NCBI GenBank assembly: GCA_964628295.1 | Contig: CAZVLS010000003.1 | Location: 187,972 to 251,971, forward strand | Length of the DNA stretch: 64,000 nt | Direction of reading: 5' to 3' | Source of the DNA: an uncultured Acidobacterium sp. | Lineage (GTDB): Bacteria; Acidobacteriota; Vicinamibacteria; Vicinamibacterales; UBA2999 | In this document: positions 1-64,000 of the stretch, piece by piece | Numbering within the stretch: the first letter of the stretch is position 1 | Layout of the letters: every line of letters begins with the position of its first letter | The notes under the pieces: model-generated | Databases searched by the model: none | What the model saw: only the letters and a program-made list of their open reading frames with translations | What the model was told of the DNA's origin: nothing | Program-made: the position numbers and the translations under genes

Positions 1-341
1 AGCTGCGTGAAGGCGGTCCGGAAGCAGAGGAGCTGAGCGACGCCAAGCAGTACTCGCGCGGCCTGTTCGTGCTGCAGAACGCGTCGCAGTCGGGCCTGGC
101 GATGACGCTGAATACGATGACGACGTTCAATCTGCCGAAGGACTATCCCGAGACGTTCCAGCGCCAGATCTCGCAGCCGTCCGGTGAGGCCATCAAGACC
201 GGCGCGCAAATGCTGCTCGGGTCGATGGACTCGGTGGTGACGATCGTTGGCGATTACACGAAAGTGAAGGATCAGCTGACCGGGTTTGCGAACATCAAGT
301 TCTTCGACCTGACGGGAAAGCCCATTCCTGAGCCGAAGTGA
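1..341 (+). CDS. 3' end of an M16 (insulinase/pitrilysin)-like peptidase gene, truncated by the window edge
   Basis: Frame 3 is open from the window edge to TGA 339-341. The tail ...LREGGPEAEELSDAKQYSRGLFVLQNASQSGLAMTLNTMTTFNLPKDYPETFQRQI... resembles the C-terminal end of M16 peptidases. Family call is from motif pattern only. Confidence 0.5.
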   Translation, partial: LREGGPEAEELSDAKQYSRGLFVLQNASQSGLAMTLNTMTTFNLPKDYPETFQRQISQPSGEAIKTGAQMLLGSMDSVVTIVGDYTKVKDQLTGFANIKFFDLTGKPIPEPK

Positions 342-422
342 GAGGTGAGAGGTGAGAAGTGAGAGGTGAGAGGTGAGAAGTACTTCTCACTTCTCACTTC
401 TCACTTCTCACTTCTCACTTCC
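338..422. repeat. Inverted heptamer arrays (GTGAGAR)x6 / (CTTCTCA)x5 forming a ~40-bp hairpin between convergent genes
   Basis: Units at 338-379 and 383-417. Positions 342-380 pair with 383-421 with no mismatches and four G.U pairs. The stop codons of both flanking genes (339-341 and 415-417) lie inside units. Confidence 0.9.
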
Positions 423-1836
423 CGATTCGGTATAGCTTCGTCTGCGTTCGCAGGAAGATTGCATCCGGCGCGAGCGCAGGCGAGGCAAGACTCATCTCGT
501 CGAGGCTGTTTCGTGCCAGCTCCACGTACTTGTCGCCGGCTTCGATCACGAACGTGAAGCCGTCCTCGCTCAGCAGATAGATCTTGCGGTCCGCAGCCCA
601 CGGCGACGCCGAGAAGGTGTTGCCGGGCCCGCCGGCGCGTGCCTTGTAGATCTCGGTGCCGGTCTGCGAGTCGAACACGGTGAGAATGCCGTTGTCGTTC
701 ACGACGTACATCCGTCCGCGATACACGAGCGGAGACGAGGTGTAGGCGGAAGCGCGCGGATGGAACCACTTCACGTGCGCGTTGCTCTCCTCGCCCTTGG
801 CAAGCGAGATGTCACCGGTTGCGCCTGGCCGAACCGCAAACACCGGGCGGTTGCTCTCGCCCTGCGATCCGGTCGCGAGGTACAGCAGCCCGTCGGCCGC
901 AACAGGACTCGGTGTCGACTGTCCCGTGAGTCCGCGCATCCGCCACAGCTCCTTGCCGCTGTCCGGCGAATACGAGATCGCGTGCTGGCGGCCAATGACG
1001 ATCACTTCTGTGCGTTGCGTGTTCTTCCAGACAAACGGCGACGACCAGCCTGAACCCTGCGGCGCCTGGAGGTCGCGCTCGGTTCTCCACAGCTGCCTCC
1101 CGGTTCGCGCATCGACAGCTGCGACAAACGATTTCCCCTCGTTGTCGTGCACGACGAAGACGCGGCCGTCGAGGACGACCGGCGAGGCGGCCGTGCCGAA
1201 ATCGAGATACATCGGCTGCGGGTCGAAGCGCGACGTCCACAGCAGTGTGCCGTCAAGCGCATACGCGAACAATCCGACGTTGCCGAAGTACGCATAGACG
1301 CGCTCACCATCGGTCGCCGGTGTTTCAGAAGCGAACGTGTTCTTGCGATGCCGGCCGCCAAACGGCGCGCCCTTGTGCGCCTCGCGTTCCCATTTCAGCT
1401 TCCCGCTGTTGGCATCGAACGCGAACACCATGTAGCGGATCTCACCGCTCTCGGCGGTCAGTTCGATGTCGCGCGCGATCACCCGCTTGTTGACCTCGTC
1501 ATCTGGAAGGCCCTGCTTCATCAGCTCGGCGACGTAGTCGTTGCCGAAGATGCCGGTTGATGGCGCCTTGAACGCCCCCGGACTGATCGCCGAGGTGACG
1601 AACACCGTGTCGTTCCAGGCGATCGGTGACGACCACCCGCGGCCCTTCACCTTGATGCTCCACTTGACGTTGTCGTTGGCCGACCATGACGTCGGCAGCT
1701 TGCCGTCGTCGAGAATTCCGGCGCCGGAAGGGCCACGGAACTGTGGCCAGGCCACCGAGGGCTCGGAGGCCAGAGCGACAGCCACAGAAAGCACAGACAA
1801 CACAGAGGAATACATGGCGAGCGTCCGACGATTCAT
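415..1836 (-). CDS. Secreted PQQ-like beta-propeller repeat protein
   Basis: 473-aa ORF with ATG at 1836-1834 and a signal-peptide-like N-terminus (SVLSVLSVAVALASE). It has repeated W/G-rich propeller blades (WPQFRGPSGAG..., LWRTERD..., ELWRMRG...). Confidence 0.7.
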   Translation of the reverse strand: MNRRTLAMYSSVLSVLSVAVALASEPSVAWPQFRGPSGAGILDDGKLPTSWSANDNVKWSIKVKGRGWSSPIAWNDTVFVTSAISPGAFKAPSTGIFGNDYVAELMKQGLPDDEVNKRVIARDIELTAESGEIRYMVFAFDANSGKLKWEREAHKGAPFGGRHRKNTFASETPATDGERVYAYFGNVGLFAYALDGTLLWTSRFDPQPMYLDFGTAASPVVLDGRVFVVHDNEGKSFVAAVDARTGRQLWRTERDLQAPQGSGWSSPFVWKNTQRTEVIVIGRQHAISYSPDSGKELWRMRGLTGQSTPSPVAADGLLYLATGSQGESNRPVFAVRPGATGDISLAKGEESNAHVKWFHPRASAYTSSPLVYRGRMYVVNDNGILTVFDSQTGTEIYKARAGGPGNTFSASPWAADRKIYLLSEDGFTFVIEAGDKYVELARNSLDEMSLASPALAPDAIFLRTQTKLYRIGK

Positions 1837-1958
1837 TTCCGCAAGCTAGCACACAAGTCTCGACCGGTTTGGATGTTGTGACGGCTTGTCCCGTTCGCCC
1901 GCTAGCCTGCCTGCCCGCTGGCCCGCCAGCCCGCCAGCCCTGTAGAATCATCACGATC

Positions 1959-3098
1959 ATGGCCACCACAGACAAACCCAAGGGCGGTCTCGAAGACGTC
2001 GTCGCCACCTCGTCGCGCATCTGTTTCCTCGATGGCGATCGCGGCGTGCTCGCCTACTGCGGCCACGACATTCACGAGCTGGCGCGCAACGCGACGTTCG
2101 AGGAGACGTGCTACCTGCTGTGGCATGCGCGGCTGCCGAATCGCGCCGAGCTTGGCGATCTGCAGACGCAACTGGCGGCGGCACGGCCGCTGCCGGAGCC
2201 GATCCTGCGCCTGATGAAGATGCTGCCGCCCTCGGACGGCATGGACGCGCTGCGCACGCTCACCTCCGCGCTCGGTCATTACGATCAGGACGCGCACGAC
2301 AATTCGCTGCAGGCGTCGTATCGCAAGGCCGTCCGGCTCACCGGACAAATCGCCAGCATCGTCGCGACCTGGGGGCGCATGCAGCAGGGGCTTGGCCCGA
2401 TCGCGCCGGATCCGGCCATGGGACATGCCGCAAATTTTCTGTACATGCTGTTCGGCCGGCGTCCGACGCCGACGGAGATTCGCGCGATGGACATCGCGCT
2501 GACGCTGCACGCCGATCACGAGCTCAACGCGTCGACGTTTGCCGCGCGTGTGGCCGCCGCCACGCTGACCGACATTCATTCCGCGATCGTCGCCGGGATC
2601 GGCACGCTCAAGGGGCCGCTGCACGGCGGCGCCAATGCCGAAGTGATGAAGATGCTGATCGAGATCGGTCTCGATGCGCCGGCGGATCGCATCGATGCCT
2701 ACGTGAAAGACAAGTTTGCGAAGAAGGCCAAGATCTCCGGCTTCGGACATCGCGTCTACAACACCGAGGACCCGCGGGCGACCCACTTGCGCCGGATGTC
2801 GAAGGAGCTTGGCCAGAAGGCGGGCAACACCAAGTGGTTCGAAATGAGCGAGCGCATCGAGGGGCTCGTCAAGGCCGAGAAGAAGCTCTTCCCGAACGTC
2901 GACTTCTACTCGGCGTCCACGTATTACACGATGGGCATTGCCATCGACCTGTACACGCCGATTTTCGCGGTCAGCCGGATCAGCGGCTGGACGGCCCATG
3001 TTCTCGAACAATTGGCCAATAATCGCCTGATTCGGCCGCGTGCCGACTACACCGGCCCCGCCTACCCGCAGGCGTGGCTGCCGCTTGATCAGCGGTAA
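1959..3098 (+). CDS. gltA: Citrate synthase (small, ~380 aa type)
   Basis: ATG at 1959 is in frame with the long ORF. MATTDKPKGGLEDVVATSSRICFLDGDRGVLAYCGHDI..., HADHELNASTFAARV, GPLHGGANE-like GPLHGGANAEV and GFGHRVYNTEDPRA are classic citrate synthase motifs. The upstream 91 codons of the ORF are Arg/Pro-rich and unlikely to be coding. Confidence 0.9.
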   Translation: MATTDKPKGGLEDVVATSSRICFLDGDRGVLAYCGHDIHELARNATFEETCYLLWHARLPNRAELGDLQTQLAAARPLPEPILRLMKMLPPSDGMDALRTLTSALGHYDQDAHDNSLQASYRKAVRLTGQIASIVATWGRMQQGLGPIAPDPAMGHAANFLYMLFGRRPTPTEIRAMDIALTLHADHELNASTFAARVAAATLTDIHSAIVAGIGTLKGPLHGGANAEVMKMLIEIGLDAPADRIDAYVKDKFAKKAKISGFGHRVYNTEDPRATHLRRMSKELGQKAGNTKWFEMSERIEGLVKAEKKLFPNVDFYSASTYYTMGIAIDLYTPIFAVSRISGWTAHVLEQLANNRLIRPRADYTGPAYPQAWLPLDQR

Positions 3099-3177
3099 AA
3101 TCGTCAGGCTAGTCTCGGCGCAACACTACGGAACCCGTCGGCGAACTCATCGCGTCTAACAAGCGCAGGAGCGAAAG

Positions 3178-4605
3178 ATGAAGAAGTATCTGGCAGTCGC
3201 GGCCGTCGTTCTCGTGGCCACCGTGGCATGGTCGGGCAGTGCCGTGCAGGCCGAGCAGGCCGCCGCGCCATCCGGCGCGCCGACGTTCACCAAGGACGTC
3301 GCGCCGATTTTCTTTGCGAACTGCACCAGCTGCCATCGGCCCGGCGATATCGCGCCGATGTCGTTGCTCACCTACAAGGACGCGCGTCCGTGGGCGAAGT
3401 CGATCGCCAGCAAGGTCGCCGACGGTAGCATGCCGCCGTGGCACGCTGATCCGAGGTACGGTTCGTTCTCGACCGCGCGCAGCTTGAGCGACGCCCAAAA
3501 ACAGACCATTGCCAGGTGGGTCGCGGCGGGCGCGCCCGAAGGCAAGGCCAGCGATTTGCCGGCGGCGCCTGTCTACACCGATGAATGGAACATCGGCACG
3601 CCTGACGCGGTGCTGTCGATGACGGAGGACTATCCGATTCCGGCCACGGGCGAAATCCCGTACCAGTATCTGGTCGTCCCCGCGAACTTTGCCGAGGACC
3701 GCTTCATCACCGATTGGGAGATTCGTCCTGGTGATCGTCAGGCGGTGCACCACTTACTGCTGTATCTCCTGGCGCCCAAGGAAGTCGCAGAGGCGCAAGC
3801 GAAGCAGCGGCAGCAGGCAATGCTTGGCCGCATGTTCGGTCCAGCGCCTCCCGCCGGCGCTCCTCGCTCAGTCGCGCCATTCGAATTTGCGTGCTGCGTC
3901 CAGATTCCCGACGGCGAAGAAGGCGGCCGTCCGCTGCCGCCAGAGATGCGCAAGGATCCGGGGCCGAACTATCGCGCGCGGCCGGTGGGCATGTCCCAGG
4001 GCATGGGCGGATTCTCACCAGGTGGATCGATTCGCCACTTCCCCGAGGGCATGGGCATGCGCATTCCGAAGGGGTATTCGCTGGTGTTCCAGATGCACTA
4101 CACCACCTACGGCAAGGCCAGCACCGATCGTTCGCGCATCGGCCTGAAGTTCGCCAAGACGGCGCCCAAGACGATCCTCAACACCATGGCGCTGATCAAC
4201 GCGTCGCTGTCGATCCCGCCGGGTGCGACCAATCACCTCGTCGAGAACACGATGACCTTCAATCGCGACACGACGATCTACAGCCTGATTCCGCACACGC
4301 ACGTGCGCGGCACGGGCTGGCACTACGAGGCGACCTACCCGGATGGCCGCAAGGAAGTGATCCTGTCGGTGCCGAAGTACGACTTCAACTGGCAGCACGA
4401 ATACGTCTTCTCGCAGCCGTGGAAGGTGCCGGCCGGGACCAAGCTGCTCGCCAAGGCGTGGTACGACAACTCGGCGAACAACAAGTCGAATCCGGACCCG
4501 ACGAAGACCGTGACCTGGGGCGACCAGACGTGGGAGGAGATGATGTATACCAGCATCACCTATGCGTTCGCTCCCGTCGCTTCGACGTCAGCGCAGCAAC
4601 GATAA
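3178..4605 (+). CDS. Secreted heme c (CxxCH) / PHM-DBM-like two-copper monooxygenase-fold fusion protein, paralog 1
   Basis: AGGAG lies 8 nt upstream of ATG 3178, followed by a signal peptide. Motifs are CTSCH (3322-3336), GSMPPWHADP, VHHLLLY...QMHY (HH..H) and HTHVRG...FNWQ...WEEMM (HxH..M). Confidence 0.8.
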   Translation: MKKYLAVAAVVLVATVAWSGSAVQAEQAAAPSGAPTFTKDVAPIFFANCTSCHRPGDIAPMSLLTYKDARPWAKSIASKVADGSMPPWHADPRYGSFSTARSLSDAQKQTIARWVAAGAPEGKASDLPAAPVYTDEWNIGTPDAVLSMTEDYPIPATGEIPYQYLVVPANFAEDRFITDWEIRPGDRQAVHHLLLYLLAPKEVAEAQAKQRQQAMLGRMFGPAPPAGAPRSVAPFEFACCVQIPDGEEGGRPLPPEMRKDPGPNYRARPVGMSQGMGGFSPGGSIRHFPEGMGMRIPKGYSLVFQMHYTTYGKASTDRSRIGLKFAKTAPKTILNTMALINASLSIPPGATNHLVENTMTFNRDTTIYSLIPHTHVRGTGWHYEATYPDGRKEVILSVPKYDFNWQHEYVFSQPWKVPAGTKLLAKAWYDNSANNKSNPDPTKTVTWGDQTWEEMMYTSITYAFAPVASTSAQQR

Positions 4606-4716
4606 AGGTCACAAGGGGTTATAAGGGTTACAAAGGTTATAAGGGTTACAAGGGTTAACGCCCCTATAATCTTTGTAATTCTCGTAACTCTTGTAACCCT
4701 TGTAACTCTTGTAACC
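4606..4716. repeat. Imperfect long palindrome built from 9-nt units (GGTTAYAAR / YTTGTAACY)
   Basis: Left arm is 4606-4660 and right arm 4661-4716. It is locally AT-rich and sits between the stops of convergent genes (TAA 4603-4605 and 4725-4727). Confidence 0.8.
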
Positions 4717-4724
4717 TGCTTCTG

Positions 4725-5924
4725 CTATTGCGGCCAACCCGTCTGCGGCAATCCCTTGAACACTTTCAACGCCGTCTTGTAATACACGCTCTTCAGGACA
4801 TCGTCCGGCAGCGACATGCCGTACATCTTCCAGGTGGCGTGGTAGTCGCGGTAGTAGTCGAAATATTCGTCGGCAGTCTCGAACACGCGCCAGTAGTAGG
4901 GATATTCATCCGGCTGGAACGAGTCCTTGCCGAACATGATGCGGTCCTTGTACTTCACGAAGAACTCGCGCGCGGCGCGCGGCTGGCGGCCGAGGTCATA
5001 GAGGATCGCGCCGGCTTCAATCGTCACGTTCGGAAACTCGTCGAGCATCTTCGCTGCGCGCGCCAGATCGTTGGCATGCCAGCCAAAGTGCGCGGCAACG
5101 AAGCGCGTCTTCGGATGCTTGCGGAACACGTTGTTGCGCTCCGTCATCAACTGTTCGAACGTTACCTGGCCCGGCTGATTGTTGCGGCGGTCGGGGAACA
5201 GTGACAGTTCCAGCCAGCGCTCGTTCTTGTAATCGATCGGCTGGAAGAACTCCTGCGGCTCGGCGGTGTGGATGAACGCGGGCACATCGAGGCGCGCGAA
5301 TGCCGCCCACAGCGGATCGAGTTCAGGGTCGTCGACCTTCAGCCGCGAGCCATCGGCCTTGGTGGTGCGAAGGCCAAACGACTTCGGGACTTCGCCGACG
5401 CCAATCGCGCCGGCCTTCAAGTCGGCTTCGAGCTGCAGCGCAGCCTTCTGGCCCCAGCCCGGACCGACGTTGCGGAAGTCGATGCCGGCCAGCACGCGGA
5501 AGCGCTCCTTGTGCGGCGACGCGTTGAGCGCCTCCATGGTGCGCGTCAGGCGCTCGCCCGACACGTTCTCGGCGACCAGCATCACGCGCAGGTTCAAGGC
5601 GTCCATGATCCCGACGACGCGGTTGATCTGTTCCGGCGTCGTCAGCGCGCCCGGGTGTCCGTGCACGTCGACGGTCGGGAACTTGGCCTTCGGCACCTTG
5701 TGCTCGGCGGTCACCAGCGTCTTGCGCGGGCGGTAGTCGAGAATGCTCGGCGGCGGTTCCGAAGGCGCCTGGCAATTGCCCGGACGCACTTCCGTCGTTC
5801 CGGGGGGGCATTCCTGGCCGGGATTGATTCGAGTGCCGCCGCGCATGCCTTGCGCCGCGAGCCCGGCGCCGACAGCGGCGCTGAAGATAACGATGAGGGG
5901 CGTTCGTGAAAATCTCATTGCCAA
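4725..5924 (-). CDS. Secreted amidohydrolase-family (TIM-barrel metal-dependent hydrolase) protein
   Basis: 399-aa ORF with a TTG start at 5924 or ATG at 5918. It has a signal peptide and the motifs VDVHGHPG, FIHTAEP and AHFGWHANDL...IMFGKDSF, typical of amidohydrolase_2-like proteins. Confidence 0.7.
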   Translation of the reverse strand: MAMRFSRTPLIVIFSAAVGAGLAAQGMRGGTRINPGQECPPGTTEVRPGNCQAPSEPPPSILDYRPRKTLVTAEHKVPKAKFPTVDVHGHPGALTTPEQINRVVGIMDALNLRVMLVAENVSGERLTRTMEALNASPHKERFRVLAGIDFRNVGPGWGQKAALQLEADLKAGAIGVGEVPKSFGLRTTKADGSRLKVDDPELDPLWAAFARLDVPAFIHTAEPQEFFQPIDYKNERWLELSLFPDRRNNQPGQVTFEQLMTERNNVFRKHPKTRFVAAHFGWHANDLARAAKMLDEFPNVTIEAGAILYDLGRQPRAAREFFVKYKDRIMFGKDSFQPDEYPYYWRVFETADEYFDYYRDYHATWKMYGMSLPDDVLKSVYYKTALKVFKGLPQTGWPQ

Positions 5925-5931
5925 ACATTAT

Positions 5932-5980
5932 GAACGTACGCCGAACGTACGTCGAACGCCGTCGAACGATTACCGAACGG
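5932..5980. repeat. Five direct CGAACG-containing repeats with 10-11 bp spacing
   Basis: GAACG starts at 5932, 5943, 5954, 5964 and 5975. The repeats lie immediately upstream of the amidohydrolase start and overlap the last codons of the CoA-transferase gene. Confidence 0.75.
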
Positions 5981-7160
5981 CTCCCGTGGAGCGGAGCTGT
6001 TCGATCTCGTTGTCGCTATAGCCGGCCCACTGCAGAACGTCGTCGGTATGTTCGCCGAGCAGGGGACCACGGCGGCGAGGGTTCAGGGGCGTCGCCGACA
6101 TCTTGATCGGCGTGCCGAGCGTTCGCAGTGGACCGAGCGTCGGATGCTCAACGTCCACCGTCATCTCGCGCGCCATCGCCTGCGGCGTGGTCAACGCGTC
6201 CTCGTAATCGAGGATCGGTCCGCAGGGCACTCCGGCCTTCTCAAGCTCCGCAATCCAAAACGCCCGCGGCTCAGCGGCCGTGACGGCCTCGATCAACGCG
6301 GCCAATTCGTCGCGATGCGCAACGCGCTGGTGGTCGGCACTGAAACGCGAATCAGCCAGCCATTCGTGGTGGCCGAGCAGCCGGGCCAGCTTCGCGAAAT
6401 TGCGATCGTTGGCGGCGCCGATCGTGATGTAGCCATCCGCACACTTGAAGGCCTGGTAGGGCGCCGTCATGCGATGTGCGGAACCGAGAGGCCCCGGCAC
6501 CTGTCCCGACGAGAAGTAGTCCGTGACTTCCCACACCGACAGTGCCAGCCCGGCGTCGACGAGCGAGGTGTCGATCTGCTGGCCGGCGCCCGTTTGATCG
6601 CGGTGCCGCAAGGCTGCGAGGATGCCGATCAGTGCGAACAGTCCCGCACCAAGATCGGTCAGCGGGATGCCCGCCTTCACCGGCGCTTCGTTGGGCCGGC
6701 CGGTGACGGACATGATGCCGGACAGTCCCTGCGCGATCAGGTCGAAGCCGCCCTTGTTCGCCCACGGCCCCGTCTGGCCGTGGCCCGAGATCGATCCGTA
6801 GATCAGTCGCGGATTGTCGTCGCGCAGCGTGGCGTAGTCGAGGCCGAGGCGAGCCATGACGCCGGGACGGTAGTTTTCGATCAGGATGTCTGCGGAGCGG
6901 GCCAGGCGCTTGAAGACCTCGCGGCCCTTCTCGTCGTTCAAATCGAGGACAATGCCTTGCTTGCCGCGGTTGACCGCGTTGAAGGCGGGGCTGTCGTTGC
7001 CGCGGGCGCCGGCCATGCTGCGAGTCGAGTCACCGGCGGGCGGCTCCACTTTGATGACGCGCGCGCCCATGTCCGCCAATAACATTGCGCAATACGGCCC
7101 GGCCATCACCTGGGTCGCGTCGAGAACAACTATGCCGTCAAGCAACGTCACCTGGGACAT
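5970..7160 (-). CDS. Family III CoA-transferase (CaiB/BaiF type)
   Basis: The internal ATG at 7160 gives MSQVTLLDGIVVLDATQVMAGPYCAMLLADMGARVIKVEPP, the canonical N-terminus of this family. The longer ORF start at 7331 adds a low-complexity extension that overlaps the divergent gene. Confidence 0.8.
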   Translation of the reverse strand: MSQVTLLDGIVVLDATQVMAGPYCAMLLADMGARVIKVEPPAGDSTRSMAGARGNDSPAFNAVNRGKQGIVLDLNDEKGREVFKRLARSADILIENYRPGVMARLGLDYATLRDDNPRLIYGSISGHGQTGPWANKGGFDLIAQGLSGIMSVTGRPNEAPVKAGIPLTDLGAGLFALIGILAALRHRDQTGAGQQIDTSLVDAGLALSVWEVTDYFSSGQVPGPLGSAHRMTAPYQAFKCADGYITIGAANDRNFAKLARLLGHHEWLADSRFSADHQRVAHRDELAALIEAVTAAEPRAFWIAELEKAGVPCGPILDYEDALTTPQAMAREMTVDVEHPTLGPLRTLGTPIKMSATPLNPRRRGPLLGEHTDDVLQWAGYSDNEIEQLRSTGAVR

Positions 7161-7908
7161 CCACAATTCCGTCGCAACCGTCTCGTTGAATCGCCCCGAA
7201 GCGCGCAACGCGCTCACCTGGGACATGTACGACGCGCTGGTCGAAGCCTGCGATAAAGCTGAAGCCAGTCGCGACGTGCGCGTCCTCATCATACGCGGAT
7301 CGGGCGGCGCCTTCGCGGCCGGAACGGACATTCAACAGTTCAAGGATTTCGCCGACGGTCGAGCGGGGATCGAATACGAGCGACGTCTTGATGCGGTGAT
7401 CGATCGCATCGAACGGGTGCAGATCGCGACCGTCGCCGAAGTCGATGGCGTGGCCGCAGGGGGTGGTTGTGCGATCGCCATGGCGTGCGATCTCCGCATT
7501 TGCTCCGACCGCGCGCGCTTCGGCGTGCCGATCTCGCGCACGCTGGGCAACTGCCTGTCGATGGCCAACACGGCGCGCATGGTTGACCTGCTCGGCCCCG
7601 CCCTCACGCGGGACTTGTTGCTGACCGGACGGCTGGTTGATGCAAAGGAAGCGCTCGCGGCGGGACTGGCAACGACGGTGGTGGATGTGGAGAGTCTTCA
7701 GCAGGAAACCGCGAAGGTCGCCGCCGAACTGTCAGCCCGCGCTCGCAGCACGATCGTCGCCACCAAGGCGATGATGATTCGCCTTCGCGATCATCGCCGC
7801 CCACCGGCCGGCATCGCCGACGACATCATCAGCGACTGTTACGGATCAGTAGAGTTCCGGGAAGGCGTCCGCGCGTTTCTCAGCGGGCGGCGCCCGGACT
7901 GGAAGTAG
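7132..7908 (+). CDS. Enoyl-CoA hydratase/isomerase (crotonase) family protein
   Basis: ATG 7132 gives MPSSNVTWDIHNSVATVSLNRPEARNALT..., with IRGSGGAFAAGTDI downstream. The stop TAG 7906-7908 is inside the first GTAGCCA unit. Confidence 0.8.
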   Translation: MPSSNVTWDIHNSVATVSLNRPEARNALTWDMYDALVEACDKAEASRDVRVLIIRGSGGAFAAGTDIQQFKDFADGRAGIEYERRLDAVIDRIERVQIATVAEVDGVAAGGGCAIAMACDLRICSDRARFGVPISRTLGNCLSMANTARMVDLLGPALTRDLLLTGRLVDAKEALAAGLATTVVDVESLQQETAKVAAELSARARSTIVATKAMMIRLRDHRRPPAGIADDIISDCYGSVEFREGVRAFLSGRRPDWK

Positions 7909-7975
7909 CCAGTATCCAGTCGCCGGTAGCCAGAAAAGCTCTTGCTCGCTACTGGCATCTGGCTACTGGCTACTA
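7905..7975. repeat. Inverted heptamer arrays (GTAGCCA-like x4 / GCTACTG-like x4) with a 15-nt loop
   Basis: Units are at 7905-7932 and 7948-7975. Both flanking stop codons (7906-7908 and 7973-7975) are inside units. Confidence 0.85.
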
Positions 7976-9250
7976 CCGAAACAGCACCCAGCAGATCAGC
8001 GCGCCCACGAGCATCATCGACAGACCCCACCACAGCAGCTGGTTGAACAGCTTCTTGGCGTCCGCCTCGTTGTGCAGCGCCGCGATGCAGAGTGCGCCAA
8101 TTGTCGACAGCGGCGACAGGTCCACGAGATGACCGCCCACATACATCGATGCGGCAATCGAGAGCGGATCGACCGCAAGACGTTCGGCCAGGCCGGGCAC
8201 GGTGGGCAGGAACGCCGGCAGCACCACGCCTGACGTGCTGCTGTAGACCGACACTGCGCCGGTCACCAGGGCGATCATGAATGTCACCGTGCCAGGCGTG
8301 GCAATCCTCGCGAGCAGGTCGGTGAACAACTCCATGCCGCGTTGTGCGGACAGCACGCCGATCAGCACGGTCACACCGCACACCATCAGGATCACGCTCC
8401 ACGGCATTTTCTTGATGGCCTCTTTCTCATCCGCCGCCTTCAGCATCGACAAGAGGGCGGCGCCGGTCAGCGCGGCAAGACCCACGTGCGCCTTGAACTC
8501 GATCACCACGACGACGAGCGCGACCAGGACGCTGAGCGTCAACCAGTGCTTCGACGCGAACGGCTCGACCTCGACGATGTCGGCATCGGCGCGGACGCCG
8601 GCTTGGTCGGACTGCGCAACGGCGATTGGCGCGACCTTCGACCGGGTGAACAACTTCCAGCCGCCAAAGATGAAATAGGCGACGAAGGTGACCACCACAT
8701 GGGCCATCAGGTTGTTCAGGAACGTTCCGGTCTCGTGTCCTCCAAGACCGATCTTCTCCATGTTGGTATTGACGATGATTCCGGTTGGCGCGAAGCGCGA
8801 CAGCGCGCCGGCCTGCGCGCCGTTGCCGACCATCAGTGCCATCAGGAACGGCGGGATCGCCGCGCGGGTGGCGACGGCCATGGCCATGGGCGCCATGATC
8901 GCGGTGGTGGCGATGTTGCCGGGCCCGATGCTCGACAGCGTCACCGCGATGATGAACAGCATGATCGGGATGACACCGGCGTTGCCGCGGCACGCGCGGA
9001 CCGCCCGCGCCGCAATGCGGCCGAGCGTCCCGTTGTTGTTCGCCATGCCGAACAGCAGCGTCACGCCGACCAGGTTGAGCAGCAGATCGATCGGGAAGGT
9101 GCCGATGACCTTTGCCACGGGCATGGCGCCCAGATAGACGCCGACGATCCACGCCATGGCCAGCGAGACGACCCCGACGTTCATGCTCGTGACCATGCTC
9201 AGCGTGATGGCGACGATCAGCGCCGCCAGTGATACCCAGGCCAGATCCAT
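7973..9250 (-). CDS. Polytopic anion/organic-acid permease (ArsB/NhaD-DASS ion transporter superfamily-like)
   Basis: 425-aa ORF that is hydrophobic throughout with about 10-12 predicted TM stretches and a central loop. It is last in a co-directional gene string with the two upstream genes. The subfamily is not resolved. Confidence 0.6.
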   Translation of the reverse strand: MDLAWVSLAALIVAITLSMVTSMNVGVVSLAMAWIVGVYLGAMPVAKVIGTFPIDLLLNLVGVTLLFGMANNNGTLGRIAARAVRACRGNAGVIPIMLFIIAVTLSSIGPGNIATTAIMAPMAMAVATRAAIPPFLMALMVGNGAQAGALSRFAPTGIIVNTNMEKIGLGGHETGTFLNNLMAHVVVTFVAYFIFGGWKLFTRSKVAPIAVAQSDQAGVRADADIVEVEPFASKHWLTLSVLVALVVVVIEFKAHVGLAALTGAALLSMLKAADEKEAIKKMPWSVILMVCGVTVLIGVLSAQRGMELFTDLLARIATPGTVTFMIALVTGAVSVYSSTSGVVLPAFLPTVPGLAERLAVDPLSIAASMYVGGHLVDLSPLSTIGALCIAALHNEADAKKLFNQLLWWGLSMMLVGALICWVLFR

Positions 9251-9262
9251 CAGCTCTCCCTG

Positions 9263-12148
9263 TCAGTCTTCCTTGATCAGCGACCGCAAGAGTATCGCGG
9301 GATGCTTCGCCGTGACACCAGCGAGATCCGCGACCTGGTGGCGGCAGGACGTGCCGCCGGCCACCAGGACCGAGTCCGCTGTCATCGCCCGCACCGCCGG
9401 CAGGAGCTTCCGCTCGGCGATGGCGGCGGATACGTCGTAGTGATCGCGGGTGTAACCGAACGATCCCGCCATCCCGCAACAGCCGGCCTCGAGATCGGTG
9501 ACCGAGGCTCCCGGGATTCGCGACAGCAACGCCTTGGCGGGCGAGGCGAGGCCCATCGAGCGCTGGTGGCAGTGCGGGTGCAACAGGATGTTCGACGGCC
9601 CCGGCTTCAACGCGAGGGTCGCGCGGCCCTCCGCGCACTCGGTCTCGAGGAACTCCTCGAACAGCATCGAGCGCGTCGCAATCACCCGCGCGCGGCGCTG
9701 TAATTCGCCACGCAACAAGTCGGGCGCGTCCTCACGGACAGCCGACAGGCAGCTCGGCTCGACGAACACGATCGCCTGCCCGTCGTGCGCTGCGTCGTAG
9801 AGCGCATGCACGTTCGCGGCCGCCAGCTTGCGTGCTTCCTGCAGGCGGCCTTGCGAAATCAGTGGCCGTCCACAACACACGTTCGGCGCAACCTGGGTCG
9901 CGAGTCCCGCAGACCGCAGCACGTCGATGGCCGCAAGACCGATCTCCGGATCGGCGTAATTCGTAAAGGTGTCTGCAAACAGGAGCGACCGGACTCCCTG
10001 GTCCCTGGCCCCTGATCCCTGAACCCTGACTCGATCCCGCAGCGTCTCCCTCGTCCACACCGGCAGCGACCGGCGGCGATCGAGGCCGACGAGCTGTTCA
10101 GCGGCCCAGCGCGCGATCGAACTATTGGCCATCGCGTTTGAGAGCGGGGCAATGCGGCTGCCCCATTCCGCGGCGGTGTGGCCGCTGCCAAAGGCCCGAG
10201 CGGTTGCCGACATGCCATTGCGGTCCCAATACCCCTGCAGGAACTCGCTCTTGTATCGCGCAACGTCGACACCGACCGGGCACTCGCTCTTGCAGGCGCG
10301 ACATTCGAGACAGAGGTCGAGGACTTCGTGCACGGCCTCGTCCGACAACTTCGCGTCACCAAGCTGGCCGGCCATCGCGAGGCGCAACGTGTTCGCCCGC
10401 CCGCGTGTCGAATCGGCCTCGTCGCGCGTGACCATGTACGAGGGGCACATCGTGCCTTCGCGCTTCTTGCGGCACAGGCCAACGCCGCTGCACATCTCGA
10501 CGGCGCGGCCGAAGCCTTCGTCCTGCGAGAAGTCGAAAAACGTCATCGGTTGCGCCGTGACATACCCGGCGCCGTATCGCAGGTGCGACGTGATCGGCGG
10601 CGTATCGACAATGCGACCGGGATTGAAGATGCCTTGCGGGTCGAACGTCTTCTTGACCGCTCGGAACGCGCCATACAGCTCGGCACCGAACATCTTCTCG
10701 TTGAAGGCGCCGCGCACCAGTCCGTCACCGTGCTCGCCTGACAAGGCGCCGCCAAACTCGAGCACCAGGTCGGCCACTTCGTTGGCGATCGCCTCGAACA
10801 TGGCGACGCCGTCAGCGGTCTTGAGATTGACGACCGGGCGGACGTGCAGGCACCCGACAGACGCGTGCGCGTAGACACCCGCGGTGGTGCGATGCCGCTT
10901 GACGATCCCGATGAACCGTTCGATGTAGTCGCGCAGCTTCTCAGGCGCCACGGCAGTGTCTTCAACAAACGAGATGGCCTTGCCGTCAGACTTGGTGGCG
11001 GTCGAGAGTCCAAGCGCCGCTTCGCGGAAGCTCCAGATGCGCGCCTGTGCCTGGGCGTCCAGGACTTGCCGGACCTGCCTCGGCGACAGTGATGCCACGT
11101 CGCGTTCGAGCGCCGACATGCGCTCGCGCAATTCATCGACGGTGTCGCCGTAGAACTCGACGCATAGCAGCGCCGAACCATCGGCGCTCAACATCGCCTG
11201 TCGCTGGGCATTGAGGATCTGGTGACCCTTGGCGTGCGACAGGATGAAGTCGTCCATGACTTCGACGGCAGATGGCGCGTGCCGGAGGATCAGCGGCGTG
11301 GCGCCGAGCGCGTCGAGCAACTGGTCGAACTCGATCGTCATCACGGACTTTTGCGCCGGCAGTGGCACCAGCTTCAGCCGGGCATCGACGATGAAGCCGA
11401 GCGTGCCTTCCGAACCCACCATGATGCGCGTCAGGTCAACGGAGCGGGACGCGTCAACGAACGCATCCAGGTTGTAGCCGCCGACGCGGCGCAGCACCTT
11501 GGGGAATCGCCGATCGATCTCGGCGGCGTGTCGCTGTCCGAGCTCAGGAATGGCGCGATACGCGCGCGCTGCGATGCTGTCGCCCAGCCGGGCGCGCTCG
11601 AGCGCCGCCGCATCGAGCGGCTTGAAATGCGCGAGCTGTCCATCCGAAAGCACCACGCGCTGCTCGATCACGTGATCGATCGTCTTGCCGTAGAGCACCG
11701 AGCGCGCTCCACTCGAGTTGTTGGCCATCATGCCGCCAACGGTCGCGCGGCTGGCCGACGACACATCAGGGGCAAAGCGCAGGTGGTGCTGCCGCAGCTG
11801 CGCGTTCAACTCGTCGAGTACCACGCCGGGTTCGACACGCGCCCACCGCTGGTCCGGATTGACCTCGATCACGCGATTGAGGTGTTTGGAAGTGTCGAGC
11901 ACCAATCCCGAACCGATCGATTGCCCGGCCTGCGACGTACCGCCGCCGCGGGGTGTGATCGGCACACCATGCCGCGCCGCGATCTCCACGGCACGGATGA
12001 CCGCCTCCCCCGACTTCGGGATCACCACGCCGAGCGGCTCGATCTGGTAGACGCTGGCGTCGGTTGAATACAGCGCGCGCGAGACCCTGTCGAAGCGGAC
12101 CTCGCCGTCGACGGCCTGTTCGAGTTCGCGTTGCAGGGTGATGGACAC
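9263..12148 (-). CDS. FAD-binding (GlcD-like) + 4Fe-4S + CCG-domain fusion oxidoreductase (YdiJ-like 2-hydroxyacid dehydrogenase)
   Basis: 961-aa ORF. The N-terminus has FAD-binding PCMH-type motifs (PRGGGTS). Cys clusters are CSGVGLCRKKREGTMCP and CLECRACKSECP. C-terminal CCG motifs are VCCGRP and GCCGMAG. Confidence 0.8.
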   Translation of the reverse strand: MSITLQRELEQAVDGEVRFDRVSRALYSTDASVYQIEPLGVVIPKSGEAVIRAVEIAARHGVPITPRGGGTSQAGQSIGSGLVLDTSKHLNRVIEVNPDQRWARVEPGVVLDELNAQLRQHHLRFAPDVSSASRATVGGMMANNSSGARSVLYGKTIDHVIEQRVVLSDGQLAHFKPLDAAALERARLGDSIAARAYRAIPELGQRHAAEIDRRFPKVLRRVGGYNLDAFVDASRSVDLTRIMVGSEGTLGFIVDARLKLVPLPAQKSVMTIEFDQLLDALGATPLILRHAPSAVEVMDDFILSHAKGHQILNAQRQAMLSADGSALLCVEFYGDTVDELRERMSALERDVASLSPRQVRQVLDAQAQARIWSFREAALGLSTATKSDGKAISFVEDTAVAPEKLRDYIERFIGIVKRHRTTAGVYAHASVGCLHVRPVVNLKTADGVAMFEAIANEVADLVLEFGGALSGEHGDGLVRGAFNEKMFGAELYGAFRAVKKTFDPQGIFNPGRIVDTPPITSHLRYGAGYVTAQPMTFFDFSQDEGFGRAVEMCSGVGLCRKKREGTMCPSYMVTRDEADSTRGRANTLRLAMAGQLGDAKLSDEAVHEVLDLCLECRACKSECPVGVDVARYKSEFLQGYWDRNGMSATARAFGSGHTAAEWGSRIAPLSNAMANSSIARWAAEQLVGLDRRRSLPVWTRETLRDRVRVQGSGARDQGVRSLLFADTFTNYADPEIGLAAIDVLRSAGLATQVAPNVCCGRPLISQGRLQEARKLAAANVHALYDAAHDGQAIVFVEPSCLSAVREDAPDLLRGELQRRARVIATRSMLFEEFLETECAEGRATLALKPGPSNILLHPHCHQRSMGLASPAKALLSRIPGASVTDLEAGCCGMAGSFGYTRDHYDVSAAIAERKLLPAVRAMTADSVLVAGGTSCRHQVADLAGVTAKHPAILLRSLIKED
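9996..10030. repeat. Five tandem CCCTGNN heptamers embedded in the YdiJ-like CDS
   Basis: The sequence is ccctggt ccctggc ccctgat ccctgaa ccctgac. On the - strand it is read as RVRVQGSGARDQGV. Confidence 0.8.
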
Positions 12149-13296
12149 TACTGGGATTTGCCGCGGGCAGACACCGGCCAGATCGCCTCGACACGATCGC
12201 CGCGCAACGCGTAAATGTGGTCGTAGAGATTCACGGTCGGATCGATGTGTGGCGGGATGAACTCGATCCGGTCGCCGACCTGGAAGTCGCGTGAGGACCT
12301 GGACGTGTCCAGGCGCCCGTGCTCGTCGCCGGCCCAGTGATACGTGACGTCATCGAGCCCGACCGGTTGCGGCGTGAAGGGCCGATCGGTCGAGAACGCC
12401 TTGTAGCCGCCGTCGACAATGGCAATCCCAGGCGAGCGCGATACGACGGTGGTGACCACGGTCAGCGAGTTCTTGAAGTCGCGATACTCCGAGCCGTTCG
12501 GGCCGCCGATCATGCCGTACTCCATGTCCATGAACACGAAGCTGCCTGGCTGCAACTCGGTAATCCCGGGATTCTCGGAGTCCACGCGATACGTGCCGGT
12601 TGAACCCGCCGTCACCATCGGACACGCGATGCCGGATCGCTCGAGCAACACCTTCGTCTCGATCGCCTTGCCCATCGTGGTCGTCGTGCGGGCGGCGCGC
12701 GCGTCGAATGGTGTGGTGTGAGCGGCCGAGCCGTCGTACGACTGCAGGCCGACGAAAGTGACGTGCGGCAGTTTCTCGATCAACTGAGCCAGCTCCACGG
12801 CGGGCTGGCCGGGCTGCACGCCAGTTCTTCCGAAGAACAAGTCGACGGCCAGCTTGATCGGCTCGCCGCGCCCGCGCGCCCCGGCGGCGTCGTTGATGTC
12901 GCGGACGTTCTGGCGGTTGTCGACGACGAAGATCGTGTCCGGCGACTTGGCGGCCAGGTCCACCGCGCGCGCGATCTTGTCCTTGCCGACCACCGCGGTG
13001 GTAATCAGCAGTCCGGGAATACCCGCGTCAGCGAACACCTCCGCCTCGCTCAGTCGCGCCGCGCAACAGCCGATCGCGCCGGCACGCAGCAGCGCCCTGG
13101 CCACCTCCGGACATTTGTGCGTCTTGCCGTGTGGACGAAAGGCCTTGTGCCGCGCTCTTAAATGCGAGGCCATCTTCGTGATGTTGTCTTCGAAGGCGTC
13201 GAGGTCGAGGAGCAGGGCTGGGGTCGGAACGTCGCCACGAAGCTGCATGGAACGACGAATGCTAGCACTGTGGCACAATGTTTCGCATCCAGTCAC
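12148..13296 (-). CDS. DSD1-family PLP enzyme (alanine racemase N-terminal fold; D-threonine aldolase / D-serine dehydratase-like)
   Basis: The motif FRPHGKTHKCPEVA contains the PLP-lysine context. The likely start is the internal ATG at 13248 (MQLRGDVPTPALLLDLDAF). The stop overlaps the GTG start of the next gene (TAGTG). Confidence 0.7.
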   Translation of the reverse strand: MTGCETLCHSASIRRSMQLRGDVPTPALLLDLDAFEDNITKMASHLRARHKAFRPHGKTHKCPEVARALLRAGAIGCCAARLSEAEVFADAGIPGLLITTAVVGKDKIARAVDLAAKSPDTIFVVDNRQNVRDINDAAGARGRGEPIKLAVDLFFGRTGVQPGQPAVELAQLIEKLPHVTFVGLQSYDGSAAHTTPFDARAARTTTTMGKAIETKVLLERSGIACPMVTAGSTGTYRVDSENPGITELQPGSFVFMDMEYGMIGGPNGSEYRDFKNSLTVVTTVVSRSPGIAIVDGGYKAFSTDRPFTPQPVGLDDVTYHWAGDEHGRLDTSRSSRDFQVGDRIEFIPPHIDPTVNLYDHIYALRGDRVEAIWPVSARGKSQ

Positions 13297-15119
13297 AACA
13301 CGATCGCTCTGCTTCGGCGGCGCTGCGGTGGATGTCGTGGCCAGTGGTCGCTGGATTCTTCACGATCCTGACCCTGTGGATGCACGCGGACCTTGTGCCG
13401 CGGCTTGCCGGGGCGATTCCCGCTGACCTTGGCGACCCCCTGCTGAACACCTGGATCCTCTGGTGGAACGCGCAACAACTACCCTTCACTGACGCGTATT
13501 GGAACGCGCCCGCATTCGCCCCCATGTCGCGCGCCCTCGCGCTGTCTGAAACGCTGCTCGGACTGACGTGGTTGACCACGCCCCTGCAGTGGATGGGAGC
13601 GTCGCCGGTCACCGCCTACAACGTGATGTATGTGGCTGAACCGCTGCTCAACGGTCTCAGCGCCTACTGGTTGTGTCTCGTCCTGACCTCGCGCCGCGAT
13701 GCCGCGCTGATTGGCGGGCTGGCGTTTGCGTGGGCGCCGTACCACGCGACGCAACTGTCGCACATCCAGACTGATGCGACGTTTTTCATGCCTGCCGCCC
13801 TGGCCGCACTCCACCGGTACTGGACCTCGTCTCAACGGCGGTGGCTGCTGGTCTTTGGAGTGGCGGTGACCCTGAACGCCCTGGTCTGTGGATACTTCCT
13901 GCTGTTCTTCTCGGTGTTGCTCGCCATCGTCCTGCTATGGCTGGTGATCGCCACGCGCGACTTCAGGAAATTCGCGACGGTGATCGGCGTGCTGCTCTTG
14001 ACCATCGTGGCTATCTCACCGGTGATCTTGATGTTCCGCACCGTGAGGAGCGAGTACAACCTGGTGCGCTCTGTTGCGGAGATGCAGCGCAATAGCGCCG
14101 ACGCCACATCCTTTGTCCTGGGTTCGAATCACCTGCTGCTGTGGCCCGTGGCTACCGCGCCAGACAAGCCCGAGCTTGCCGCGTATCCCGGCGTGGTGAT
14201 CGTGATGCTGATCATCGCCGGTGGTGTGGCCGCATTTCGCAACCGGCAGGCTCTCAAGGAGTCGCCGCTGACGCTTGGTGTGCTCGGACTGTCGGCGCTG
14301 ACCGTCGTGGTCAGCGGGGCGTTCTTCCCGAGGCCGTACAAGGCGATCAGCATCGGCCTGTATCTCGCGATCATCGCGACGTTGGCGTCGAGGCGGTTCC
14401 GCGTGGCGTTGCTTGCGGGTTCGATTCCGGTGCTGTACCTGGTCGCACTGGTCGCATCATCCGCGCTGGCGCTGGGCCCCGTCGGCCACGCGCTCGGTCA
14501 CCGCTTCTGGTACAAGCCGCCCTATACGCTGTTTCTCGGTCTTCCGGGCTTCGACGCCGCGCGCGTTCCCGCGTTGTTTGCCTCGATCGAGATCATCTGC
14601 CTGGCCGTGCTGGCGGCGTTCGCCGTGACGAGGCTGTGGCCCGTGGTCACTCGAGCATCGCTCGGTGCCACGGCCGCGATCGCTGTGTTGCTAGTCGTCG
14701 ATGGCTGGGTCGTGGTGCCGGTCGTGGCGGTGCCGCCGCCCCCGCCACCCGGGCTCACTGCCGACATGGTGATCGAACTGCCCGCCTACGGCTGGGTGGA
14801 AAACGTGCAGGCGATGTACCGCGGCATGACGCACGGCCGTCCGGTCGTCAACGGGTACAGCGGCTACGTGCCACCGCACTTTCAGCGGCTGCAGGTGGAT
14901 CTCTTCAAGGACTGCGTCGCCACCGTCGATCGTGTGCGTGGTGGACGGTCGATGGACGCCGTGATCTGGAAGGACCGATCGGGTGCGGCGGTCACCGATG
15001 CAGCACTCAGGTCGATGTGGCCGAATGCGATGCGCGAGGAAGCACCGCTGACGATCGTGTATCACCAGCCGCGATCGCTAGCGGCGCCGGATGCTGTCTA
15101 TCGTGACCGGTGTAAGTAA
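13278..15119 (+). CDS. Large polytopic membrane protein, GT-C-type glycosyltransferase-like (function unknown)
   Basis: 613-aa ORF with many TM segments over the first ~430 aa, then a PPPPPP linker and a soluble C-terminal domain. The start may be the internal ATG near 13332. Confidence 0.55.
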   Translation: MFRIQSQHDRSASAALRWMSWPVVAGFFTILTLWMHADLVPRLAGAIPADLGDPLLNTWILWWNAQQLPFTDAYWNAPAFAPMSRALALSETLLGLTWLTTPLQWMGASPVTAYNVMYVAEPLLNGLSAYWLCLVLTSRRDAALIGGLAFAWAPYHATQLSHIQTDATFFMPAALAALHRYWTSSQRRWLLVFGVAVTLNALVCGYFLLFFSVLLAIVLLWLVIATRDFRKFATVIGVLLLTIVAISPVILMFRTVRSEYNLVRSVAEMQRNSADATSFVLGSNHLLLWPVATAPDKPELAAYPGVVIVMLIIAGGVAAFRNRQALKESPLTLGVLGLSALTVVVSGAFFPRPYKAISIGLYLAIIATLASRRFRVALLAGSIPVLYLVALVASSALALGPVGHALGHRFWYKPPYTLFLGLPGFDAARVPALFASIEIICLAVLAAFAVTRLWPVVTRASLGATAAIAVLLVVDGWVVVPVVAVPPPPPPGLTADMVIELPAYGWVENVQAMYRGMTHGRPVVNGYSGYVPPHFQRLQVDLFKDCVATVDRVRGGRSMDAVIWKDRSGAAVTDAALRSMWPNAMREEAPLTIVYHQPRSLAAPDAVYRDRCK

Positions 15120-15147
15120 CGATTCCGACGATCCGCACTGGGCACCC

Positions 15148-15182
15148 AAATCCGAGATCCGAGATCTGAGATCCGAAATCGT
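15148..15182. repeat. Direct heptamer array (AGATCCG-like x5) filling the gap between convergent genes
   Basis: The sequence is aaatccg agatccg agatctg agatccg aaatcgt. I see no inverted partner. Confidence 0.75.
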
Positions 15183-16574
15183 TTACCGGTCCCATTCGAA
15201 ATCCAGGCGGTTCGAACGCAGGACATCGCGGATCGTTCCGGGCAGCACGCTCGACCGCCGCGCATCGTTCACGGCGCGTTGCATCAGGCCCTGGAACTGC
15301 CGGATGTCGCTCTGGACCGCCTGGAAGTACGAGATGCAGCCGGCGCCCGCGTCACCGGGGATGCCGCGAGGCACCAGCACCGAGAACCATTCGCGATCGT
15401 AGTTGCCGGGGATGGCAGACGTGTAGCACTGCTGGCGGAAGCGTTGCCACCCCGCGTCGATCTGCGATGCGCCGGTGGCCATCTGCCGGATGGCGCCGCG
15501 GAACTCCTCGTCGCCCTGCTGCTGCAGGCGATCGCTCTCCGAGCCGCGTGCCTGCGACCGGATGTCGCTCAACCCGCCGGACGTGCCGAGGTTGGTCTGC
15601 CGTCCTTCGAGAAGATCCTTCGCATGGTCGATGGCCACGCCGAAGTTCAGGCCCTGCGCGCCCCTGTAGCCCATGGTGGTGATGCCGACCACTGCGCCGT
15701 CGCGATCGAGCATCGGGCCGCCGCTGTTGCCGGGATTGGTGGCGGCGTCTGTCTGCACGAGCGTGGCGCCACCCGCCGACCGCAGGCCGCTCATCACGCC
15801 TCGTGAGACGCTGTTCTGCAGCATGCCGAGCGCGGAGCCGATGACGATGATCTCCTGGCCGGCCCGTAACGAGCGCGAGGTGCCCATCGGGATGGTCGCC
15901 TGGGTTGACGACGGTTGCGCGACCTTGAGGATGGCGATGTCGAACGCCGGTGCGCGCGATTCCACGCGCGCCTGCACGCTCGCGCCGTCGTGCTTGCGCA
16001 CCGTCACGTAGCTGTCGTTCTGCACCACGTGCACGTTGGTGATCAACGTGTCGTGACGCACGAAGAAGCCGCTGCCGCGGCCGCTGGTGGTCTCGATCAG
16101 CACGATGGCCGGCATCGCCTTGGCGACCATCTCCTCGATGCTCGCGGCCGACGCCGGCGCGACGGGTGCCACGGGCACGTCGCTGCCCGGAACGAGGGGC
16201 GGAAGCCCGTTGGCCGCCGCATCCCACGCCCTGGCTTCAGGGGAGGCGCTGCGCGATTCGACTTCCGGATCGGCCCCCTCATTACTCTCAGCGCTGACGG
16301 TCTCATCCACCTGGTCGGCCGCGGGCCGCAAGAACATCCAGTAGCCGGCCCCGGCAATGGCCAGGGTCACCACCACAGCCAGCACGACCGGGCCGATCGA
16401 TGAGGAAGAGGCGGGTGCCACCGCCACCGGCGTCTCCATGACGGGCACGGAGCCGGGAGCCGGCTCGAGAGCGGGCAATTCAGCGCCGCAGCGGCAATTG
16501 GCTACCGCGCGCGGCACCCGTCGGCCGCAAGAAGGGCAGACCCTGCTGAAGCTGGCCTGGTCCCGGTCAGGCAT
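15183..16574 (-). CDS. Membrane-anchored trypsin-like (S1C/HtrA-like) serine protease with N-terminal zinc ribbon
   Basis: The N-terminus reads CPSCGRRVPRAVANCRCG and is followed by one TM segment. Catalytic context motifs are TNVHVV, DIAILKV and GNSGGPM. There is no recognisable PDZ domain, and a ~130-aa C-terminal domain is unknown. Confidence 0.75.
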   Translation of the reverse strand: MPDRDQASFSRVCPSCGRRVPRAVANCRCGAELPALEPAPGSVPVMETPVAVAPASSSSIGPVVLAVVVTLAIAGAGYWMFLRPAADQVDETVSAESNEGADPEVESRSASPEARAWDAAANGLPPLVPGSDVPVAPVAPASAASIEEMVAKAMPAIVLIETTSGRGSGFFVRHDTLITNVHVVQNDSYVTVRKHDGASVQARVESRAPAFDIAILKVAQPSSTQATIPMGTSRSLRAGQEIIVIGSALGMLQNSVSRGVMSGLRSAGGATLVQTDAATNPGNSGGPMLDRDGAVVGITTMGYRGAQGLNFGVAIDHAKDLLEGRQTNLGTSGGLSDIRSQARGSESDRLQQQGDEEFRGAIRQMATGASQIDAGWQRFRQQCYTSAIPGNYDREWFSVLVPRGIPGDAGAGCISYFQAVQSDIRQFQGLMQRAVNDARRSSVLPGTIRDVLRSNRLDFEWDR

Positions 16575-16601
16575 GAGTCATAATAAAGGACTGAACCGCC
16601 G

Positions 16602-18404
<1,803 letters not shown>

Positions 18405-18406
18405 CC

Positions 18407-19054
18407 ATGGCCGAGGCGACGTTCCAGAAGTCGACGATCCGTGAATACTTCGAGTCGATCGTCGTCGCCGTCATCCTGGCGCTGTTCGTCAGGACGTTCA
18501 TCTTCCAGGCGTTCAAGATCCCGACCGGCTCGATGAAGCCGAACCTGCTGGTCGGCGATCACCTGCTGGTCAACAAGTTCATGTTCGCGCCAACCGCCTC
18601 GGCCCTCGAGAAGGCAGTCCTGCCGATGCGCGACATCCAGCGCGGCGACATCCTGGTGTTCAAGTTTCCCGAAGAGCCCGAGCGCGACTTCATCAAGCGC
18701 ACCATCGGGCTGCCGGGCGATACGGTCGAACTGAAGAACCAGACCATCCTGATCAACGGCCAGCCCCTTGCCGAGCCGTACGCGCACTACCTGTTTCCGC
18801 CCGCCGACGACACGCAGACGGACAGCTTCGACATCCGCCGCAAGTACGGCCCGGTGACTGTGCCCGAAGGGCATTACTTCATGATGGGCGACAACCGAGA
18901 CGACTCGCAGGACAGCCGGTTCTGGGGTTTCCTGCCGGCCCACTACGTCAAGGGCCGGGCGCTCTTCATCTACTGGTCGTTTGACGTGCCGGACGACGGC
19001 ACCAGCGCAGGATTTGCCCCGCGCTGGGGCAGGCTATTCCATCAGATTCATTGA
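18407..19054 (+). CDS. lepB: Signal peptidase I
   Basis: ATG 18407 lies 3 nt after the lepA stop. The protein has a TM anchor and the motifs GSMKPNL, RGDILVF and GDNRDDSQDSRFWG. Confidence 0.9.
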   Translation: MAEATFQKSTIREYFESIVVAVILALFVRTFIFQAFKIPTGSMKPNLLVGDHLLVNKFMFAPTASALEKAVLPMRDIQRGDILVFKFPEEPERDFIKRTIGLPGDTVELKNQTILINGQPLAEPYAHYLFPPADDTQTDSFDIRRKYGPVTVPEGHYFMMGDNRDDSQDSRFWGFLPAHYVKGRALFIYWSFDVPDDGTSAGFAPRWGRLFHQIH

Positions 19055-19104
19055 CCGACAATTGCTGATAAGGCCCCGCTCTCCCCGCGCGGCCGTGGAG
19101 ACAC

Positions 19105-19452
19105 ATGAAGGCGCTGATCAAAATCATCATCGGAGCCCTAATCATCGTGGCCAGCCTCAATGCGACGCGGGCGGCGTTTGCGGAGTATCAGTTCACTGAT
19201 TCGGTGCACGAGGGCCTGCTGTTCGAACCGCGAGCCTCGGACGAAGAGATCATCGACATGGTCGTGAAGGTCGCGGCCCAGCAGGATATTCCCCTCACCG
19301 CTGCCGATGTCGCCGTCCGTCGTGTCGGCCAGGAGCTTCATGTCGACGCCACGTACACCACCGAGGTCGTGCTGGTCCCGGGGGTGTTCTCGAAGGAATG
19401 GACGTTCACGCCGACGACCTCGATTCGTCAGCTCGACGGCGTCGGGCGCTAG
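19105..19452 (+). CDS. Small membrane-anchored hypothetical protein
   Basis: 115-aa ORF with an N-terminal TM segment (IKIIIGALIIVASL). No family was recognised. Confidence 0.5.
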   Translation: MKALIKIIIGALIIVASLNATRAAFAEYQFTDSVHEGLLFEPRASDEEIIDMVVKVAAQQDIPLTAADVAVRRVGQELHVDATYTTEVVLVPGVFSKEWTFTPTTSIRQLDGVGR

Positions 19453-20072
19453 CTCGCCGCTGACTGCAGGGCGGCCGCCGCATGCGCGGCCGCGGCGCTG
19501 GACAACCGCACGGTTTCCGCCTCCGTCTCCGACACGAACACCGCGTCCTTGAGCGATCCGAGATTGATGCGGACGTTCGCCGCGGCGCCGTCCGCCGCCG
19601 CCTTCAGCAGGCCAATCGCCACACCGGCATCACTGGCAGCCGAGCGGTTGCCATGTTCGGCCACCGCCCGCCCGTGATCCAGCGCCTCGACGCACGCGCG
19701 CAACGTGTCGAGCGGCACGATCGTGGCGCCGCGCAGCGCGAGCTGGATGGCGGCCGTGCGCGCCGCCTTCTCGTCGTCGGTTGATTTCGCCAGGCGAAAT
19801 GCCGCCATCACGGCGTTGAACGATTCGGTGTCGGCATCGGCCAGCTGCGTCAGACGCGCGCCGACCGGGTCGATCGCCGCCCGCGCCGCGGCCAGTGCCG
19901 CCTTCTCGTCGTCGGTGTTGCTCTTCGATTTCGCGAGGCCCGTCACCATCACCAGCAGCGACGCGCCCATGGCTCCGGCGATGGCCGCCGCCGTGCCGCC
20001 ACCCGGCGTGGGTTCTGAACTCGCGAGTGCTGCCAGCAACTGGGCGACGGTCATGTCTGCAAATCTGGTCAC
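19449..20072 (-). CDS. Cyclodeaminase/cyclohydrolase family protein (FTCD C-terminal domain-like)
   Basis: The N-terminus reads SSEPTPGGGTAAAIAGAMGASLLVMV. It overlaps the hutI stop by 4 nt. Confidence 0.75.
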   Translation of the reverse strand: MTRFADMTVAQLLAALASSEPTPGGGTAAAIAGAMGASLLVMVTGLAKSKSNTDDEKAALAAARAAIDPVGARLTQLADADTESFNAVMAAFRLAKSTDDEKAARTAAIQLALRGATIVPLDTLRACVEALDHGRAVAEHGNRSAASDAGVAIGLLKAAADGAAANVRINLGSLKDAVFVSETEAETVRLSSAAAAHAAAALQSAAS

Positions 20073-21328
20073 GATTCCATCCTCGTATGTACGACGCGGC
20101 CGCGCTTCACCACGTGTTTGATCACCGGGCCGCCGACACGGATCAGGTCGGTCAGCATGCCCGAGACCAGCACCGCATCGAGCTGTTTGCCAACCTCGAG
20201 GCTGCCGATCGTGTCGTGCCGGTCGATCGAGGCCGCCGCGTTGAGCGTTGCGCCAATCAACGCTTCTTCAAGCGTGAGATTCATGCCGAAACAGGCGAGC
20301 GACATCACAAACGGCATGGACGTGGTGAAGCCGCCGCCGGGGTTGAGGTCGGTGGCCAGCGCCACCGCCGCGCCCTGGTCGACCAGCATGCGTGCCGGCG
20401 CGTAGCGGCCAAGCTTCAGGAAGAACGCGGCCGAGGGCAGGAGCGTGGCGACGACGTTCTTCTCGGCCAGCAGGCGCGCGTGAGGTTCGTCCACGAAGAT
20501 CAGGTGATCCGCCGATCGCGCGCCGACCTCCGCCGCGACCCTGGATCCGCCGCTCAGCGCGAGCTCGTCGGCGTGAATGCGCGCCTTCAATCCGCGCTGT
20601 TGTCCCGCCACCAGGATGTCGCGCGACTCATCAGGGGTGAATACGCCCTGCTCGCAGAACACATCGCACCACTCGGCAAGCCCTTCATCCGCGATCGCCG
20701 GGATCATCTCGTCAATCACCAGCCGGGCGTAGTCGGCACGGCGGCCGCGATACTCAGCGGGGACCTCGTGCGCGCCCATGAAGGTCGCGCTCAACTCGAT
20801 GGGCTGGCCGGCCGACACCGTCTTGATCGCGCGCAGCTGGCAGCGTTCGGATTCGAGATCGAGTCCGTAGCCGCTCTTGGCTTCGGCGGTGGTGGTGCCA
20901 AACGTCAGCATCTCCGCGAGCCGCCTTCGCGCGCCGTCGACCAGGGTGTGTTCCGTCGCGGTTCGTGTCTCCGTCACGGTCTTGACGATGCCGCCGCCCG
21001 AGGCGGCGATCTCGGCATAGGTAGCGCCGGACAGCCGGCGGCGCAGTTCATCACGGCGATCGCCGGCGAATACGAGGTGCGTGTGTGGGTCGATGAAGCC
21101 CGGCACGACGGTGCAGCCCACCGCGTCGATGACCTGCGCGTTGGCGGAGAGGGTCACTGCCGTCTTGGCATCGCGATCGGAGCCGACGAAGACAATCCTG
21201 CCTTCGAAACCCGCGACGGTGGCGTTCGGAATGGCGCCGATTTCGCGCTGCGCCGGGCCGCGTCGCGGGCCAGGGCCGGCGCACGTCGCCACGAGGTCCG
21301 CGTTCTCGATCAGGACGTCAGCGATCAC
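20069..21328 (-). CDS. hutI: Imidazolonepropionase
   Basis: Motifs are PGFIDPHTHLVFAG, RSADHL and the amidohydrolase fold, with a length of 419 aa. Confidence 0.85.
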   Translation of the reverse strand: MIADVLIENADLVATCAGPGPRRGPAQREIGAIPNATVAGFEGRIVFVGSDRDAKTAVTLSANAQVIDAVGCTVVPGFIDPHTHLVFAGDRRDELRRRLSGATYAEIAASGGGIVKTVTETRTATEHTLVDGARRRLAEMLTFGTTTAEAKSGYGLDLESERCQLRAIKTVSAGQPIELSATFMGAHEVPAEYRGRRADYARLVIDEMIPAIADEGLAEWCDVFCEQGVFTPDESRDILVAGQQRGLKARIHADELALSGGSRVAAEVGARSADHLIFVDEPHARLLAEKNVVATLLPSAAFFLKLGRYAPARMLVDQGAAVALATDLNPGGGFTTSMPFVMSLACFGMNLTLEEALIGATLNAAASIDRHDTIGSLEVGKQLDAVLVSGMLTDLIRVGGPVIKHVVKRGRVVHTRMES

Positions 21329-21332
21329 GCTT

Positions 21333-21590
21333 TCAGACTACCAGCTTTGCCAGCACGTCATCGCGGTCCATGCCCGCAATGCGGACGCGCTTCGATCGCG
21401 AGCGGTCGCCGGCCACGATCGCAATGTCGCGTTTGGGGATCTTGAGGGTCTTCGACAGGAGGGTAATGAGCTCCTCGTTGGCGGCGCCGTCGACCGGCGC
21501 CGCGGCGAGGCGCACGAGCAGGGCGCCGTCACGCAGGCCGGCGAATCCGCTGCGGCCTGCGCGAGGAATGACTTTGACGTCGAGGTCCAG
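21333..21590 (-). CDS. DUF167 (YggU-like) protein; 5' end uncertain with no canonical start codon
   Basis: LDLDVKVIPRAGRSGFAGLRDGALLVRLAAAPVDGAANEELI... matches the YggU fold pattern from its first strand. The only in-frame ATG/GTG/TTG is GTG 21515, which would delete the first ~25 residues. CTG 21590-21588 sits 2 nt after the divIVA stop. Confidence 0.55.
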   Translation of the reverse strand: MDLDVKVIPRAGRSGFAGLRDGALLVRLAAAPVDGAANEELITLLSKTLKIPKRDIAIVAGDRSRSKRVRIAGMDRDDVLAKLVV

Positions 21591-21592
21591 GC

Positions 21593-22144
21593 CTAGCTGC
21601 CCGTCTCAGCTTTCGGCGTGATGCTGGCTTGCGCCGGGGGCAGTTCCTGCGCGCGCGGACGATGCAGCAGGATGCGCTCGTCGCGGGCGCGGGCGTCCTG
21701 CTCGCGGATGAACTCCAGCGTGCTGTTCAGCGTGCGCACCAGGCCTTCGATCTCGTTCTCGACTTCGCGACGCTTCATGCGCAGCGCCTCGATCTCGCGC
21801 TGCACGTCCTCGAGACGGCCCTGCGCCTTCTGCAGGATCAAGTCGCGCTGGCCCTCGGCTTCGCGCAGGATCAGGCCGGCTTCCTTCTGCGCCTGTTCCT
21901 TCACTTCGTCGGACAGCTTCTGCGCGGTGAGCAGCGTGTTGCGGAGGTTGCGCTCCAGGCCGCGGTGCTCGCCGAGTACGGCGTCAAGCTTGGCGACGTC
22001 CTGGCGCAGCCGGTCGTTCTCGCGCAGCGCGTTCTCGTAGTCGTCTGCGGCCTCGAGCAGGAAAGCCTGTACTTCGCCGCGATCGTAGCCGCGCATCACG
22101 GTCTTGAAGCGCTGCTGCCTGAGGTCCAGTGGCGTCACTTTCAT
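21593..22144 (-). CDS. DivIVA-domain protein
   Basis: ATG 22144 gives MKVTPLDLRQQRFKTVMRGYDRGEVQAFL, the canonical DivIVA N-terminus, followed by a coiled coil. It has an ATGA overlap with the yggS stop. Confidence 0.85.
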   Translation of the reverse strand: MKVTPLDLRQQRFKTVMRGYDRGEVQAFLLEAADDYENALRENDRLRQDVAKLDAVLGEHRGLERNLRNTLLTAQKLSDEVKEQAQKEAGLILREAEGQRDLILQKAQGRLEDVQREIEALRMKRREVENEIEGLVRTLNSTLEFIREQDARARDERILLHRPRAQELPPAQASITPKAETGS

Positions 22145-22842
22145 GGGTAATGCCTCTCTCCAAAAATCGCCGTGCCCACGCGCACCATCGTCGCGCCTTC
22201 TTCGATGGCCACCTCGAAATCGTGGCTCATGCCCATCGACAGTTCGCGCAATCGTTCGGCCGGCACGCCGGTGGAGAGCAACTCGTCGCGCACCGCGCGG
22301 AGCCGCGCAAACCACGGCCTCGCATCCTGCGGGTTGTCGACGAGCGGCGGCAGCAACATCAGGCCGATCAGCCGTGCCGCCGTGCACTCCGCCGCGGCAT
22401 GCACCACCGCCGGCACGTCCTCGAGCGGAGCGCCGTGCTTGGTGTCTTCCAGGGCGAGATCGACCTGGATCAGCACGTCGACGGTCCGCCCGGCTTCGCG
22501 CGCCGCCTGGTCCACCCGCTTCAGCAGATCGACACTGTCGATCGCGTGGATGGCCCCGGCCACAGACGCCGCTTTTCGCGCCTTATTCGATTGCAGGTGG
22601 CCGATGAGATGCCACCGCAGGCTGGTATCGGCCGATTGTGCAATTTTCTGCAGGGCCTCCTGCACCTTGTTCTCGCCGAAGTCGCGTTGCCCCGCCTCGG
22701 CGGCGGCCCGCACGGCGTCGATGGGATGGGTCTTGGAGACGGCGATCAGGGTGACATCGCCCGGCGAGCGCCCGGCGCGGCCGGCGGCATTCGCAATGCG
22801 ATCGCGAATCTCCGCCAGCCGGCTCGGTATGTGTTCGTACAC
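22141..22842 (-). CDS. yggS: YggS-family pyridoxal-phosphate homeostasis protein
   Basis: 233-aa ORF. LIAVSKTHP contains the PLP lysine, and the C-terminal motif is MGMSHDFEVAIEEGATMVRVGTAIFG. Confidence 0.9.
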   Translation of the reverse strand: MYEHIPSRLAEIRDRIANAAGRAGRSPGDVTLIAVSKTHPIDAVRAAAEAGQRDFGENKVQEALQKIAQSADTSLRWHLIGHLQSNKARKAASVAGAIHAIDSVDLLKRVDQAAREAGRTVDVLIQVDLALEDTKHGAPLEDVPAVVHAAAECTAARLIGLMLLPPLVDNPQDARPWFARLRAVRDELLSTGVPAERLRELSMGMSHDFEVAIEEGATMVRVGTAIFGERHYP

Positions 22843-22877
22843 TGGCTGCTGACTGCTGGCTACTGGCGGCCGGCTAC
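22843..22877. repeat. Solitary heptamer array (GTAGCCR-like x5, read on the - strand) filling the whole TPR-yggS intergenic spacer
   Basis: The - strand reads gtagccg gccgcca gtagcca gcagtca gcagcca and then immediately the GTG start of yggS. The TPR gene stop (22874-22876) is in the first unit. There is no inverted arm. Confidence 0.75.
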
Positions 22878-23809
22878 TTCTTCAACTGCGCGATCATGCC
22901 CTTCGCCTGCGTGGCGTACTGACCATCCGGGGCCAGCTTCACGTAGGCCTCGAACGACGCGACCGCTTCAGCGAGCTTGCCCTCGTTGAGCAGCGCCATG
23001 CCGAGCTGATAGTTCGCGTCGGCGTGGTTGGCGTTGATCTTCAGCGTCTCTTCGAACTTCACCTTGGCGTCGGCGATCTTGCCCTGGTTCCAGAGAATGA
23101 TGCCCTGGTTGAACACCGCGTCCGCGTTCCCCGAGCCGCCGCCGGCCGACGCCGCCTTGGCGCTCATCGCCGCCGCTTCTTCAAAGCGCTTCTGGTTGTT
23201 GTAGAGCGTGGATAGCGCGGTGAGGGCCTCGGAGTAATCGGCCTTCATCTCGAGCGCCTTCTTCCACGCGTCTTCGGCGGCCTTCTCGTCCTTCTTGGCC
23301 ATCAGCGCGACGCCGATGTTGAACTGGCAGTCGAAGCACGCCGGCGAAATCGCGAGGGCGGCGTTGAACTTCTCGATCGCGGCATCGTGCTGGCCGGCAC
23401 GGCTCGCGGCCACGCCTTCCTCGAAGGTCTTCTTCAGCTCCGCGGCCTTCGCGGCATCGTTGGCGGCCGTCGAGGGGACGAGGACGATCGTCATCTCCGA
23501 CACCTTGCCGAGCACGATGCGGGTGTCGTTGCTCGCGGTGCCGATCTTCGGATCGCTCGCGGTGACGCGATACATGCCAGAGTTGGTCAGCAACTGGACG
23601 AACTCGCCCTTGCGATCCGTCTTGGTGGTCAGCTTGCGGCCGGAACCGTCGAGCGACTCGACGGTGATCGTCGCGCCGACGACGGCTTCCTTCTTGGCGT
23701 CGATGACCTTGCCGCGAACCATGGTGGATTGCGCCAGCACCGCGGGTGCCAGGCCGAGCAGCAGGGCGATGACGAGGGTGCCCACACGAGCCGTGAAATT
23801 CTGTGTCAT
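22874..23809 (-). CDS. Secreted TPR-repeat protein with N-terminal carboxypeptidase-regulatory-like domain
   Basis: It has a signal peptide, then VRGKVIDAKKEAVVGATITVE...DRKGEF (CarboxypepD_reg-like), then several TPR motifs. Confidence 0.7.
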   Translation of the reverse strand: MTQNFTARVGTLVIALLLGLAPAVLAQSTMVRGKVIDAKKEAVVGATITVESLDGSGRKLTTKTDRKGEFVQLLTNSGMYRVTASDPKIGTASNDTRIVLGKVSEMTIVLVPSTAANDAAKAAELKKTFEEGVAASRAGQHDAAIEKFNAALAISPACFDCQFNIGVALMAKKDEKAAEDAWKKALEMKADYSEALTALSTLYNNQKRFEEAAAMSAKAASAGGGSGNADAVFNQGIILWNQGKIADAKVKFEETLKINANHADANYQLGMALLNEGKLAEAVASFEAYVKLAPDGQYATQAKGMIAQLKK

Positions 23810-23870
23810 TGGAGTCTTGCCTTTATGGTGGCGCCCGGCGTCAGCCCGGGCTGTCTCTGATCAGTTTAAG

Positions 23871-25850
23871 TCAGCTTGCGAAAAACTTGCTGATCGCCTC
23901 GGGGTTCTGGGTCACCGGGGCCGGCGGAAACGAATCGAGGAATCGGCGCCCGTACCCCATGGTCCGCAGGCGCGGATCGAGCACGGCCAGCACGCCGCGA
24001 TCGCTGCGGTGACGGATCAGGCGGCCCAGACCCTGCAGCATCGCGAGGATCGCGAGCGGTACCTGGTAGTCCTGGAACGCATTGCCGCCTTCCGCGTTGA
24101 TCGCCTCGATGCGCGCGGCCGTGATGGGATCGCCCGGCGAGGCAAACGGCAGCTTGTCGATGATCACGCAACTCAGCTGTTCTCCGACCACGTCAACGCC
24201 TTGCCAGAACGACGATGTCGCGAACAGCACCGCGTTCGGTGTTGAGCGGAACTGCGCCAGCAGCGCGCTACGCGGTGCCGTGCCCTGCACGATGATCGGG
24301 TAGGGGACATCGTCGGCGACGCGATCCTTGACCGATCGCATCATGGCGTAACTCGTGAACAGCACGAAGGCGCGGCCCTCACTGCGCAACAGCAGGTCGC
24401 GCACTTCGCGCGCCACCGCATCGCCGTACTGCGGGGAGTTCGGCGGCGGCATCTGCCGCGGCAGGTACAGGATCGCCTGCTCGTTGAAATCGAATTCGGA
24501 GGCGACGCGCAGGCTGTCGGCGTCTTCCACGCCGAGGCGCCCCTTGACGTAGTCGAACGATCCTTCCACGGTCAGCGTGGCCGACGTCATGATCGTCGCC
24601 TTCATCCGGTCGAACAGCATCTCGCGAATGATCTTCGAGACGTCGATGGGCGCGGCGCGCAGGAACACGCCACGGTTGCGCGTCTCCAGGAAATAGACGT
24701 ACGACGTGTCCGACGCTTCGAGCAGGAACGTGAGGTGATCGCGCAACTCGGCCGCCCGGCGCCCCAGCGTGGCGGCGTCCTCATTCGGCTGCGCACCGGC
24801 TTCGTTGGTGCCCGCCTTCTTCTGCATGGCATCGTCCAGGCCGCCGAGCGCCGCGATCAGCCCGAGCCCGTCGTCGAGCACGTCCCCGAACCAGCCAGGC
24901 CCGATGCGCAGGCGCTCTTCGAACCCGCCGCGTGCATGCCGCGCCATCTGCAGCGCGCCGAAGAATGTCAGCGAATGATCGTCGACCCGGGTGACCGCGT
25001 GGCGCAGCTCCGAGTCGTAGTCCTCGACCATGCCGAGGTTGAGCGCCCGCTCGCAGTCGCGCACCAGGTCGGCGACGCGCCAGTTGCTGATCGCGATGCC
25101 GAAGTACTGCGTGGCGACGTCTTCGAGCTGGTGCGCTTCGTCCACCACCGCGTAGTGGCAATCGGGAATCACTTCGCCGTAGGTGCTCTGCCGCACCGAC
25201 GCGTCGGCGCACAGCAGGTGGTGATTGACGATGACGAGGTCGGATTCAGCGGCGCGCTGCCGCATCTTCGTGACGTAGCACTCGCGGTACTGCGGGCAGT
25301 CCTGCCCGAGACACGTCTCCGCGATCGCCGAGACGTCGTGCCAGAGCGACGAATCTTCCTCGAGTCCCGTCAACTCCGCGCGATCACCGGTCTCCGTCAC
25401 CCGCCGCCATTCGTCCACGGTCGAGATGAAGTCCATCGGCGCGGCGGGGTGCGTGCGCAGCTGGTCGAGACGATGCAGGCAGAGATAGTTGGCGCGGCCC
25501 TTCATGTAGGTCGCGGTGAACGGCACGCCCAGCGCGGTCTTCAACGCGGGGATGTCCTTGAAGTAAATCTGCTCCTGCAGGTTCTTCGTGCCGGTGGAGA
25601 TCAGGACGCGCTGTCGATTGAGGATCGCGGGGACCAGGTACGCGAGCGTCTTACCCGTGCCGGTGCCGGCTTCGGCGAGCAGGACACCGCCGTTGTGCAG
25701 CGTGTCTGCGACCGCCGCCGCCATCGCGCGCTGACCGCTGCGCGGCTCGAAGTTGTCGACGGCGCGGACGAGGAGCCCCTCATCCGCGAACGCCGCATCG
25801 ACCGCCGACCTTAAGCCAGGCGTTCCGGGTACAGCGGGAACTTCGTGCAC
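23871..25850 (-). CDS. dinG: DinG/XPD-like Fe-S ATP-dependent DNA helicase
   Basis: Motifs are EAGTGTGKT (Walker A) and [10 protein letters not shown] (DEAH). A four-Cys insert ([13 protein letters not shown]...C) is present. The start at 25850 overlaps the glyA 3' end by 40 nt, and no better downstream start exists. Confidence 0.8.
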
Positions 25851-27076
25851 AGGGCTTCGACTTCCGCCTTCACCTTCGCCAGCGCGCCGGCGTCCTCCGG
25901 TGTGGCCAGCACGCGGCTGATGAACTCAGCGATCTGATCCATCTCCGCTTCGCCCATGCCGCGCGTGGTGACCGCGGGAGTGCCGAGACGGACGCCGCTT
26001 GCGACCATCGGTGGGTTCTGGTCGAACGGAATGGCGTTCTTGTTGACGGTGATACCGGCCTGTCCGAGCGCGGCCTCTGCCACCTTGCCGGTGATGCCCT
26101 TCGAGAACACGTCCACCAGCACGATGTGGTTGTCGGTGCCGCCGCTGACGATGCGGAAGCCCGACGTGGTCATGGCCTTCGCGAGGCGCGCGGCGTTCTT
26201 CACCAACTGGCGCTGGTAGGCCCCAAACTCGGGCGTGGCGGCTTCCCTGAAGCACACCGCCTTGGCCGCGATGATGTGCATCAGCGGGCCGCCCTGCACG
26301 CCGGGGAACACCGTGCGATCGAGGTCCTTCGCGTAGCTCTCCCGGCACATCACCATGCCGCCGCGTGGTCCGCGCAGGGTCTTGTGCGTGGTCGTCGTGA
26401 CGAAGTCGGCGTGCGGTACCGGGCTCGGGTGCACGCCGCCGGCGACCAGCCCGGCGATGTGGGCCATGTCCACCATCAGCGGTGAACCGATGCGCCTGGC
26501 CACCGCGCCCATGCGTTCGAAGTCGATCACGCGCGGGTAGGCGCTGGCGCCGACGATGATCATCTTCGGCTTGTGCTGGTCGGCGAGCTGCTCGAACTCG
26601 TCGTAGTCAATCCGCTCATCGTCCTTCCGCACGCCGTACGGAACGATGTTGTAGAGCTTCCCGGAAAAATTCAGCGGGTGACCGTGGGTGAGATGGCCGC
26701 CGTGCGCGAGGTTCATGCCGAGTACGGTGTCGCCGGGCTTCAACAGCGTCAGGTAGACGCTCATGTTGGCCTGTGCGCCCGAGTGCGGCTGCACGTTCAC
26801 GTGATCGGCGCCGAACAATGTCTTCGCGCGCTGGATGGCGAGCGTCTCAGCGACGTCCACGAACTCGCAGCCGCCGTAATACCGCTTGCCTGGATAGCCC
26901 TCGGCGTACTTGTTCGTCATCACCGAGCCGGCGGCTTCAAGCACTGCGGTGCTGACGAAATTTTCAGACGCGATCAGCTCGAGCCCTTCTTCCTGGCGCC
27001 TGGTTTCGTGGTTGATAGCGGCGGCGATGTCGGGGTCGGCCTGGGCAAGCGTGCGGGAGCGAATGTCGTGACTCAT
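25811..27076 (-). CDS. glyA: Serine hydroxymethyltransferase
   Basis: ATG 27076 gives [24 protein letters not shown]. Motifs are LIASENF and [13 protein letters not shown] (PLP lysine). Confidence 0.95.
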
Positions 27077-27188
27077 GCGGGATGCACATTTTGTCACCAA
27101 AGGCGGTGGGTTCAAAGGTTCATAGGTTCCAGCCGTTCAATGAAGTCGACCGGTGAGCGGCGGAACCCCTTGCGCATTGAACCGTTGT

Positions 27189-27198
27189 GTTATATAAC
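27189..27198. promoter_or_regulatory. Perfect 10-bp palindrome GTTATATAAC, candidate ArsR-type operator or -10 region
   Basis: It lies 10 nt upstream of the arsR-family ATG in an AT-rich stretch, and a further GTTAT copy is at 27205-27209. Confidence 0.3.
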
Positions 27199-27207
27199 CA
27201 TTAAGTT

Positions 27208-27573
27208 ATGAATCAGCAGGACGCACTGAGCGCGACCTTTGCGGCACTGGCGGATCCGACGCGGCGCGCGATTCTCGCGCGGCTCGCCAGCGGGGAAGCG
27301 ACGGTCAACGAACTGGCTGAGCCGTTCGACATGAGCCAGCCGGCAATCTCCAAGCACCTCAAGGTGCTCGAGCGGGCCGGACTCATTTCATGCGGCCACG
27401 ACGCGCAACGGCGACCGAGGAAGATCGAGGCGAAGCCCCTGGCGGATGCATCGAGTTGGATTGAGACCTATCGACGGCACTGGGAAGCCGCGTTTGCGCG
27501 CCTCGACGTGGTGCTCGAGGAACTCAAGGCGGAACAGGCAAAAGAGACAAAGGACAGGAAGCGAAAAAGATGA
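27208..27573 (+). CDS. ArsR/SmtB-family transcriptional regulator
   Basis: The winged-HTH signature is LADPTRRAILARLASGEATVNELAEPFDMSQPAISKHLKVLERAGLI. Confidence 0.9.
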   Translation: MNQQDALSATFAALADPTRRAILARLASGEATVNELAEPFDMSQPAISKHLKVLERAGLISCGHDAQRRPRKIEAKPLADASSWIETYRRHWEAAFARLDVVLEELKAEQAKETKDRKRKR

Positions 27574-28049
27574 TGACCGAAAACATCACCGTCACGATCA
27601 CGACGCCGTCCGATCGCGAAGCCGTCGTCACGCGCGACTTCAATGAACCAGCATCGCTGGTGTTCGACGCGGTGACGAAGGCAGATCTCATCAAGCGTTG
27701 GTACGGCGCGCACGGATCGGTTGACTCGTGCGAGAGCGACGTGCGCGTTGGCGGCAAGTGGCGCTTTGCCTTCACCGTGAACGGCCATCAGATGGCGAAG
27801 TACGGCGTCTACAGCGAGATCGACCGGCCGCGTCGCTTTGTCCGCACCGAGCGGTTCGAAGGCTGGGATGCCTATGAGGCGGTCATGACGGTGGAGCTCG
27901 TCGAGCGCCACGGCAAGACCACCATGACGCAACACTTCCGGTTCCCGTCGCAAGAGCTCCGCGACCAGGTGATGAAGACCGGCCTGACGGCGCAGGGCAT
28001 GAGCGCGTTCTACGAGCGGCTCGACGTGCTGCTGGGAGAACTCGCGTGA
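27570..28049 (+). CDS. SRPBCC-superfamily (AHSA1/Aha1-like START fold) protein, copy 1
   Basis: 159-aa ORF with an ATGA overlap with arsR. Motifs are ITRDFNEPASLVFDAVTKADLIKRWYG and GGKWRF. Confidence 0.8.
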   Translation: MMTENITVTITTPSDREAVVTRDFNEPASLVFDAVTKADLIKRWYGAHGSVDSCESDVRVGGKWRFAFTVNGHQMAKYGVYSEIDRPRRFVRTERFEGWDAYEAVMTVELVERHGKTTMTQHFRFPSQELRDQVMKTGLTAQGMSAFYERLDVLLGELA

Positions 28050-28519
28050 CCGAAGGCATCACCGTCACGATCACCACGCCGACCGACTGCGAGGCCGTGA
28101 TCACGCGCGACTTCGCGGCGCCGATCGCATTGGTCTTCGACGCATTGACCAGGCCGGACCTGATCAAGCGCTGGTACGGACCGCCCAATTCGATCGAAGT
28201 GTGCGAGAGCGACGCCAGGCCGGGAGGCGCATGGCGCTTCGTCAGCCAGGTGCGCGGCAAGTCGATCGTGCAGTTCGGGATCTACAAGGAAGTCAACGCG
28301 CCGCATCACTTCGTGCGCACCGAGCGCTGGGAGGACTGGGATCCGGGCGAGACGCTCGTCACGCTCGATCTCGTCGAGCGCGATGGCACGACCACGATGA
28401 CGCAGCGCATCACGTTCCCGTCGCAGGAGGTGCGCGACGTCGTGATGAAGGGCGGACTCACGCCGAAGGGGACCAGCGAGTTCTACGAGCGGCTCGAGGA
28501 CCTGCTGAAAGCGCTGTAG
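28046..28519 (+). CDS. SRPBCC-superfamily (AHSA1/Aha1-like) protein, copy 2 (tandem paralog)
   Basis: 157-aa ORF that is colinear with copy 1 (ITRDFAAPIALVFDALTRPDLIKRWYG, GGAWRF) and overlaps it by 4 nt. Confidence 0.8.
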   Translation: MTEGITVTITTPTDCEAVITRDFAAPIALVFDALTRPDLIKRWYGPPNSIEVCESDARPGGAWRFVSQVRGKSIVQFGIYKEVNAPHHFVRTERWEDWDPGETLVTLDLVERDGTTTMTQRITFPSQEVRDVVMKGGLTPKGTSEFYERLEDLLKAL

Positions 28520-28575
28520 GGACTGAAGGCGCTGTAGGAACTGAAGGCGCTGTAGGAACTGAAGGCGCTGTAGGG
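28511..28575. repeat. 18-bp tandem repeat (GCGCTGTAGGRACTGAAG x3.6) starting at the last codons of the SRPBCC gene
   Basis: Copies are at 28511-28528, 28529-28546 and 28547-28564, with a partial copy at 28565-28575. Each carries an in-frame TAG (28517, 28535, 28553, 28571). Confidence 0.9.
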
Positions 28576-28595
28576 ACGAACCTTTAGGTTCGTCC
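28574..28595. terminator. Perfect 9-bp stem / 4-nt loop hairpin shared by convergent genes
   Basis: GGACGAACC-TTTA-GGTTCGTCC. The rpiB stop codon (28584-28586) is in the loop, and T-rich sequence follows on the + strand. Confidence 0.6.
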
Positions 28596-29018
28596 TTCGA
28601 TCTTCGCGACGCGGTTCGCATGGCGACCGCCTTCGAACGGCGTCTGGAGGAAGATCTTGACGATTTCGCGGGCGCGTGACTCCGGCAGGATGCGCGCGCC
28701 CAGCGCCAGCACGTTGAGATCGTTGTGTTCACGCGACAGGCGCGCGGTGTCGGTATCGACGATCGGCGCGGCGCGGACGCCGGCGACCTTGTTCGCGGCG
28801 ATCGACATGCCGACACCGGTGCCGCACACCAGGATGCCGCGGTCGAACCTGCCGGCCGCCACACCATCAGCCACCTGCCGCGCGTAGTCGGGGTAATCCA
28901 CTGACTGTGCGTTGGAGGTGCCGAAGTCTTCGTAGGTGATCCCCATCTCGTCGAGCAGCTTCTTCAACGAGTCCTTCAGCTGGTAGCCGGCGTGATCAGC
29001 GCCGATCGCGATCTTCAT
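28584..29018 (-). CDS. rpiB: Ribose-5-phosphate isomerase B
   Basis: ATG 29018 gives MKIAIGADHAGYQLK. Motifs are ILVCGTGVGMSIAANK and LALGAR, with a length of 144 aa. Confidence 0.92.
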   Translation of the reverse strand: MKIAIGADHAGYQLKDSLKKLLDEMGITYEDFGTSNAQSVDYPDYARQVADGVAAGRFDRGILVCGTGVGMSIAANKVAGVRAAPIVDTDTARLSREHNDLNVLALGARILPESRAREIVKIFLQTPFEGGRHANRVAKIEGRT

Positions 29019-29034
29019 TGCCGATAGTATAGAC

Positions 29035-30207
29035 GTGCAGGCAATGAGTACAGCGATCCTGAAACCTCGCGGCGAAGATCGAGTGCGCGGCGGGCACCCC
29101 TGGGTGTACCGCTCCGACATTGCCGATGTCGTCGATCCCGAACCGGGCGCCGTCGTCGAAGTGCGCGGCGCGCGTCAGAAAATGCTCGGTCACGCGCTGT
29201 TCAGCGACGAATCGCAGATCACGATCCGCATGATCTCGCACGACGAGACGCCGATCGACGATGCGTTCTGGCGCGCGCGGCTCGAAGCGGCGATCCGCTT
29301 CCGCGAGTCGCTGCAGCTCAATGCGACCGCGTTTCGCCTCGTGCACGGCGAAGCCGACCTGTTGCCGTCGCTGATCGTCGATCGCTACGCCGATTACCTG
29401 GTGATGCAGACGCTGTCACAGGGAATGGATCGCCTGTCGCCGACCCTGGTGCGCCTGCTCGCCGAGATCACCGGTGCCAAGGGCATCCTGGCGCGCAACG
29501 ATCCGAAGGTGCGCCGGCTCGAAGGTCTCGAGCAGAAGGTGGAAATTCTGTTTGGCGAGGTGCCGCCCACGATCTCCGTTGCAGAGGTGGGCATCACCTA
29601 CAACGTGGATCCGTGGCACGGACAGAAGACCGGGTTGTTCCTGGATCAACGCGAGAACAGGGAGGCCGCCGCGCGTTACGCGCACGGCCGCATGCTCGAT
29701 TGCTTTAGTTACAACGGCGGATTTGCGCTGGTGCTCGCCTCGAAGTGCGAATCCGTCGAGGCCCTCGACGTGTCGGCCGACGCGGTCGAGCGCATCACCG
29801 CGAACGCGAGCGCCAACGGCATCACCAACCTGACCGCCCGCGAGGCGAACGTCTTCGACGAGCTGCGCCACCTCGAGCGTGAGGGTGCCCGCTACGATAC
29901 GATCGTCCTCGATCCACCCGCCTTCGCCAAGAACAAGGCCTCGATTCCCAATGCCCTGGCGGGCTACAAGGAAATCAACCTGCGGGCGCTTCGGCTGCTC
30001 AATCCGGGCGGCTTTCTCATCACCTGCAGCTGTTCCTACAACGTGGACGAGGCGATGTTCGCTGAAGCCGTGTTCGGGGCCTCGGCCGACGCCCATATCC
30101 CGGTGACCGTCGTCGAAAAGCGGATGCAGGGGCGCGACCATCCCGTCCTGCTGGGCGTGCCAGAGACGTATTACCTGAAGAGCTTTATTCTCAGGAAGTT
30201 AGCCTAA
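29035..30207 (+). CDS. rlmI: Class I SAM-dependent rRNA m5C methyltransferase (RlmI-like, PUA + MTase)
   Basis: Motifs are GHPWVYRSDI (PUA-like N-terminus), LVHGEADLLPSLIVDRY, MLDCFSYNGGFAL and LDPPAFAK. The start is GTG 29035 or ATG 29044. Confidence 0.8.
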   Translation: MQAMSTAILKPRGEDRVRGGHPWVYRSDIADVVDPEPGAVVEVRGARQKMLGHALFSDESQITIRMISHDETPIDDAFWRARLEAAIRFRESLQLNATAFRLVHGEADLLPSLIVDRYADYLVMQTLSQGMDRLSPTLVRLLAEITGAKGILARNDPKVRRLEGLEQKVEILFGEVPPTISVAEVGITYNVDPWHGQKTGLFLDQRENREAAARYAHGRMLDCFSYNGGFALVLASKCESVEALDVSADAVERITANASANGITNLTAREANVFDELRHLEREGARYDTIVLDPPAFAKNKASIPNALAGYKEINLRALRLLNPGGFLITCSCSYNVDEAMFAEAVFGASADAHIPVTVVEKRMQGRDHPVLLGVPETYYLKSFILRKLA

Positions 30208-30405
30208 AATTAAGGGGGCCGGATGCCGATAAACAGGCCGCCGCGTCCCGCCGTAGCTAGATCACGACGGCGGATCCGCCCACTGGCTACATTCGCGTAA
30301 GTGATGGTAGCCATTAGAGGTTTGAGGAGTGACAGCCCTGTAATGGCGTTGTACACTCCCCAACCGCTGTTATTCGGTTACAAAGCAATACGTTCGGAGG
30401 AGAAG

Positions 30406-31767
30406 ATGGCTAATCGTATCGTCGGCCGGATCTTGATCGGGGCGGTGGGCGCAGTGGGCTTCCTGGCCCTGCCTGCAACACTCTCAGCTCAGACGGCCAC
30501 ACCCACGTTCACCAAGGACATCGCGCCGATCTTCCAGAACAAGTGCGAATCGTGCCATCGGCCGGACTCGATCGCGCCGATGTCGCTGCAGACGTACCAG
30601 GAAGCGCGCCCGTGGGCACGTTCCATCCGCGACCGCGTGGCGTCGCGCAACATGCCGCCCTGGCACATCGATCCGGGCGTGGGCATTCAGCACTACCAGA
30701 ACGACCGCTCGCTGACGCAGAAGGAAATCGACACCATCGTGAAGTGGGCTGCCAACGGTGCGCCGCAGGGCAACCCGGCCGACATGCCCCCGCCCGTGAA
30801 GTGGGCCGCTGGTAACGATTGGAACTACGCGTCGAAGTTCGGCGGACCGCCGGACATCATCGTCCGCTCGCCGAAGTACAAGCAGAAGGGCGGCGCCATG
30901 GATGCGTGGTACAAGCCCGTCTCCGAAGTGCCGCTGACCGAGCCCCGCTGGGTCCGCGCCATCGAGATGCGTCCCGGCACGCTGAAGGGCCGCAAGATCA
31001 CCCATCACGCGCTTGCCTACCTGATGCAGGACGAGAAGGAAGCGATCGCGTCCGGCTTGATCAGCGCCGACAACGACAGCGGCGCCGGCCTCTTCATGGA
31101 ATGGGCCGTCAACAAGGAAGGCGAGATCATGCGTCCCAACACCGGCAAGCTCCTGATGCCGGGCGCCAAGATGCGCTGGGACATTCACTACAGCGACGGC
31201 GGGGAAGACATCGAAGACACCGTCGAAATGGGAATCTATCTCTACCCGAAGGGCCAGGAGCCGAAGTTCCGCACGATGCTGTCGCTCTACAGCGGCGTCA
31301 CCGGCGGCAACCGCAACCTCGACATCGCGCCGAACTCGATCAGCGTGGGCCAGAACTTCCACGTGATGCGCAAGGCCGGCCGCGTCGAGAACTTCCAGCC
31401 CCACATGCACCTGCGCGGCAAGGCGATGATGGTCGAAGCCATCCTCCCGAACGGCCAGCAGCAGGTCCTCGGCCACGTGCCGAACTTCGAGTTCAACTGG
31501 ATGAACAACTACGTGTTCGCGGATGACTACGCGCCGCTGCTGCCGAAGGGCACGATCCTGAAGATCACCGCGTGGCACGACAACACCGCCGCGAAGAAGA
31601 GCAACCCCGATCCGAACCAGTGGATTGGCTGGGGCGACCGCACCGTGGACGAAATGGCCCACGCGTGGATCAACATCACCTACATGAGCGATGACGACTT
31701 CAACAAGGAAGTCGAAGCGCGCAAGGCGAAGTTGGCGAACACGACCGATCGCCAGCAGCAGCAGTAA
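30406..31767 (+). CDS. Secreted heme c (CxxCH) / PHM-DBM-like two-copper monooxygenase-fold fusion protein, paralog 2
   Basis: GGAGGAG lies upstream of ATG 30406, followed by a signal peptide. Motifs are CESCH (30544-30558), RNMPPWHIDP, ITHHALAY...DIHY and HMHLRG...FNWM...VDEMA. Confidence 0.8.
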   Translation: MANRIVGRILIGAVGAVGFLALPATLSAQTATPTFTKDIAPIFQNKCESCHRPDSIAPMSLQTYQEARPWARSIRDRVASRNMPPWHIDPGVGIQHYQNDRSLTQKEIDTIVKWAANGAPQGNPADMPPPVKWAAGNDWNYASKFGGPPDIIVRSPKYKQKGGAMDAWYKPVSEVPLTEPRWVRAIEMRPGTLKGRKITHHALAYLMQDEKEAIASGLISADNDSGAGLFMEWAVNKEGEIMRPNTGKLLMPGAKMRWDIHYSDGGEDIEDTVEMGIYLYPKGQEPKFRTMLSLYSGVTGGNRNLDIAPNSISVGQNFHVMRKAGRVENFQPHMHLRGKAMMVEAILPNGQQQVLGHVPNFEFNWMNNYVFADDYAPLLPKGTILKITAWHDNTAAKKSNPDPNQWIGWGDRTVDEMAHAWINITYMSDDDFNKEVEARKAKLANTTDRQQQQ

Positions 31768-31783
31768 GGAATTCGTTTTATCG

Positions 31784-31836
31784 AACGCCGGGGTTTTCGG
31801 CCAGCAACTTCCGAAAACACCCGGCGTTTTTGTTTT
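31784..31836 (+). terminator. Rho-independent terminator
   Basis: A 17/18-nt stem (AACGCCGGGGTTTTCGG / CCGAAAACACCCGGCGTT, one bulge) has a 10-nt loop and is followed by TTTGTTTT. Confidence 0.8.
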
Positions 31837-31882
31837 CCGCCGAGCCTTCGGCGGATGTGTGACGCTGTTCAGGGAGCTTCGG

Positions 31883-32785
31883 ATGATGTCATTGAAAGTG
31901 CAGTTCGGGCGCGTGGTGGCAGGGCTGGCCGCGGTTGCATGTCTGTCGGGAGCGCCTGCCGCGGCGCAGACCCTCGCCGTGGAACCGCTCAAGGATTCTG
32001 GTTCGAACGTCTATCCGGCCTACGAAGGTTGGTACCAGAACGCCGACGGCAGCTACACGTTGCTCGTCGGGTACTACAACCGCAACAAGAAGCAGACGCT
32101 CGACATTCCAATCGGTCCCGAGAACAAGATCGAGCCGGGCGGCCCCGACCAGGGTCAGCCGACGCACTTCACGGTCGGCCGCGGCTGGGGCACCATCGCG
32201 ATCAAGGTGCCGAAGGATTTCGGCGACAAGAAACTGACCTGGACGATCACGGCGAACGGCCGCACGGTGTCGGTGCCGTTCGGTGTCACCAAGGGTTACC
32301 AGATCGAACCGTTCCTGGACGCCGCGATGGGCAACAAGCCTCCGGTGATCAAGTGGACGGAAAAGGGCGCCGAATTGACCGGTCCTCCCGCGCCGCTGTC
32401 CGCCGCGCAGGTGTTCAACGGCGCGGTTGGGGAAGACGTCACGCTGACCTACTACGTGACCGACGACGGCCATGAAGAACCGCCGACGGGTGGCTCGGCT
32501 GCCGCCCCGCCCCCGGGAGGCGCGCAGGCGCCGCCCCGTCGCCCGCGCGTCAGCACCACGCTGACCAAGTATCGCGGACCCGGCGACATCACCTTCGCCG
32601 ACAACACGCCCGCAATCGAGAAGGACAAGGTGACGACGACGGCGAAGTTCTCATTGCCCGGCGAATACATCATCCGCATTGAAGCCAACGACTCATCGGG
32701 CGTGGGTGGCGGCGGCTTCCAGTGCTGCTGGACGACGGCGTACATGAAGGTCAACGTGAAGGCTGCGAACACCGGCGGCAAGTAA
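31883..32785 (+). CDS. Secreted hypothetical protein (unknown family)
   Basis: ATG 31883 gives MMSLKVQFGRVVAGLAAVACLSGAPAAAQ (signal peptide). The protein is 300 aa with a Pro/Gly/Ala-rich linker and a C-terminal ...NDSSGVGGGGFQCCWTTAYMKV. Confidence 0.6.
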   Translation: MMSLKVQFGRVVAGLAAVACLSGAPAAAQTLAVEPLKDSGSNVYPAYEGWYQNADGSYTLLVGYYNRNKKQTLDIPIGPENKIEPGGPDQGQPTHFTVGRGWGTIAIKVPKDFGDKKLTWTITANGRTVSVPFGVTKGYQIEPFLDAAMGNKPPVIKWTEKGAELTGPPAPLSAAQVFNGAVGEDVTLTYYVTDDGHEEPPTGGSAAAPPPGGAQAPPRRPRVSTTLTKYRGPGDITFADNTPAIEKDKVTTTAKFSLPGEYIIRIEANDSSGVGGGGFQCCWTTAYMKVNVKAANTGGK

Positions 32786-32814
32786 CGGACCATCAGCTTT
32801 CGGTATCACATCAA

Positions 32815-32853
32815 GCGCCGCGGCTCATCGAATGGGTCGCGGCGTCTTCATTT
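32815..32853 (+). terminator. Weak hairpin plus T-rich tail after the hypothetical gene
   Basis: GCGCCGCG ... CGCGGCGT forms an 8-bp stem (one G.U) with a 15-nt loop, followed by CTTCATTTG. Confidence 0.3.
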
Positions 32854-32898
32854 GCGCCGGTAATTCCAATTTTCTGAATCGCGCCATAAGCGAACGCA

Positions 32899-32927
32899 AT
32901 TGACTGTCCAGTTTCATCGCTGTAAGG
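32899..32927 (+). promoter_or_regulatory. Sigma70-like promoter candidate for the TonB-dependent receptor gene
   Basis: TTGACT (32899-32904), a 17-nt spacer and TAAGGT (32922-32927) lie about 80 nt upstream of ATG 33010. Confidence 0.3.
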
Positions 32928-33009
32928 TCAGTGGTGCTTTTGGCGAGGGGCGCCCGCCATCTCTTAGCGGCAGGTGTGTTTGGGGCTCGTTCGTTGATTG
33001 GGGGATTAG

Positions 33010-36000
33010 ATGGCGCCTAAGTTTGTTGTACGAACTTTCTTGTTTGTACTCGCAAGTCTCGTTCTGGTGCCCGCGGTGGCGCGTGCCCAGAGCGTATTCA
33101 CGGGAACGGTGAAAGACACGTCGGGCGCAGTGATGCCCGGTGTGACGGTCGAAGCAGCCAGTCCGGTGCTGATCGAGAAAGTGAAATCCGCAATTACCGA
33201 CGAGAACGGCTTGTACCGCATCGTCGACCTTCGTCCAGGCACCTATACCCTCACCTTCACGCTCCCGGGCTTCAACACCCAGACGCGCGCGGGCGTGGAA
33301 CTGCAGTCCAACTTCACGGCTACCATCAACGTCGAGTTGAGCGTGGGCACGCTGCAGGAATCCGTCACGGTGTCGGGCGCGTCGCCCGTCGTTGACGTGC
33401 AGCAGAACGTGAAGCAGCAGGTGCTGACGCGTGAAGTGCTCGACGCGGTGCCAACCGCCAAGACCATTCAGGGTCTCGGCCAGCTGGTGCTGGGCGTGAC
33501 GCTGAACTCGCCGGACGTCGGCGGTTCGCGCGCCATGCAGCAGACCTACTTCGCGATCCGCGGCACGGGCGGCGCACAGTCGGTGGTGCTGGTCGACGGC
33601 ATGATGACCAACGGCCTCATGGGCGACGGCGCCGTGCAGGCCTACCACAACGAAGCAATGAGCCAGGAAATGGTCTACCAGACGGCCGGCGGTTCGGCAG
33701 AAACGCAGACCGGCGGCATCACGATGAACCTGGTGCCCAAGGACGGCGGCAACCAGTTCAAGGGAGGCGCCAAGTGGGCGCGCTCGCCCGAGTCGTGGCA
33801 GGGCGACAACCTGACCGACGAGCTCAAGGCCAAAGGCGTCACCGGTGTCGACAAGATTGCGCACTTCGAGGAGTTCAACGTCGAACTGGGCGGCCCGGTC
33901 GTCAAGAACAAGCTATGGTTCTTCGGCGCGTTCCGCCAGGCGTATTACGACAAGCCGATTGCGAACACGTTTATGACCGACGGCTCGCTGCCGTATCCGC
34001 AGGCCTACGCGCGCTGTGCGGCCAACCCCAACTCGTGCGAGCAGGGTGTTTCGGACGAGAAGATGGCCAACCCGGTCGTGCGCCTTACCTGGCAGGTGTC
34101 GGAGCGCAACAAGTTCGCGGTCTACATGGACCGCGCGCTGCGTCTGCGCGGCCATGCCATGGGCGCGCTGACCGATCCGAACACCGCCTCGGTGATCTGG
34201 AACACGCCGCAGTTCACCACCGGCTCAGCGAAGTGGACGTCGACACTGTCGTCAAAGCTGCTGGCCGAAGCCGGCCTGTCGTTCAACCGCGAGTACTACG
34301 ACAACTTGTATCAGCCCGGCATCTTCGCCGAGCGTGGCACGCCGGCCTGGTACCGCAACGTCCGCAAGGACGACACCAGCACGGGCTTTCTCTGGAACGC
34401 ATCGGGCGCGCAGCTCGGAAACTACCCCGACCGTTTCGTGTGGCAGGGCTCGCTCTCGTACGTGACCGGTGCGCATAACGTCAAGGTTGGCGCGAATCAC
34501 CAGTCCGGCAAGTATCGCCGTTACAACAACGCCAACGCCGATCTCTACCAGACCTATAACAACGGCGTACCGCTCCGCGTGACGGTGCTCAACACCCCGC
34601 TCGAAGTGCAGGAAAACCTCGATCACAACATCGGCGTCTACGCCCAGGACTCGTGGAATCTGGGCAAGCTGACGCTGAACTATGGGCTGCGTTTCGACAC
34701 CAATCGCGCGCGCATCGTCGGGCAGAAGGCCATGCAGGGCCGCTTCGCCAATGTCGCCGCTTACGACGACATCAAGATGCCGGTGTGGAACGACTTCTCA
34801 CCGCGCCTGTCGGCGGTTTACAACCTCTCGGGCGACGGCAAGACCGCCATCCGCGTCGGTTACAACAAGTTCGTGACCGCGCAGACCACTGGCTTCGCGC
34901 AGCTGTACAACCCGACCGCGCTCACCACGCAGCAGCTCGCGTGGACCGACGTCAACGGCAATGACATTGCCGACGGCGAACGCGGCTGCACCGGCTACCC
35001 GGCGGTTGGTTGCGAAATCAACTTTGCCGGCCTGCCGGCCAACTTCGGCGTCCGCTCGCTCGCGCAGTTCGACCCGGACCTGAAGCGCCCGTATCAGCTG
35101 GCCTTCAACGCCGGCATCACCCACGAAGTGTTCACCGGCTTCACGGCGACCTTCGAATACTTCCGCAGCGACTTCAAGAACATCACGGTCCGCCAGAACT
35201 CGCTGCGCACGGCCGCCAGCTACGACCAGTTCACGATCGCCAGCCCGCTCGATGGCAGCAACGTAAACGTGTGGCTGCCCAAGCCTGGCGTCGCGTCGCA
35301 GGTCGCCAACATCGACAGCACCAGCGAGGACATGAAGCGCGCGTATAACGGCTTCGACATGTCCTTCAATGCGCGCCTGCGTGGCGGCATCCGCGCGTTT
35401 GGCGGCTACAGCATCGAGCGCACGATCAACAACGTGTGCGTGGCGGCGCTCAGCGACCCGAACCGCAGCCTCTACTGCAACCAGGCGGACAGCGGCATTC
35501 CCTGGCAGAAGCAGATCAAGGCCACGGTCGTCTACCCGATTCCGTTCCAGCAGATCACGCTCAGCGTCGCGTACCAGGGCCTGAACGGATATCTCGCCGG
35601 TACTGCGGCGCAGGCTTACGGCGGCTTCACCGCCGGCACCGGCTTCGACAATCCGCGCGGCCTCGGCACGTTCTATCAGATCGCGCCGACGACGCGTTAT
35701 GCGGCCGACTGCAAGGGCGCATGCACGCCGGGCGCGCTGGTGCTGCCGGCAATGGCAGCCAGCGGGTTGGCGACGATCAGCGTGCCGCTCGTGGCGCCGG
35801 AAACGGAATTCACGCCGCGCATCAACCAGTTCGACATCTCGCTGAGCAAGGCCGTTGACCTGGGCCGCGTCCGCATCATGCCGAAGCTGGACGTCTTCAA
35901 CGCGCTCAACTCAGACGACTACACCTCAGTTGCGACGATGCAGTACGGCGCAGCGACCTACGGCCGCCCGTCGGTGATCCTCCAGGGCCGCATCATTCGC

Positions 36001-36024
36001 ATCGGCGCGAATGTGACCTTCTAG
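33010..36024 (+). CDS. TonB-dependent outer-membrane receptor with N-terminal carboxypeptidase-regulatory-like domain
   Basis: 1004-aa ORF with a signal peptide. GTVKDTSGAVMPGVTVEAASP...ENGLYRIVDLRPGTYTLTFTLPGF is CarboxypepD_reg-like. A plug-like region and a long beta-barrel follow, ending in an aromatic residue (...IGANVTF). Confidence 0.85.
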   Translation: MAPKFVVRTFLFVLASLVLVPAVARAQSVFTGTVKDTSGAVMPGVTVEAASPVLIEKVKSAITDENGLYRIVDLRPGTYTLTFTLPGFNTQTRAGVELQSNFTATINVELSVGTLQESVTVSGASPVVDVQQNVKQQVLTREVLDAVPTAKTIQGLGQLVLGVTLNSPDVGGSRAMQQTYFAIRGTGGAQSVVLVDGMMTNGLMGDGAVQAYHNEAMSQEMVYQTAGGSAETQTGGITMNLVPKDGGNQFKGGAKWARSPESWQGDNLTDELKAKGVTGVDKIAHFEEFNVELGGPVVKNKLWFFGAFRQAYYDKPIANTFMTDGSLPYPQAYARCAANPNSCEQGVSDEKMANPVVRLTWQVSERNKFAVYMDRALRLRGHAMGALTDPNTASVIWNTPQFTTGSAKWTSTLSSKLLAEAGLSFNREYYDNLYQPGIFAERGTPAWYRNVRKDDTSTGFLWNASGAQLGNYPDRFVWQGSLSYVTGAHNVKVGANHQSGKYRRYNNANADLYQTYNNGVPLRVTVLNTPLEVQENLDHNIGVYAQDSWNLGKLTLNYGLRFDTNRARIVGQKAMQGRFANVAAYDDIKMPVWNDFSPRLSAVYNLSGDGKTAIRVGYNKFVTAQTTGFAQLYNPTALTTQQLAWTDVNGNDIADGERGCTGYPAVGCEINFAGLPANFGVRSLAQFDPDLKRPYQLAFNAGITHEVFTGFTATFEYFRSDFKNITVRQNSLRTAASYDQFTIASPLDGSNVNVWLPKPGVASQVANIDSTSEDMKRAYNGFDMSFNARLRGGIRAFGGYSIERTINNVCVAALSDPNRSLYCNQADSGIPWQKQIKATVVYPIPFQQITLSVAYQGLNGYLAGTAAQAYGGFTAGTGFDNPRGLGTFYQIAPTTRYAADCKGACTPGALVLPAMAASGLATISVPLVAPETEFTPRINQFDISLSKAVDLGRVRIMPKLDVFNALNSDDYTSVATMQYGAATYGRPSVILQGRIIRIGANVTF

Positions 36025-36050
36025 AGCAGGTAGGAGAGCTAAGGCAGGTA

Positions 36051-36082
36051 GGGCGGGTGGGTAACCACCCGCCCTGTTTGCG
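36051..36082 (+). terminator. GC-rich hairpin terminator after the receptor gene
   Basis: GGGCGGGTGG-GTAA-CCACCCGCCC forms a perfect 10-bp stem followed by TGTTTGCG. Confidence 0.65.
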
Positions 36083-36142
36083 TACGGCCTCTCCCGACCG
36101 GCCTTACCCGCCCCACCAGCCCTATACTGGCTCCAGTAGCCC

Positions 36143-36595
36143 ATGCTTTCCGCGCTGGTCCTGACCGTCTACATCTTCACGACGACCGATTGCCCCATTT
36201 CCAATCGGTACGCGCCGGAGATCCAGCGTCTCGCGGCCGCGTTCGGATCACAGGCCCGGTTCGTGCTCGTCTATCCCGTGCCGGGCGATTCAGACCAGGA
36301 GATTCGCGAACACAAAAAGAAGTTCGCCTACGCGCTCGACTCGGTGCGCGACACCGACCAGCGGTTGGTAAAGCTGACGGGAGTCACCGTCACGCCGGAA
36401 GTCGCGCTAATGAAGGGGGATCAACTCCTGTATCGCGGTCGCATCGATGATCGCTACATCGACTTTGGCAAGGATCGCATCAAGCCAACGACGCACGATC
36501 TTCAGGATGCGCTGACAGCTGCGATTGCCGGCAAGCCTGTTGCCGTGAAGGAAACACGAGCCGTCGGCTGTTTTCTTGCGGAGCTCGTGAAGTGA
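36143..36595 (+). CDS. Thioredoxin-fold (redoxin-like) protein with single-Cys CPIS motif and no signal peptide
   Basis: 150-aa ORF. It begins LTVYIFTTTDCPISNRYAPEIQRL, directly in the first strand/active-site region. An in-frame TAG lies 2 codons upstream of the ATG. It has a GTGA overlap with the next gene. Confidence 0.65.
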   Translation: MLSALVLTVYIFTTTDCPISNRYAPEIQRLAAAFGSQARFVLVYPVPGDSDQEIREHKKKFAYALDSVRDTDQRLVKLTGVTVTPEVALMKGDQLLYRGRIDDRYIDFGKDRIKPTTHDLQDALTAAIAGKPVAVKETRAVGCFLAELVK

Positions 36596-38391
36596 CCCTC
36601 GCGCGTCGAACGGCGTTCGTCGCCCTTCTCACCTCTCACTTCTCACTTCTCACTTCTGGTGCGTCCGCGCAAACCTTTGCTCATGACGTCGCGCCAGTCA
36701 TCTACGATGCCTGCGTGTCCTGCCACCGCAATGGCGGGCCCGGTCCATTTCCACTCACCAGCTACGACGAAGTGCGCCGCCGCGCAACGCAGATCGCTCA
36801 GGTCACTCGCAGCCGCTTCATGCCGCCCTGGAAAGTGGAGCCCGGTGTCAGTCACTTCGTCGGTCAACGCCTGCTCACTGATGCGGAGATCGAGACGATC
36901 GATCGGTGGGTCAAGAACGGAACGCCGGAGGGAGAGCCGTCTGCCTTGCCCAGGCTTCCGACGTTCGCGGATGGCTGGCTGCTCGGCAAGCCGGATCTGG
37001 TCGTGAAGCCCGAGGCACCCTTCTCGCTGCCGGCGCTCGACACCGACGCGTTTCGCATCTTCGCGATCCGCATTCCGATCAAGACGCGCACCTACGTCAC
37101 CGGCATCGAGTTCCATCCTGGCAACGCGCGCGTGGTGCACCACGCCAACATCCGGATTGATCGCACGTCAGCCACGCGCAAGCTGGACGAGGCCGATCCG
37201 CTGCCTGGGTACGACGGCCTGATGCCCCGTTCAGCGGAATACCCTGATGGCCACTTCCTCGGCTGGACGCCCGGGCAGGTCGCGCCGCTGGTGCAGCCGG
37301 AACTCGCCTGGGCACTCGAACCCGGCAGCGACCTGGTCGTGCAACTGCACCTGCAGCCCAGTGGCGCCGTCGAAGAAGTGTGGCCGGAGATCGGCCTCTA
37401 TTTCACCAATCGCACTCCGGAGCGGACGCCGACGATCCTGCGCCTTGGCTCGCAGGGCATTGACATCCCGCCGGGTGAACCGCGCTATGTGATCCGCGAC
37501 TCGTACGTGCTGCCGGTCGACGTCCAGTTGCTCGCCGTACAGCCGCACGCGCACTATCGCGCGAAGGAGATTCGCGGCACCGCGACACTGCCGGATGGTT
37601 CAACGCGACTGGTGATGCACATTCGCGACTGGGACTTCCGCTGGCAGCACGTCTACCGCGAGCAGACGCCGATCCCGTTGCCGAAGGGCACCCGCCTGGC
37701 GATGGAGTACACCTACGACAACTCGCCGATGAATGTGCGCAATCCCGAACTGCCGCCGGCGCGCGTGTTCTGGGGACAACGCTCGCGCGATGAGATGGGC
37801 GACCTTTGGTTCCAACTGCTCGCCTCGAACGAATCCGACCGCGCGCGCATGAGCGCCGAGATCAACGCCAAGATGACCGGTGAAGACATCGTCGGTTACG
37901 AGACGATGCTGAAGGTCACGCCGAACGATCCCGAACTGCATGACGATGCGGCGATGTTGTACCTGGGGATGGGCTTCGCCGCCAATGCGGTGCGTCACTT
38001 CCAGGCATCGGCCGCGCTGAAGCCGGAGTCGCCAGCCGCGCATTTCAATCTCGGCACCGCTCTCGCGCAGGCGGGCCGCTTCGACGACTCCGTGCGCGCG
38101 TTCCGGCAGGCGCTGACGCTCCGCCCCGACTACGGCCTGGCCCACGGCAATATCGGGCGGGTGCTGCTGGTGAAGGGTGACGTCAGCGATGCGCTGAAAC
38201 ACCTGGAGGAGGCTGTGCGCCTCGAGCCTGCGAATCCGCAGAGCCTGCTAGCGCTGGCTGAAGCGCTCGCACTGAGGGGCAGCTACGATCGCGCCGTCGA
38301 GATGCTCGCGCGCGCGTTGCGGCTGCCCCTGCCGGAAGCGCTCGCGAAGGAAATCTTCGCGAAACGGGCGGAGTATCTGAGGAAGAAGTAG
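36592..38391 (+). CDS. Secreted heme c (CxxCH) / PHM-DBM-like two-copper monooxygenase-fold protein with C-terminal TPR domain, paralog 3
   Basis: The start is GTG 36592. Motifs are CVSCH (36712-36726), RFMPPWKVEP, VVHHANI...QLHL and HAHYRA...FRWQ...RDEMG. C-terminal TPR repeats follow (AMLYLGMGFAANAVRHF...). The stop TAG 38389-38391 is inside a heptamer unit. Confidence 0.8.
   Translation: MTLARRTAFVALLTSHFSLLTSGASAQTFAHDVAPVIYDACVSCHRNGGPGPFPLTSYDEVRRRATQIAQVTRSRFMPPWKVEPGVSHFVGQRLLTDAEIETIDRWVKNGTPEGEPSALPRLPTFADGWLLGKPDLVVKPEAPFSLPALDTDAFRIFAIRIPIKTRTYVTGIEFHPGNARVVHHANIRIDRTSATRKLDEADPLPGYDGLMPRSAEYPDGHFLGWTPGQVAPLVQPELAWALEPGSDLVVQLHLQPSGAVEEVWPEIGLYFTNRTPERTPTILRLGSQGIDIPPGEPRYVIRDSYVLPVDVQLLAVQPHAHYRAKEIRGTATLPDGSTRLVMHIRDWDFRWQHVYREQTPIPLPKGTRLAMEYTYDNSPMNVRNPELPPARVFWGQRSRDEMGDLWFQLLASNESDRARMSAEINAKMTGEDIVGYETMLKVTPNDPELHDDAAMLYLGMGFAANAVRHFQASAALKPESPAAHFNLGTALAQAGRFDDSVRAFRQALTLRPDYGLAHGNIGRVLLVKGDVSDALKHLEEAVRLEPANPQSLLALAEALALRGSYDRAVEMLARALRLPLPEALAKEIFAKRAEYLRKK
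36625..36657. repeat. Solitary CTTCTCA-type heptamer array (x4.7) inside the signal-peptide coding region of paralog 3
   Basis: The sequence cttctca cctctca cttctca cttctca cttct is translated as LLTSHFSLLTS. Confidence 0.85.
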
Positions 38392-38468
38392 CAAGTATCA
38401 AGTAGCAAGTAGCAAGAAGAACACTCGGCAACTTCGCATTTTCTTGCTACTTGCTACTTGTTACTTCT
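38388..38468. repeat. Inverted heptamer arrays (GTAGCAA x4 / TTGCTAC x3) with a 28-nt loop
   Basis: Units are at 38388-38415 and 38444-38464. The stops of both convergent genes (38389-38391 and 38447-38449) are inside units. Confidence 0.9.
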
Positions 38469-39421
38469 GCGATCTTCCGAATCAACGGCTCCAACTGTTC
38501 CACCGTCGGCTGACCCGGCAGGTAGGTCGACACCTTGCCATCACGATCGATCAGCACGTACGTCGGCGTCGTCGAGACACCGTAGCGGGTGTAGACATCG
38601 TCGCTGACCGGCGCAGGCACGGCCTTCATCCACGGATAGAACTCGTCGCGGACCTGTTCAATGTACTTGAGTTCTTCGGCCGGACCCACCGGGCGGCGCT
38701 TTTCGGCATAGCCGAAGCGCTGCGTTGGCGCGATCACGGTGATGCCGCTGCTCTTGTACTTGTTGACGAGCCCCTCGAGGATCGGTCCCTGCTTCTTGCA
38801 GTCGCCGCACCAGTGCGCCCACAGGAACACCACGACCGGCTTGCCCTTGAGTTCGGCCAGCGACGGGGGCTTCGGCCCCAGGAACTCCGACGATTCCCAC
38901 GGCAGTGCGGGCTGGCCTTCGAGGCCAATCAGGTTGGTGTTCTTGTTCAGTCGCGTAATGATCGAGGTGCCCGCGAAGCGTTCGCCTTCACGCTGCAAAT
39001 GCATCAGCGCCTCCGACCGGCGATTCTGTCCGGCAAGCGAGAGCGCCTGGGTTTCGATCGCGGCGCCGAGCGCAATGGGCAGTCGCGCTTCGTCGTCCAG
39101 CTTACGCGTCTTCAACTGTTCTTCGACGATCTCGTACGTGCGTGCCGCGTAGGTCATCGCCTCGTCGTAGCGCTTGGCGCCGAGGTAGCCGCGTCCGAGC
39201 CACGAAAAGGCCTCGATGGCGATCGGCGTGGTGCCGTTGGCCGCCATGTCGTCCAGCACGATCTTCTCGGCCTTCTTGAGATCGTTCTCCGCGATCGCAT
39301 CGCGCACGAGTTGCACGATCGTCTTCGGTGGTGCAGCTGCCGGCGCCGGTGCGGGCGATTGCGCGACGGCCGGGGCGGTGACAACCAGAGACAAAACCAG
39401 GGCGAGCGAGATGCGTGTCAT
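38447..39421 (-). CDS. Secreted TlpA-like thioredoxin (WCGDC) with N-terminal TPR-like domain
   Basis: ATG 39421 gives MTRISLALVLSLVVTAPAVAQ (signal peptide). Motifs are LKGKPVVVFLWAHWCGDCKKQGP and VSTTPTYVLIDRDGKV. Confidence 0.8.
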   Translation of the reverse strand: MTRISLALVLSLVVTAPAVAQSPAPAPAAAPPKTIVQLVRDAIAENDLKKAEKIVLDDMAANGTTPIAIEAFSWLGRGYLGAKRYDEAMTYAARTYEIVEEQLKTRKLDDEARLPIALGAAIETQALSLAGQNRRSEALMHLQREGERFAGTSIITRLNKNTNLIGLEGQPALPWESSEFLGPKPPSLAELKGKPVVVFLWAHWCGDCKKQGPILEGLVNKYKSSGITVIAPTQRFGYAEKRRPVGPAEELKYIEQVRDEFYPWMKAVPAPVSDDVYTRYGVSTTPTYVLIDRDGKVSTYLPGQPTVEQLEPLIRKIAEVTSSK

Positions 39422-39463
39422 GACTCGTGAGCATACCGCGATCTCAGGACCTTCCGGCCCCAT

Positions 39464-39487
39464 CCCTGAACCCTGATCCTGATCCCC
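39464..39487. repeat. Short CCCTGAW heptamer array in a divergent intergenic region
   Basis: The sequence is ccctgaa ccctgat cctgat cccc, the same unit family as 9996-10030. Confidence 0.6.
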
Positions 39488-39496
39488 GTTTATAGT

Positions 39497-41665
39497 GTGC
39501 GGATGCGCAAAGCTCTTCCGCTCGTGGTTGCCACTTTTGCACTCCTCTCATCGGGCCTCCCGCACGCGCAGGTCCGGTCCATTCGCGGCTTTCCCGATGA
39601 CGCGGTCGCGGCACAGCGCCAGCGCGAAGAGCAGTACCGCAAGATTCCGGAAGCGGCGAAGTTGAAGGAGTACATGGAGGCCATGGCGGGCGACTCGCAC
39701 GTTGCCGGTCAGCCCTCGTCGAAGCGAGTCGCCGACTACGCGCTTGCGAAGTTCAAATCATTCGGCCTTGATGCGCGCATCGAGGAGTTCGAGGCGATGA
39801 TGCCGTGGCCGATCGAGACGACCGTCGAGGTCGTGGCCCCGGAGAAGTACACGCTTCGCGTCAAGGAACCGGTACTGCCGGAAGATCCTGACTCCGGCGA
39901 TCAGACGCCGCTCTACAACGCCTACTCGGGTGATGGCGACGTCACAGGCGAAGTCATCTACGTGAACTACGGCATGCCCGCCGACTACGAGCGCCTGAAG
40001 GAACTGGGCGTCGACGTCAAGGGCAAGATCGTGATCGCGCGCTACGGCGCGGGCTGGCGCGGCATCAAGCCGAAGGTTGCCTACGAACATGGCGCGATCG
40101 GCTGCTTGATCTATTCGGATCCGCGTGACGATGGCTATTACCCCGGCGATGTGTATCCGGCAGGCCCGTATCGTCCGGAGTTTGGCGCGCAGCGCGGCAG
40201 CGTGATGGACATGCCGGTGCACGCCGGCGATCCGCTGACACCAGGGTGGGGAAGCGAAGCGGGCGGCAGGAAGCTACGGATCGAGGAGGCGCAGACGATC
40301 CTCAAGATCCCGGTGCTGCCGATTTCGTACGGCGACGCGCTGCCGATCCTGCGCCAGCTCAAGGGCAAGGTCGTGCCGAACGAATGGAAGGGCGCGCTGC
40401 CGATCACGTATCACGTCGGCCCCGGTCCTGCCCGCGTGCACATGAACCTGAAGTTCGAATGGAAGAACCGACCGCTCTACAACGTGGTGGTGCGCATTCC
40501 CGGCGCCACGCGTCCCGATGAGTGGGTGATCTTTGGCAACCATCACGACGCCTGGGTGATGGGCGCGGATGATCCGATCAGCGGCGCATCGGCGCTGATG
40601 GAAACGGCGCGTGGTCTTGGCGAAATGCTCAAGACCGGCTGGCGTCCCTCGCGCACGATCGTGCTGGCCTTGTGGGACGGCGAAGAGTGGGGCTTGCTCG
40701 GTTCGACGGAGTGGGCGGAGAAGCACGGCGCCGAACTGAAGCAGAAGGCCGCGATCTACATCAACACCGACGGCACCGGTAAGGGCTGGCTCAACACCGG
40801 CGGTTCGCACAGCCTGCAGCAACTGATGGGCGAGGTCGCCAAGGAGGTCATGGATCCGCGCACCGGCAAGCCGGTGTTCGAGGAGGCCCGCCGCCGCGCG
40901 ATCCTCGGCGAGGCTGAGGCCGACCGCAAGGCGGCAGAAGCCGATCCATCCCTTCGGCTCTCACCGCTTGGATCCGGATCAGACTTCACGCCCTTCCTGC
41001 AGCACCTCACGACGTCCGTGCTGAACGTCGGGTTCGGTGGGGAGAGTCCCGGTGGTGTGTATCACTCTGCCTACGACACCGTGAAGTGGTACCAGACCTA
41101 CTCGGATGGCGACTATACCTACGGCCGCACGCTGTCGCAGCTGACAGGGACGCTGATCATGCGTCTTGCCGACGCGCCGGTCCTGCCATTTCAGTTCACC
41201 GACACTGCCGACACGCTGATGCGCTACGTCGTCGAACTGGAGAAGCTGGCCGAGTCGAAGAAAGACTCGAAGGTCGACATGAAGCCGGTGCGTGGCGCCG
41301 TTGAATCGCTCCGCGCCGCGGCGCAGGCGTTCGAAAAGGCGTATGCATCGGTGCCTCGGTCAAACACGCAGGCGCTGATGGCTCGACAGGAATTGCGCCA
41401 GCTCAACTCGTTGCTCCTGACGTCAGAGCAGAAGTTGGGCAATCGCGAAGGGCTGCCGCGCCGGGACTGGTTCAAGCACCAGATCTATGCGCCCGGCTTC
41501 TACACCGGCTATGGCGTGAAGACCATGCCGCAGATCCGCGAGGGCCTCGAGGAGAACCGCTTCACCGAGGCGCAGGGCGGTGTGCGCACGGTGTCGGCGG
41601 CGATCAACGCGCTGGCGGCGCAGGTCACTGACGCGGCAGCCACGCTTCAGAGCGCTGTCAAGTAG
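39497..41665 (+). CDS. M28-family peptidase with PA and transferrin-receptor-like dimerisation domains (glutamate carboxypeptidase II-like)
   Basis: 722-aa ORF with a signal peptide. Motifs are GKIVIARYG (PA domain) and FGNHHDAW...WDGEEWGLLGSTEW (M28 zinc ligand contexts), plus a C-terminal TFR_dimer-like helical region. The start is GTG 39497 or ATG 39503. Confidence 0.8.
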   Translation: MRMRKALPLVVATFALLSSGLPHAQVRSIRGFPDDAVAAQRQREEQYRKIPEAAKLKEYMEAMAGDSHVAGQPSSKRVADYALAKFKSFGLDARIEEFEAMMPWPIETTVEVVAPEKYTLRVKEPVLPEDPDSGDQTPLYNAYSGDGDVTGEVIYVNYGMPADYERLKELGVDVKGKIVIARYGAGWRGIKPKVAYEHGAIGCLIYSDPRDDGYYPGDVYPAGPYRPEFGAQRGSVMDMPVHAGDPLTPGWGSEAGGRKLRIEEAQTILKIPVLPISYGDALPILRQLKGKVVPNEWKGALPITYHVGPGPARVHMNLKFEWKNRPLYNVVVRIPGATRPDEWVIFGNHHDAWVMGADDPISGASALMETARGLGEMLKTGWRPSRTIVLALWDGEEWGLLGSTEWAEKHGAELKQKAAIYINTDGTGKGWLNTGGSHSLQQLMGEVAKEVMDPRTGKPVFEEARRRAILGEAEADRKAAEADPSLRLSPLGSGSDFTPFLQHLTTSVLNVGFGGESPGGVYHSAYDTVKWYQTYSDGDYTYGRTLSQLTGTLIMRLADAPVLPFQFTDTADTLMRYVVELEKLAESKKDSKVDMKPVRGAVESLRAAAQAFEKAYASVPRSNTQALMARQELRQLNSLLLTSEQKLGNREGLPRRDWFKHQIYAPGFYTGYGVKTMPQIREGLEENRFTEAQGGVRTVSAAINALAAQVTDAAATLQSAVK

Positions 41666-41678
41666 CGGAGAGCCATCG

Positions 41679-42056
41679 ATGGTCGCGTCGAACATCAAGT
41701 GGATCATGCTGGTTGCAGGTGTACTGACGTTCTCGATGATCTACGGTCTCTTCGCGCCACAGGCGCAGTTGCAATCGACGTTTGGCGCCACGCTGGACGG
41801 TCCGGTTGCCGACATCGTCGTTCGTAACTGGGGTGCGCTGATCGCGATGGTCGGTGCCATTCTGGCGTTCGCAGCGTTTCATCCGCCGAGCCGCCTCGTG
41901 GCGGCCGCCGCCGCGATTACCAGCAAGACGGTGTTCATCGCGTTGGTACTGTCGAAGGGAAGCGCCTATCTGGGGTACCAGGCGGGCGTTGCGGTTGCGG
42001 CCGACTCCGTCATGGTGCTCTTGTTCCTCACCTATCTCTCGACCCGGCCAAAGTAG
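41679..42056 (+). CDS. Small integral membrane protein (4 predicted TM segments), unknown family
   Basis: ATG 41679 gives MVASNIKWIMLVAGVLTFSMIYGLF.... The protein is 125 aa. Its stop overlaps the next GTG (TAGTG). Confidence 0.55.
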   Translation: MVASNIKWIMLVAGVLTFSMIYGLFAPQAQLQSTFGATLDGPVADIVVRNWGALIAMVGAILAFAAFHPPSRLVAAAAAITSKTVFIALVLSKGSAYLGYQAGVAVAADSVMVLLFLTYLSTRPK

Positions 42057-42735
42057 TGTCGAAGACGCGATTGATCGAGTCCGTCAAGGCGCTCGATCTC
42101 CAGGAAACGAAGCGCCTCCTCGCGGCGCAGCCGGAGCTGGCGACAGTCTGGAACGAGCAGGGCAGGAACCTGCTGCACTCGCCTGCAGCGCCGAGTGCGA
42201 GAAGCTTGGCAAGCCTGAGTCCGCCGCCGCGAAGATGGTGACGTTCCTCCTCGATCGAGGTTTCGAAATCGAAGAAGAAGGCGGTGCCTCACCAGACATG
42301 TGCAAGCCGATCTGGTTCGCCACCGCACGTGGGCGCAATGCCACCGTCGTGAAGCTACTGCTCGACCGCGGCGCCGAGCCGACCGGGCTCTATGCTGCCG
42401 GCTGGTGGGAAGACGTCAAGATCCTCAACCTGCTGATCGACGCCGGCGCCGACCTGGAAGTGGTCGTCGGCGAGACGCCGTTTCTCGCGTGCTGGGGATG
42501 GAGGAAGTTCAAGGCTGCCAAGGCGCTGGCGGCCAAAGGCGCGAACGTCAACGCCCAGGACAAGCGTGGACGCACGGCGCTGCACATTGGCGTCGAGAAA
42601 GAGTTTGAGCCGGCGCTGCTGAAGTGGCTGGTAGAGCAGGGCGCTTCCCCGGACGTCCCCAACAAAGACGGGATCACGGCGCGGCAGAAAGCCGCACGCA
42701 AACGCGACAAGAGATTCCTCGCGGCGCTCACCTAG
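42056..42735 (+). pseudogene. Ankyrin-repeat protein gene interrupted by a 1-nt frameshift near 42176-42181
   Basis: Frame 2 (42056-42241) encodes MSKTRLIESVKALDLQETKRLLAAQPELATVWNEQGRNLLH. Frame 1 continues LACSAECEK...ANVNAQDKRGRTALHIGVEKE...SPDVPNKDGITARQKA. Joined with a -1 shift after CAC, they give a canonical ANK motif GRNLLHLA. Confidence 0.75.
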
Positions 42736-42736
42736 A

Positions 42737-42756
42737 GGCGGATCTTCAGATCCGCC
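42737..42756. terminator. Short bidirectional hairpin between convergent genes
   Basis: GGCGGATC-TTCA-GATCCGCC forms a perfect 8-bp stem. There is no clear U-tract. Confidence 0.45.
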
Positions 42757-42765
42757 CGCGGTAGA

Positions 42766-44115
42766 TCAGCGCGATCCTCCGGCTTCCGTGATCTTCCTGT
42801 TGACGCGATCCTGCAGCCAGTGCGCGTCCCACCATTCGACCGGATTCACCGGAATCCCCTGCAGCAACATCGTGAAGTGCAAGTGATCGCCGCCCGCGAG
42901 GCCGGTGACGCCGGTGCGCCCCAGCTCCTGATTCTTCGTCACGGTGTCGCCCACCTTGACGCCGATCTGCGAGAGGTGGGCGTAGAGCGACTGCACGCCG
43001 AGACCGTGATCAACGATCACGCAGTTGCCGTAGATGCCGAGGAAATCAGCGAACACCACCTTCCCTGCGTTCGATGCGTGAACAGGCGCCTGCTGCACCG
43101 TCGCGAGGTCGAAGCCCAGGTGGACCTGCTTGTCGATTTCCTGGTCGTTGAAGTAGTAAGTGCGGCGGTCGGCGAAGCGTGATTCGACCTGCGAGTTGCC
43201 CATCTGCGCGAATGCCTCGGTCCACAACATGCGTGGCTCGCTCTTCTCGGCGAGCGAGGCGATGAATTCGCCGTTCTTCCGGCGCAGGTTGCCGTTGATT
43301 TCGAGGAAGCCCTTCAGCAGGCCTTCGGGCGAACCGGTGTCGACCTTCACGTCCGGCGTGTTTGACGCGATCGCCGGGACGACGCGATCGAGGAAGCGCT
43401 GATCGATCGGGATCTTCGACTGCAGGAACTTCTTCACGAAGGGCTGGTGCTCTACGGGTGTGGTCGCCTGGTTGCCGGCGGCATCGCGCGCGTACGCCGT
43501 GATTCGCGTGTTGATGTCCTGGTCGTGCTGCAGGGCAAAGAAGCCGACGCGAACCGCCGGATCGCTGATGCCGACGGCTGATCCCGGATAGGCGCGGAAC
43601 CTGACATCGCCAACCTGGATACCCGCTTCAACGTCGTCCGGCGTCGCTCTCAACACGACGAATTCGGCGCCGCCGAGGTTGATGAAATGGTGGATGGAGA
43701 CGACGGAGACTCGTGGCGGGTCCATCCGGGCGGTGAGCTCACGGTTCAACTCACTGTGAACGGTGCGCCACCCATAGAACGTCGTCCGCGATGCGTCAAC
43801 TTCGAGCGTGACAGGCCCGTTGACCGCGCCCTGTCCAACCGTGCCGGACATCACGATCTTGCCGTCGGCACGATCGGTCTTGAGGTCGCCGACCTGGAGT
43901 GGCTTGCCGTTCTGCTGGAAGCCGACCATGCTGGCCGTGATCTCCGTCGGCGATTCGATGGTGATCGAGAAGGGCGTCGCTCGTCCGATGAACTTTTCCG
44001 GTCCGTTGATGGTGATCACCGGCCCAGGTTCGCTGCCGGCACGCACGTACAGGTAGCCGCCAACGGCGACGACAGCGAGGATCAGCCCAACGAGGATGAG
44101 CTTGAAGAAGCGCAT
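42766..44115 (-). CDS. M23-family (LytM-type) metallopeptidase, membrane-anchored
   Basis: It has an N-terminal TM segment. The C-terminal motifs are HLGFDLA...VIVDHGLGVQSLYAHLS...GRTGVTGLAGGDHLHF. Confidence 0.85.
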   Translation of the reverse strand: MRFFKLILVGLILAVVAVGGYLYVRAGSEPGPVITINGPEKFIGRATPFSITIESPTEITASMVGFQQNGKPLQVGDLKTDRADGKIVMSGTVGQGAVNGPVTLEVDASRTTFYGWRTVHSELNRELTARMDPPRVSVVSIHHFINLGGAEFVVLRATPDDVEAGIQVGDVRFRAYPGSAVGISDPAVRVGFFALQHDQDINTRITAYARDAAGNQATTPVEHQPFVKKFLQSKIPIDQRFLDRVVPAIASNTPDVKVDTGSPEGLLKGFLEINGNLRRKNGEFIASLAEKSEPRMLWTEAFAQMGNSQVESRFADRRTYYFNDQEIDKQVHLGFDLATVQQAPVHASNAGKVVFADFLGIYGNCVIVDHGLGVQSLYAHLSQIGVKVGDTVTKNQELGRTGVTGLAGGDHLHFTMLLQGIPVNPVEWWDAHWLQDRVNRKITEAGGSR

Positions 44116-44203
44116 CCCTCGATAATAAGCGGGCGACTGCAGTTCGCCGCTACGAATTAACGTTGCAAGCGTCGTGATCGGATCAAAGTGTTAGGCTGAC
44201 GCC

Positions 44204-44917
44204 GTGCCGCGCTGGGCCGAATGGACGGCTGTGATCGCCGCGCTCGTCTACGCGCTCCTGTTCGCGCACTTTCAATGGGGAGGGGCCGCCGCCCACGTAC
44301 TGGCGCTGCTGCCCGGCGTGATCACCTACCTGGTTGCGCGGTCGCTTCTGGCGTCGGTCGTCGTGTTCCTGATACCGATGTACTTCGTGATTGGCCAGGC
44401 GACGGCCGATCGGGTGCACTATCAACCATTCACCTGGCTCGATCGTGCGATGCCGTTGTGGCCGGAGTGGGTCTTCGTATACGCCACGCTTTACCTCTGT
44501 GCGTTCATCGTGCCGCTCGTGGTCGTTCGAGGGTCGCAGCTTGTTGAAAAGACGCTTCAGGCCTACCTGTTCGTCATGCTCGTGTCGTATGTCATCTTCT
44601 GGTTCTACCCAACGGTCACGCCGCGCGTCGAAAGCCAGGACGTCCATGGCGCTGCCGAGTGGACCCTGCAGTTGTTCTACAGACTCGACCAGCCGTACGG
44701 CTGTTTCCCGTCGCTGCACGTCGCCTATTCGGCGGCCGGCGCATTCGCCTGCTGTAGGGTGCGTCCACGATTGGGGCGGGCAATGCTTGCCTGGACCGTC
44801 TTGATCGCCGTCTCCACGATCTACACCAAGCAGCATTTTGCGGTGGATGCCATTGCCGGAGGCCTGCTTGGGATTGTCGCGTGGGCGCTGTTCTTGAGAA
44901 CCGGGGTTCGCCGCTAA
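44204..44917 (+). CDS. PAP2-superfamily membrane phosphatase / phosphotransferase-like protein
   Basis: 237-aa multi-TM ORF. The motif CFPSLHVAYS...TKQHFAVDAIAG corresponds to PAP2 motifs C2/C3. Confidence 0.7.
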   Translation: MPRWAEWTAVIAALVYALLFAHFQWGGAAAHVLALLPGVITYLVARSLLASVVVFLIPMYFVIGQATADRVHYQPFTWLDRAMPLWPEWVFVYATLYLCAFIVPLVVVRGSQLVEKTLQAYLFVMLVSYVIFWFYPTVTPRVESQDVHGAAEWTLQLFYRLDQPYGCFPSLHVAYSAAGAFACCRVRPRLGRAMLAWTVLIAVSTIYTKQHFAVDAIAGGLLGIVAWALFLRTGVRR

Positions 44918-44926
44918 GATTAGCGG

Positions 44927-46588
44927 ATGCGTTCAGCCACTCTCGCGCTCGTCGTGGTCCTTGGTGTGACGTCCCTTGCTGCGGCGCAGCAACCAGCACC
45001 GCCAAGCACCCTGCGAGCGCCGTCGCGCACGGACATCCTTCGCGGCGAGTACGGCCGCTACCGCGCCAACAACGACCTGCTGCACTACGACCTCGACATC
45101 AGGGTCAATCCCGAGAAGAAGTTCATCTCGGGCAAGAACACCATCCGCTTCAAGATGCTCAAGGACGACACCCGCATCCAGTTGGAGCTCTACTCCAACT
45201 ACACGATTGAGAAGATCGTGATGGACACGACGTCGCTGAACTACGAGCGCGACACCAACACGGTCTACGTCGACTTTCCGCAGACGTTGCGATCGGGCCG
45301 GACCTATTCGATCGAGTTCCATTATTCGGGTCAGCCGCGTGAACAGGGCCGCTTCGGCGCGCTGGCGTTTCGCACGACGCCCGATGGCAAGCAATGGGTC
45401 AACACCGCGAACGAGGGTGAAGGGTCGGCGTCGTGGTGGCCGAGCAAGGACCAGTGGCGCGATGAGCCGGACGAAGGGTGCGACATTCGCGTCGCGGTGC
45501 CGAACGGTCTCACCAATGTCTCGAATGGCCGCTTCATGGGCAAGACAGACCTGAAAGACGGCTACACGCGCTGGGACTACCGCGTGCACTATCCCATCAA
45601 CTCCTACAACGTGTCGCTCAACATCGCTGAATACGCGACGTTCTCTGAAACGTTCGGCGATCTGACGATGGACTATTTCGTCCTGCCGGGAAACCTCGAC
45701 AAGGCGAAGGTGCAGTTCGCGCAGGCGAAGCCGATGATCGAGGCGTTCGAGAAATACATCGGCAAATACCCGTTCCCGAAGGACGGCTTCAAGCTGATCG
45801 AAGTGCCGTACTCGGGCATGGAACACCAGAGTGCCGTGACCTACGGCAACCGCTACGCCAACGGCTATCTCGAGCGCGACTGGACCGGCGTCGGCGTCAG
45901 CATGAAGTTCGACTTCATCATCATCCACGAGAGCGCGCACGAGTGGTACGGCAACGCGATCTCCGCCGCCGACGTCTCCGACATGTGGATCCAGGAGGGC
46001 TGGTGCAACTACCTGGAATTCGTCTACGTCGAGGCGTTGTTCGGCCGCGAAGACGCGATCAAGTATGCGGGCGGCTACAAGCCAAAGGTCGGCAACAAGG
46101 AGCCGATCATCACGCAGCGTGGCATCCATCGCACGCCGAACCAGGACATGTACTTCAAGGGCGCGTTGTTCCTCGACACGCTGCGCAACGCCGTCAACGA
46201 CGACACACGCTGGTGGAAGCTGATGCGCGACACCTACGAGAAGTTCAAGTACCAGAACATCATGACCGAGGACCTGGTGCGCCACTTCAGCACGGAGTTG
46301 AAGCAGGATATGACGCCGATCTTCGACCAGTACCTGCGCCGCGCAGACCTGCCGACCCTCGAACTGACGTTCGATGATGCGGCGGAGCGCGTGTCATACC
46401 GGTGGAACGCCGACGAGCGCGGCTTCAACATGCCGATCAAGGTGGGCGACGCCGCGAAGTGGCAGGTGATTCAGCCGACGACGGATTGGAAGTCGATGGA
46501 GTGGGGCGCGGGCAAGGACGCGTTCAAGGTCGCGACCGATCTGTTCTATGTGAACGTGCAGGTGCTGCAGGCGAACGGCCGGCCCTAG
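44927..46588 (+). CDS. M1-family zinc metallopeptidase (aminopeptidase N-like), secreted
   Basis: It has a signal peptide. HESAHEWYGN plus WIQEGW forms the HExxH-x18-E motif. Confidence 0.85.
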   Translation: MRSATLALVVVLGVTSLAAAQQPAPPSTLRAPSRTDILRGEYGRYRANNDLLHYDLDIRVNPEKKFISGKNTIRFKMLKDDTRIQLELYSNYTIEKIVMDTTSLNYERDTNTVYVDFPQTLRSGRTYSIEFHYSGQPREQGRFGALAFRTTPDGKQWVNTANEGEGSASWWPSKDQWRDEPDEGCDIRVAVPNGLTNVSNGRFMGKTDLKDGYTRWDYRVHYPINSYNVSLNIAEYATFSETFGDLTMDYFVLPGNLDKAKVQFAQAKPMIEAFEKYIGKYPFPKDGFKLIEVPYSGMEHQSAVTYGNRYANGYLERDWTGVGVSMKFDFIIIHESAHEWYGNAISAADVSDMWIQEGWCNYLEFVYVEALFGREDAIKYAGGYKPKVGNKEPIITQRGIHRTPNQDMYFKGALFLDTLRNAVNDDTRWWKLMRDTYEKFKYQNIMTEDLVRHFSTELKQDMTPIFDQYLRRADLPTLELTFDDAAERVSYRWNADERGFNMPIKVGDAAKWQVIQPTTDWKSMEWGAGKDAFKVATDLFYVNVQVLQANGRP

Positions 46589-46658
46589 TAACAAGTAGCA
46601 AGTAGCAACTAGCAAGTAGCAAGCAACCCTCAGTGCCCTTCTTGCTACTTGCATCTTG

Positions 46659-46674
<16 letters not shown>
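46586..46674. repeat. Inverted heptamer arrays (GTARCAA x5 / TTGCTAC x4) with a 19-nt loop
   Basis: Units are at 46588-46622 and 46642-46669. The M1 stop TAG 46586-46588 abuts the first unit, and the hrpB stop 46659-46661 is inside a unit. Confidence 0.9.
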
Positions 46675-50669
<3,995 letters not shown>

Positions 50670-50673
<4 letters not shown>

Positions 50674-51212
50674 GGCCTGGGCGCAGCCACGATCTGAATC
50701 ACGGTCGGATACCGCGCCGGATTGCCGTCCGTCCTCGGGTTGGGATAGCCCGCCGAACCGCCGTAGCTGTAGTCCTTGATCGTCACGCTTGGCGGAAACG
50801 CCATGGTTTCGTCGCGGAATTTCGCGGTTTCGAACTGATGGGTCGGCGGCGCCTGGAACAGTTCATCCCCTTTGTTCTTCAGCACCGTCTTGTAGTACCC
50901 GACGAGATCAGCAAACGGCACCGTGGCGCCGAAAATGTAGAAGCGCTGCCCGCGGCCCGCGTCGTACGACGTCAGGTAGACCGCTGATGGATAGATCGGC
51001 GCACCCAGCTCGGCCTCGGTCGGTGATCCGTCTGTGCGCGGCGGCTGAGGCTTCGCCGTCTGGATCGTCGCAGAAGGCGGCGGTGGCGCTGACGTGGCCG
51101 GTGGCGGCTGAGCCGGTTTCTGGCTGTTCGGACGTGGAAACGGCTGCGGCGTCTGCGCCAGGGCGGCAGTCGCGCACACGGTCAACACGGAAACACAGAA
51201 GCTGCGAAACAC
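50670..51212 (-). CDS. Secreted hypothetical protein with Pro-rich linker
   Basis: 180-aa ORF with a signal peptide (VSVLTVCATAALAQ), a PQPFPRPNSQKPAQPPPATSAPPPPS linker and a ~110-aa globular domain. The family is unknown. Confidence 0.55.
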
Positions 51213-51262
51213 AGAACTATTATAGGCACTTCAAGACCTGTCGATCCCAGGACCTCAAGACC

Positions 51263-52393
51263 ATGAGCTACATCGACTACTGCCGGGCCAACCACGAGTG
51301 GTTGCTCGAATTCATTGAGGCCCTCGTGGCGATCGAGTCGCCGAGCGACGATCCGGTTGCGGTGAATCGTTGCGGCGCCGAGCTGGCGTCGCGCCTCGAG
51401 GCGATCGGCGGCGCCGTCACTCGCGTGTCGTCGGCGTCCGCGGGCGATCATCTTCGCGTCAGCTTTGGCAGCGGTCCAAAGCAGATCCTGTTACTCGGCC
51501 ACTTCGACACGGTGTGGCCGATCGGCCAGCTCGCGCGCATGCCGTTGAAGCGCGAGGGCGGGAAGTTGTACGGCCCGGGCGTCTTCGACATGAAGGCGGG
51601 CATCGGTCTCGCCACGCTCGCCACTCGAGCAGTGCTCGAGCACGGCCTCCTGACCGGCCATCGCATCGTCATGGTGTGGACCACCGACGAAGAGATCGGC
51701 AGCGCGACGTCGCGCGCGTTGATCGAAGCCGAAGCCGCCAGGAGCAGCGCGGTAATGGTGTTCGAACCCTCGCTGCCGGGTGGCGCGCTCAAGACAAGCC
51801 GCAAAGGCGTGGGACAGTTCGAGATGGTCGCGACGGGTGTCTCGGCGCATGCGGGTCTTGATCCCGGCAAGGGTGTCAGCGCGATCCGCGAACTCGCCAG
51901 GCAGATCATCGCGATCGACGCCCTTCAGGATCCGGCCAGCGGAGTCACCATCACGGTCGGCACCGTAGCGGGCGGCACACGCGTCAACGTAGTGCCCGCC
52001 GAAGCCCGCGCCGTGATCGATGCGCGCGCCGTCACGCGCGCGGATGCGGACCGGGTACAGCAGGCTATGCGCGCGCTGAAAGCGCAATTGCCCGGCGCGT
52101 CGCTCCTCGTCACTGGCGGTTTCGAGCGTCCACCGCTGGAGCGAACCGCGGGCGTCGTTGAACTCTTCGAGCAGGCAAAGGCCGTGGCCGCAGAGATCGG
52201 CGTTGTGCTGGAAGAAGGAAGCGCGGGCGGCGGATCGGACGGCAACTTCACCGCGGCACTGGGGATCCCGACGCTCGACGGCTTCGGCGCCGTTGGCGAC
52301 GGGGCCCATGCGACTCACGAGCACGTCGACATCGAGGCGCTCGTGCCTCGAGCCGCGACTATTTCCGGTCTGTTGGCTCGGATCGTTTCCTGA
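51263..52393 (+). CDS. M20-family metallopeptidase (carboxypeptidase G2 / glutamate carboxypeptidase-like)
   Basis: ATG 51263 gives MSYIDYCRANHEWLLEFIEALVAIESPS. Motifs are LLLGHFDTVWP, GPGVFDMKAG, DEEIGS and HATHEHV. Confidence 0.8.
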   Translation: MSYIDYCRANHEWLLEFIEALVAIESPSDDPVAVNRCGAELASRLEAIGGAVTRVSSASAGDHLRVSFGSGPKQILLLGHFDTVWPIGQLARMPLKREGGKLYGPGVFDMKAGIGLATLATRAVLEHGLLTGHRIVMVWTTDEEIGSATSRALIEAEAARSSAVMVFEPSLPGGALKTSRKGVGQFEMVATGVSAHAGLDPGKGVSAIRELARQIIAIDALQDPASGVTITVGTVAGGTRVNVVPAEARAVIDARAVTRADADRVQQAMRALKAQLPGASLLVTGGFERPPLERTAGVVELFEQAKAVAAEIGVVLEEGSAGGGSDGNFTAALGIPTLDGFGAVGDGAHATHEHVDIEALVPRAATISGLLARIVS

Positions 52394-53342
52394 CGTGCGG
52401 TAAGTAGCGAGAGCGCATCAGCCCGACCACCTCCTGCACGCGTTTGTCGTAGTCCTTCGGTACGTACTTGGAGGCGTAGAGCTGTTCGTACTTCTCGGAC
52501 AGTTCGGGGTACTCGCGGTGGATCATCGCCATGAAATGGTCGCGCGTGCCACCCTCGAGGTGCATCACCATTGCGCCGACCGATCGCGCACCTGAATCGG
52601 CAATCGCCTTGATGGTGCGCTCGAGCTTCGACGGGTGTGTCGAAAAGCCGGGGACGATCGGTGCCATCAGCACGCCGCAGTCGATGCCGGCATCGACCAG
52701 CTCGCGCACGGCGCGCAGCCGCTGTGAGGGGTGAGCGACGCCCGGTTCCAGCTTCTCCCACGCGTCCTCATCCACGGTCGGGATGCTGATGTGCACGCGG
52801 CACGCCGCGCGAGCGGTCAGATCCTGCAGCACGTCCTTGTCGCGGACGATCATCGGCCCCTTGGTCACGATGCCGACCGGCGACGCGGCGTCGCACAGCG
52901 CCTCGAGCGTTCCTCGCGACAGCTTGTACGTGCCCTCGATGGGCTGGTACGGGTCGGTCGCCGTGCCGAAGCCAATCGATTCTTTTGTCCACGACGGTTT
53001 GTCGAGTTCGCGGCGCAACACCTCGACGAAGTTGGTCTTCACGAAGATCACCGACGCGAACTGATCGCCCGCATCCAACTCGAGGTGCGGCTGGTACTTT
53101 CGCGCGAAGCAGTAGTGACAGCCGTGCGTGCAGCCGCGGTAGGGGTTGAGTGTCCACTTGAAGAACGGCATGCCCTTCACGCGATTGAGCGCGGAGCGGC
53201 AGCGCACCTCCTGGTAGGTGGCAGCGTCGCCACGCCGTTTCGCGTCGGGCAACGCCGCAATACCGCCCACCTTCACGAGCTCGGCGATATCGCGCGCGGT
53301 GGGGAAGCGGCCTAGTTCGAAGAGCGGTGATTGCGTGGCCAC
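52359..53342 (-). CDS. Radical SAM protein (SplB / DNA photolyase-like family)
   Basis: YRGCTHGCHYCFARKY carries the CxxxCxxC motif. The protein is 327 aa. Its 3' end overlaps the convergent M20 gene by 35 nt. Confidence 0.7.
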   Translation of the reverse strand: MATQSPLFELGRFPTARDIAELVKVGGIAALPDAKRRGDAATYQEVRCRSALNRVKGMPFFKWTLNPYRGCTHGCHYCFARKYQPHLELDAGDQFASVIFVKTNFVEVLRRELDKPSWTKESIGFGTATDPYQPIEGTYKLSRGTLEALCDAASPVGIVTKGPMIVRDKDVLQDLTARAACRVHISIPTVDEDAWEKLEPGVAHPSQRLRAVRELVDAGIDCGVLMAPIVPGFSTHPSKLERTIKAIADSGARSVGAMVMHLEGGTRDHFMAMIHREYPELSEKYEQLYASKYVPKDYDKRVQEVVGLMRSRYLPHVRKRSEPTDRK

Positions 53343-53453
53343 AACATTCCAGCGCCCTCATTGTTTTCGCTTTTTATTCGCCAGTCAACATCTTCAAAAG
53401 GCCGATCCTGGGTGATCGCCCCAGAGGCGCGGGAAACGCTCGACGGATAATCG

Positions 53454-54440
53454 CTAGGTCTGCGATCCGCGCCAGTAGTTCAGCAGGTCGTCAACGGTCT
53501 GCTCCAGCGGTATCTGCGGCGTCCAGCCGGTATCGCGCGTCAGTTGCGAGTGGTCCCCCAGCACCAACGGCGTGTCAATCGGGCGGAAGCGCGCCGGATC
53601 CTGTTCGATCGTGATCGGCACGCGCGCCCGCTTCAGCAGAGTGTCGACCAGCGTGCGGACCTGGACCGGCGTGCCTGAACAGACGTTGTACGGCACACCC
53701 GGCCGGGCCGAGCGCATCATCGCCTGGTAGGCGCGCACCGTGTCGCGCACGTCCATGATGTCGCGGCGGGAATCGAGGTTGCCCATCGACAGGACGGGCG
53801 CTTTGCGTCCGGCCTCGATTTCCGCGATCTGTTTCGCGATGCTCGACGCAACGAACGATGGCGCCTGCCGCGGGCCGATGTGATTGAAGGCCCGCGCGAT
53901 CAACGCGGGGATCCCGTCGTCCTCCCACGCGCGCCTGCCGACCATTTCCTGCGCGACCTTGCTCGTCCCGTACGGGCTATTGGGCCGAATCGTGCTGCTT
54001 TCCGTGATCGCGCGATCGAGCGGCGCATAGACGAATGCCGTGCTGGTGATGAGGACGCGCGGCGCCAGCCCCAGGCGGCGCAGGCCCTCGAACAACTGAT
54101 GCGTTGCGAGGACATTGCCGGCGAACGTCTCGGTGACGTGAGCCCAGGAGTCGCCAACATGCGGAACTCCGGCCAGGTGGTAGATGGCGTCGGGCCGTGC
54201 CGATTCGAGGGCCGCGGTGACGGCGTCCCGGTCGTGCATTTCGACCGAGAGCCACATGACGCGGGTGCCGGAGACCAGCGGCTCAGTGCCGGGACGGAGC
54301 CACGCGATCACGTGATCGGTGCCGTCCCGCTCGAGGAGCTCGAGCAAATGGCTGCCGACGAAACCGGCCGCGCCGGTCACCAGCACCGTCGTGGTTCGAC
54401 CGTGCTCACCACGATCCTGAGCCTGCCGAAGGCCCGCCAT
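53454..54440 (-). CDS. NAD-dependent epimerase/dehydratase-family sugar nucleotide 4-ketoreductase-like protein (Rmd-like)
   Basis: ATG 54440 lies 2 nt after the rfbB stop. Motifs are VLVTGAAGFVGSH and SPYGTSKVAQE (YxxxK). Confidence 0.7.
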   Translation of the reverse strand: MAGLRQAQDRGEHGRTTTVLVTGAAGFVGSHLLELLERDGTDHVIAWLRPGTEPLVSGTRVMWLSVEMHDRDAVTAALESARPDAIYHLAGVPHVGDSWAHVTETFAGNVLATHQLFEGLRRLGLAPRVLITSTAFVYAPLDRAITESSTIRPNSPYGTSKVAQEMVGRRAWEDDGIPALIARAFNHIGPRQAPSFVASSIAKQIAEIEAGRKAPVLSMGNLDSRRDIMDVRDTVRAYQAMMRSARPGVPYNVCSGTPVQVRTLVDTLLKRARVPITIEQDPARFRPIDTPLVLGDHSQLTRDTGWTPQIPLEQTVDDLLNYWRGSQT

Positions 54441-54442
54441 GC

Positions 54443-55465
54443 TCAGCCTCGCTTGCCGTACTGCGCTTCCATGTAGGCCTTGTAGGCGGGATCGCGTTCC
54501 TTGATCGGCCGCCACCACCATTCGTTCTGCTGGTACCACGCCACCGTTTCGGCGAGGCCCTGCTCGAACGGCACCTGCGGCTTCCAGCCCATGGCCTCGA
54601 GCTTGGCGCTGCTCAGGCTGTAGCGGCGATCGTGCCCCTTGCGGTCGGCGACCGGCTTGATCAGCTCCGTGCCCTTGCCCGACAGCTTCAACACCTTGTG
54701 CGTGAGGTCGATGTTCTTCACCTCGTTGCCGCCGCCGATGTTGTAGACCTCGCCGTTGATGCCCTGGTGCAGCAGCAGATCGACGCCGCGGCAGTGATCG
54801 AGCACATGCAGCCAGTCGCGGATGTTGCCGCCGTCGCCGTACAGCGGCACCGGGATGTTGTCCATCAGGTTGGTGACGAACAGCGGCAGGATCTTCTCCG
54901 GGAACTGGTAGGGGCCGTAGTTGTTCGACGCGCGCGTCACGATCACCGGCACGTCGTGCGTCGCCCAGTAGCTGTAGGCCAGGCGATCGGCGCCGGTCTT
55001 GCTCGCCGCATAAGGGTTGCGCGGCTTGAGTTCGTCGGTCTCGACGCTCGAGCCCTCCGCCACGCTGCCGTACACTTCGTCGGTCGAAATCTGGATGAAG
55101 CGCTTGAGGTGCGGATTGCGGCGTGCCGCTTCGAGCAGCACGAACGATCCCTCGACGTCGGTCTTGATGAAATCGCCCGCGGCCATGATCGAGCGGTCGA
55201 CGTGCGTTTCCGCCGCGAAGTGCACCACGTAGTCCGAGGCTTCGACGAGCGGACCGGCCACGGCCGCGTCACAGATGTCGCCGTGGACGAACGTGTGGCG
55301 CGGATTGTCCATCACGTCGTGGAGGTTTTCCTTGCGGCCCGCGTAGGTGAGCTTGTCGAGGGTGGTGACATGCCAGTCAGCGTGCGTCTGCAGCGCGTAA
55401 CGGACGAAGTTGCTGCCGATGAAGCCGGCGCCACCCGTAACGAGGACTTTTACCACTTGATCCAC
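54443..55465 (-). CDS. rfbB: dTDP-glucose 4,6-dehydratase
   Basis: Motifs are VLVTGGAGFIGSNFV, ISTDEVYG and NPYAASKTGAD, with a length of 340 aa. Confidence 0.9.
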   Translation of the reverse strand: MDQVVKVLVTGGAGFIGSNFVRYALQTHADWHVTTLDKLTYAGRKENLHDVMDNPRHTFVHGDICDAAVAGPLVEASDYVVHFAAETHVDRSIMAAGDFIKTDVEGSFVLLEAARRNPHLKRFIQISTDEVYGSVAEGSSVETDELKPRNPYAASKTGADRLAYSYWATHDVPVIVTRASNNYGPYQFPEKILPLFVTNLMDNIPVPLYGDGGNIRDWLHVLDHCRGVDLLLHQGINGEVYNIGGGNEVKNIDLTHKVLKLSGKGTELIKPVADRKGHDRRYSLSSAKLEAMGWKPQVPFEQGLAETVAWYQQNEWWWRPIKERDPAYKAYMEAQYGKRG

Positions 55466-56517
55466 ACCTCAGAGTTGTCGCCGAGCATGAAGCGGTGCGC
55501 GACCGGCTTCAGCGGCAGGCGATGAATCTTTGCACCGCGGCCGATCAGGCTGTCGGCGACGCGGGTCTCGAGATCGTGAATCAGCGCGCCCTCGAGGACG
55601 ATGCTGTGCTCGATCTCCGACTTGTTGATCTCGACGTCCTTGCCGATCGACGTGAACGGCCCGACATAGCCGTCGATGATCTTCGCGCCAGGGCCGATCA
55701 CCGCGGGTCCGCGGATCACCGAGTTCTTCACCACCGCGGTCTTGTCCACCACGACGTTGCCTTCGACGCGCGAGGCGGCGTCGATGTCGCCTTCGATCTT
55801 CGGCGACAGCGTCTCGAGGATCAGCCGGTTGGCCTCGAGCATGTCCTCGAGCTTGCCGGTGTCCTTCCACCACCCGGACACCAGGTGCGGATTGACGCGC
55901 AGGCCGCGATCGATCAGGTCCTGGATCGCGTCGGTGATCTCGAGCTCGTTGCGGAAGCTCGGCTTGATGTTGTTGACCGAGTTGAAGATCTCGGGCCCGA
56001 ACATGTAGACGCCGACGAGCGCCAGGTTCGACTTCGGTTCCTTCGGCTTCTCGACCAGCCGCCTGACCTTGTCGCCCTCGAGTTCCGCCACGCCGAACAT
56101 CTGGGGATCGGGCACCGGCGTCAGCAGGATCTGCGCCGCCGGTCTGTCCTTCACGAACTGCTCGACGAACTCGACGATGCCGCGGTTGAGCAGGTTGTCG
56201 CCGAGATACATCACGAACGGATCGTCGGCGATGAAGTCCCGGCTGATCTTGACGGCGTGGGCCAGGCCGCGCGGCGCGTCCTGCTCGATGTAGGTGACCC
56301 GGGCGCCGAAGCGCGAGCCGTCACCCACAGCGGCCTTGATTTCGAGGTGCGTCTCGCCAACGACGATGCCGATGTCCTTGATGCCGGCCTCGACCAGCGC
56401 CTCGATTCCGTAGAACAGGACCGGCTTGTTGGCGACGGGAACGAGCTGCTTGGCACTGGTGTAGGTCAGCGGCCGGAGGCGAGTGCCCTTGCCCCCACTG
56501 AGAATGAGTCCCTTCAT
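55450..56517 (-). CDS. rfbA: Glucose-1-phosphate thymidylyltransferase, long form with C-terminal left-handed beta-helix
   Basis: ATG 56517 gives MKGLILSGGKGTRLRPLTYTSAKQLVPVANKP. The protein is 355 aa with C-terminal hexapeptide-like repeats. Confidence 0.85.
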   Translation of the reverse strand: MKGLILSGGKGTRLRPLTYTSAKQLVPVANKPVLFYGIEALVEAGIKDIGIVVGETHLEIKAAVGDGSRFGARVTYIEQDAPRGLAHAVKISRDFIADDPFVMYLGDNLLNRGIVEFVEQFVKDRPAAQILLTPVPDPQMFGVAELEGDKVRRLVEKPKEPKSNLALVGVYMFGPEIFNSVNNIKPSFRNELEITDAIQDLIDRGLRVNPHLVSGWWKDTGKLEDMLEANRLILETLSPKIEGDIDAASRVEGNVVVDKTAVVKNSVIRGPAVIGPGAKIIDGYVGPFTSIGKDVEINKSEIEHSIVLEGALIHDLETRVADSLIGRGAKIHRLPLKPVAHRFMLGDNSEVWIKW

Positions 56518-56560
56518 GCGAACTTCCAATTTTATCCCAGCCACACCAGCCGGCGGGGAA

Positions 56561-58873
56561 TCATCTGGCCCCGCCGCCTCCGAAGGCTCCAAAAAAGTTC
56601 GAGAACGAGCCGACACCCGCCAGCGTGAAGGACATGTTGAACCGGCGGTCCTTGGGGATCAGGAACTGATTGGAGTTGGGGTAGTTGTAGGACTGGAACT
56701 CGAACGACACGCCGCAGCACTGCGCGTTGTAGAACGCGATGTAGCGCTGATTCAGGAGAATCCGCCGGCCGAGGTCGTAGTTGTAGGCGACGTTGCCGCC
56801 GAACCGGCTCTGCATGAACCGGAAGTCCGCCGTGGTGTTGATCTGGTCGTCCGCGGCGATCACCGCGCCGGTGGCCGTGGTCTGCGAAAACGCGCGGCGA
56901 GTCCACCCGCCGCTGACGTTGACGTCCTGCGATCGGAAACCGCCATTCAGGCTCATGCCGAGCAGCTTCGGCGAGCCAACCTCCGCCCGCGGGTCGTATT
57001 CCAGGCGGTAGTCGATCGCGAGCGGATTGATCGGGATCGCGCGCGCGGTGAGCGAGATCGGGGAGAAGGCGTTGGGCTGGCTGCGCGCGAAACCGTAGGT
57101 GTATGACTGGTCGTACTTCGCGGCGGATTCGTCCGTGTAGTAACTCTGGCGGATCGCGAGGTTGAGCAGCTCGCGCGGCGCGCTGGACGCGGGCTCGCCC
57201 TCTTTTTCCTTCCTCACCATCAGCCGGTTGGTGAGTCCGTAGTTCATGGTGGTGACGCCGCCCACCACCACGTCGTAGCCGGTGGCGGTGGGAATGCGGG
57301 TCTGGTTCGGAATCTCGGAGCGCCGCGACACCGAGAACTGCGGCTCGATGACGTGCTTCAACCGGTCGGCCACGGCGTTCTGCGGACTGAAGACGCGCGA
57401 GATGACCGGCCCGATGATGTCGACGCGCAGATCGTTGTAACTGCGCGTGATCGGCTCCTCGATCTGCGTCCTGAGATCCTCGGCGAGGCTCTCGCTGTAG
57501 TAGGTCGTTCGATATTGGGCTGTGGCGTTGACCTGCAGGAAGGGCAGCGTGCTCAGTGCCGCCTTGATCTGCGGCGAGAAGTCGGCCTTGACCAGGCTGA
57601 GATCCGATTCCGCGGTTGCGGTCCGGCGGATGTAGACGTTGCGGGCCGCTTCGCCGTTGACCGTCGCGAACACCGGCAGCCGCCACAGCTTCACGCCGCT
57701 CAACGCGAAGTTGAATCCCGGCTCCTGGCCCGTCACGGTGGAATTGGTGAGGTCCGCAAACGTTTCGGTCCGCCGATACGTGCCGTTGGTGGACAGGTTC
57801 CGCCACGATCCCGAGATGCCGCCCTCGTAGCTGCGCGTGCTGTTCGACGCGTTGTAGAAGTCGCGGTCGTAGGTCTGCCGCACCGAGACGTCGGTGACAT
57901 AGTCCACGCGCCCGCGTGCCGCCAGTCCGAACGGCAGGTTCTGCGACAGGTTGCCGCGCATCTGCTTGCTGCGTCGCGGCGTGCGGGTCCGGCCGTTGAT
58001 CACCGCTGCCTTTTCGTCCAGCCAGTAATAGCGGAAGTCACCCTGGGCCGCCGGACCGAGGATGTAGCGATACTCGGCGCCAATGCCCTGGCCCCGCGAG
58101 AACATCCAGTCGTGAAACAGCGTTGCATCATGGCTGCGATTGATCGCCCAGAAGAACGCGTTGCTGATCGACGATCCGGTCGCGAGCGACGATCCGTACA
58201 TCGGCAGCAGCACGCCGGTCGCGCGATCGTCCTCCTGGATCGGGTAATACATGACCGGCAGGTAGAACACCGGCACGTCCTTCACCTGGACGACGGCGTT
58301 GCGCAGCAGGATGTAGTCGTCCAGGTTCAGCGTCGCGCTGCCGCTGACGATCTCCCAGCGCGGCGTCGGCTGCACGCAGGTCGTGAAGCTGCCCCTGGTG
58401 ATTCGATACTTGTCTTCGCCGATCTTCTCGATCGTGGCGCCGCGGAAGTAGACGTCGGGCTCGAGCGTGCCGAACATGCTGCGGTTGCGCGCGCCGCGCT
58501 CGCCCAGCTGCGCAATGCCGGTGGCGTTGGTGAATGTGCCGCGGCTGGTCTTGGTGTTGAAGACCACGCTGTCCGCCGCGATGCGCGCGGTCGGTGTCTG
58601 AAAGACGACGTTGCCGCTGGCGACCAGCTCGCCCGTCTTGATGTTCATCTGCAGGTCGTCGGCAAAGAACTTCTGTCCGGCCTGCGGCGTGTTGGCCTCG
58701 CCCTCGATCTCCACTTCCCGCATCAGCCGCACGAGATCGCCGTCACGCTCGCCGGTGAAGCTCTTCTGCAGCCAGCCGGGCAACGACACCTGCGCCGCGA
58801 CGCTCCGCGGCGACAGCACCGCAGCGACGACCAGCAGGCCGATGAGGAATGGCCGGATGAACACCACCAACAT
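56561..58873 (-). CDS. lptD: LPS-assembly outer-membrane protein LptD (OstA)
   Basis: It has a signal peptide and an OstA_N-like region (FFADDLQMNIKTGELVASGNVVF...ADSVVFN). CVQPTPRWEI...VPVFYLPVMYYPIQEDDRATGVLLPMYG is typical of the LptD barrel start. The length is 770 aa. Confidence 0.85.
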   Translation of the reverse strand: MLVVFIRPFLIGLLVVAAVLSPRSVAAQVSLPGWLQKSFTGERDGDLVRLMREVEIEGEANTPQAGQKFFADDLQMNIKTGELVASGNVVFQTPTARIAADSVVFNTKTSRGTFTNATGIAQLGERGARNRSMFGTLEPDVYFRGATIEKIGEDKYRITRGSFTTCVQPTPRWEIVSGSATLNLDDYILLRNAVVQVKDVPVFYLPVMYYPIQEDDRATGVLLPMYGSSLATGSSISNAFFWAINRSHDATLFHDWMFSRGQGIGAEYRYILGPAAQGDFRYYWLDEKAAVINGRTRTPRRSKQMRGNLSQNLPFGLAARGRVDYVTDVSVRQTYDRDFYNASNSTRSYEGGISGSWRNLSTNGTYRRTETFADLTNSTVTGQEPGFNFALSGVKLWRLPVFATVNGEAARNVYIRRTATAESDLSLVKADFSPQIKAALSTLPFLQVNATAQYRTTYYSESLAEDLRTQIEEPITRSYNDLRVDIIGPVISRVFSPQNAVADRLKHVIEPQFSVSRRSEIPNQTRIPTATGYDVVVGGVTTMNYGLTNRLMVRKEKEGEPASSAPRELLNLAIRQSYYTDESAAKYDQSYTYGFARSQPNAFSPISLTARAIPINPLAIDYRLEYDPRAEVGSPKLLGMSLNGGFRSQDVNVSGGWTRRAFSQTTATGAVIAADDQINTTADFRFMQSRFGGNVAYNYDLGRRILLNQRYIAFYNAQCCGVSFEFQSYNYPNSNQFLIPKDRRFNMSFTLAGVGSFSNFFGAFGGGGAR

Positions 58874-58874
58874 T

Positions 58875-60122
58875 CTAGAGTTTGGTGGCGCCGGCGTCGA
58901 TGAGACGCGCGCGAAGAGGGCCGATCATGTAAATCGATCCGCACGCGACGGCGCGGCGCGACAGCTCGAGCGCGCGAGTCACCGCGGCCACCGGCGAGGC
59001 GAACGCCTCGACCGGCACCGCAACCATGCGGCGCAGTTCGCCGGCCAGCTGGTCAGCCGTGCGCGCGCGCGCGTGCGGCACGCTCGTCGCGAGGAACGCC
59101 GACGCGACCGGTTTCAGCGGCGCGATCATGTTGATGAGGTCCTTGTCGGCCATGGCCGCGAACACAAACGGCAGCGGCTTGCTGCCGGTGTCCTGCAGGT
59201 ACGACGCCAGCGCCGTGGCTCCGGCCGGGTTGTGCGCGGCATCGATCAGCAGCTCGCCCTGCGGAGGGATGCGCAGCCATTCGAGGCGTCCCGGCCACTC
59301 GCATTGCGTCAGCCCGGTGACGATCGCGTCGGTCGATACGTGGCCGACCAGGGCGGACCATCGTTCGAGAATGGCGACGGCCACTGCCGCGTTTTCCAAC
59401 TGATGGCGCCCGGGCAAGGCCAGCGTCAACGGCGGATACTTCCGGTCCGTCGTCGTGGCATGCGCGTCGAACACCGGCGCCTCGGCTTCGCGGGCCACCT
59501 TGGTGATGCGGGCCGCCGCTTCGCGCGGCAACCGCCCGATCACCAGCGGCACGCCGCGCTTGGCGATCCCGGCCTTCTCAAACGCGATCTCACCAAGCGT
59601 GTGGCCCAGGTGCCGTTCGTGATCGAACGCGATCGAGGTGATGGCGGTGATGGTCGGTGTCAGCACGTTGGTCGCGTCGTAGCGGCCGCCAAGGCCGACT
59701 TCAACGATCGCGACGTCGATGCCCGCGCGCTTGAAGATCTCGAACGCAATGGCGGTTGAGACTTCGAAGAACGTGGGGGTGACCGTCAGCGCGCGGGCCT
59801 CGATGGCCGCGTCGATCACATCGAGCACGTGCCCCGTCACCGCTTCGAAGGTCGGGCGATCGACCGGCCGGCCATCGAGCGCGACGCGCTCCTCGATGCG
59901 ATCGAGATGCGGGGAGGTGTAACGACCGGTCTTCAGCCCCGCCGCTCGCAGTCCGCGCTCGGCCATGGCCGCGACCGACCCCTTGCCGTTGGTGCCGGCA
60001 ATATGGATGGAGCGGTAACTGCGCTCGGGATGACCGAGCGCGTCGAGGATCGCGCGGATGTTGTCGAGCCCGAGCTTGATGCCGAACTGTTCGAGCGAGA
60101 AGAGCCGTTCGAGCGGGGTCAA
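58875..60122 (-). CDS. folC: Bifunctional folylpolyglutamate synthase / dihydrofolate synthase
   Basis: Motifs are IHIAGTNGKGSV and VEVGLGGRYDATNV. It has a 4-nt overlap with accD, in the classic accD-folC order. Confidence 0.9.
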   Translation of the reverse strand: MTPLERLFSLEQFGIKLGLDNIRAILDALGHPERSYRSIHIAGTNGKGSVAAMAERGLRAAGLKTGRYTSPHLDRIEERVALDGRPVDRPTFEAVTGHVLDVIDAAIEARALTVTPTFFEVSTAIAFEIFKRAGIDVAIVEVGLGGRYDATNVLTPTITAITSIAFDHERHLGHTLGEIAFEKAGIAKRGVPLVIGRLPREAAARITKVAREAEAPVFDAHATTTDRKYPPLTLALPGRHQLENAAVAVAILERWSALVGHVSTDAIVTGLTQCEWPGRLEWLRIPPQGELLIDAAHNPAGATALASYLQDTGSKPLPFVFAAMADKDLINMIAPLKPVASAFLATSVPHARARTADQLAGELRRMVAVPVEAFASPVAAVTRALELSRRAVACGSIYMIGPLRARLIDAGATKL

Positions 60123-61000
60123 CGGCCTGGTTCGGCGTCGTTTCGCTGGGGGGCGGGCGGGGTGGTCATGAACTTGAGCGCGTGCCCAAGCGTGGCCTTC
60201 ATCTCACGGCGGTCGACCACGAGGTCGAGCATGCCGCGCTCCAGCAGGAACTCGCTGCGCTGGAATCCGTCCGGCAACTTCTGACGGATGGTCTGCTCGA
60301 TGACACGCGGGCCGGCAAAGCCAATCAACGCCTTCGGCTCCGCGACGTTCAGGTCGCCGAGCATGGCAAAACTGGCGGTCACGCCACCGGTCGTCGGATC
60401 CGTGAGGATCGAAATGTACGGCAGGCGCGCGCGATCCAGCCGCGCCAGCGCCGCCGAGATCTTGGCCATCTGCATCAGCGACAGCGCGCCTTCCATCATG
60501 CGCGCGCCGCCCGAGCACGACACGATCAGCATCGCGCAGCGCTTCTCGAGTGCGAGCTCGATGCCGCGGACGATCTTTTCGCCGACCACCACGCCCATCG
60601 AACCGCCGATGAAGCTGTATTCCATCGACGCGACCACCGCTTCGACCCCGTTGATGCGGCCGACGCCCACGATCACCGCGTCCTTCTTGCCGGTCGCCTT
60701 CTGGGTGGCCGCCAGGCGCGCCTTGTACTGCTTGGTGTCGGTGAACTTCAGCGGATCGTTCGAAACCAGGTTGGGCGCAATCTCCTCCCAGCGCTCGTCG
60801 TCGAACAGCGTTTTCAGCCGTTCGGTCGCGTCGAGCCGGAAGTGATGCGCGCACTTGCCGCAAACGTGGAGATTCTTGACGAGATCCTTGGTGTAGATGA
60901 CCGTGTCGCATTCCGGACACTTCACCCACAGGCCTTCGGGAACCCGGCTGGTCTTCGTGGACGCGGCAATCGGTTTGCGCGTCTTCTTGAACCACGCCAT
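60119..61000 (-). CDS. accD: Acetyl-CoA carboxylase carboxyltransferase beta subunit
   Basis: It has an N-terminal zinc ribbon (CPECDTVIYTKDLVKNLHVCGKCAHH) and the motif GGSMGVVVGEK. Confidence 0.93.
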   Translation of the reverse strand: MAWFKKTRKPIAASTKTSRVPEGLWVKCPECDTVIYTKDLVKNLHVCGKCAHHFRLDATERLKTLFDDERWEEIAPNLVSNDPLKFTDTKQYKARLAATQKATGKKDAVIVGVGRINGVEAVVASMEYSFIGGSMGVVVGEKIVRGIELALEKRCAMLIVSCSGGARMMEGALSLMQMAKISAALARLDRARLPYISILTDPTTGGVTASFAMLGDLNVAEPKALIGFAGPRVIEQTIRQKLPDGFQRSEFLLERGMLDLVVDRREMKATLGHALKFMTTPPAPQRNDAEPGR

Positions 61001-61020
61001 ATAGAGTCAATCGTATCAAA

Positions 61021-61107
61021 GTGAGAAGTGAGAGGTGAGAAGTAAGAAGAAAGGCTTCTCCTTCTCACTTCTCACCTCTCACCTCTCACTTCTCACTTCT
61101 CACTTCC
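61021..61107. repeat. Inverted heptamer arrays (GTGAGAR x4 / YTTCTCA x7) between two co-directional genes
   Basis: The left arm is 61021-61048, the loop 61049-61054 and the right arm 61055-61107. The dNK stop (61100-61102) is inside a unit, and the element ends 20 nt upstream of the accD start. Confidence 0.9.
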
Positions 61108-61768
61108 GCGCGACGTAGTAGCGCGTCCCCTTGCCCATCCCCTTGATCTGCTTGACAAGGTCATCCAGCGCGGCATCGTCCGATTCAGGGTCGAACTCCG
61201 ACGTTTCGACCACCAGGAGCGGGGTCGAGGTGTAGTGAAAGAAGAAATGCTGGTAGGCCTCGTTCAATTCGCGAACATAGTCTTCGGCCGGCAGCGGCAC
61301 GGTGGTTTCGGGCAGGCCGCTTTCGCGCTCGGATTCTTCACGCGCGCGGGCGCGGCGGCGGAGCCGTTCCATCAACAACTCGGTCGGGGCCTGCAGGTAG
61401 ACGACAAGATCCGGCGCGGGCACGTCGCGGGCCAGCAGGTCGAACAACCGCTGGTAGATGAACAGCTCGTTATCGTCGAGATTCAGGTACGCGAAGATCT
61501 TGTCCTTGTCGAAGACGTAGTCGCAGATCGTGGTCTGCAGGAACAGATCCGCCTGGCGCTTGCTGGTCAGCTGGCGGTGGCGGTTGAGCAGGTAGAACAA
61601 CTGCGCCTGCAGCGCCGAGCCGGGGCGATCGGCGTAGAAGTCCGCGAGAAACGGGTTCTCGGAGTCTTCGAGCACGGTCGTTGCCTCGAGCTTGCTGGCC
61701 AGCCGCTCGGCCAGCCGCGTCTTGCCGACCCCGATCGGGCCTTCGATGGCGAGATAGTGAAAGGCCAC
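61100..61768 (-). CDS. Deoxynucleoside kinase family protein
   Basis: Motifs are YLAIEGPIGVGKTRLAERLA (P-loop) and the LVVYLQAP...RRR lid region, with a length of 222 aa. Confidence 0.8.
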   Translation of the reverse strand: MAFHYLAIEGPIGVGKTRLAERLASKLEATTVLEDSENPFLADFYADRPGSALQAQLFYLLNRHRQLTSKRQADLFLQTTICDYVFDKDKIFAYLNLDDNELFIYQRLFDLLARDVPAPDLVVYLQAPTELLMERLRRRARAREESERESGLPETTVPLPAEDYVRELNEAYQHFFFHYTSTPLLVVETSEFDPESDDAALDDLVKQIKGMGKGTRYYVARK

Positions 61769-61793
61769 TCCGCCGCCGAGTATAGTTTGTAGC

Positions 61794-62909
61794 GTGACGA
61801 TCGAGAAGATCGAGCTGTTCCTCTGCCGCCTGCCCCTGGTGCATTTCTTCGAGACGAGCTTCGGGCGTTCCTACGACCGGACGTTCGTGCTGATCCGCGT
61901 GGAAGGCGAGGTTGGCGGCGCGCGTTTCGAGGGCTGGGGCGAGTCGGTTGCCGAAGCCAACCCGTACTACAGCAGCGAAACCACTGAGACCGTGTGGCAC
62001 ATCATCGCCGGTTTCATTGCCCCGCTGATCCTCGGCACGCGCTTCGAGCACCCCCGCGAGGTGTATCCGGCGCTGAAGCGGATCCGCGGCCACAACATGG
62101 CCAAGGCCGGCGTCGAAATGGCGATCTGGGACCTGTATGCGCGCGCGCAAGGCCAGCCGCTGTCGAAGATCCTCGGCGGAACACGCGATCGCATCGCGTC
62201 AGGCGTCTCGATCGGCATCCAGGACTCACTCGATCAGCTCATGGGCAAGATCGAGAAGGAGCTCGCGGCCGGCTACCAGCGCATCAAGATCAAGATCAAG
62301 CCCGGCTGGGACATCGACGCCGTTGAACGCGTCCGCAAGACCTTTGGGCAGATCCCGCTCCAGGTCGACGCCAATGCCGCCTATTCACTCGACGATGCGG
62401 CCTTGCTCGCGCGCCTCGATCCGCATGACCTGCTGCTGATCGAGCAGCCGCTCGATTACGACGATGTGATGGATCACGCGGTGCTGCAGAAGCAGATCAA
62501 GACGCCGGTGTGCCTCGACGAGTCCATCCATACCGTGCGCATTGCGCGTGATGCGATAGACGCCAAGGCCTGCAAAATCATCAACATCAAGCCCGGCCGT
62601 GTGGGTGGGCACCAGGCATCCATCGAACTGCACGATTTGTGTGCGGCCAACGGCATCCCGGTGTGGCACGGCGGCATGCTCGAGAGTGGGATTGGCCGCG
62701 CCCACAACATCCATCTCGCAAGCCTGCCGAACTTCTCGCTGCCCGGCGATATCGCCGCGAGCAAGCGCTACTACCAGCCCGACCTTATCGATCCGCCGAT
62801 CGATATTGCGCAAGACGGAACCATTGCCGTGCCGCAAGAGCCGGGAATCGGTGTCAATATCGTTCGAGAGCGAATCGAGAAAGCGACGTTGCGGCATTTG
62901 AGTCTATGA
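61794..62909 (+). CDS. Enolase-superfamily o-succinylbenzoate synthase / N-acylamino acid racemase-type enzyme
   Basis: Motifs are YQRIKIKIKPGWD, QVDANAAY, LIEQPL and CLDES (metal ligand and KxK contexts), with a length of 371 aa. Confidence 0.8.
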   Translation: MTIEKIELFLCRLPLVHFFETSFGRSYDRTFVLIRVEGEVGGARFEGWGESVAEANPYYSSETTETVWHIIAGFIAPLILGTRFEHPREVYPALKRIRGHNMAKAGVEMAIWDLYARAQGQPLSKILGGTRDRIASGVSIGIQDSLDQLMGKIEKELAAGYQRIKIKIKPGWDIDAVERVRKTFGQIPLQVDANAAYSLDDAALLARLDPHDLLLIEQPLDYDDVMDHAVLQKQIKTPVCLDESIHTVRIARDAIDAKACKIINIKPGRVGGHQASIELHDLCAANGIPVWHGGMLESGIGRAHNIHLASLPNFSLPGDIAASKRYYQPDLIDPPIDIAQDGTIAVPQEPGIGVNIVRERIEKATLRHLSL

Positions 62910-64000
62910 ATCTGAGCCTTCTGCGGCCCTGGTGCTATCTGTGCCTTCTGGTCAGTTGCGCCGCCCCTGCGGCGCCGGTCCAGGCGCCGACTCCTCCGGC
63001 GGCGGTCTTCGAACAGAAGATGAAATGGATCCTGCAACTCGAGGACGAGCGCCAGCTGCGGGGAAACGGTGGGGATCTCGTCGCGCTGCTGAGCGATTCG
63101 GAGGCGCGCATCCGGCGTCGAGCGGCTCTGGCGATCGGCCGCGTGCATCTCCCAGACGGCATCCCCGGCCTCACCACGCTGCTCCAGTCGGAAAGCGATC
63201 CGGAAGTACGGCAGATGGCCGTGTTTTCCATGGGCCTGATTGGCGACGCGACAGCGGCGCCGGTGTTGATCACCGCGCTCAACGATCCCGACCCGATGAT
63301 TCAAGGCCGCGCTGCTGAGGCGCTCGGCCAGATTGCGCACAAGGCGGCAGCGCAACCCATCACCAACATGGTCTACGCGCACGTCAACGGCGGCGCGCTG
63401 AACGGCATCAACCCTGATGACATGGGGTATCCCAAGCCGCCGGCCGCGGAAGCTGTTCGCCTTGGTCTGTTTGCGCTGGTGCGCCTCGGCTCTTACGACG
63501 GGCTCGCATCGGCGATGCTCGATCCGGCCGGCAAGCTGCGCAGCCGCTGGTGGCCGGTGGCGTTTGCGTTCCAGCGTGTCAATGATGCGCGCGCGGTGGA
63601 CGTGCTGCTGGATCTGTTCAACGGTGAAGGGCAACTGTCCCGTGCGTTCGCAGCGCGGGGCCTCGGCACCTCGAAGGACCCGCGGGCGGCAACGCCGTTG
63701 CTGGGCGCAGCGGAAGACGCCGCGCAGCCCCTTGCGGTGCGCATCCAGTCGGTGCGCGCGATTGCCGCGCTCGCCGATCCGCGTGGCGGCGCCGTGATGC
63801 GCAGGCTGATCTCCTCGCCGAAGACCGACCAGAACCTGCAGCTCGAAGCGACGACCGCGCTCGGGCGGCTCCGCGACGCGGCATCGGTGGAATTGCTGAT
63901 CGACCTCGTGTCGGCGGAATGGCCGTCGGTGCGGGCGGCCGCGCTGGATTCGCTCGCCAGGATCGACGTGGACACGTTTACGAGCGCCCTCTCCGGCCTG
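62906..64000 (+). CDS. Secreted HEAT-repeat (PBS-lyase HEAT-like) protein, 3' end beyond the window
   Basis: ATG 62906 overlaps the previous stop (ATGA). MNLSLLRPWCYLCLLVSCAAPAAP is signal or lipoprotein-like. Repeated motifs include ARIRRRAALAIGRV, DPEVRQMAVFSMGLIGD, DPDPMIQGRAAEALGQI and SVRAAALDSLARI. The frame is open to the window edge and is not in the supplied ORF track because it lacks a stop. Confidence 0.75.
   Translation, partial: MNLSLLRPWCYLCLLVSCAAPAAPVQAPTPPAAVFEQKMKWILQLEDERQLRGNGGDLVALLSDSEARIRRRAALAIGRVHLPDGIPGLTTLLQSESDPEVRQMAVFSMGLIGDATAAPVLITALNDPDPMIQGRAAEALGQIAHKAAAQPITNMVYAHVNGGALNGINPDDMGYPKPPAAEAVRLGLFALVRLGSYDGLASAMLDPAGKLRSRWWPVAFAFQRVNDARAVDVLLDLFNGEGQLSRAFAARGLGTSKDPRAATPLLGAAEDAAQPLAVRIQSVRAIAALADPRGGAVMRRLISSPKTDQNLQLEATTALGRLRDAASVELLIDLVSAEWPSVRAAALDSLARIDVDTFTSALSGL

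Follow-up and report, generated by a model that had tools for sequence, protein, structure and literature searches.

Two conserved gene pairs instead of a single module

The heme c/PHM-like genes p2 and p3 appear to belong to two independently conserved two-gene units that were juxtaposed in one lineage and do not form a single module. Each unit would consist of a periplasmic heme c-fused, non-coupled two-copper monooxygenase and a partner gene that is specific to its subfamily. Taken together with the mechanism outlined below, we consider this explanation slightly more probable than improbable. The window, i.e. the whole stretch of DNA that was analysed (64,000 nucleotides), originates from a soil/bioreactor acidobacterium, and the synteny comparison took in 160 related loci. 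All genes that had been listed in the initial annotation exist as open reading frames where it placed them, and the signal peptides it reported for all products except CPIS are visible in the translations. The features of the window are as follows (evidence in brackets):

3178-4605, + strand: p1, third paralog of the heme c/PHM-like family, solitary, between citrate synthase and amidohydrolase
30406-31767, + strand: p2, exported monoheme cytochrome c with a PHM/DBH-type two-copper core, 453 aa, no TPR tail (translation, profile)
31783-31838, + strand: terminator-like GC hairpin with U-run in the p2/unk gap (dG, z, orthologues)
31883-32785, + strand: unk, secreted two-domain beta-sandwich protein, partner gene of p2-type genes (model, adjacency)
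32815-32845, + strand: terminator-like hairpin 3' of unk (consensus scan)
33010-36024, + strand: TonB-dependent receptor (TBDR) with CarboxypepD_reg, plug and 22-strand-type barrel (OMP_b-brl_4) (Pfam)
36044-36082, + strand: hairpin 3' of the TBDR, 17-bp, very stable, weak U tail (dG, z)
36143-36595, + strand: CPIS, two-cysteine thioredoxin-fold protein, 150 aa (profile)
36592-38391, + strand: p3, with signal peptide, heme c, PHM/DBH-type core and TPR tail (Pfam, AF2, Foldseek)
38447-39421, - strand: TlpA/ResA-like thiol-disulfide oxidoreductase, WCGDC, convergent (Pfam Redoxin, PDB sequence matches)
39497-41665, + strand: PA/M28/TFR_dimer peptidase with glutamate carboxypeptidase II-like architecture (Pfam)

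The proposal that these genes form one envelope module was examined by synteny and stands in part: the CPIS-p3 and p2-unk linkages are widespread and the TBDR is partly linked, whereas the TlpA-like gene and the M28 peptidase are not. In distant genomes the proposed members are not conserved together; only the CPIS-p3 and p2-unk pairs are.

The heme c-PHM-like enzyme family

The assignment of these proteins as PHM-like is supported by a family profile, by a Foldseek search with the p3 model and by ligand invariance. A profile derived from 20 family members matches rat PHM (1.2e-7) and human DBH (1.5e-7) over both core domains, with the six copper ligands (H,H,H / H,H,M) aligned to those of PHM and DBH. 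In p3, the CuH ligands H183/H184/H253 align to PHM His107, His108 and His172, and the CuM ligands H319/H321/M402 to His242, His244 and Met314. The best PDB match to the AlphaFold (AF2) model of p3 (pLDDT 78.9; low confidence at residues 46-54) is PHM 3mll (E 2.3e-11; target TM ~0.6 over ~290 residues), and DBH 4zel is found with 1.4e-9, so that the two-domain beta-sandwich core of the PHM/DBH superfamily is recognised in the model. The protein is organised into a heme c domain (~28-110), the PHM/DBH-type core (~125-412) and a tail (~414-598) that gives Pfam TPR matches and for which Foldseek also finds TPR proteins.

The three paralogs share 28-31% identity (p2 vs p3 29%, p2 vs p1 31%). Their heme motifs follow the signal peptide, as expected for an exported class I-type c cytochrome domain, and read CVSCH in p3, CESCH in p2 and CTSCH in p1. 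In a set of 150 representatives with at most 50% pairwise identity, all 150 keep the CxxCH motif, Met77 and the six Cu ligands. Met77 lies in the MPPW motif, visible in p2, and would act as the distal ligand; the Pfam Cytochrome_CBB3 scores of 19.9-20.6 bits are below the cut-off of 27. Likewise, the Cu2_monooxygen / Cu2_monoox_C matches are below the gathering cut-off of 23 (p3, 17.3 bits; p1, 22.4 bits). No match to these two Pfam models was obtained for p2, whose Cu ligands are all invariant in the family alignments. Both p3 and p2 contain the cysteines of the heme CxxCH and no others.

In the same 150 representatives, the residues that anchor the carboxylate and backbone in PHM (R240, N316 and Y318) are not conserved. 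The corresponding columns hold Y/Q/M/F, D/E/I/T and W/L/F, and p3 carries Q317, D404 and W406. The most likely role is a periplasmic O2-dependent oxidation of a substrate other than peptidyl-glycine or a glycine-extended peptide. The family comprises 24,290 clusters at E<=1e-3, and our literature search found no publication on it. At the p1-type loci (L071-L082), neither unk nor a TBDR is a neighbour, and CPIS is never directly adjacent. One of them, L075, carries a distant CPIS relative (27% identical) ~2 kb downstream.

CPIS forms an operon-like unit with p3

The translational coupling of CPIS to p3 noted in the initial annotation was confirmed and extends far beyond close relatives, into other phyla, with a conserved overlap and with gene fusions. 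In the window, the GTG start of p3 overlaps the TGA stop of CPIS, and most loci, across phyla, retain this 4-nt stop/start overlap. CPIS is located directly upstream of p3 in all Vicinamibacterales loci with a p3 at least 58% identical, wherever upstream sequence exists, and also in ~14 distant loci from Planctomycetota, Myxococcota, Armatimonadota and other Acidobacteriota. Both proteins are encoded by a single ORF in five loci (L013, L014, L053, L063 and L068). Furthermore, nine representatives (P0243, P0289, P0242, P0377, P0375, P0353, P0352, P0308 and P0318) combine a CPIS domain and the PHM-like core in one protein, with either of the two coming first, and a tandem arrangement, [CPIS-heme c-PHM]x2, also exists. 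In the N-terminal fusions, a signal peptide precedes the CPIS domain. The identities of the two partners co-vary (r = 0.95). This pair looks like the sole operon-like part of the stretch.

CPIS has two cysteines, C17 in the CPIS motif and C143 in a C-terminal GC motif. Invariant in its family are C17, P18, Y23, D70, P85, Y97, G99 and G142-C143, and His57 is nearly invariant. Pfam gives a weak Thioredoxin_8 match only. The profile matches the uncharacterised structures 2CVB (3e-23), 2YWI (1e-22) and 3U5R (2e-20) with both cysteines aligned, and the protein shows the single N-terminal Cys-Pro and distant C-terminal Cys on a thioredoxin fold. An assignment as a peroxiredoxin was rejected because the PxxxTxxC/Arg signature is missing and the residue at -3 relative to C17 varies in the alignment. 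We take CPIS and the 2CVB/2YWI type to belong to the same CDD family as PrxL, 'PRX_like1'. The exported PrxL of Caulobacter has two distant cysteines that pair in a disulfide, which ScsB keeps reduced; the protein lacks peroxidase activity, and its function is not known (PMC3322552).

The 150-aa CPIS of the window carries no signal peptide. Its active-site Cys is preceded by 16 residues, and two codons upstream of the start there is an in-frame stop; as written, the protein would therefore be cytoplasmic and apart from p3. CPIS relatives elsewhere do carry signal peptides. In ~25 Bryobacterales and other p3-type loci, as for all p1-type genes, neither a directly adjacent CPIS nor extra cysteines were found. 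Since many p3-type and all p1-type enzymes lack an adjacent CPIS, the dithiol cannot belong to the core catalytic cycle.

The p2-unk pair and predicted terminators

A second pair, which had not been singled out in the initial annotation, is made up of p2 and the secreted protein unk. The unk gene adjoins a p2-type gene in 61 of the 62 metagenome loci in which this could be determined (41 with p2 then unk, 20 with unk then p2) and in 21/21 genome loci, including a second paralogous p2-unk pair with 41%/30% identity. Partner identities co-vary here as well (r = 0.94). We regard unk as the obligate companion of the p2 type. No sequence match to Pfam, NCBIfam or PDB was found for unk apart from a weak PKD hit. 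In the AF2 model, confidence is limited to the C-terminal Ig-like domain, and the fold matches are generic Ig/PKD ones. This PKD/Ig-like domain carries a GGGGFQCCW motif, and the N-terminal domain is without known relatives.

The two terminators predicted earlier, after p2 and after the TBDR, correspond to real and stable hairpins, with dG values of -32 kcal/mol (z -3.5) at 31783-31838 and -48.6 kcal/mol (z -6.0) at 36044-36082. A further hairpin, absent from the earlier list, lies at 32815-32845 (dG -30.9 kcal/mol, z -3.2). A hairpin with a U-run is also found at the p2/unk position, with differing stems, in the orthologous loci L001, L002, L005, L013 and L015. Judged from these terminator-like hairpins after p2, unk and the TBDR, of which the one after p2 is positionally conserved, the stretch is probably not one operon.

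The TonB-dependent receptor and other neighbours

The TBDR shows the plug and barrel of its class, with Pfam matches to CarboxypepD_reg, Plug (25.3 bits; cut-off 23.9) and OMP_b-brl_4 (130.5 bits). It has no PDB sequence match to any receptor, copper-specific ones included. Its membership in a common system was supported in part. Against it, the receptor is present in most orthologous loci but missing from the close relatives L003 and L027, where p2-unk-CPIS-p3 stays, and it is absent from all orders and phyla other than Vicinamibacterales. Among 30 longer metagenome loci with p2-unk pairs, 6 have a receptor, and the neighbours in 60 distant loci include no recurrent transporter. L019 lacks p2, unk and TBDR together. 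In favour of membership, cassettes of a receptor followed by a PHM-like gene recur above background within Vicinamibacterales. Seven non-orthologous PHM-like loci (L021, L022, L023, L025, L031, L045 and L121) are flanked by paralogous receptors, which align over their full length with 31-50% identity; distant receptors align partially with 22-28%. On the same strand, the gap from receptor to PHM-like gene is 85-110 nt where no CPIS lies between (L022, L025, L031 and the first cassette of L045), and the gap from receptor to CPIS is 90-120 nt where CPIS intervenes (L021 and the second cassette of L045). The background density was taken from 251 kb, in which 5 receptors were counted at distances of >3 kb from any unit. 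Compared with ~0.3 expected from this density, adjacency was seen in ~6 of ~12 non-orthologous p3-type blocks, a count from few and partly related loci. Acidobacterial genomes are rich in receptors of this type.

The TlpA-like protein had been placed with the module, and the M28 peptidase next door to it. The former gives a Pfam Redoxin match (1.8e-11, 44.5 bits; cut-off 26.6) and PDB matches to ResA 4nmu (9e-14) and TlpA 1jfu (4e-7); with its HWCGDC motif and signal peptide it is of the TlpA/ResA type. The description of its N-terminal half as TPR-like was not confirmed, as no Pfam match was found there. The TlpA-like gene is restricted to L001-L011 and L085, the closest clade, in which p3 shows at least 72% identity, and is absent in L012-L019. 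The M28 peptidase follows p3 in orthologous Vicinamibacterales loci along with the housekeeping flanks, and is absent from the paralogous cassettes. Both genes are neighbours by descent and lie outside the system.

Proposed function and alternative explanations

In the proposed mechanism, O2 would be activated at the His2Met copper, leading to hydroxylation of a C-H bond of a periplasmic substrate. The two electrons, which ascorbate supplies in animals, would enter from the periplasmic cytochrome pool via the built-in c-type heme, a direction that we infer. In the p3 subfamily, the CPIS dithiol may serve as an accessory redox partner that donates two electrons or acts on substrate or product, and it would probably be recycled by a DsbD/ScsB-TlpA route. 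In Vicinamibacterales, the substrate would most likely be imported across the outer membrane, since the enzymes are repeatedly encoded right behind paralogous TonB-dependent receptors. In its broadest form, the proposal is of a large class of bacterial periplasmic copper monooxygenases in which a built-in cytochrome c replaces ascorbate and supplies electrons from the respiratory chain; a PrxL-type dithiol protein would have been recruited in one subfamily, unk would be needed in a second, and TonB-imported compounds would be oxidised in Vicinamibacterales. Taken in full, this generalisation is tentative and somewhat unlikely to hold.

The same genes could instead serve copper supply and maturation. 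The receptor would then import copper or a chelate, CPIS would act as a Sco-like Cu(I) chaperone or a ResA-like CxxCH reductase kept reduced by the TlpA-like protein, and the enzymes would be loaded with Cu and heme while their substrate is left untouched. Sco proteins have a Cys2His copper site, and the thioredoxin fold of CPIS with its two invariant cysteines and nearly invariant His57 resembles it. Because p3 and p2 have no cysteines beyond CxxCH, the mature enzymes offer no disulfide for CPIS to reduce, which also fits an assembly role. The TlpA-like gene is next door in the closest clade, and TlpA-type proteins reduce periplasmic partners (PMC3322552). However, that adjacency is restricted to this clade, and stable 1:1 fusions in both orders as well as the tandem protein point to a working partner more than to a factor needed once for assembly. 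In addition, p1, p2 and many p3-type enzymes share the heme and copper sites yet lack CPIS, the receptor matches no copper-specific structure by sequence, and the rest of the window contains no genes for copper homeostasis or cytochrome maturation. We consider a maturation role unlikely. An equally unlikely view is that the two gene pairs are the only functional units, with an accidental receptor adjacency and with endogenous or diffusing periplasmic substrates, e.g. envelope components, small aromatics or amines. It is consistent with the loss of the receptor from two close relatives that retain all four genes, with its rarity in the longer metagenome loci, with the lack of a recurrent transporter at distant loci and with the hairpins that set the receptor gene apart. 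The recurrence of receptor, optional CPIS and PHM-like gene in this order, with paralogous genes on the same strand and well above expectation, argues against an accident.

It is also conceivable, if very unlikely, that the copper core is an oxidase, dehydrogenase or detoxifier that sends electrons from its substrate through heme c to the respiratory chain, or that it reduces reactive oxygen or nitrogen species while CPIS scavenges by-products. Fusions of c-type heme to copper enzymes in which the heme links copper to the respiratory chain are known, and the loss of the peptide-carboxylate residues of PHM means that the chemistry may have diverged. On the other hand, the strict His3 / His2Met set of the O2-activating enzymes PHM and DBH is kept in every representative. 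A scavenging role for CPIS is disfavoured by its missing peroxiredoxin signature and by the inactivity of Caulobacter PrxL as a peroxidase (PMC3322552).

Significance and comparison with known systems

The two partnerships, CPIS-p3 and p2-unk, provide concrete and testable handles on function. They also matter for genome annotation, where members of these defined two-gene units currently appear as 'TPR protein', 'TadD' or 'hypothetical'. For PHM and DBH, the textbook examples from animals, the reduction of the two copper atoms and the way in which they work together are still under debate. A family of >24,000 clusters with the exact copper ligands and its own c-type heme would give soluble, self-contained models of this electron transfer, and would indicate an unrecognised periplasmic oxidative chemistry in abundant soil, freshwater and wastewater bacteria (Acidobacteriota, Planctomycetota and others). 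If the oxidation of TonB-imported compounds is correct, it would represent a new way in which soil and water bacteria process organic matter in the periplasm. A role of CPIS in this chemistry would be the first function for the widespread 'PRX_like1' family, with its three solved structures, and would tie the DsbD thiol pathway to oxygenase chemistry.

Among known systems, the closest are PHM and DBH (copper type II, 'ascorbate-dependent'), with which the window enzymes share the two-beta-sandwich core and a one-to-one alignment of CuH His-His...His and CuM His-x-His...Met. In contrast, the window enzymes are bacterial, predicted to be periplasmic, and carry an N-terminal domain for a covalent c-type heme instead of relying on ascorbate or a DOMON domain. 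Compared with PHM, they lack both the R240, N316 and Y318 anchors and the lyase (PAL) domain; the structural alignment shows ~15% identical residues, and Pfam scores are below threshold. A purely functional analogy is provided by cellobiose dehydrogenase, whose cytochrome domain feeds lytic polysaccharide monooxygenases (LPMOs). There too a heme domain is the electron donor, built-in or as a partner, to an extracytoplasmic copper oxygenase, but the folds are unrelated and the systems differ in heme (b vs c), copper site (histidine brace vs His3/His2Met) and organisms.

CPIS shares with 2CVB (Thermus TTHA0593), 2YWI and 3U5R the fold, the first-position Cys of a former CxxC followed by Pro, and the C-terminal Gly-Cys. 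It differs from these proteins and from PrxL by being coupled or fused to a heme-copper enzyme, and the window copy has no export signal. The protein encoded at 38447-39421 has the fold, WCxxC and signal peptide of TlpA/ResA/CcmG, from which it is distinguished by an extra helical N-terminal half of ~150 residues and by a PHM-like adjacency in its closest relatives only. Finally, the TBDR has the same extension-plug-barrel order as SusC-like and acidobacterial CarboxypepD_reg receptors; it has no SusD-like partner gene, no riboswitch was found, and it has no solved close relative.

Genes of the region and their annotation

All open reading frames named in the initial annotation were found in the window, which has a G+C content of about 64%. 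Its closest protein relatives are from metagenome bins of Vicinamibacterales (Acidobacteriota). Four bioreactor metagenome runs contain the exact DNA in intact form, and none of the RNA-seq runs searched contained the locus. In the following, p1, p2 and p3 are the three exported paralogs with an N-terminal cytochrome c and a core resembling peptidylglycine alpha-hydroxylating monooxygenase (PHM) and dopamine beta-hydroxylase (DBH), unk is a secreted two-domain beta-sandwich protein, and CPIS is a two-cysteine thioredoxin-fold protein.

3178-4605: p1, between citrate synthase and amidohydrolase genes, without partner genes
30406-31767: p2
31883-32785: unk
33010-36024: TonB-dependent receptor (Pfam CarboxypepD_reg, Plug, OMP_b-brl_4)
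36143-36595: CPIS
36592-38391: p3, with a GTG start overlapping the TGA stop of CPIS and a Pfam TPR tail
38447-39421: TlpA-like gene, convergent (Pfam Redoxin fold)
39497-41665: M28 peptidase (Pfam PA/M28/TFR_dimer)

Pfam matches of p2, p3, CPIS and unk were sub-threshold or absent, and NCBIfam likewise added none.

Several other genes of the window were recorded. An ArsR-type HTH regulator followed by two AHSA1/SRPBCC-family proteins (27208-28519, forward strand), with overlapping stops and starts, forms a small operon of its own upstream of the region. An ankyrin-repeat protein (Ank_2, Ank_4; 41854-42735, forward strand) adjoins the M28 peptidase; since low-complexity Arg/Pro-rich sequence makes up the beginning of the long ORF, the start of the ankyrin gene is uncertain. 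A 311-aa protein (22874-23809, reverse strand) carries a CarboxypepD_reg domain and TPR repeats, accessory domains of which the receptor and p3 each have one, and a 613-aa ORF with good coding signal (13278-15119, forward strand) has no Pfam match. Peptidases are abundant (S1 trypsin-like, M28, M23, M1 and M20; 15183-16574, 39497-41665, 42766-44115, 44927-46588 and 50789-52393), with S58 and S9 peptidases additionally present in orthologous loci. The peptidase genes of the window showed no demonstrable link to the PHM-like genes.

Relationship of p2 and p3 to PHM and DBH

The three paralogs share pairwise identities of 28-31%, and CxSCH, MPPW, HH, H, HxH and EM are invariant in their alignment. 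A PDB search with p3 as a single sequence gave no match; like the Pfam and NCBIfam searches it did not reveal the link to PHM, which was obtained only via a family profile and a structure model. With a profile of 20 diverse members, rat PHM (E 1.2e-7) and human DBH (E 1.5e-7) were found, both catalytic domains being covered. In the profile alignment, His107/108/172 of PHM correspond to H183/184/253 of p3, and His242/244/Met314 to H319/321/M402. In the fold search against the PDB, the AlphaFold model of p3 (pLDDT 78.9) matched PHM best (E 2.3e-11) and DBH next, and its tail matched TPR proteins. An exhaustive profile search returned 24,290 clusters (50% identity) at E<=1e-3 and 6,139 at E<=1e-30. 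Among the best 150 of the 24,290 clusters, CxxCH, Met77 and all six copper ligands were present in 150/150. As judged from sequence and model, p2 and p3 are PHM-like members of the PHM/DBH superfamily. The glycine-carboxylate anchors of PHM (R240, N316, Y318) are not conserved in the family, and it is therefore very unlikely, from the alignment, to be a peptidylglycine hydroxylase. A literature search for bacterial heme c/PHM-like enzymes or fusions found no relevant paper. Two family representatives, P0241 (1064 aa) and P0242 (1251 aa), carry two full heme c/PHM-like cores in tandem.

Conservation of the gene order

Region 30406-39421 had initially been read as one candidate envelope redox/uptake module of p2, unk, receptor, CPIS, p3 and the TlpA-like gene, with the M28 peptidase adjoining. 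We collected 80 genome loci with relatives of the enzyme (identity 85% down to 33%) and 80 metagenome loci with relatives of unk, and mapped both sets using the proteins of the window. The whole gene order is kept in two near-orthologous megabase contigs; since the flanking genes (helicase, SHMT, RpiB, methyltransferase) are retained there too, these contigs are uninformative on functional linkage. Over all loci, the observation itself was confirmed and its interpretation is partly supported: CPIS-p3 and p2-unk are widely linked, whereas the TlpA-like gene is limited to the closest relatives and the M28 peptidase reflects local synteny. Loci with the TlpA-like gene all have a p3 of at least 72% identity to that of the window (L001-L011 and L085), and in L015 and L017-L019 the M28 gene directly follows p3. 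The M28 peptidase accompanies the orthologous locus across the whole order, alongside housekeeping flanks, and occurs in no paralogous cassette. The idea that the peptidase is a partner that helps to process peptide C-termini has only this order-level synteny in its favour.

A Pfam scan of 179 neighbours of 60 distant loci did not find a further recurrent partner beyond local synteny, which in Bryobacterales comprised MacB/FtsX, Band_7 and AdoMet_dc. Bryobacterales-type loci (L036, L042, L044, L050, L067, L072) have p3-type genes without CPIS in a different conserved neighbourhood. A MacB/FtsX-type permease of 820-890 aa lies upstream of the p3-type gene in L035, L040, L042 and L044 (713 aa in L036), and genes of about 338, 115 and 212 aa follow in a row downstream. 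Pfam matches among these downstream neighbours were Band_7 (6/89) and AdoMet_dc (5/89), not assigned to individual genes. This neighbourhood is likely to be local synteny. L003, L004 and L012 have a gene order near-identical to that of the window, yet belong to bins labelled Acidimicrobiia, Cyanobacteriota and Bifidobacteriaceae; these contigs are probably mis-binned.

CPIS is a partner of p3-type genes

The p3-type gene is directly preceded by CPIS in all Vicinamibacterales loci that are at least 58% identical and have upstream sequence present, and also in about 14 distant loci from Planctomycetota, a Nannocystaceae bin, a Fimbriimonadia bin and other Acidobacteriota. In most CPIS-p3 loci the p3-type start codon is kept 4 nt before the end of the CPIS stop. 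The two form a single ORF in L013, L014, L053, L063 and L068, and a CPIS domain is fused N- or C-terminally in 9/150 family representatives, one of these being P0242 with its tandem [CPIS-heme c-PHM]x2 arrangement. N-terminal CPIS fusions start with a signal peptide. A directly adjacent CPIS is absent from all p1-type loci and from about 25 p3-type loci, most of them Bryobacterales.

The CPIS family profile matched the PDB entries 2CVB, 2YWI and 3U5R (E 3e-23 to 2e-20), structural-genomics proteins of unknown function. Both hallmarks align with them, namely Cys-Pro at the first position of the former CxxC and the C-terminal Gly-Cys. N21, P25, H57 and the RIDD of the YRGRIDD motif are near-invariant, and Y97 and G99 of this motif are invariant. 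We take this group to be the 'PRX_like1' group of CDD, with Caulobacter PrxL as a member. The peroxiredoxin signature is absent from the CPIS family alignment. PrxL is an exported protein whose two distant cysteines are joined in a disulfide; it is kept reduced by the DsbD-type ScsB and has no peroxidase activity (PMC3322552). A peroxiredoxin identity of CPIS was rejected, both on its motif and on the negative assay of PrxL (PMC3322552). Since the only cysteines of p3 and p2 are those of the heme CxxCH, CPIS does not reduce a disulfide of the mature enzyme. The CPIS of the window (150 aa) and many close relatives of 150 aa lack the signal peptide and the N-terminal hairpin of about 25 residues found in other members and in all N-terminal fusions, and relatives of 160-180 aa retain a short hydrophobic leader. 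From the sequence around its start (36100-36200), the window form seems to have arisen by a 12-residue deletion inside the leader. A leaderless CPIS beside a periplasmic p3 is a puzzle.

unk is a partner of p2-type genes

In the genome loci, every p2-type gene is followed by an unk-like gene. In the metagenome loci with enough flank, 61/62 have a p2-type gene directly adjacent to unk on the same strand, with p2 preceding unk in 41 and unk preceding p2 in 20. Partner identities co-vary for both p2-unk and p3-CPIS (r = 0.94-0.95). Four close relatives carry a second, paralogous p2-unk pair (41%/30% identity) that is absent from the window, a few kb downstream of the M28 gene:

L001, 18942-21159: second p2-unk pair
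L003, 15607-17726: second p2-unk pair
L004, 16463-18687: second p2-unk pair
L005, 15745-17981: second p2-unk pair

The enzyme of this second pair has two extra cysteines, and its partner lacks the CC motif.

In unk, the signal peptide is followed by two domains, of which the N-terminal one is conserved and the C-terminal one is PKD/Ig-like. The N-terminal domain contains no conserved His, Met or Cys and has no detectable relatives, and a PDB profile search with unk gave no match. The GGGGFQCCW motif is limited to the main clade. The structure model has a pLDDT of 58 overall with a low-confidence N-terminal domain, so the fold search gives only generic Ig/PKD similarity. One extra redox cysteine pair per system (CC in p1, CC in unk, C17/C143 in CPIS) was considered and ruled out, because the CC of p1 is not conserved in p1-type genes, that of unk occurs in the main clade only, and both CPIS and extra cysteines are lacking in many p3-type enzymes. 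An unk-like protein in L021 (6453-7610, reverse strand) is extended at its C-terminus by a helical segment that terminates in the cytochrome c'-like heme motif CQGCH, a hint of a possible connection between unk-type partners and electron transfer.

The receptor and its recurrence in Vicinamibacterales

In most orthologous loci the receptor gene is flanked by unk and CPIS. L003 and L027 (p3 85% and 79% identical) do without it, and CPIS there comes directly after unk; in L013 it is located elsewhere, and in L019 receptor, p2 and unk are all missing. Outside Vicinamibacterales, no receptor of this type adjoined a PHM-like gene in the loci examined. Within the order, however, paralogous receptors (31-50% full-length identity) adjoin PHM-like genes. 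They lie immediately upstream of a p3-type gene on the same strand in L021, L025, L031 and L045 (twice), and immediately upstream of a p2-type gene in L022; one further receptor lies downstream in L121, and one is divergent in L023. The five receptors in 251 kb that are more than 3 kb from any unit align only partially (22-28%). Receptor adjacency was seen in about 6 of about 12 non-orthologous p3-type blocks, against about 0.3 expected by our arithmetic. As the sample is small and partly related, we regard the link to PHM-like genes as probably real and specific to the order. Comparison with the PDB gave no informative solved relative of the receptor, copper-specific ones included.

Hairpins and transcription units

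31783-31838: terminator-like hairpin after p2, stable, followed by a U-rich tract
32815-32845: terminator-like hairpin after unk, stable, followed by a U-rich tract
36044-36082: hairpin after the receptor, stable, with a weak U tail

The hairpin after p2 is found at the same position in L001, L002, L005, L013 and L015 with differing stem sequences, which argues for selection on structure and suggests a selected attenuator or terminator within a conserved gene pair. In the receptor-less locus L003, a terminator-like hairpin separates unk from CPIS. Judging from the hairpins, the conserved gene order probably comprises the separate units p2, unk, receptor and CPIS-p3, and only CPIS-p3 appears clearly co-translated. 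Paralogous p2-unk pairs have a gap of 0-10 nt and are thus likely co-transcribed. An Rfam scan of 28000-42000 detected no riboswitch and no other family.

Possible function

What makes the finding valuable is not so much a 9-kb module as two gene partnerships, CPIS-p3 and p2-unk, which are robust and previously undescribed and belong to a very large, unnamed bacterial family of cytochrome c-fused PHM/DBH-type copper enzymes. These heme c/two-copper proteins are exported and have an intact PHM/DBH ligand set; the partners are subfamily-specific and the receptor cassette recurs within one order. In the mechanism that we consider most likely, the copper core would hydroxylate a C-H bond using O2, and the fused c-type heme would stand in ascorbate's place as the entry point for electrons of the periplasmic cytochrome pool. 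The CPIS dithiol would be an accessory of the p3 subfamily, either a two-electron donor or a handler of substrate or product, and would probably be recycled via a DsbD/ScsB-TlpA route. In the p2 subfamily, unk would serve as a subunit for binding or docking, and in Vicinamibacterales the substrate would probably enter through the adjoining receptor.

Three less likely rivals remain, namely a module for the maturation of copper and heme, adjacency of the receptor by chance, and an enzyme that passes electrons outward via its heme. Chance adjacency has to be set against the repeated occurrence of the receptor in paralogous cassettes. The enzymes p2 and p3 have the six copper ligands in common with PHM and DBH and differ in the substrate anchors specific to PHM. 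In cellobiose dehydrogenase, a cytochrome domain feeds fungal copper oxygenases, and the fused heme c of p2 and p3 may be likened to that domain.
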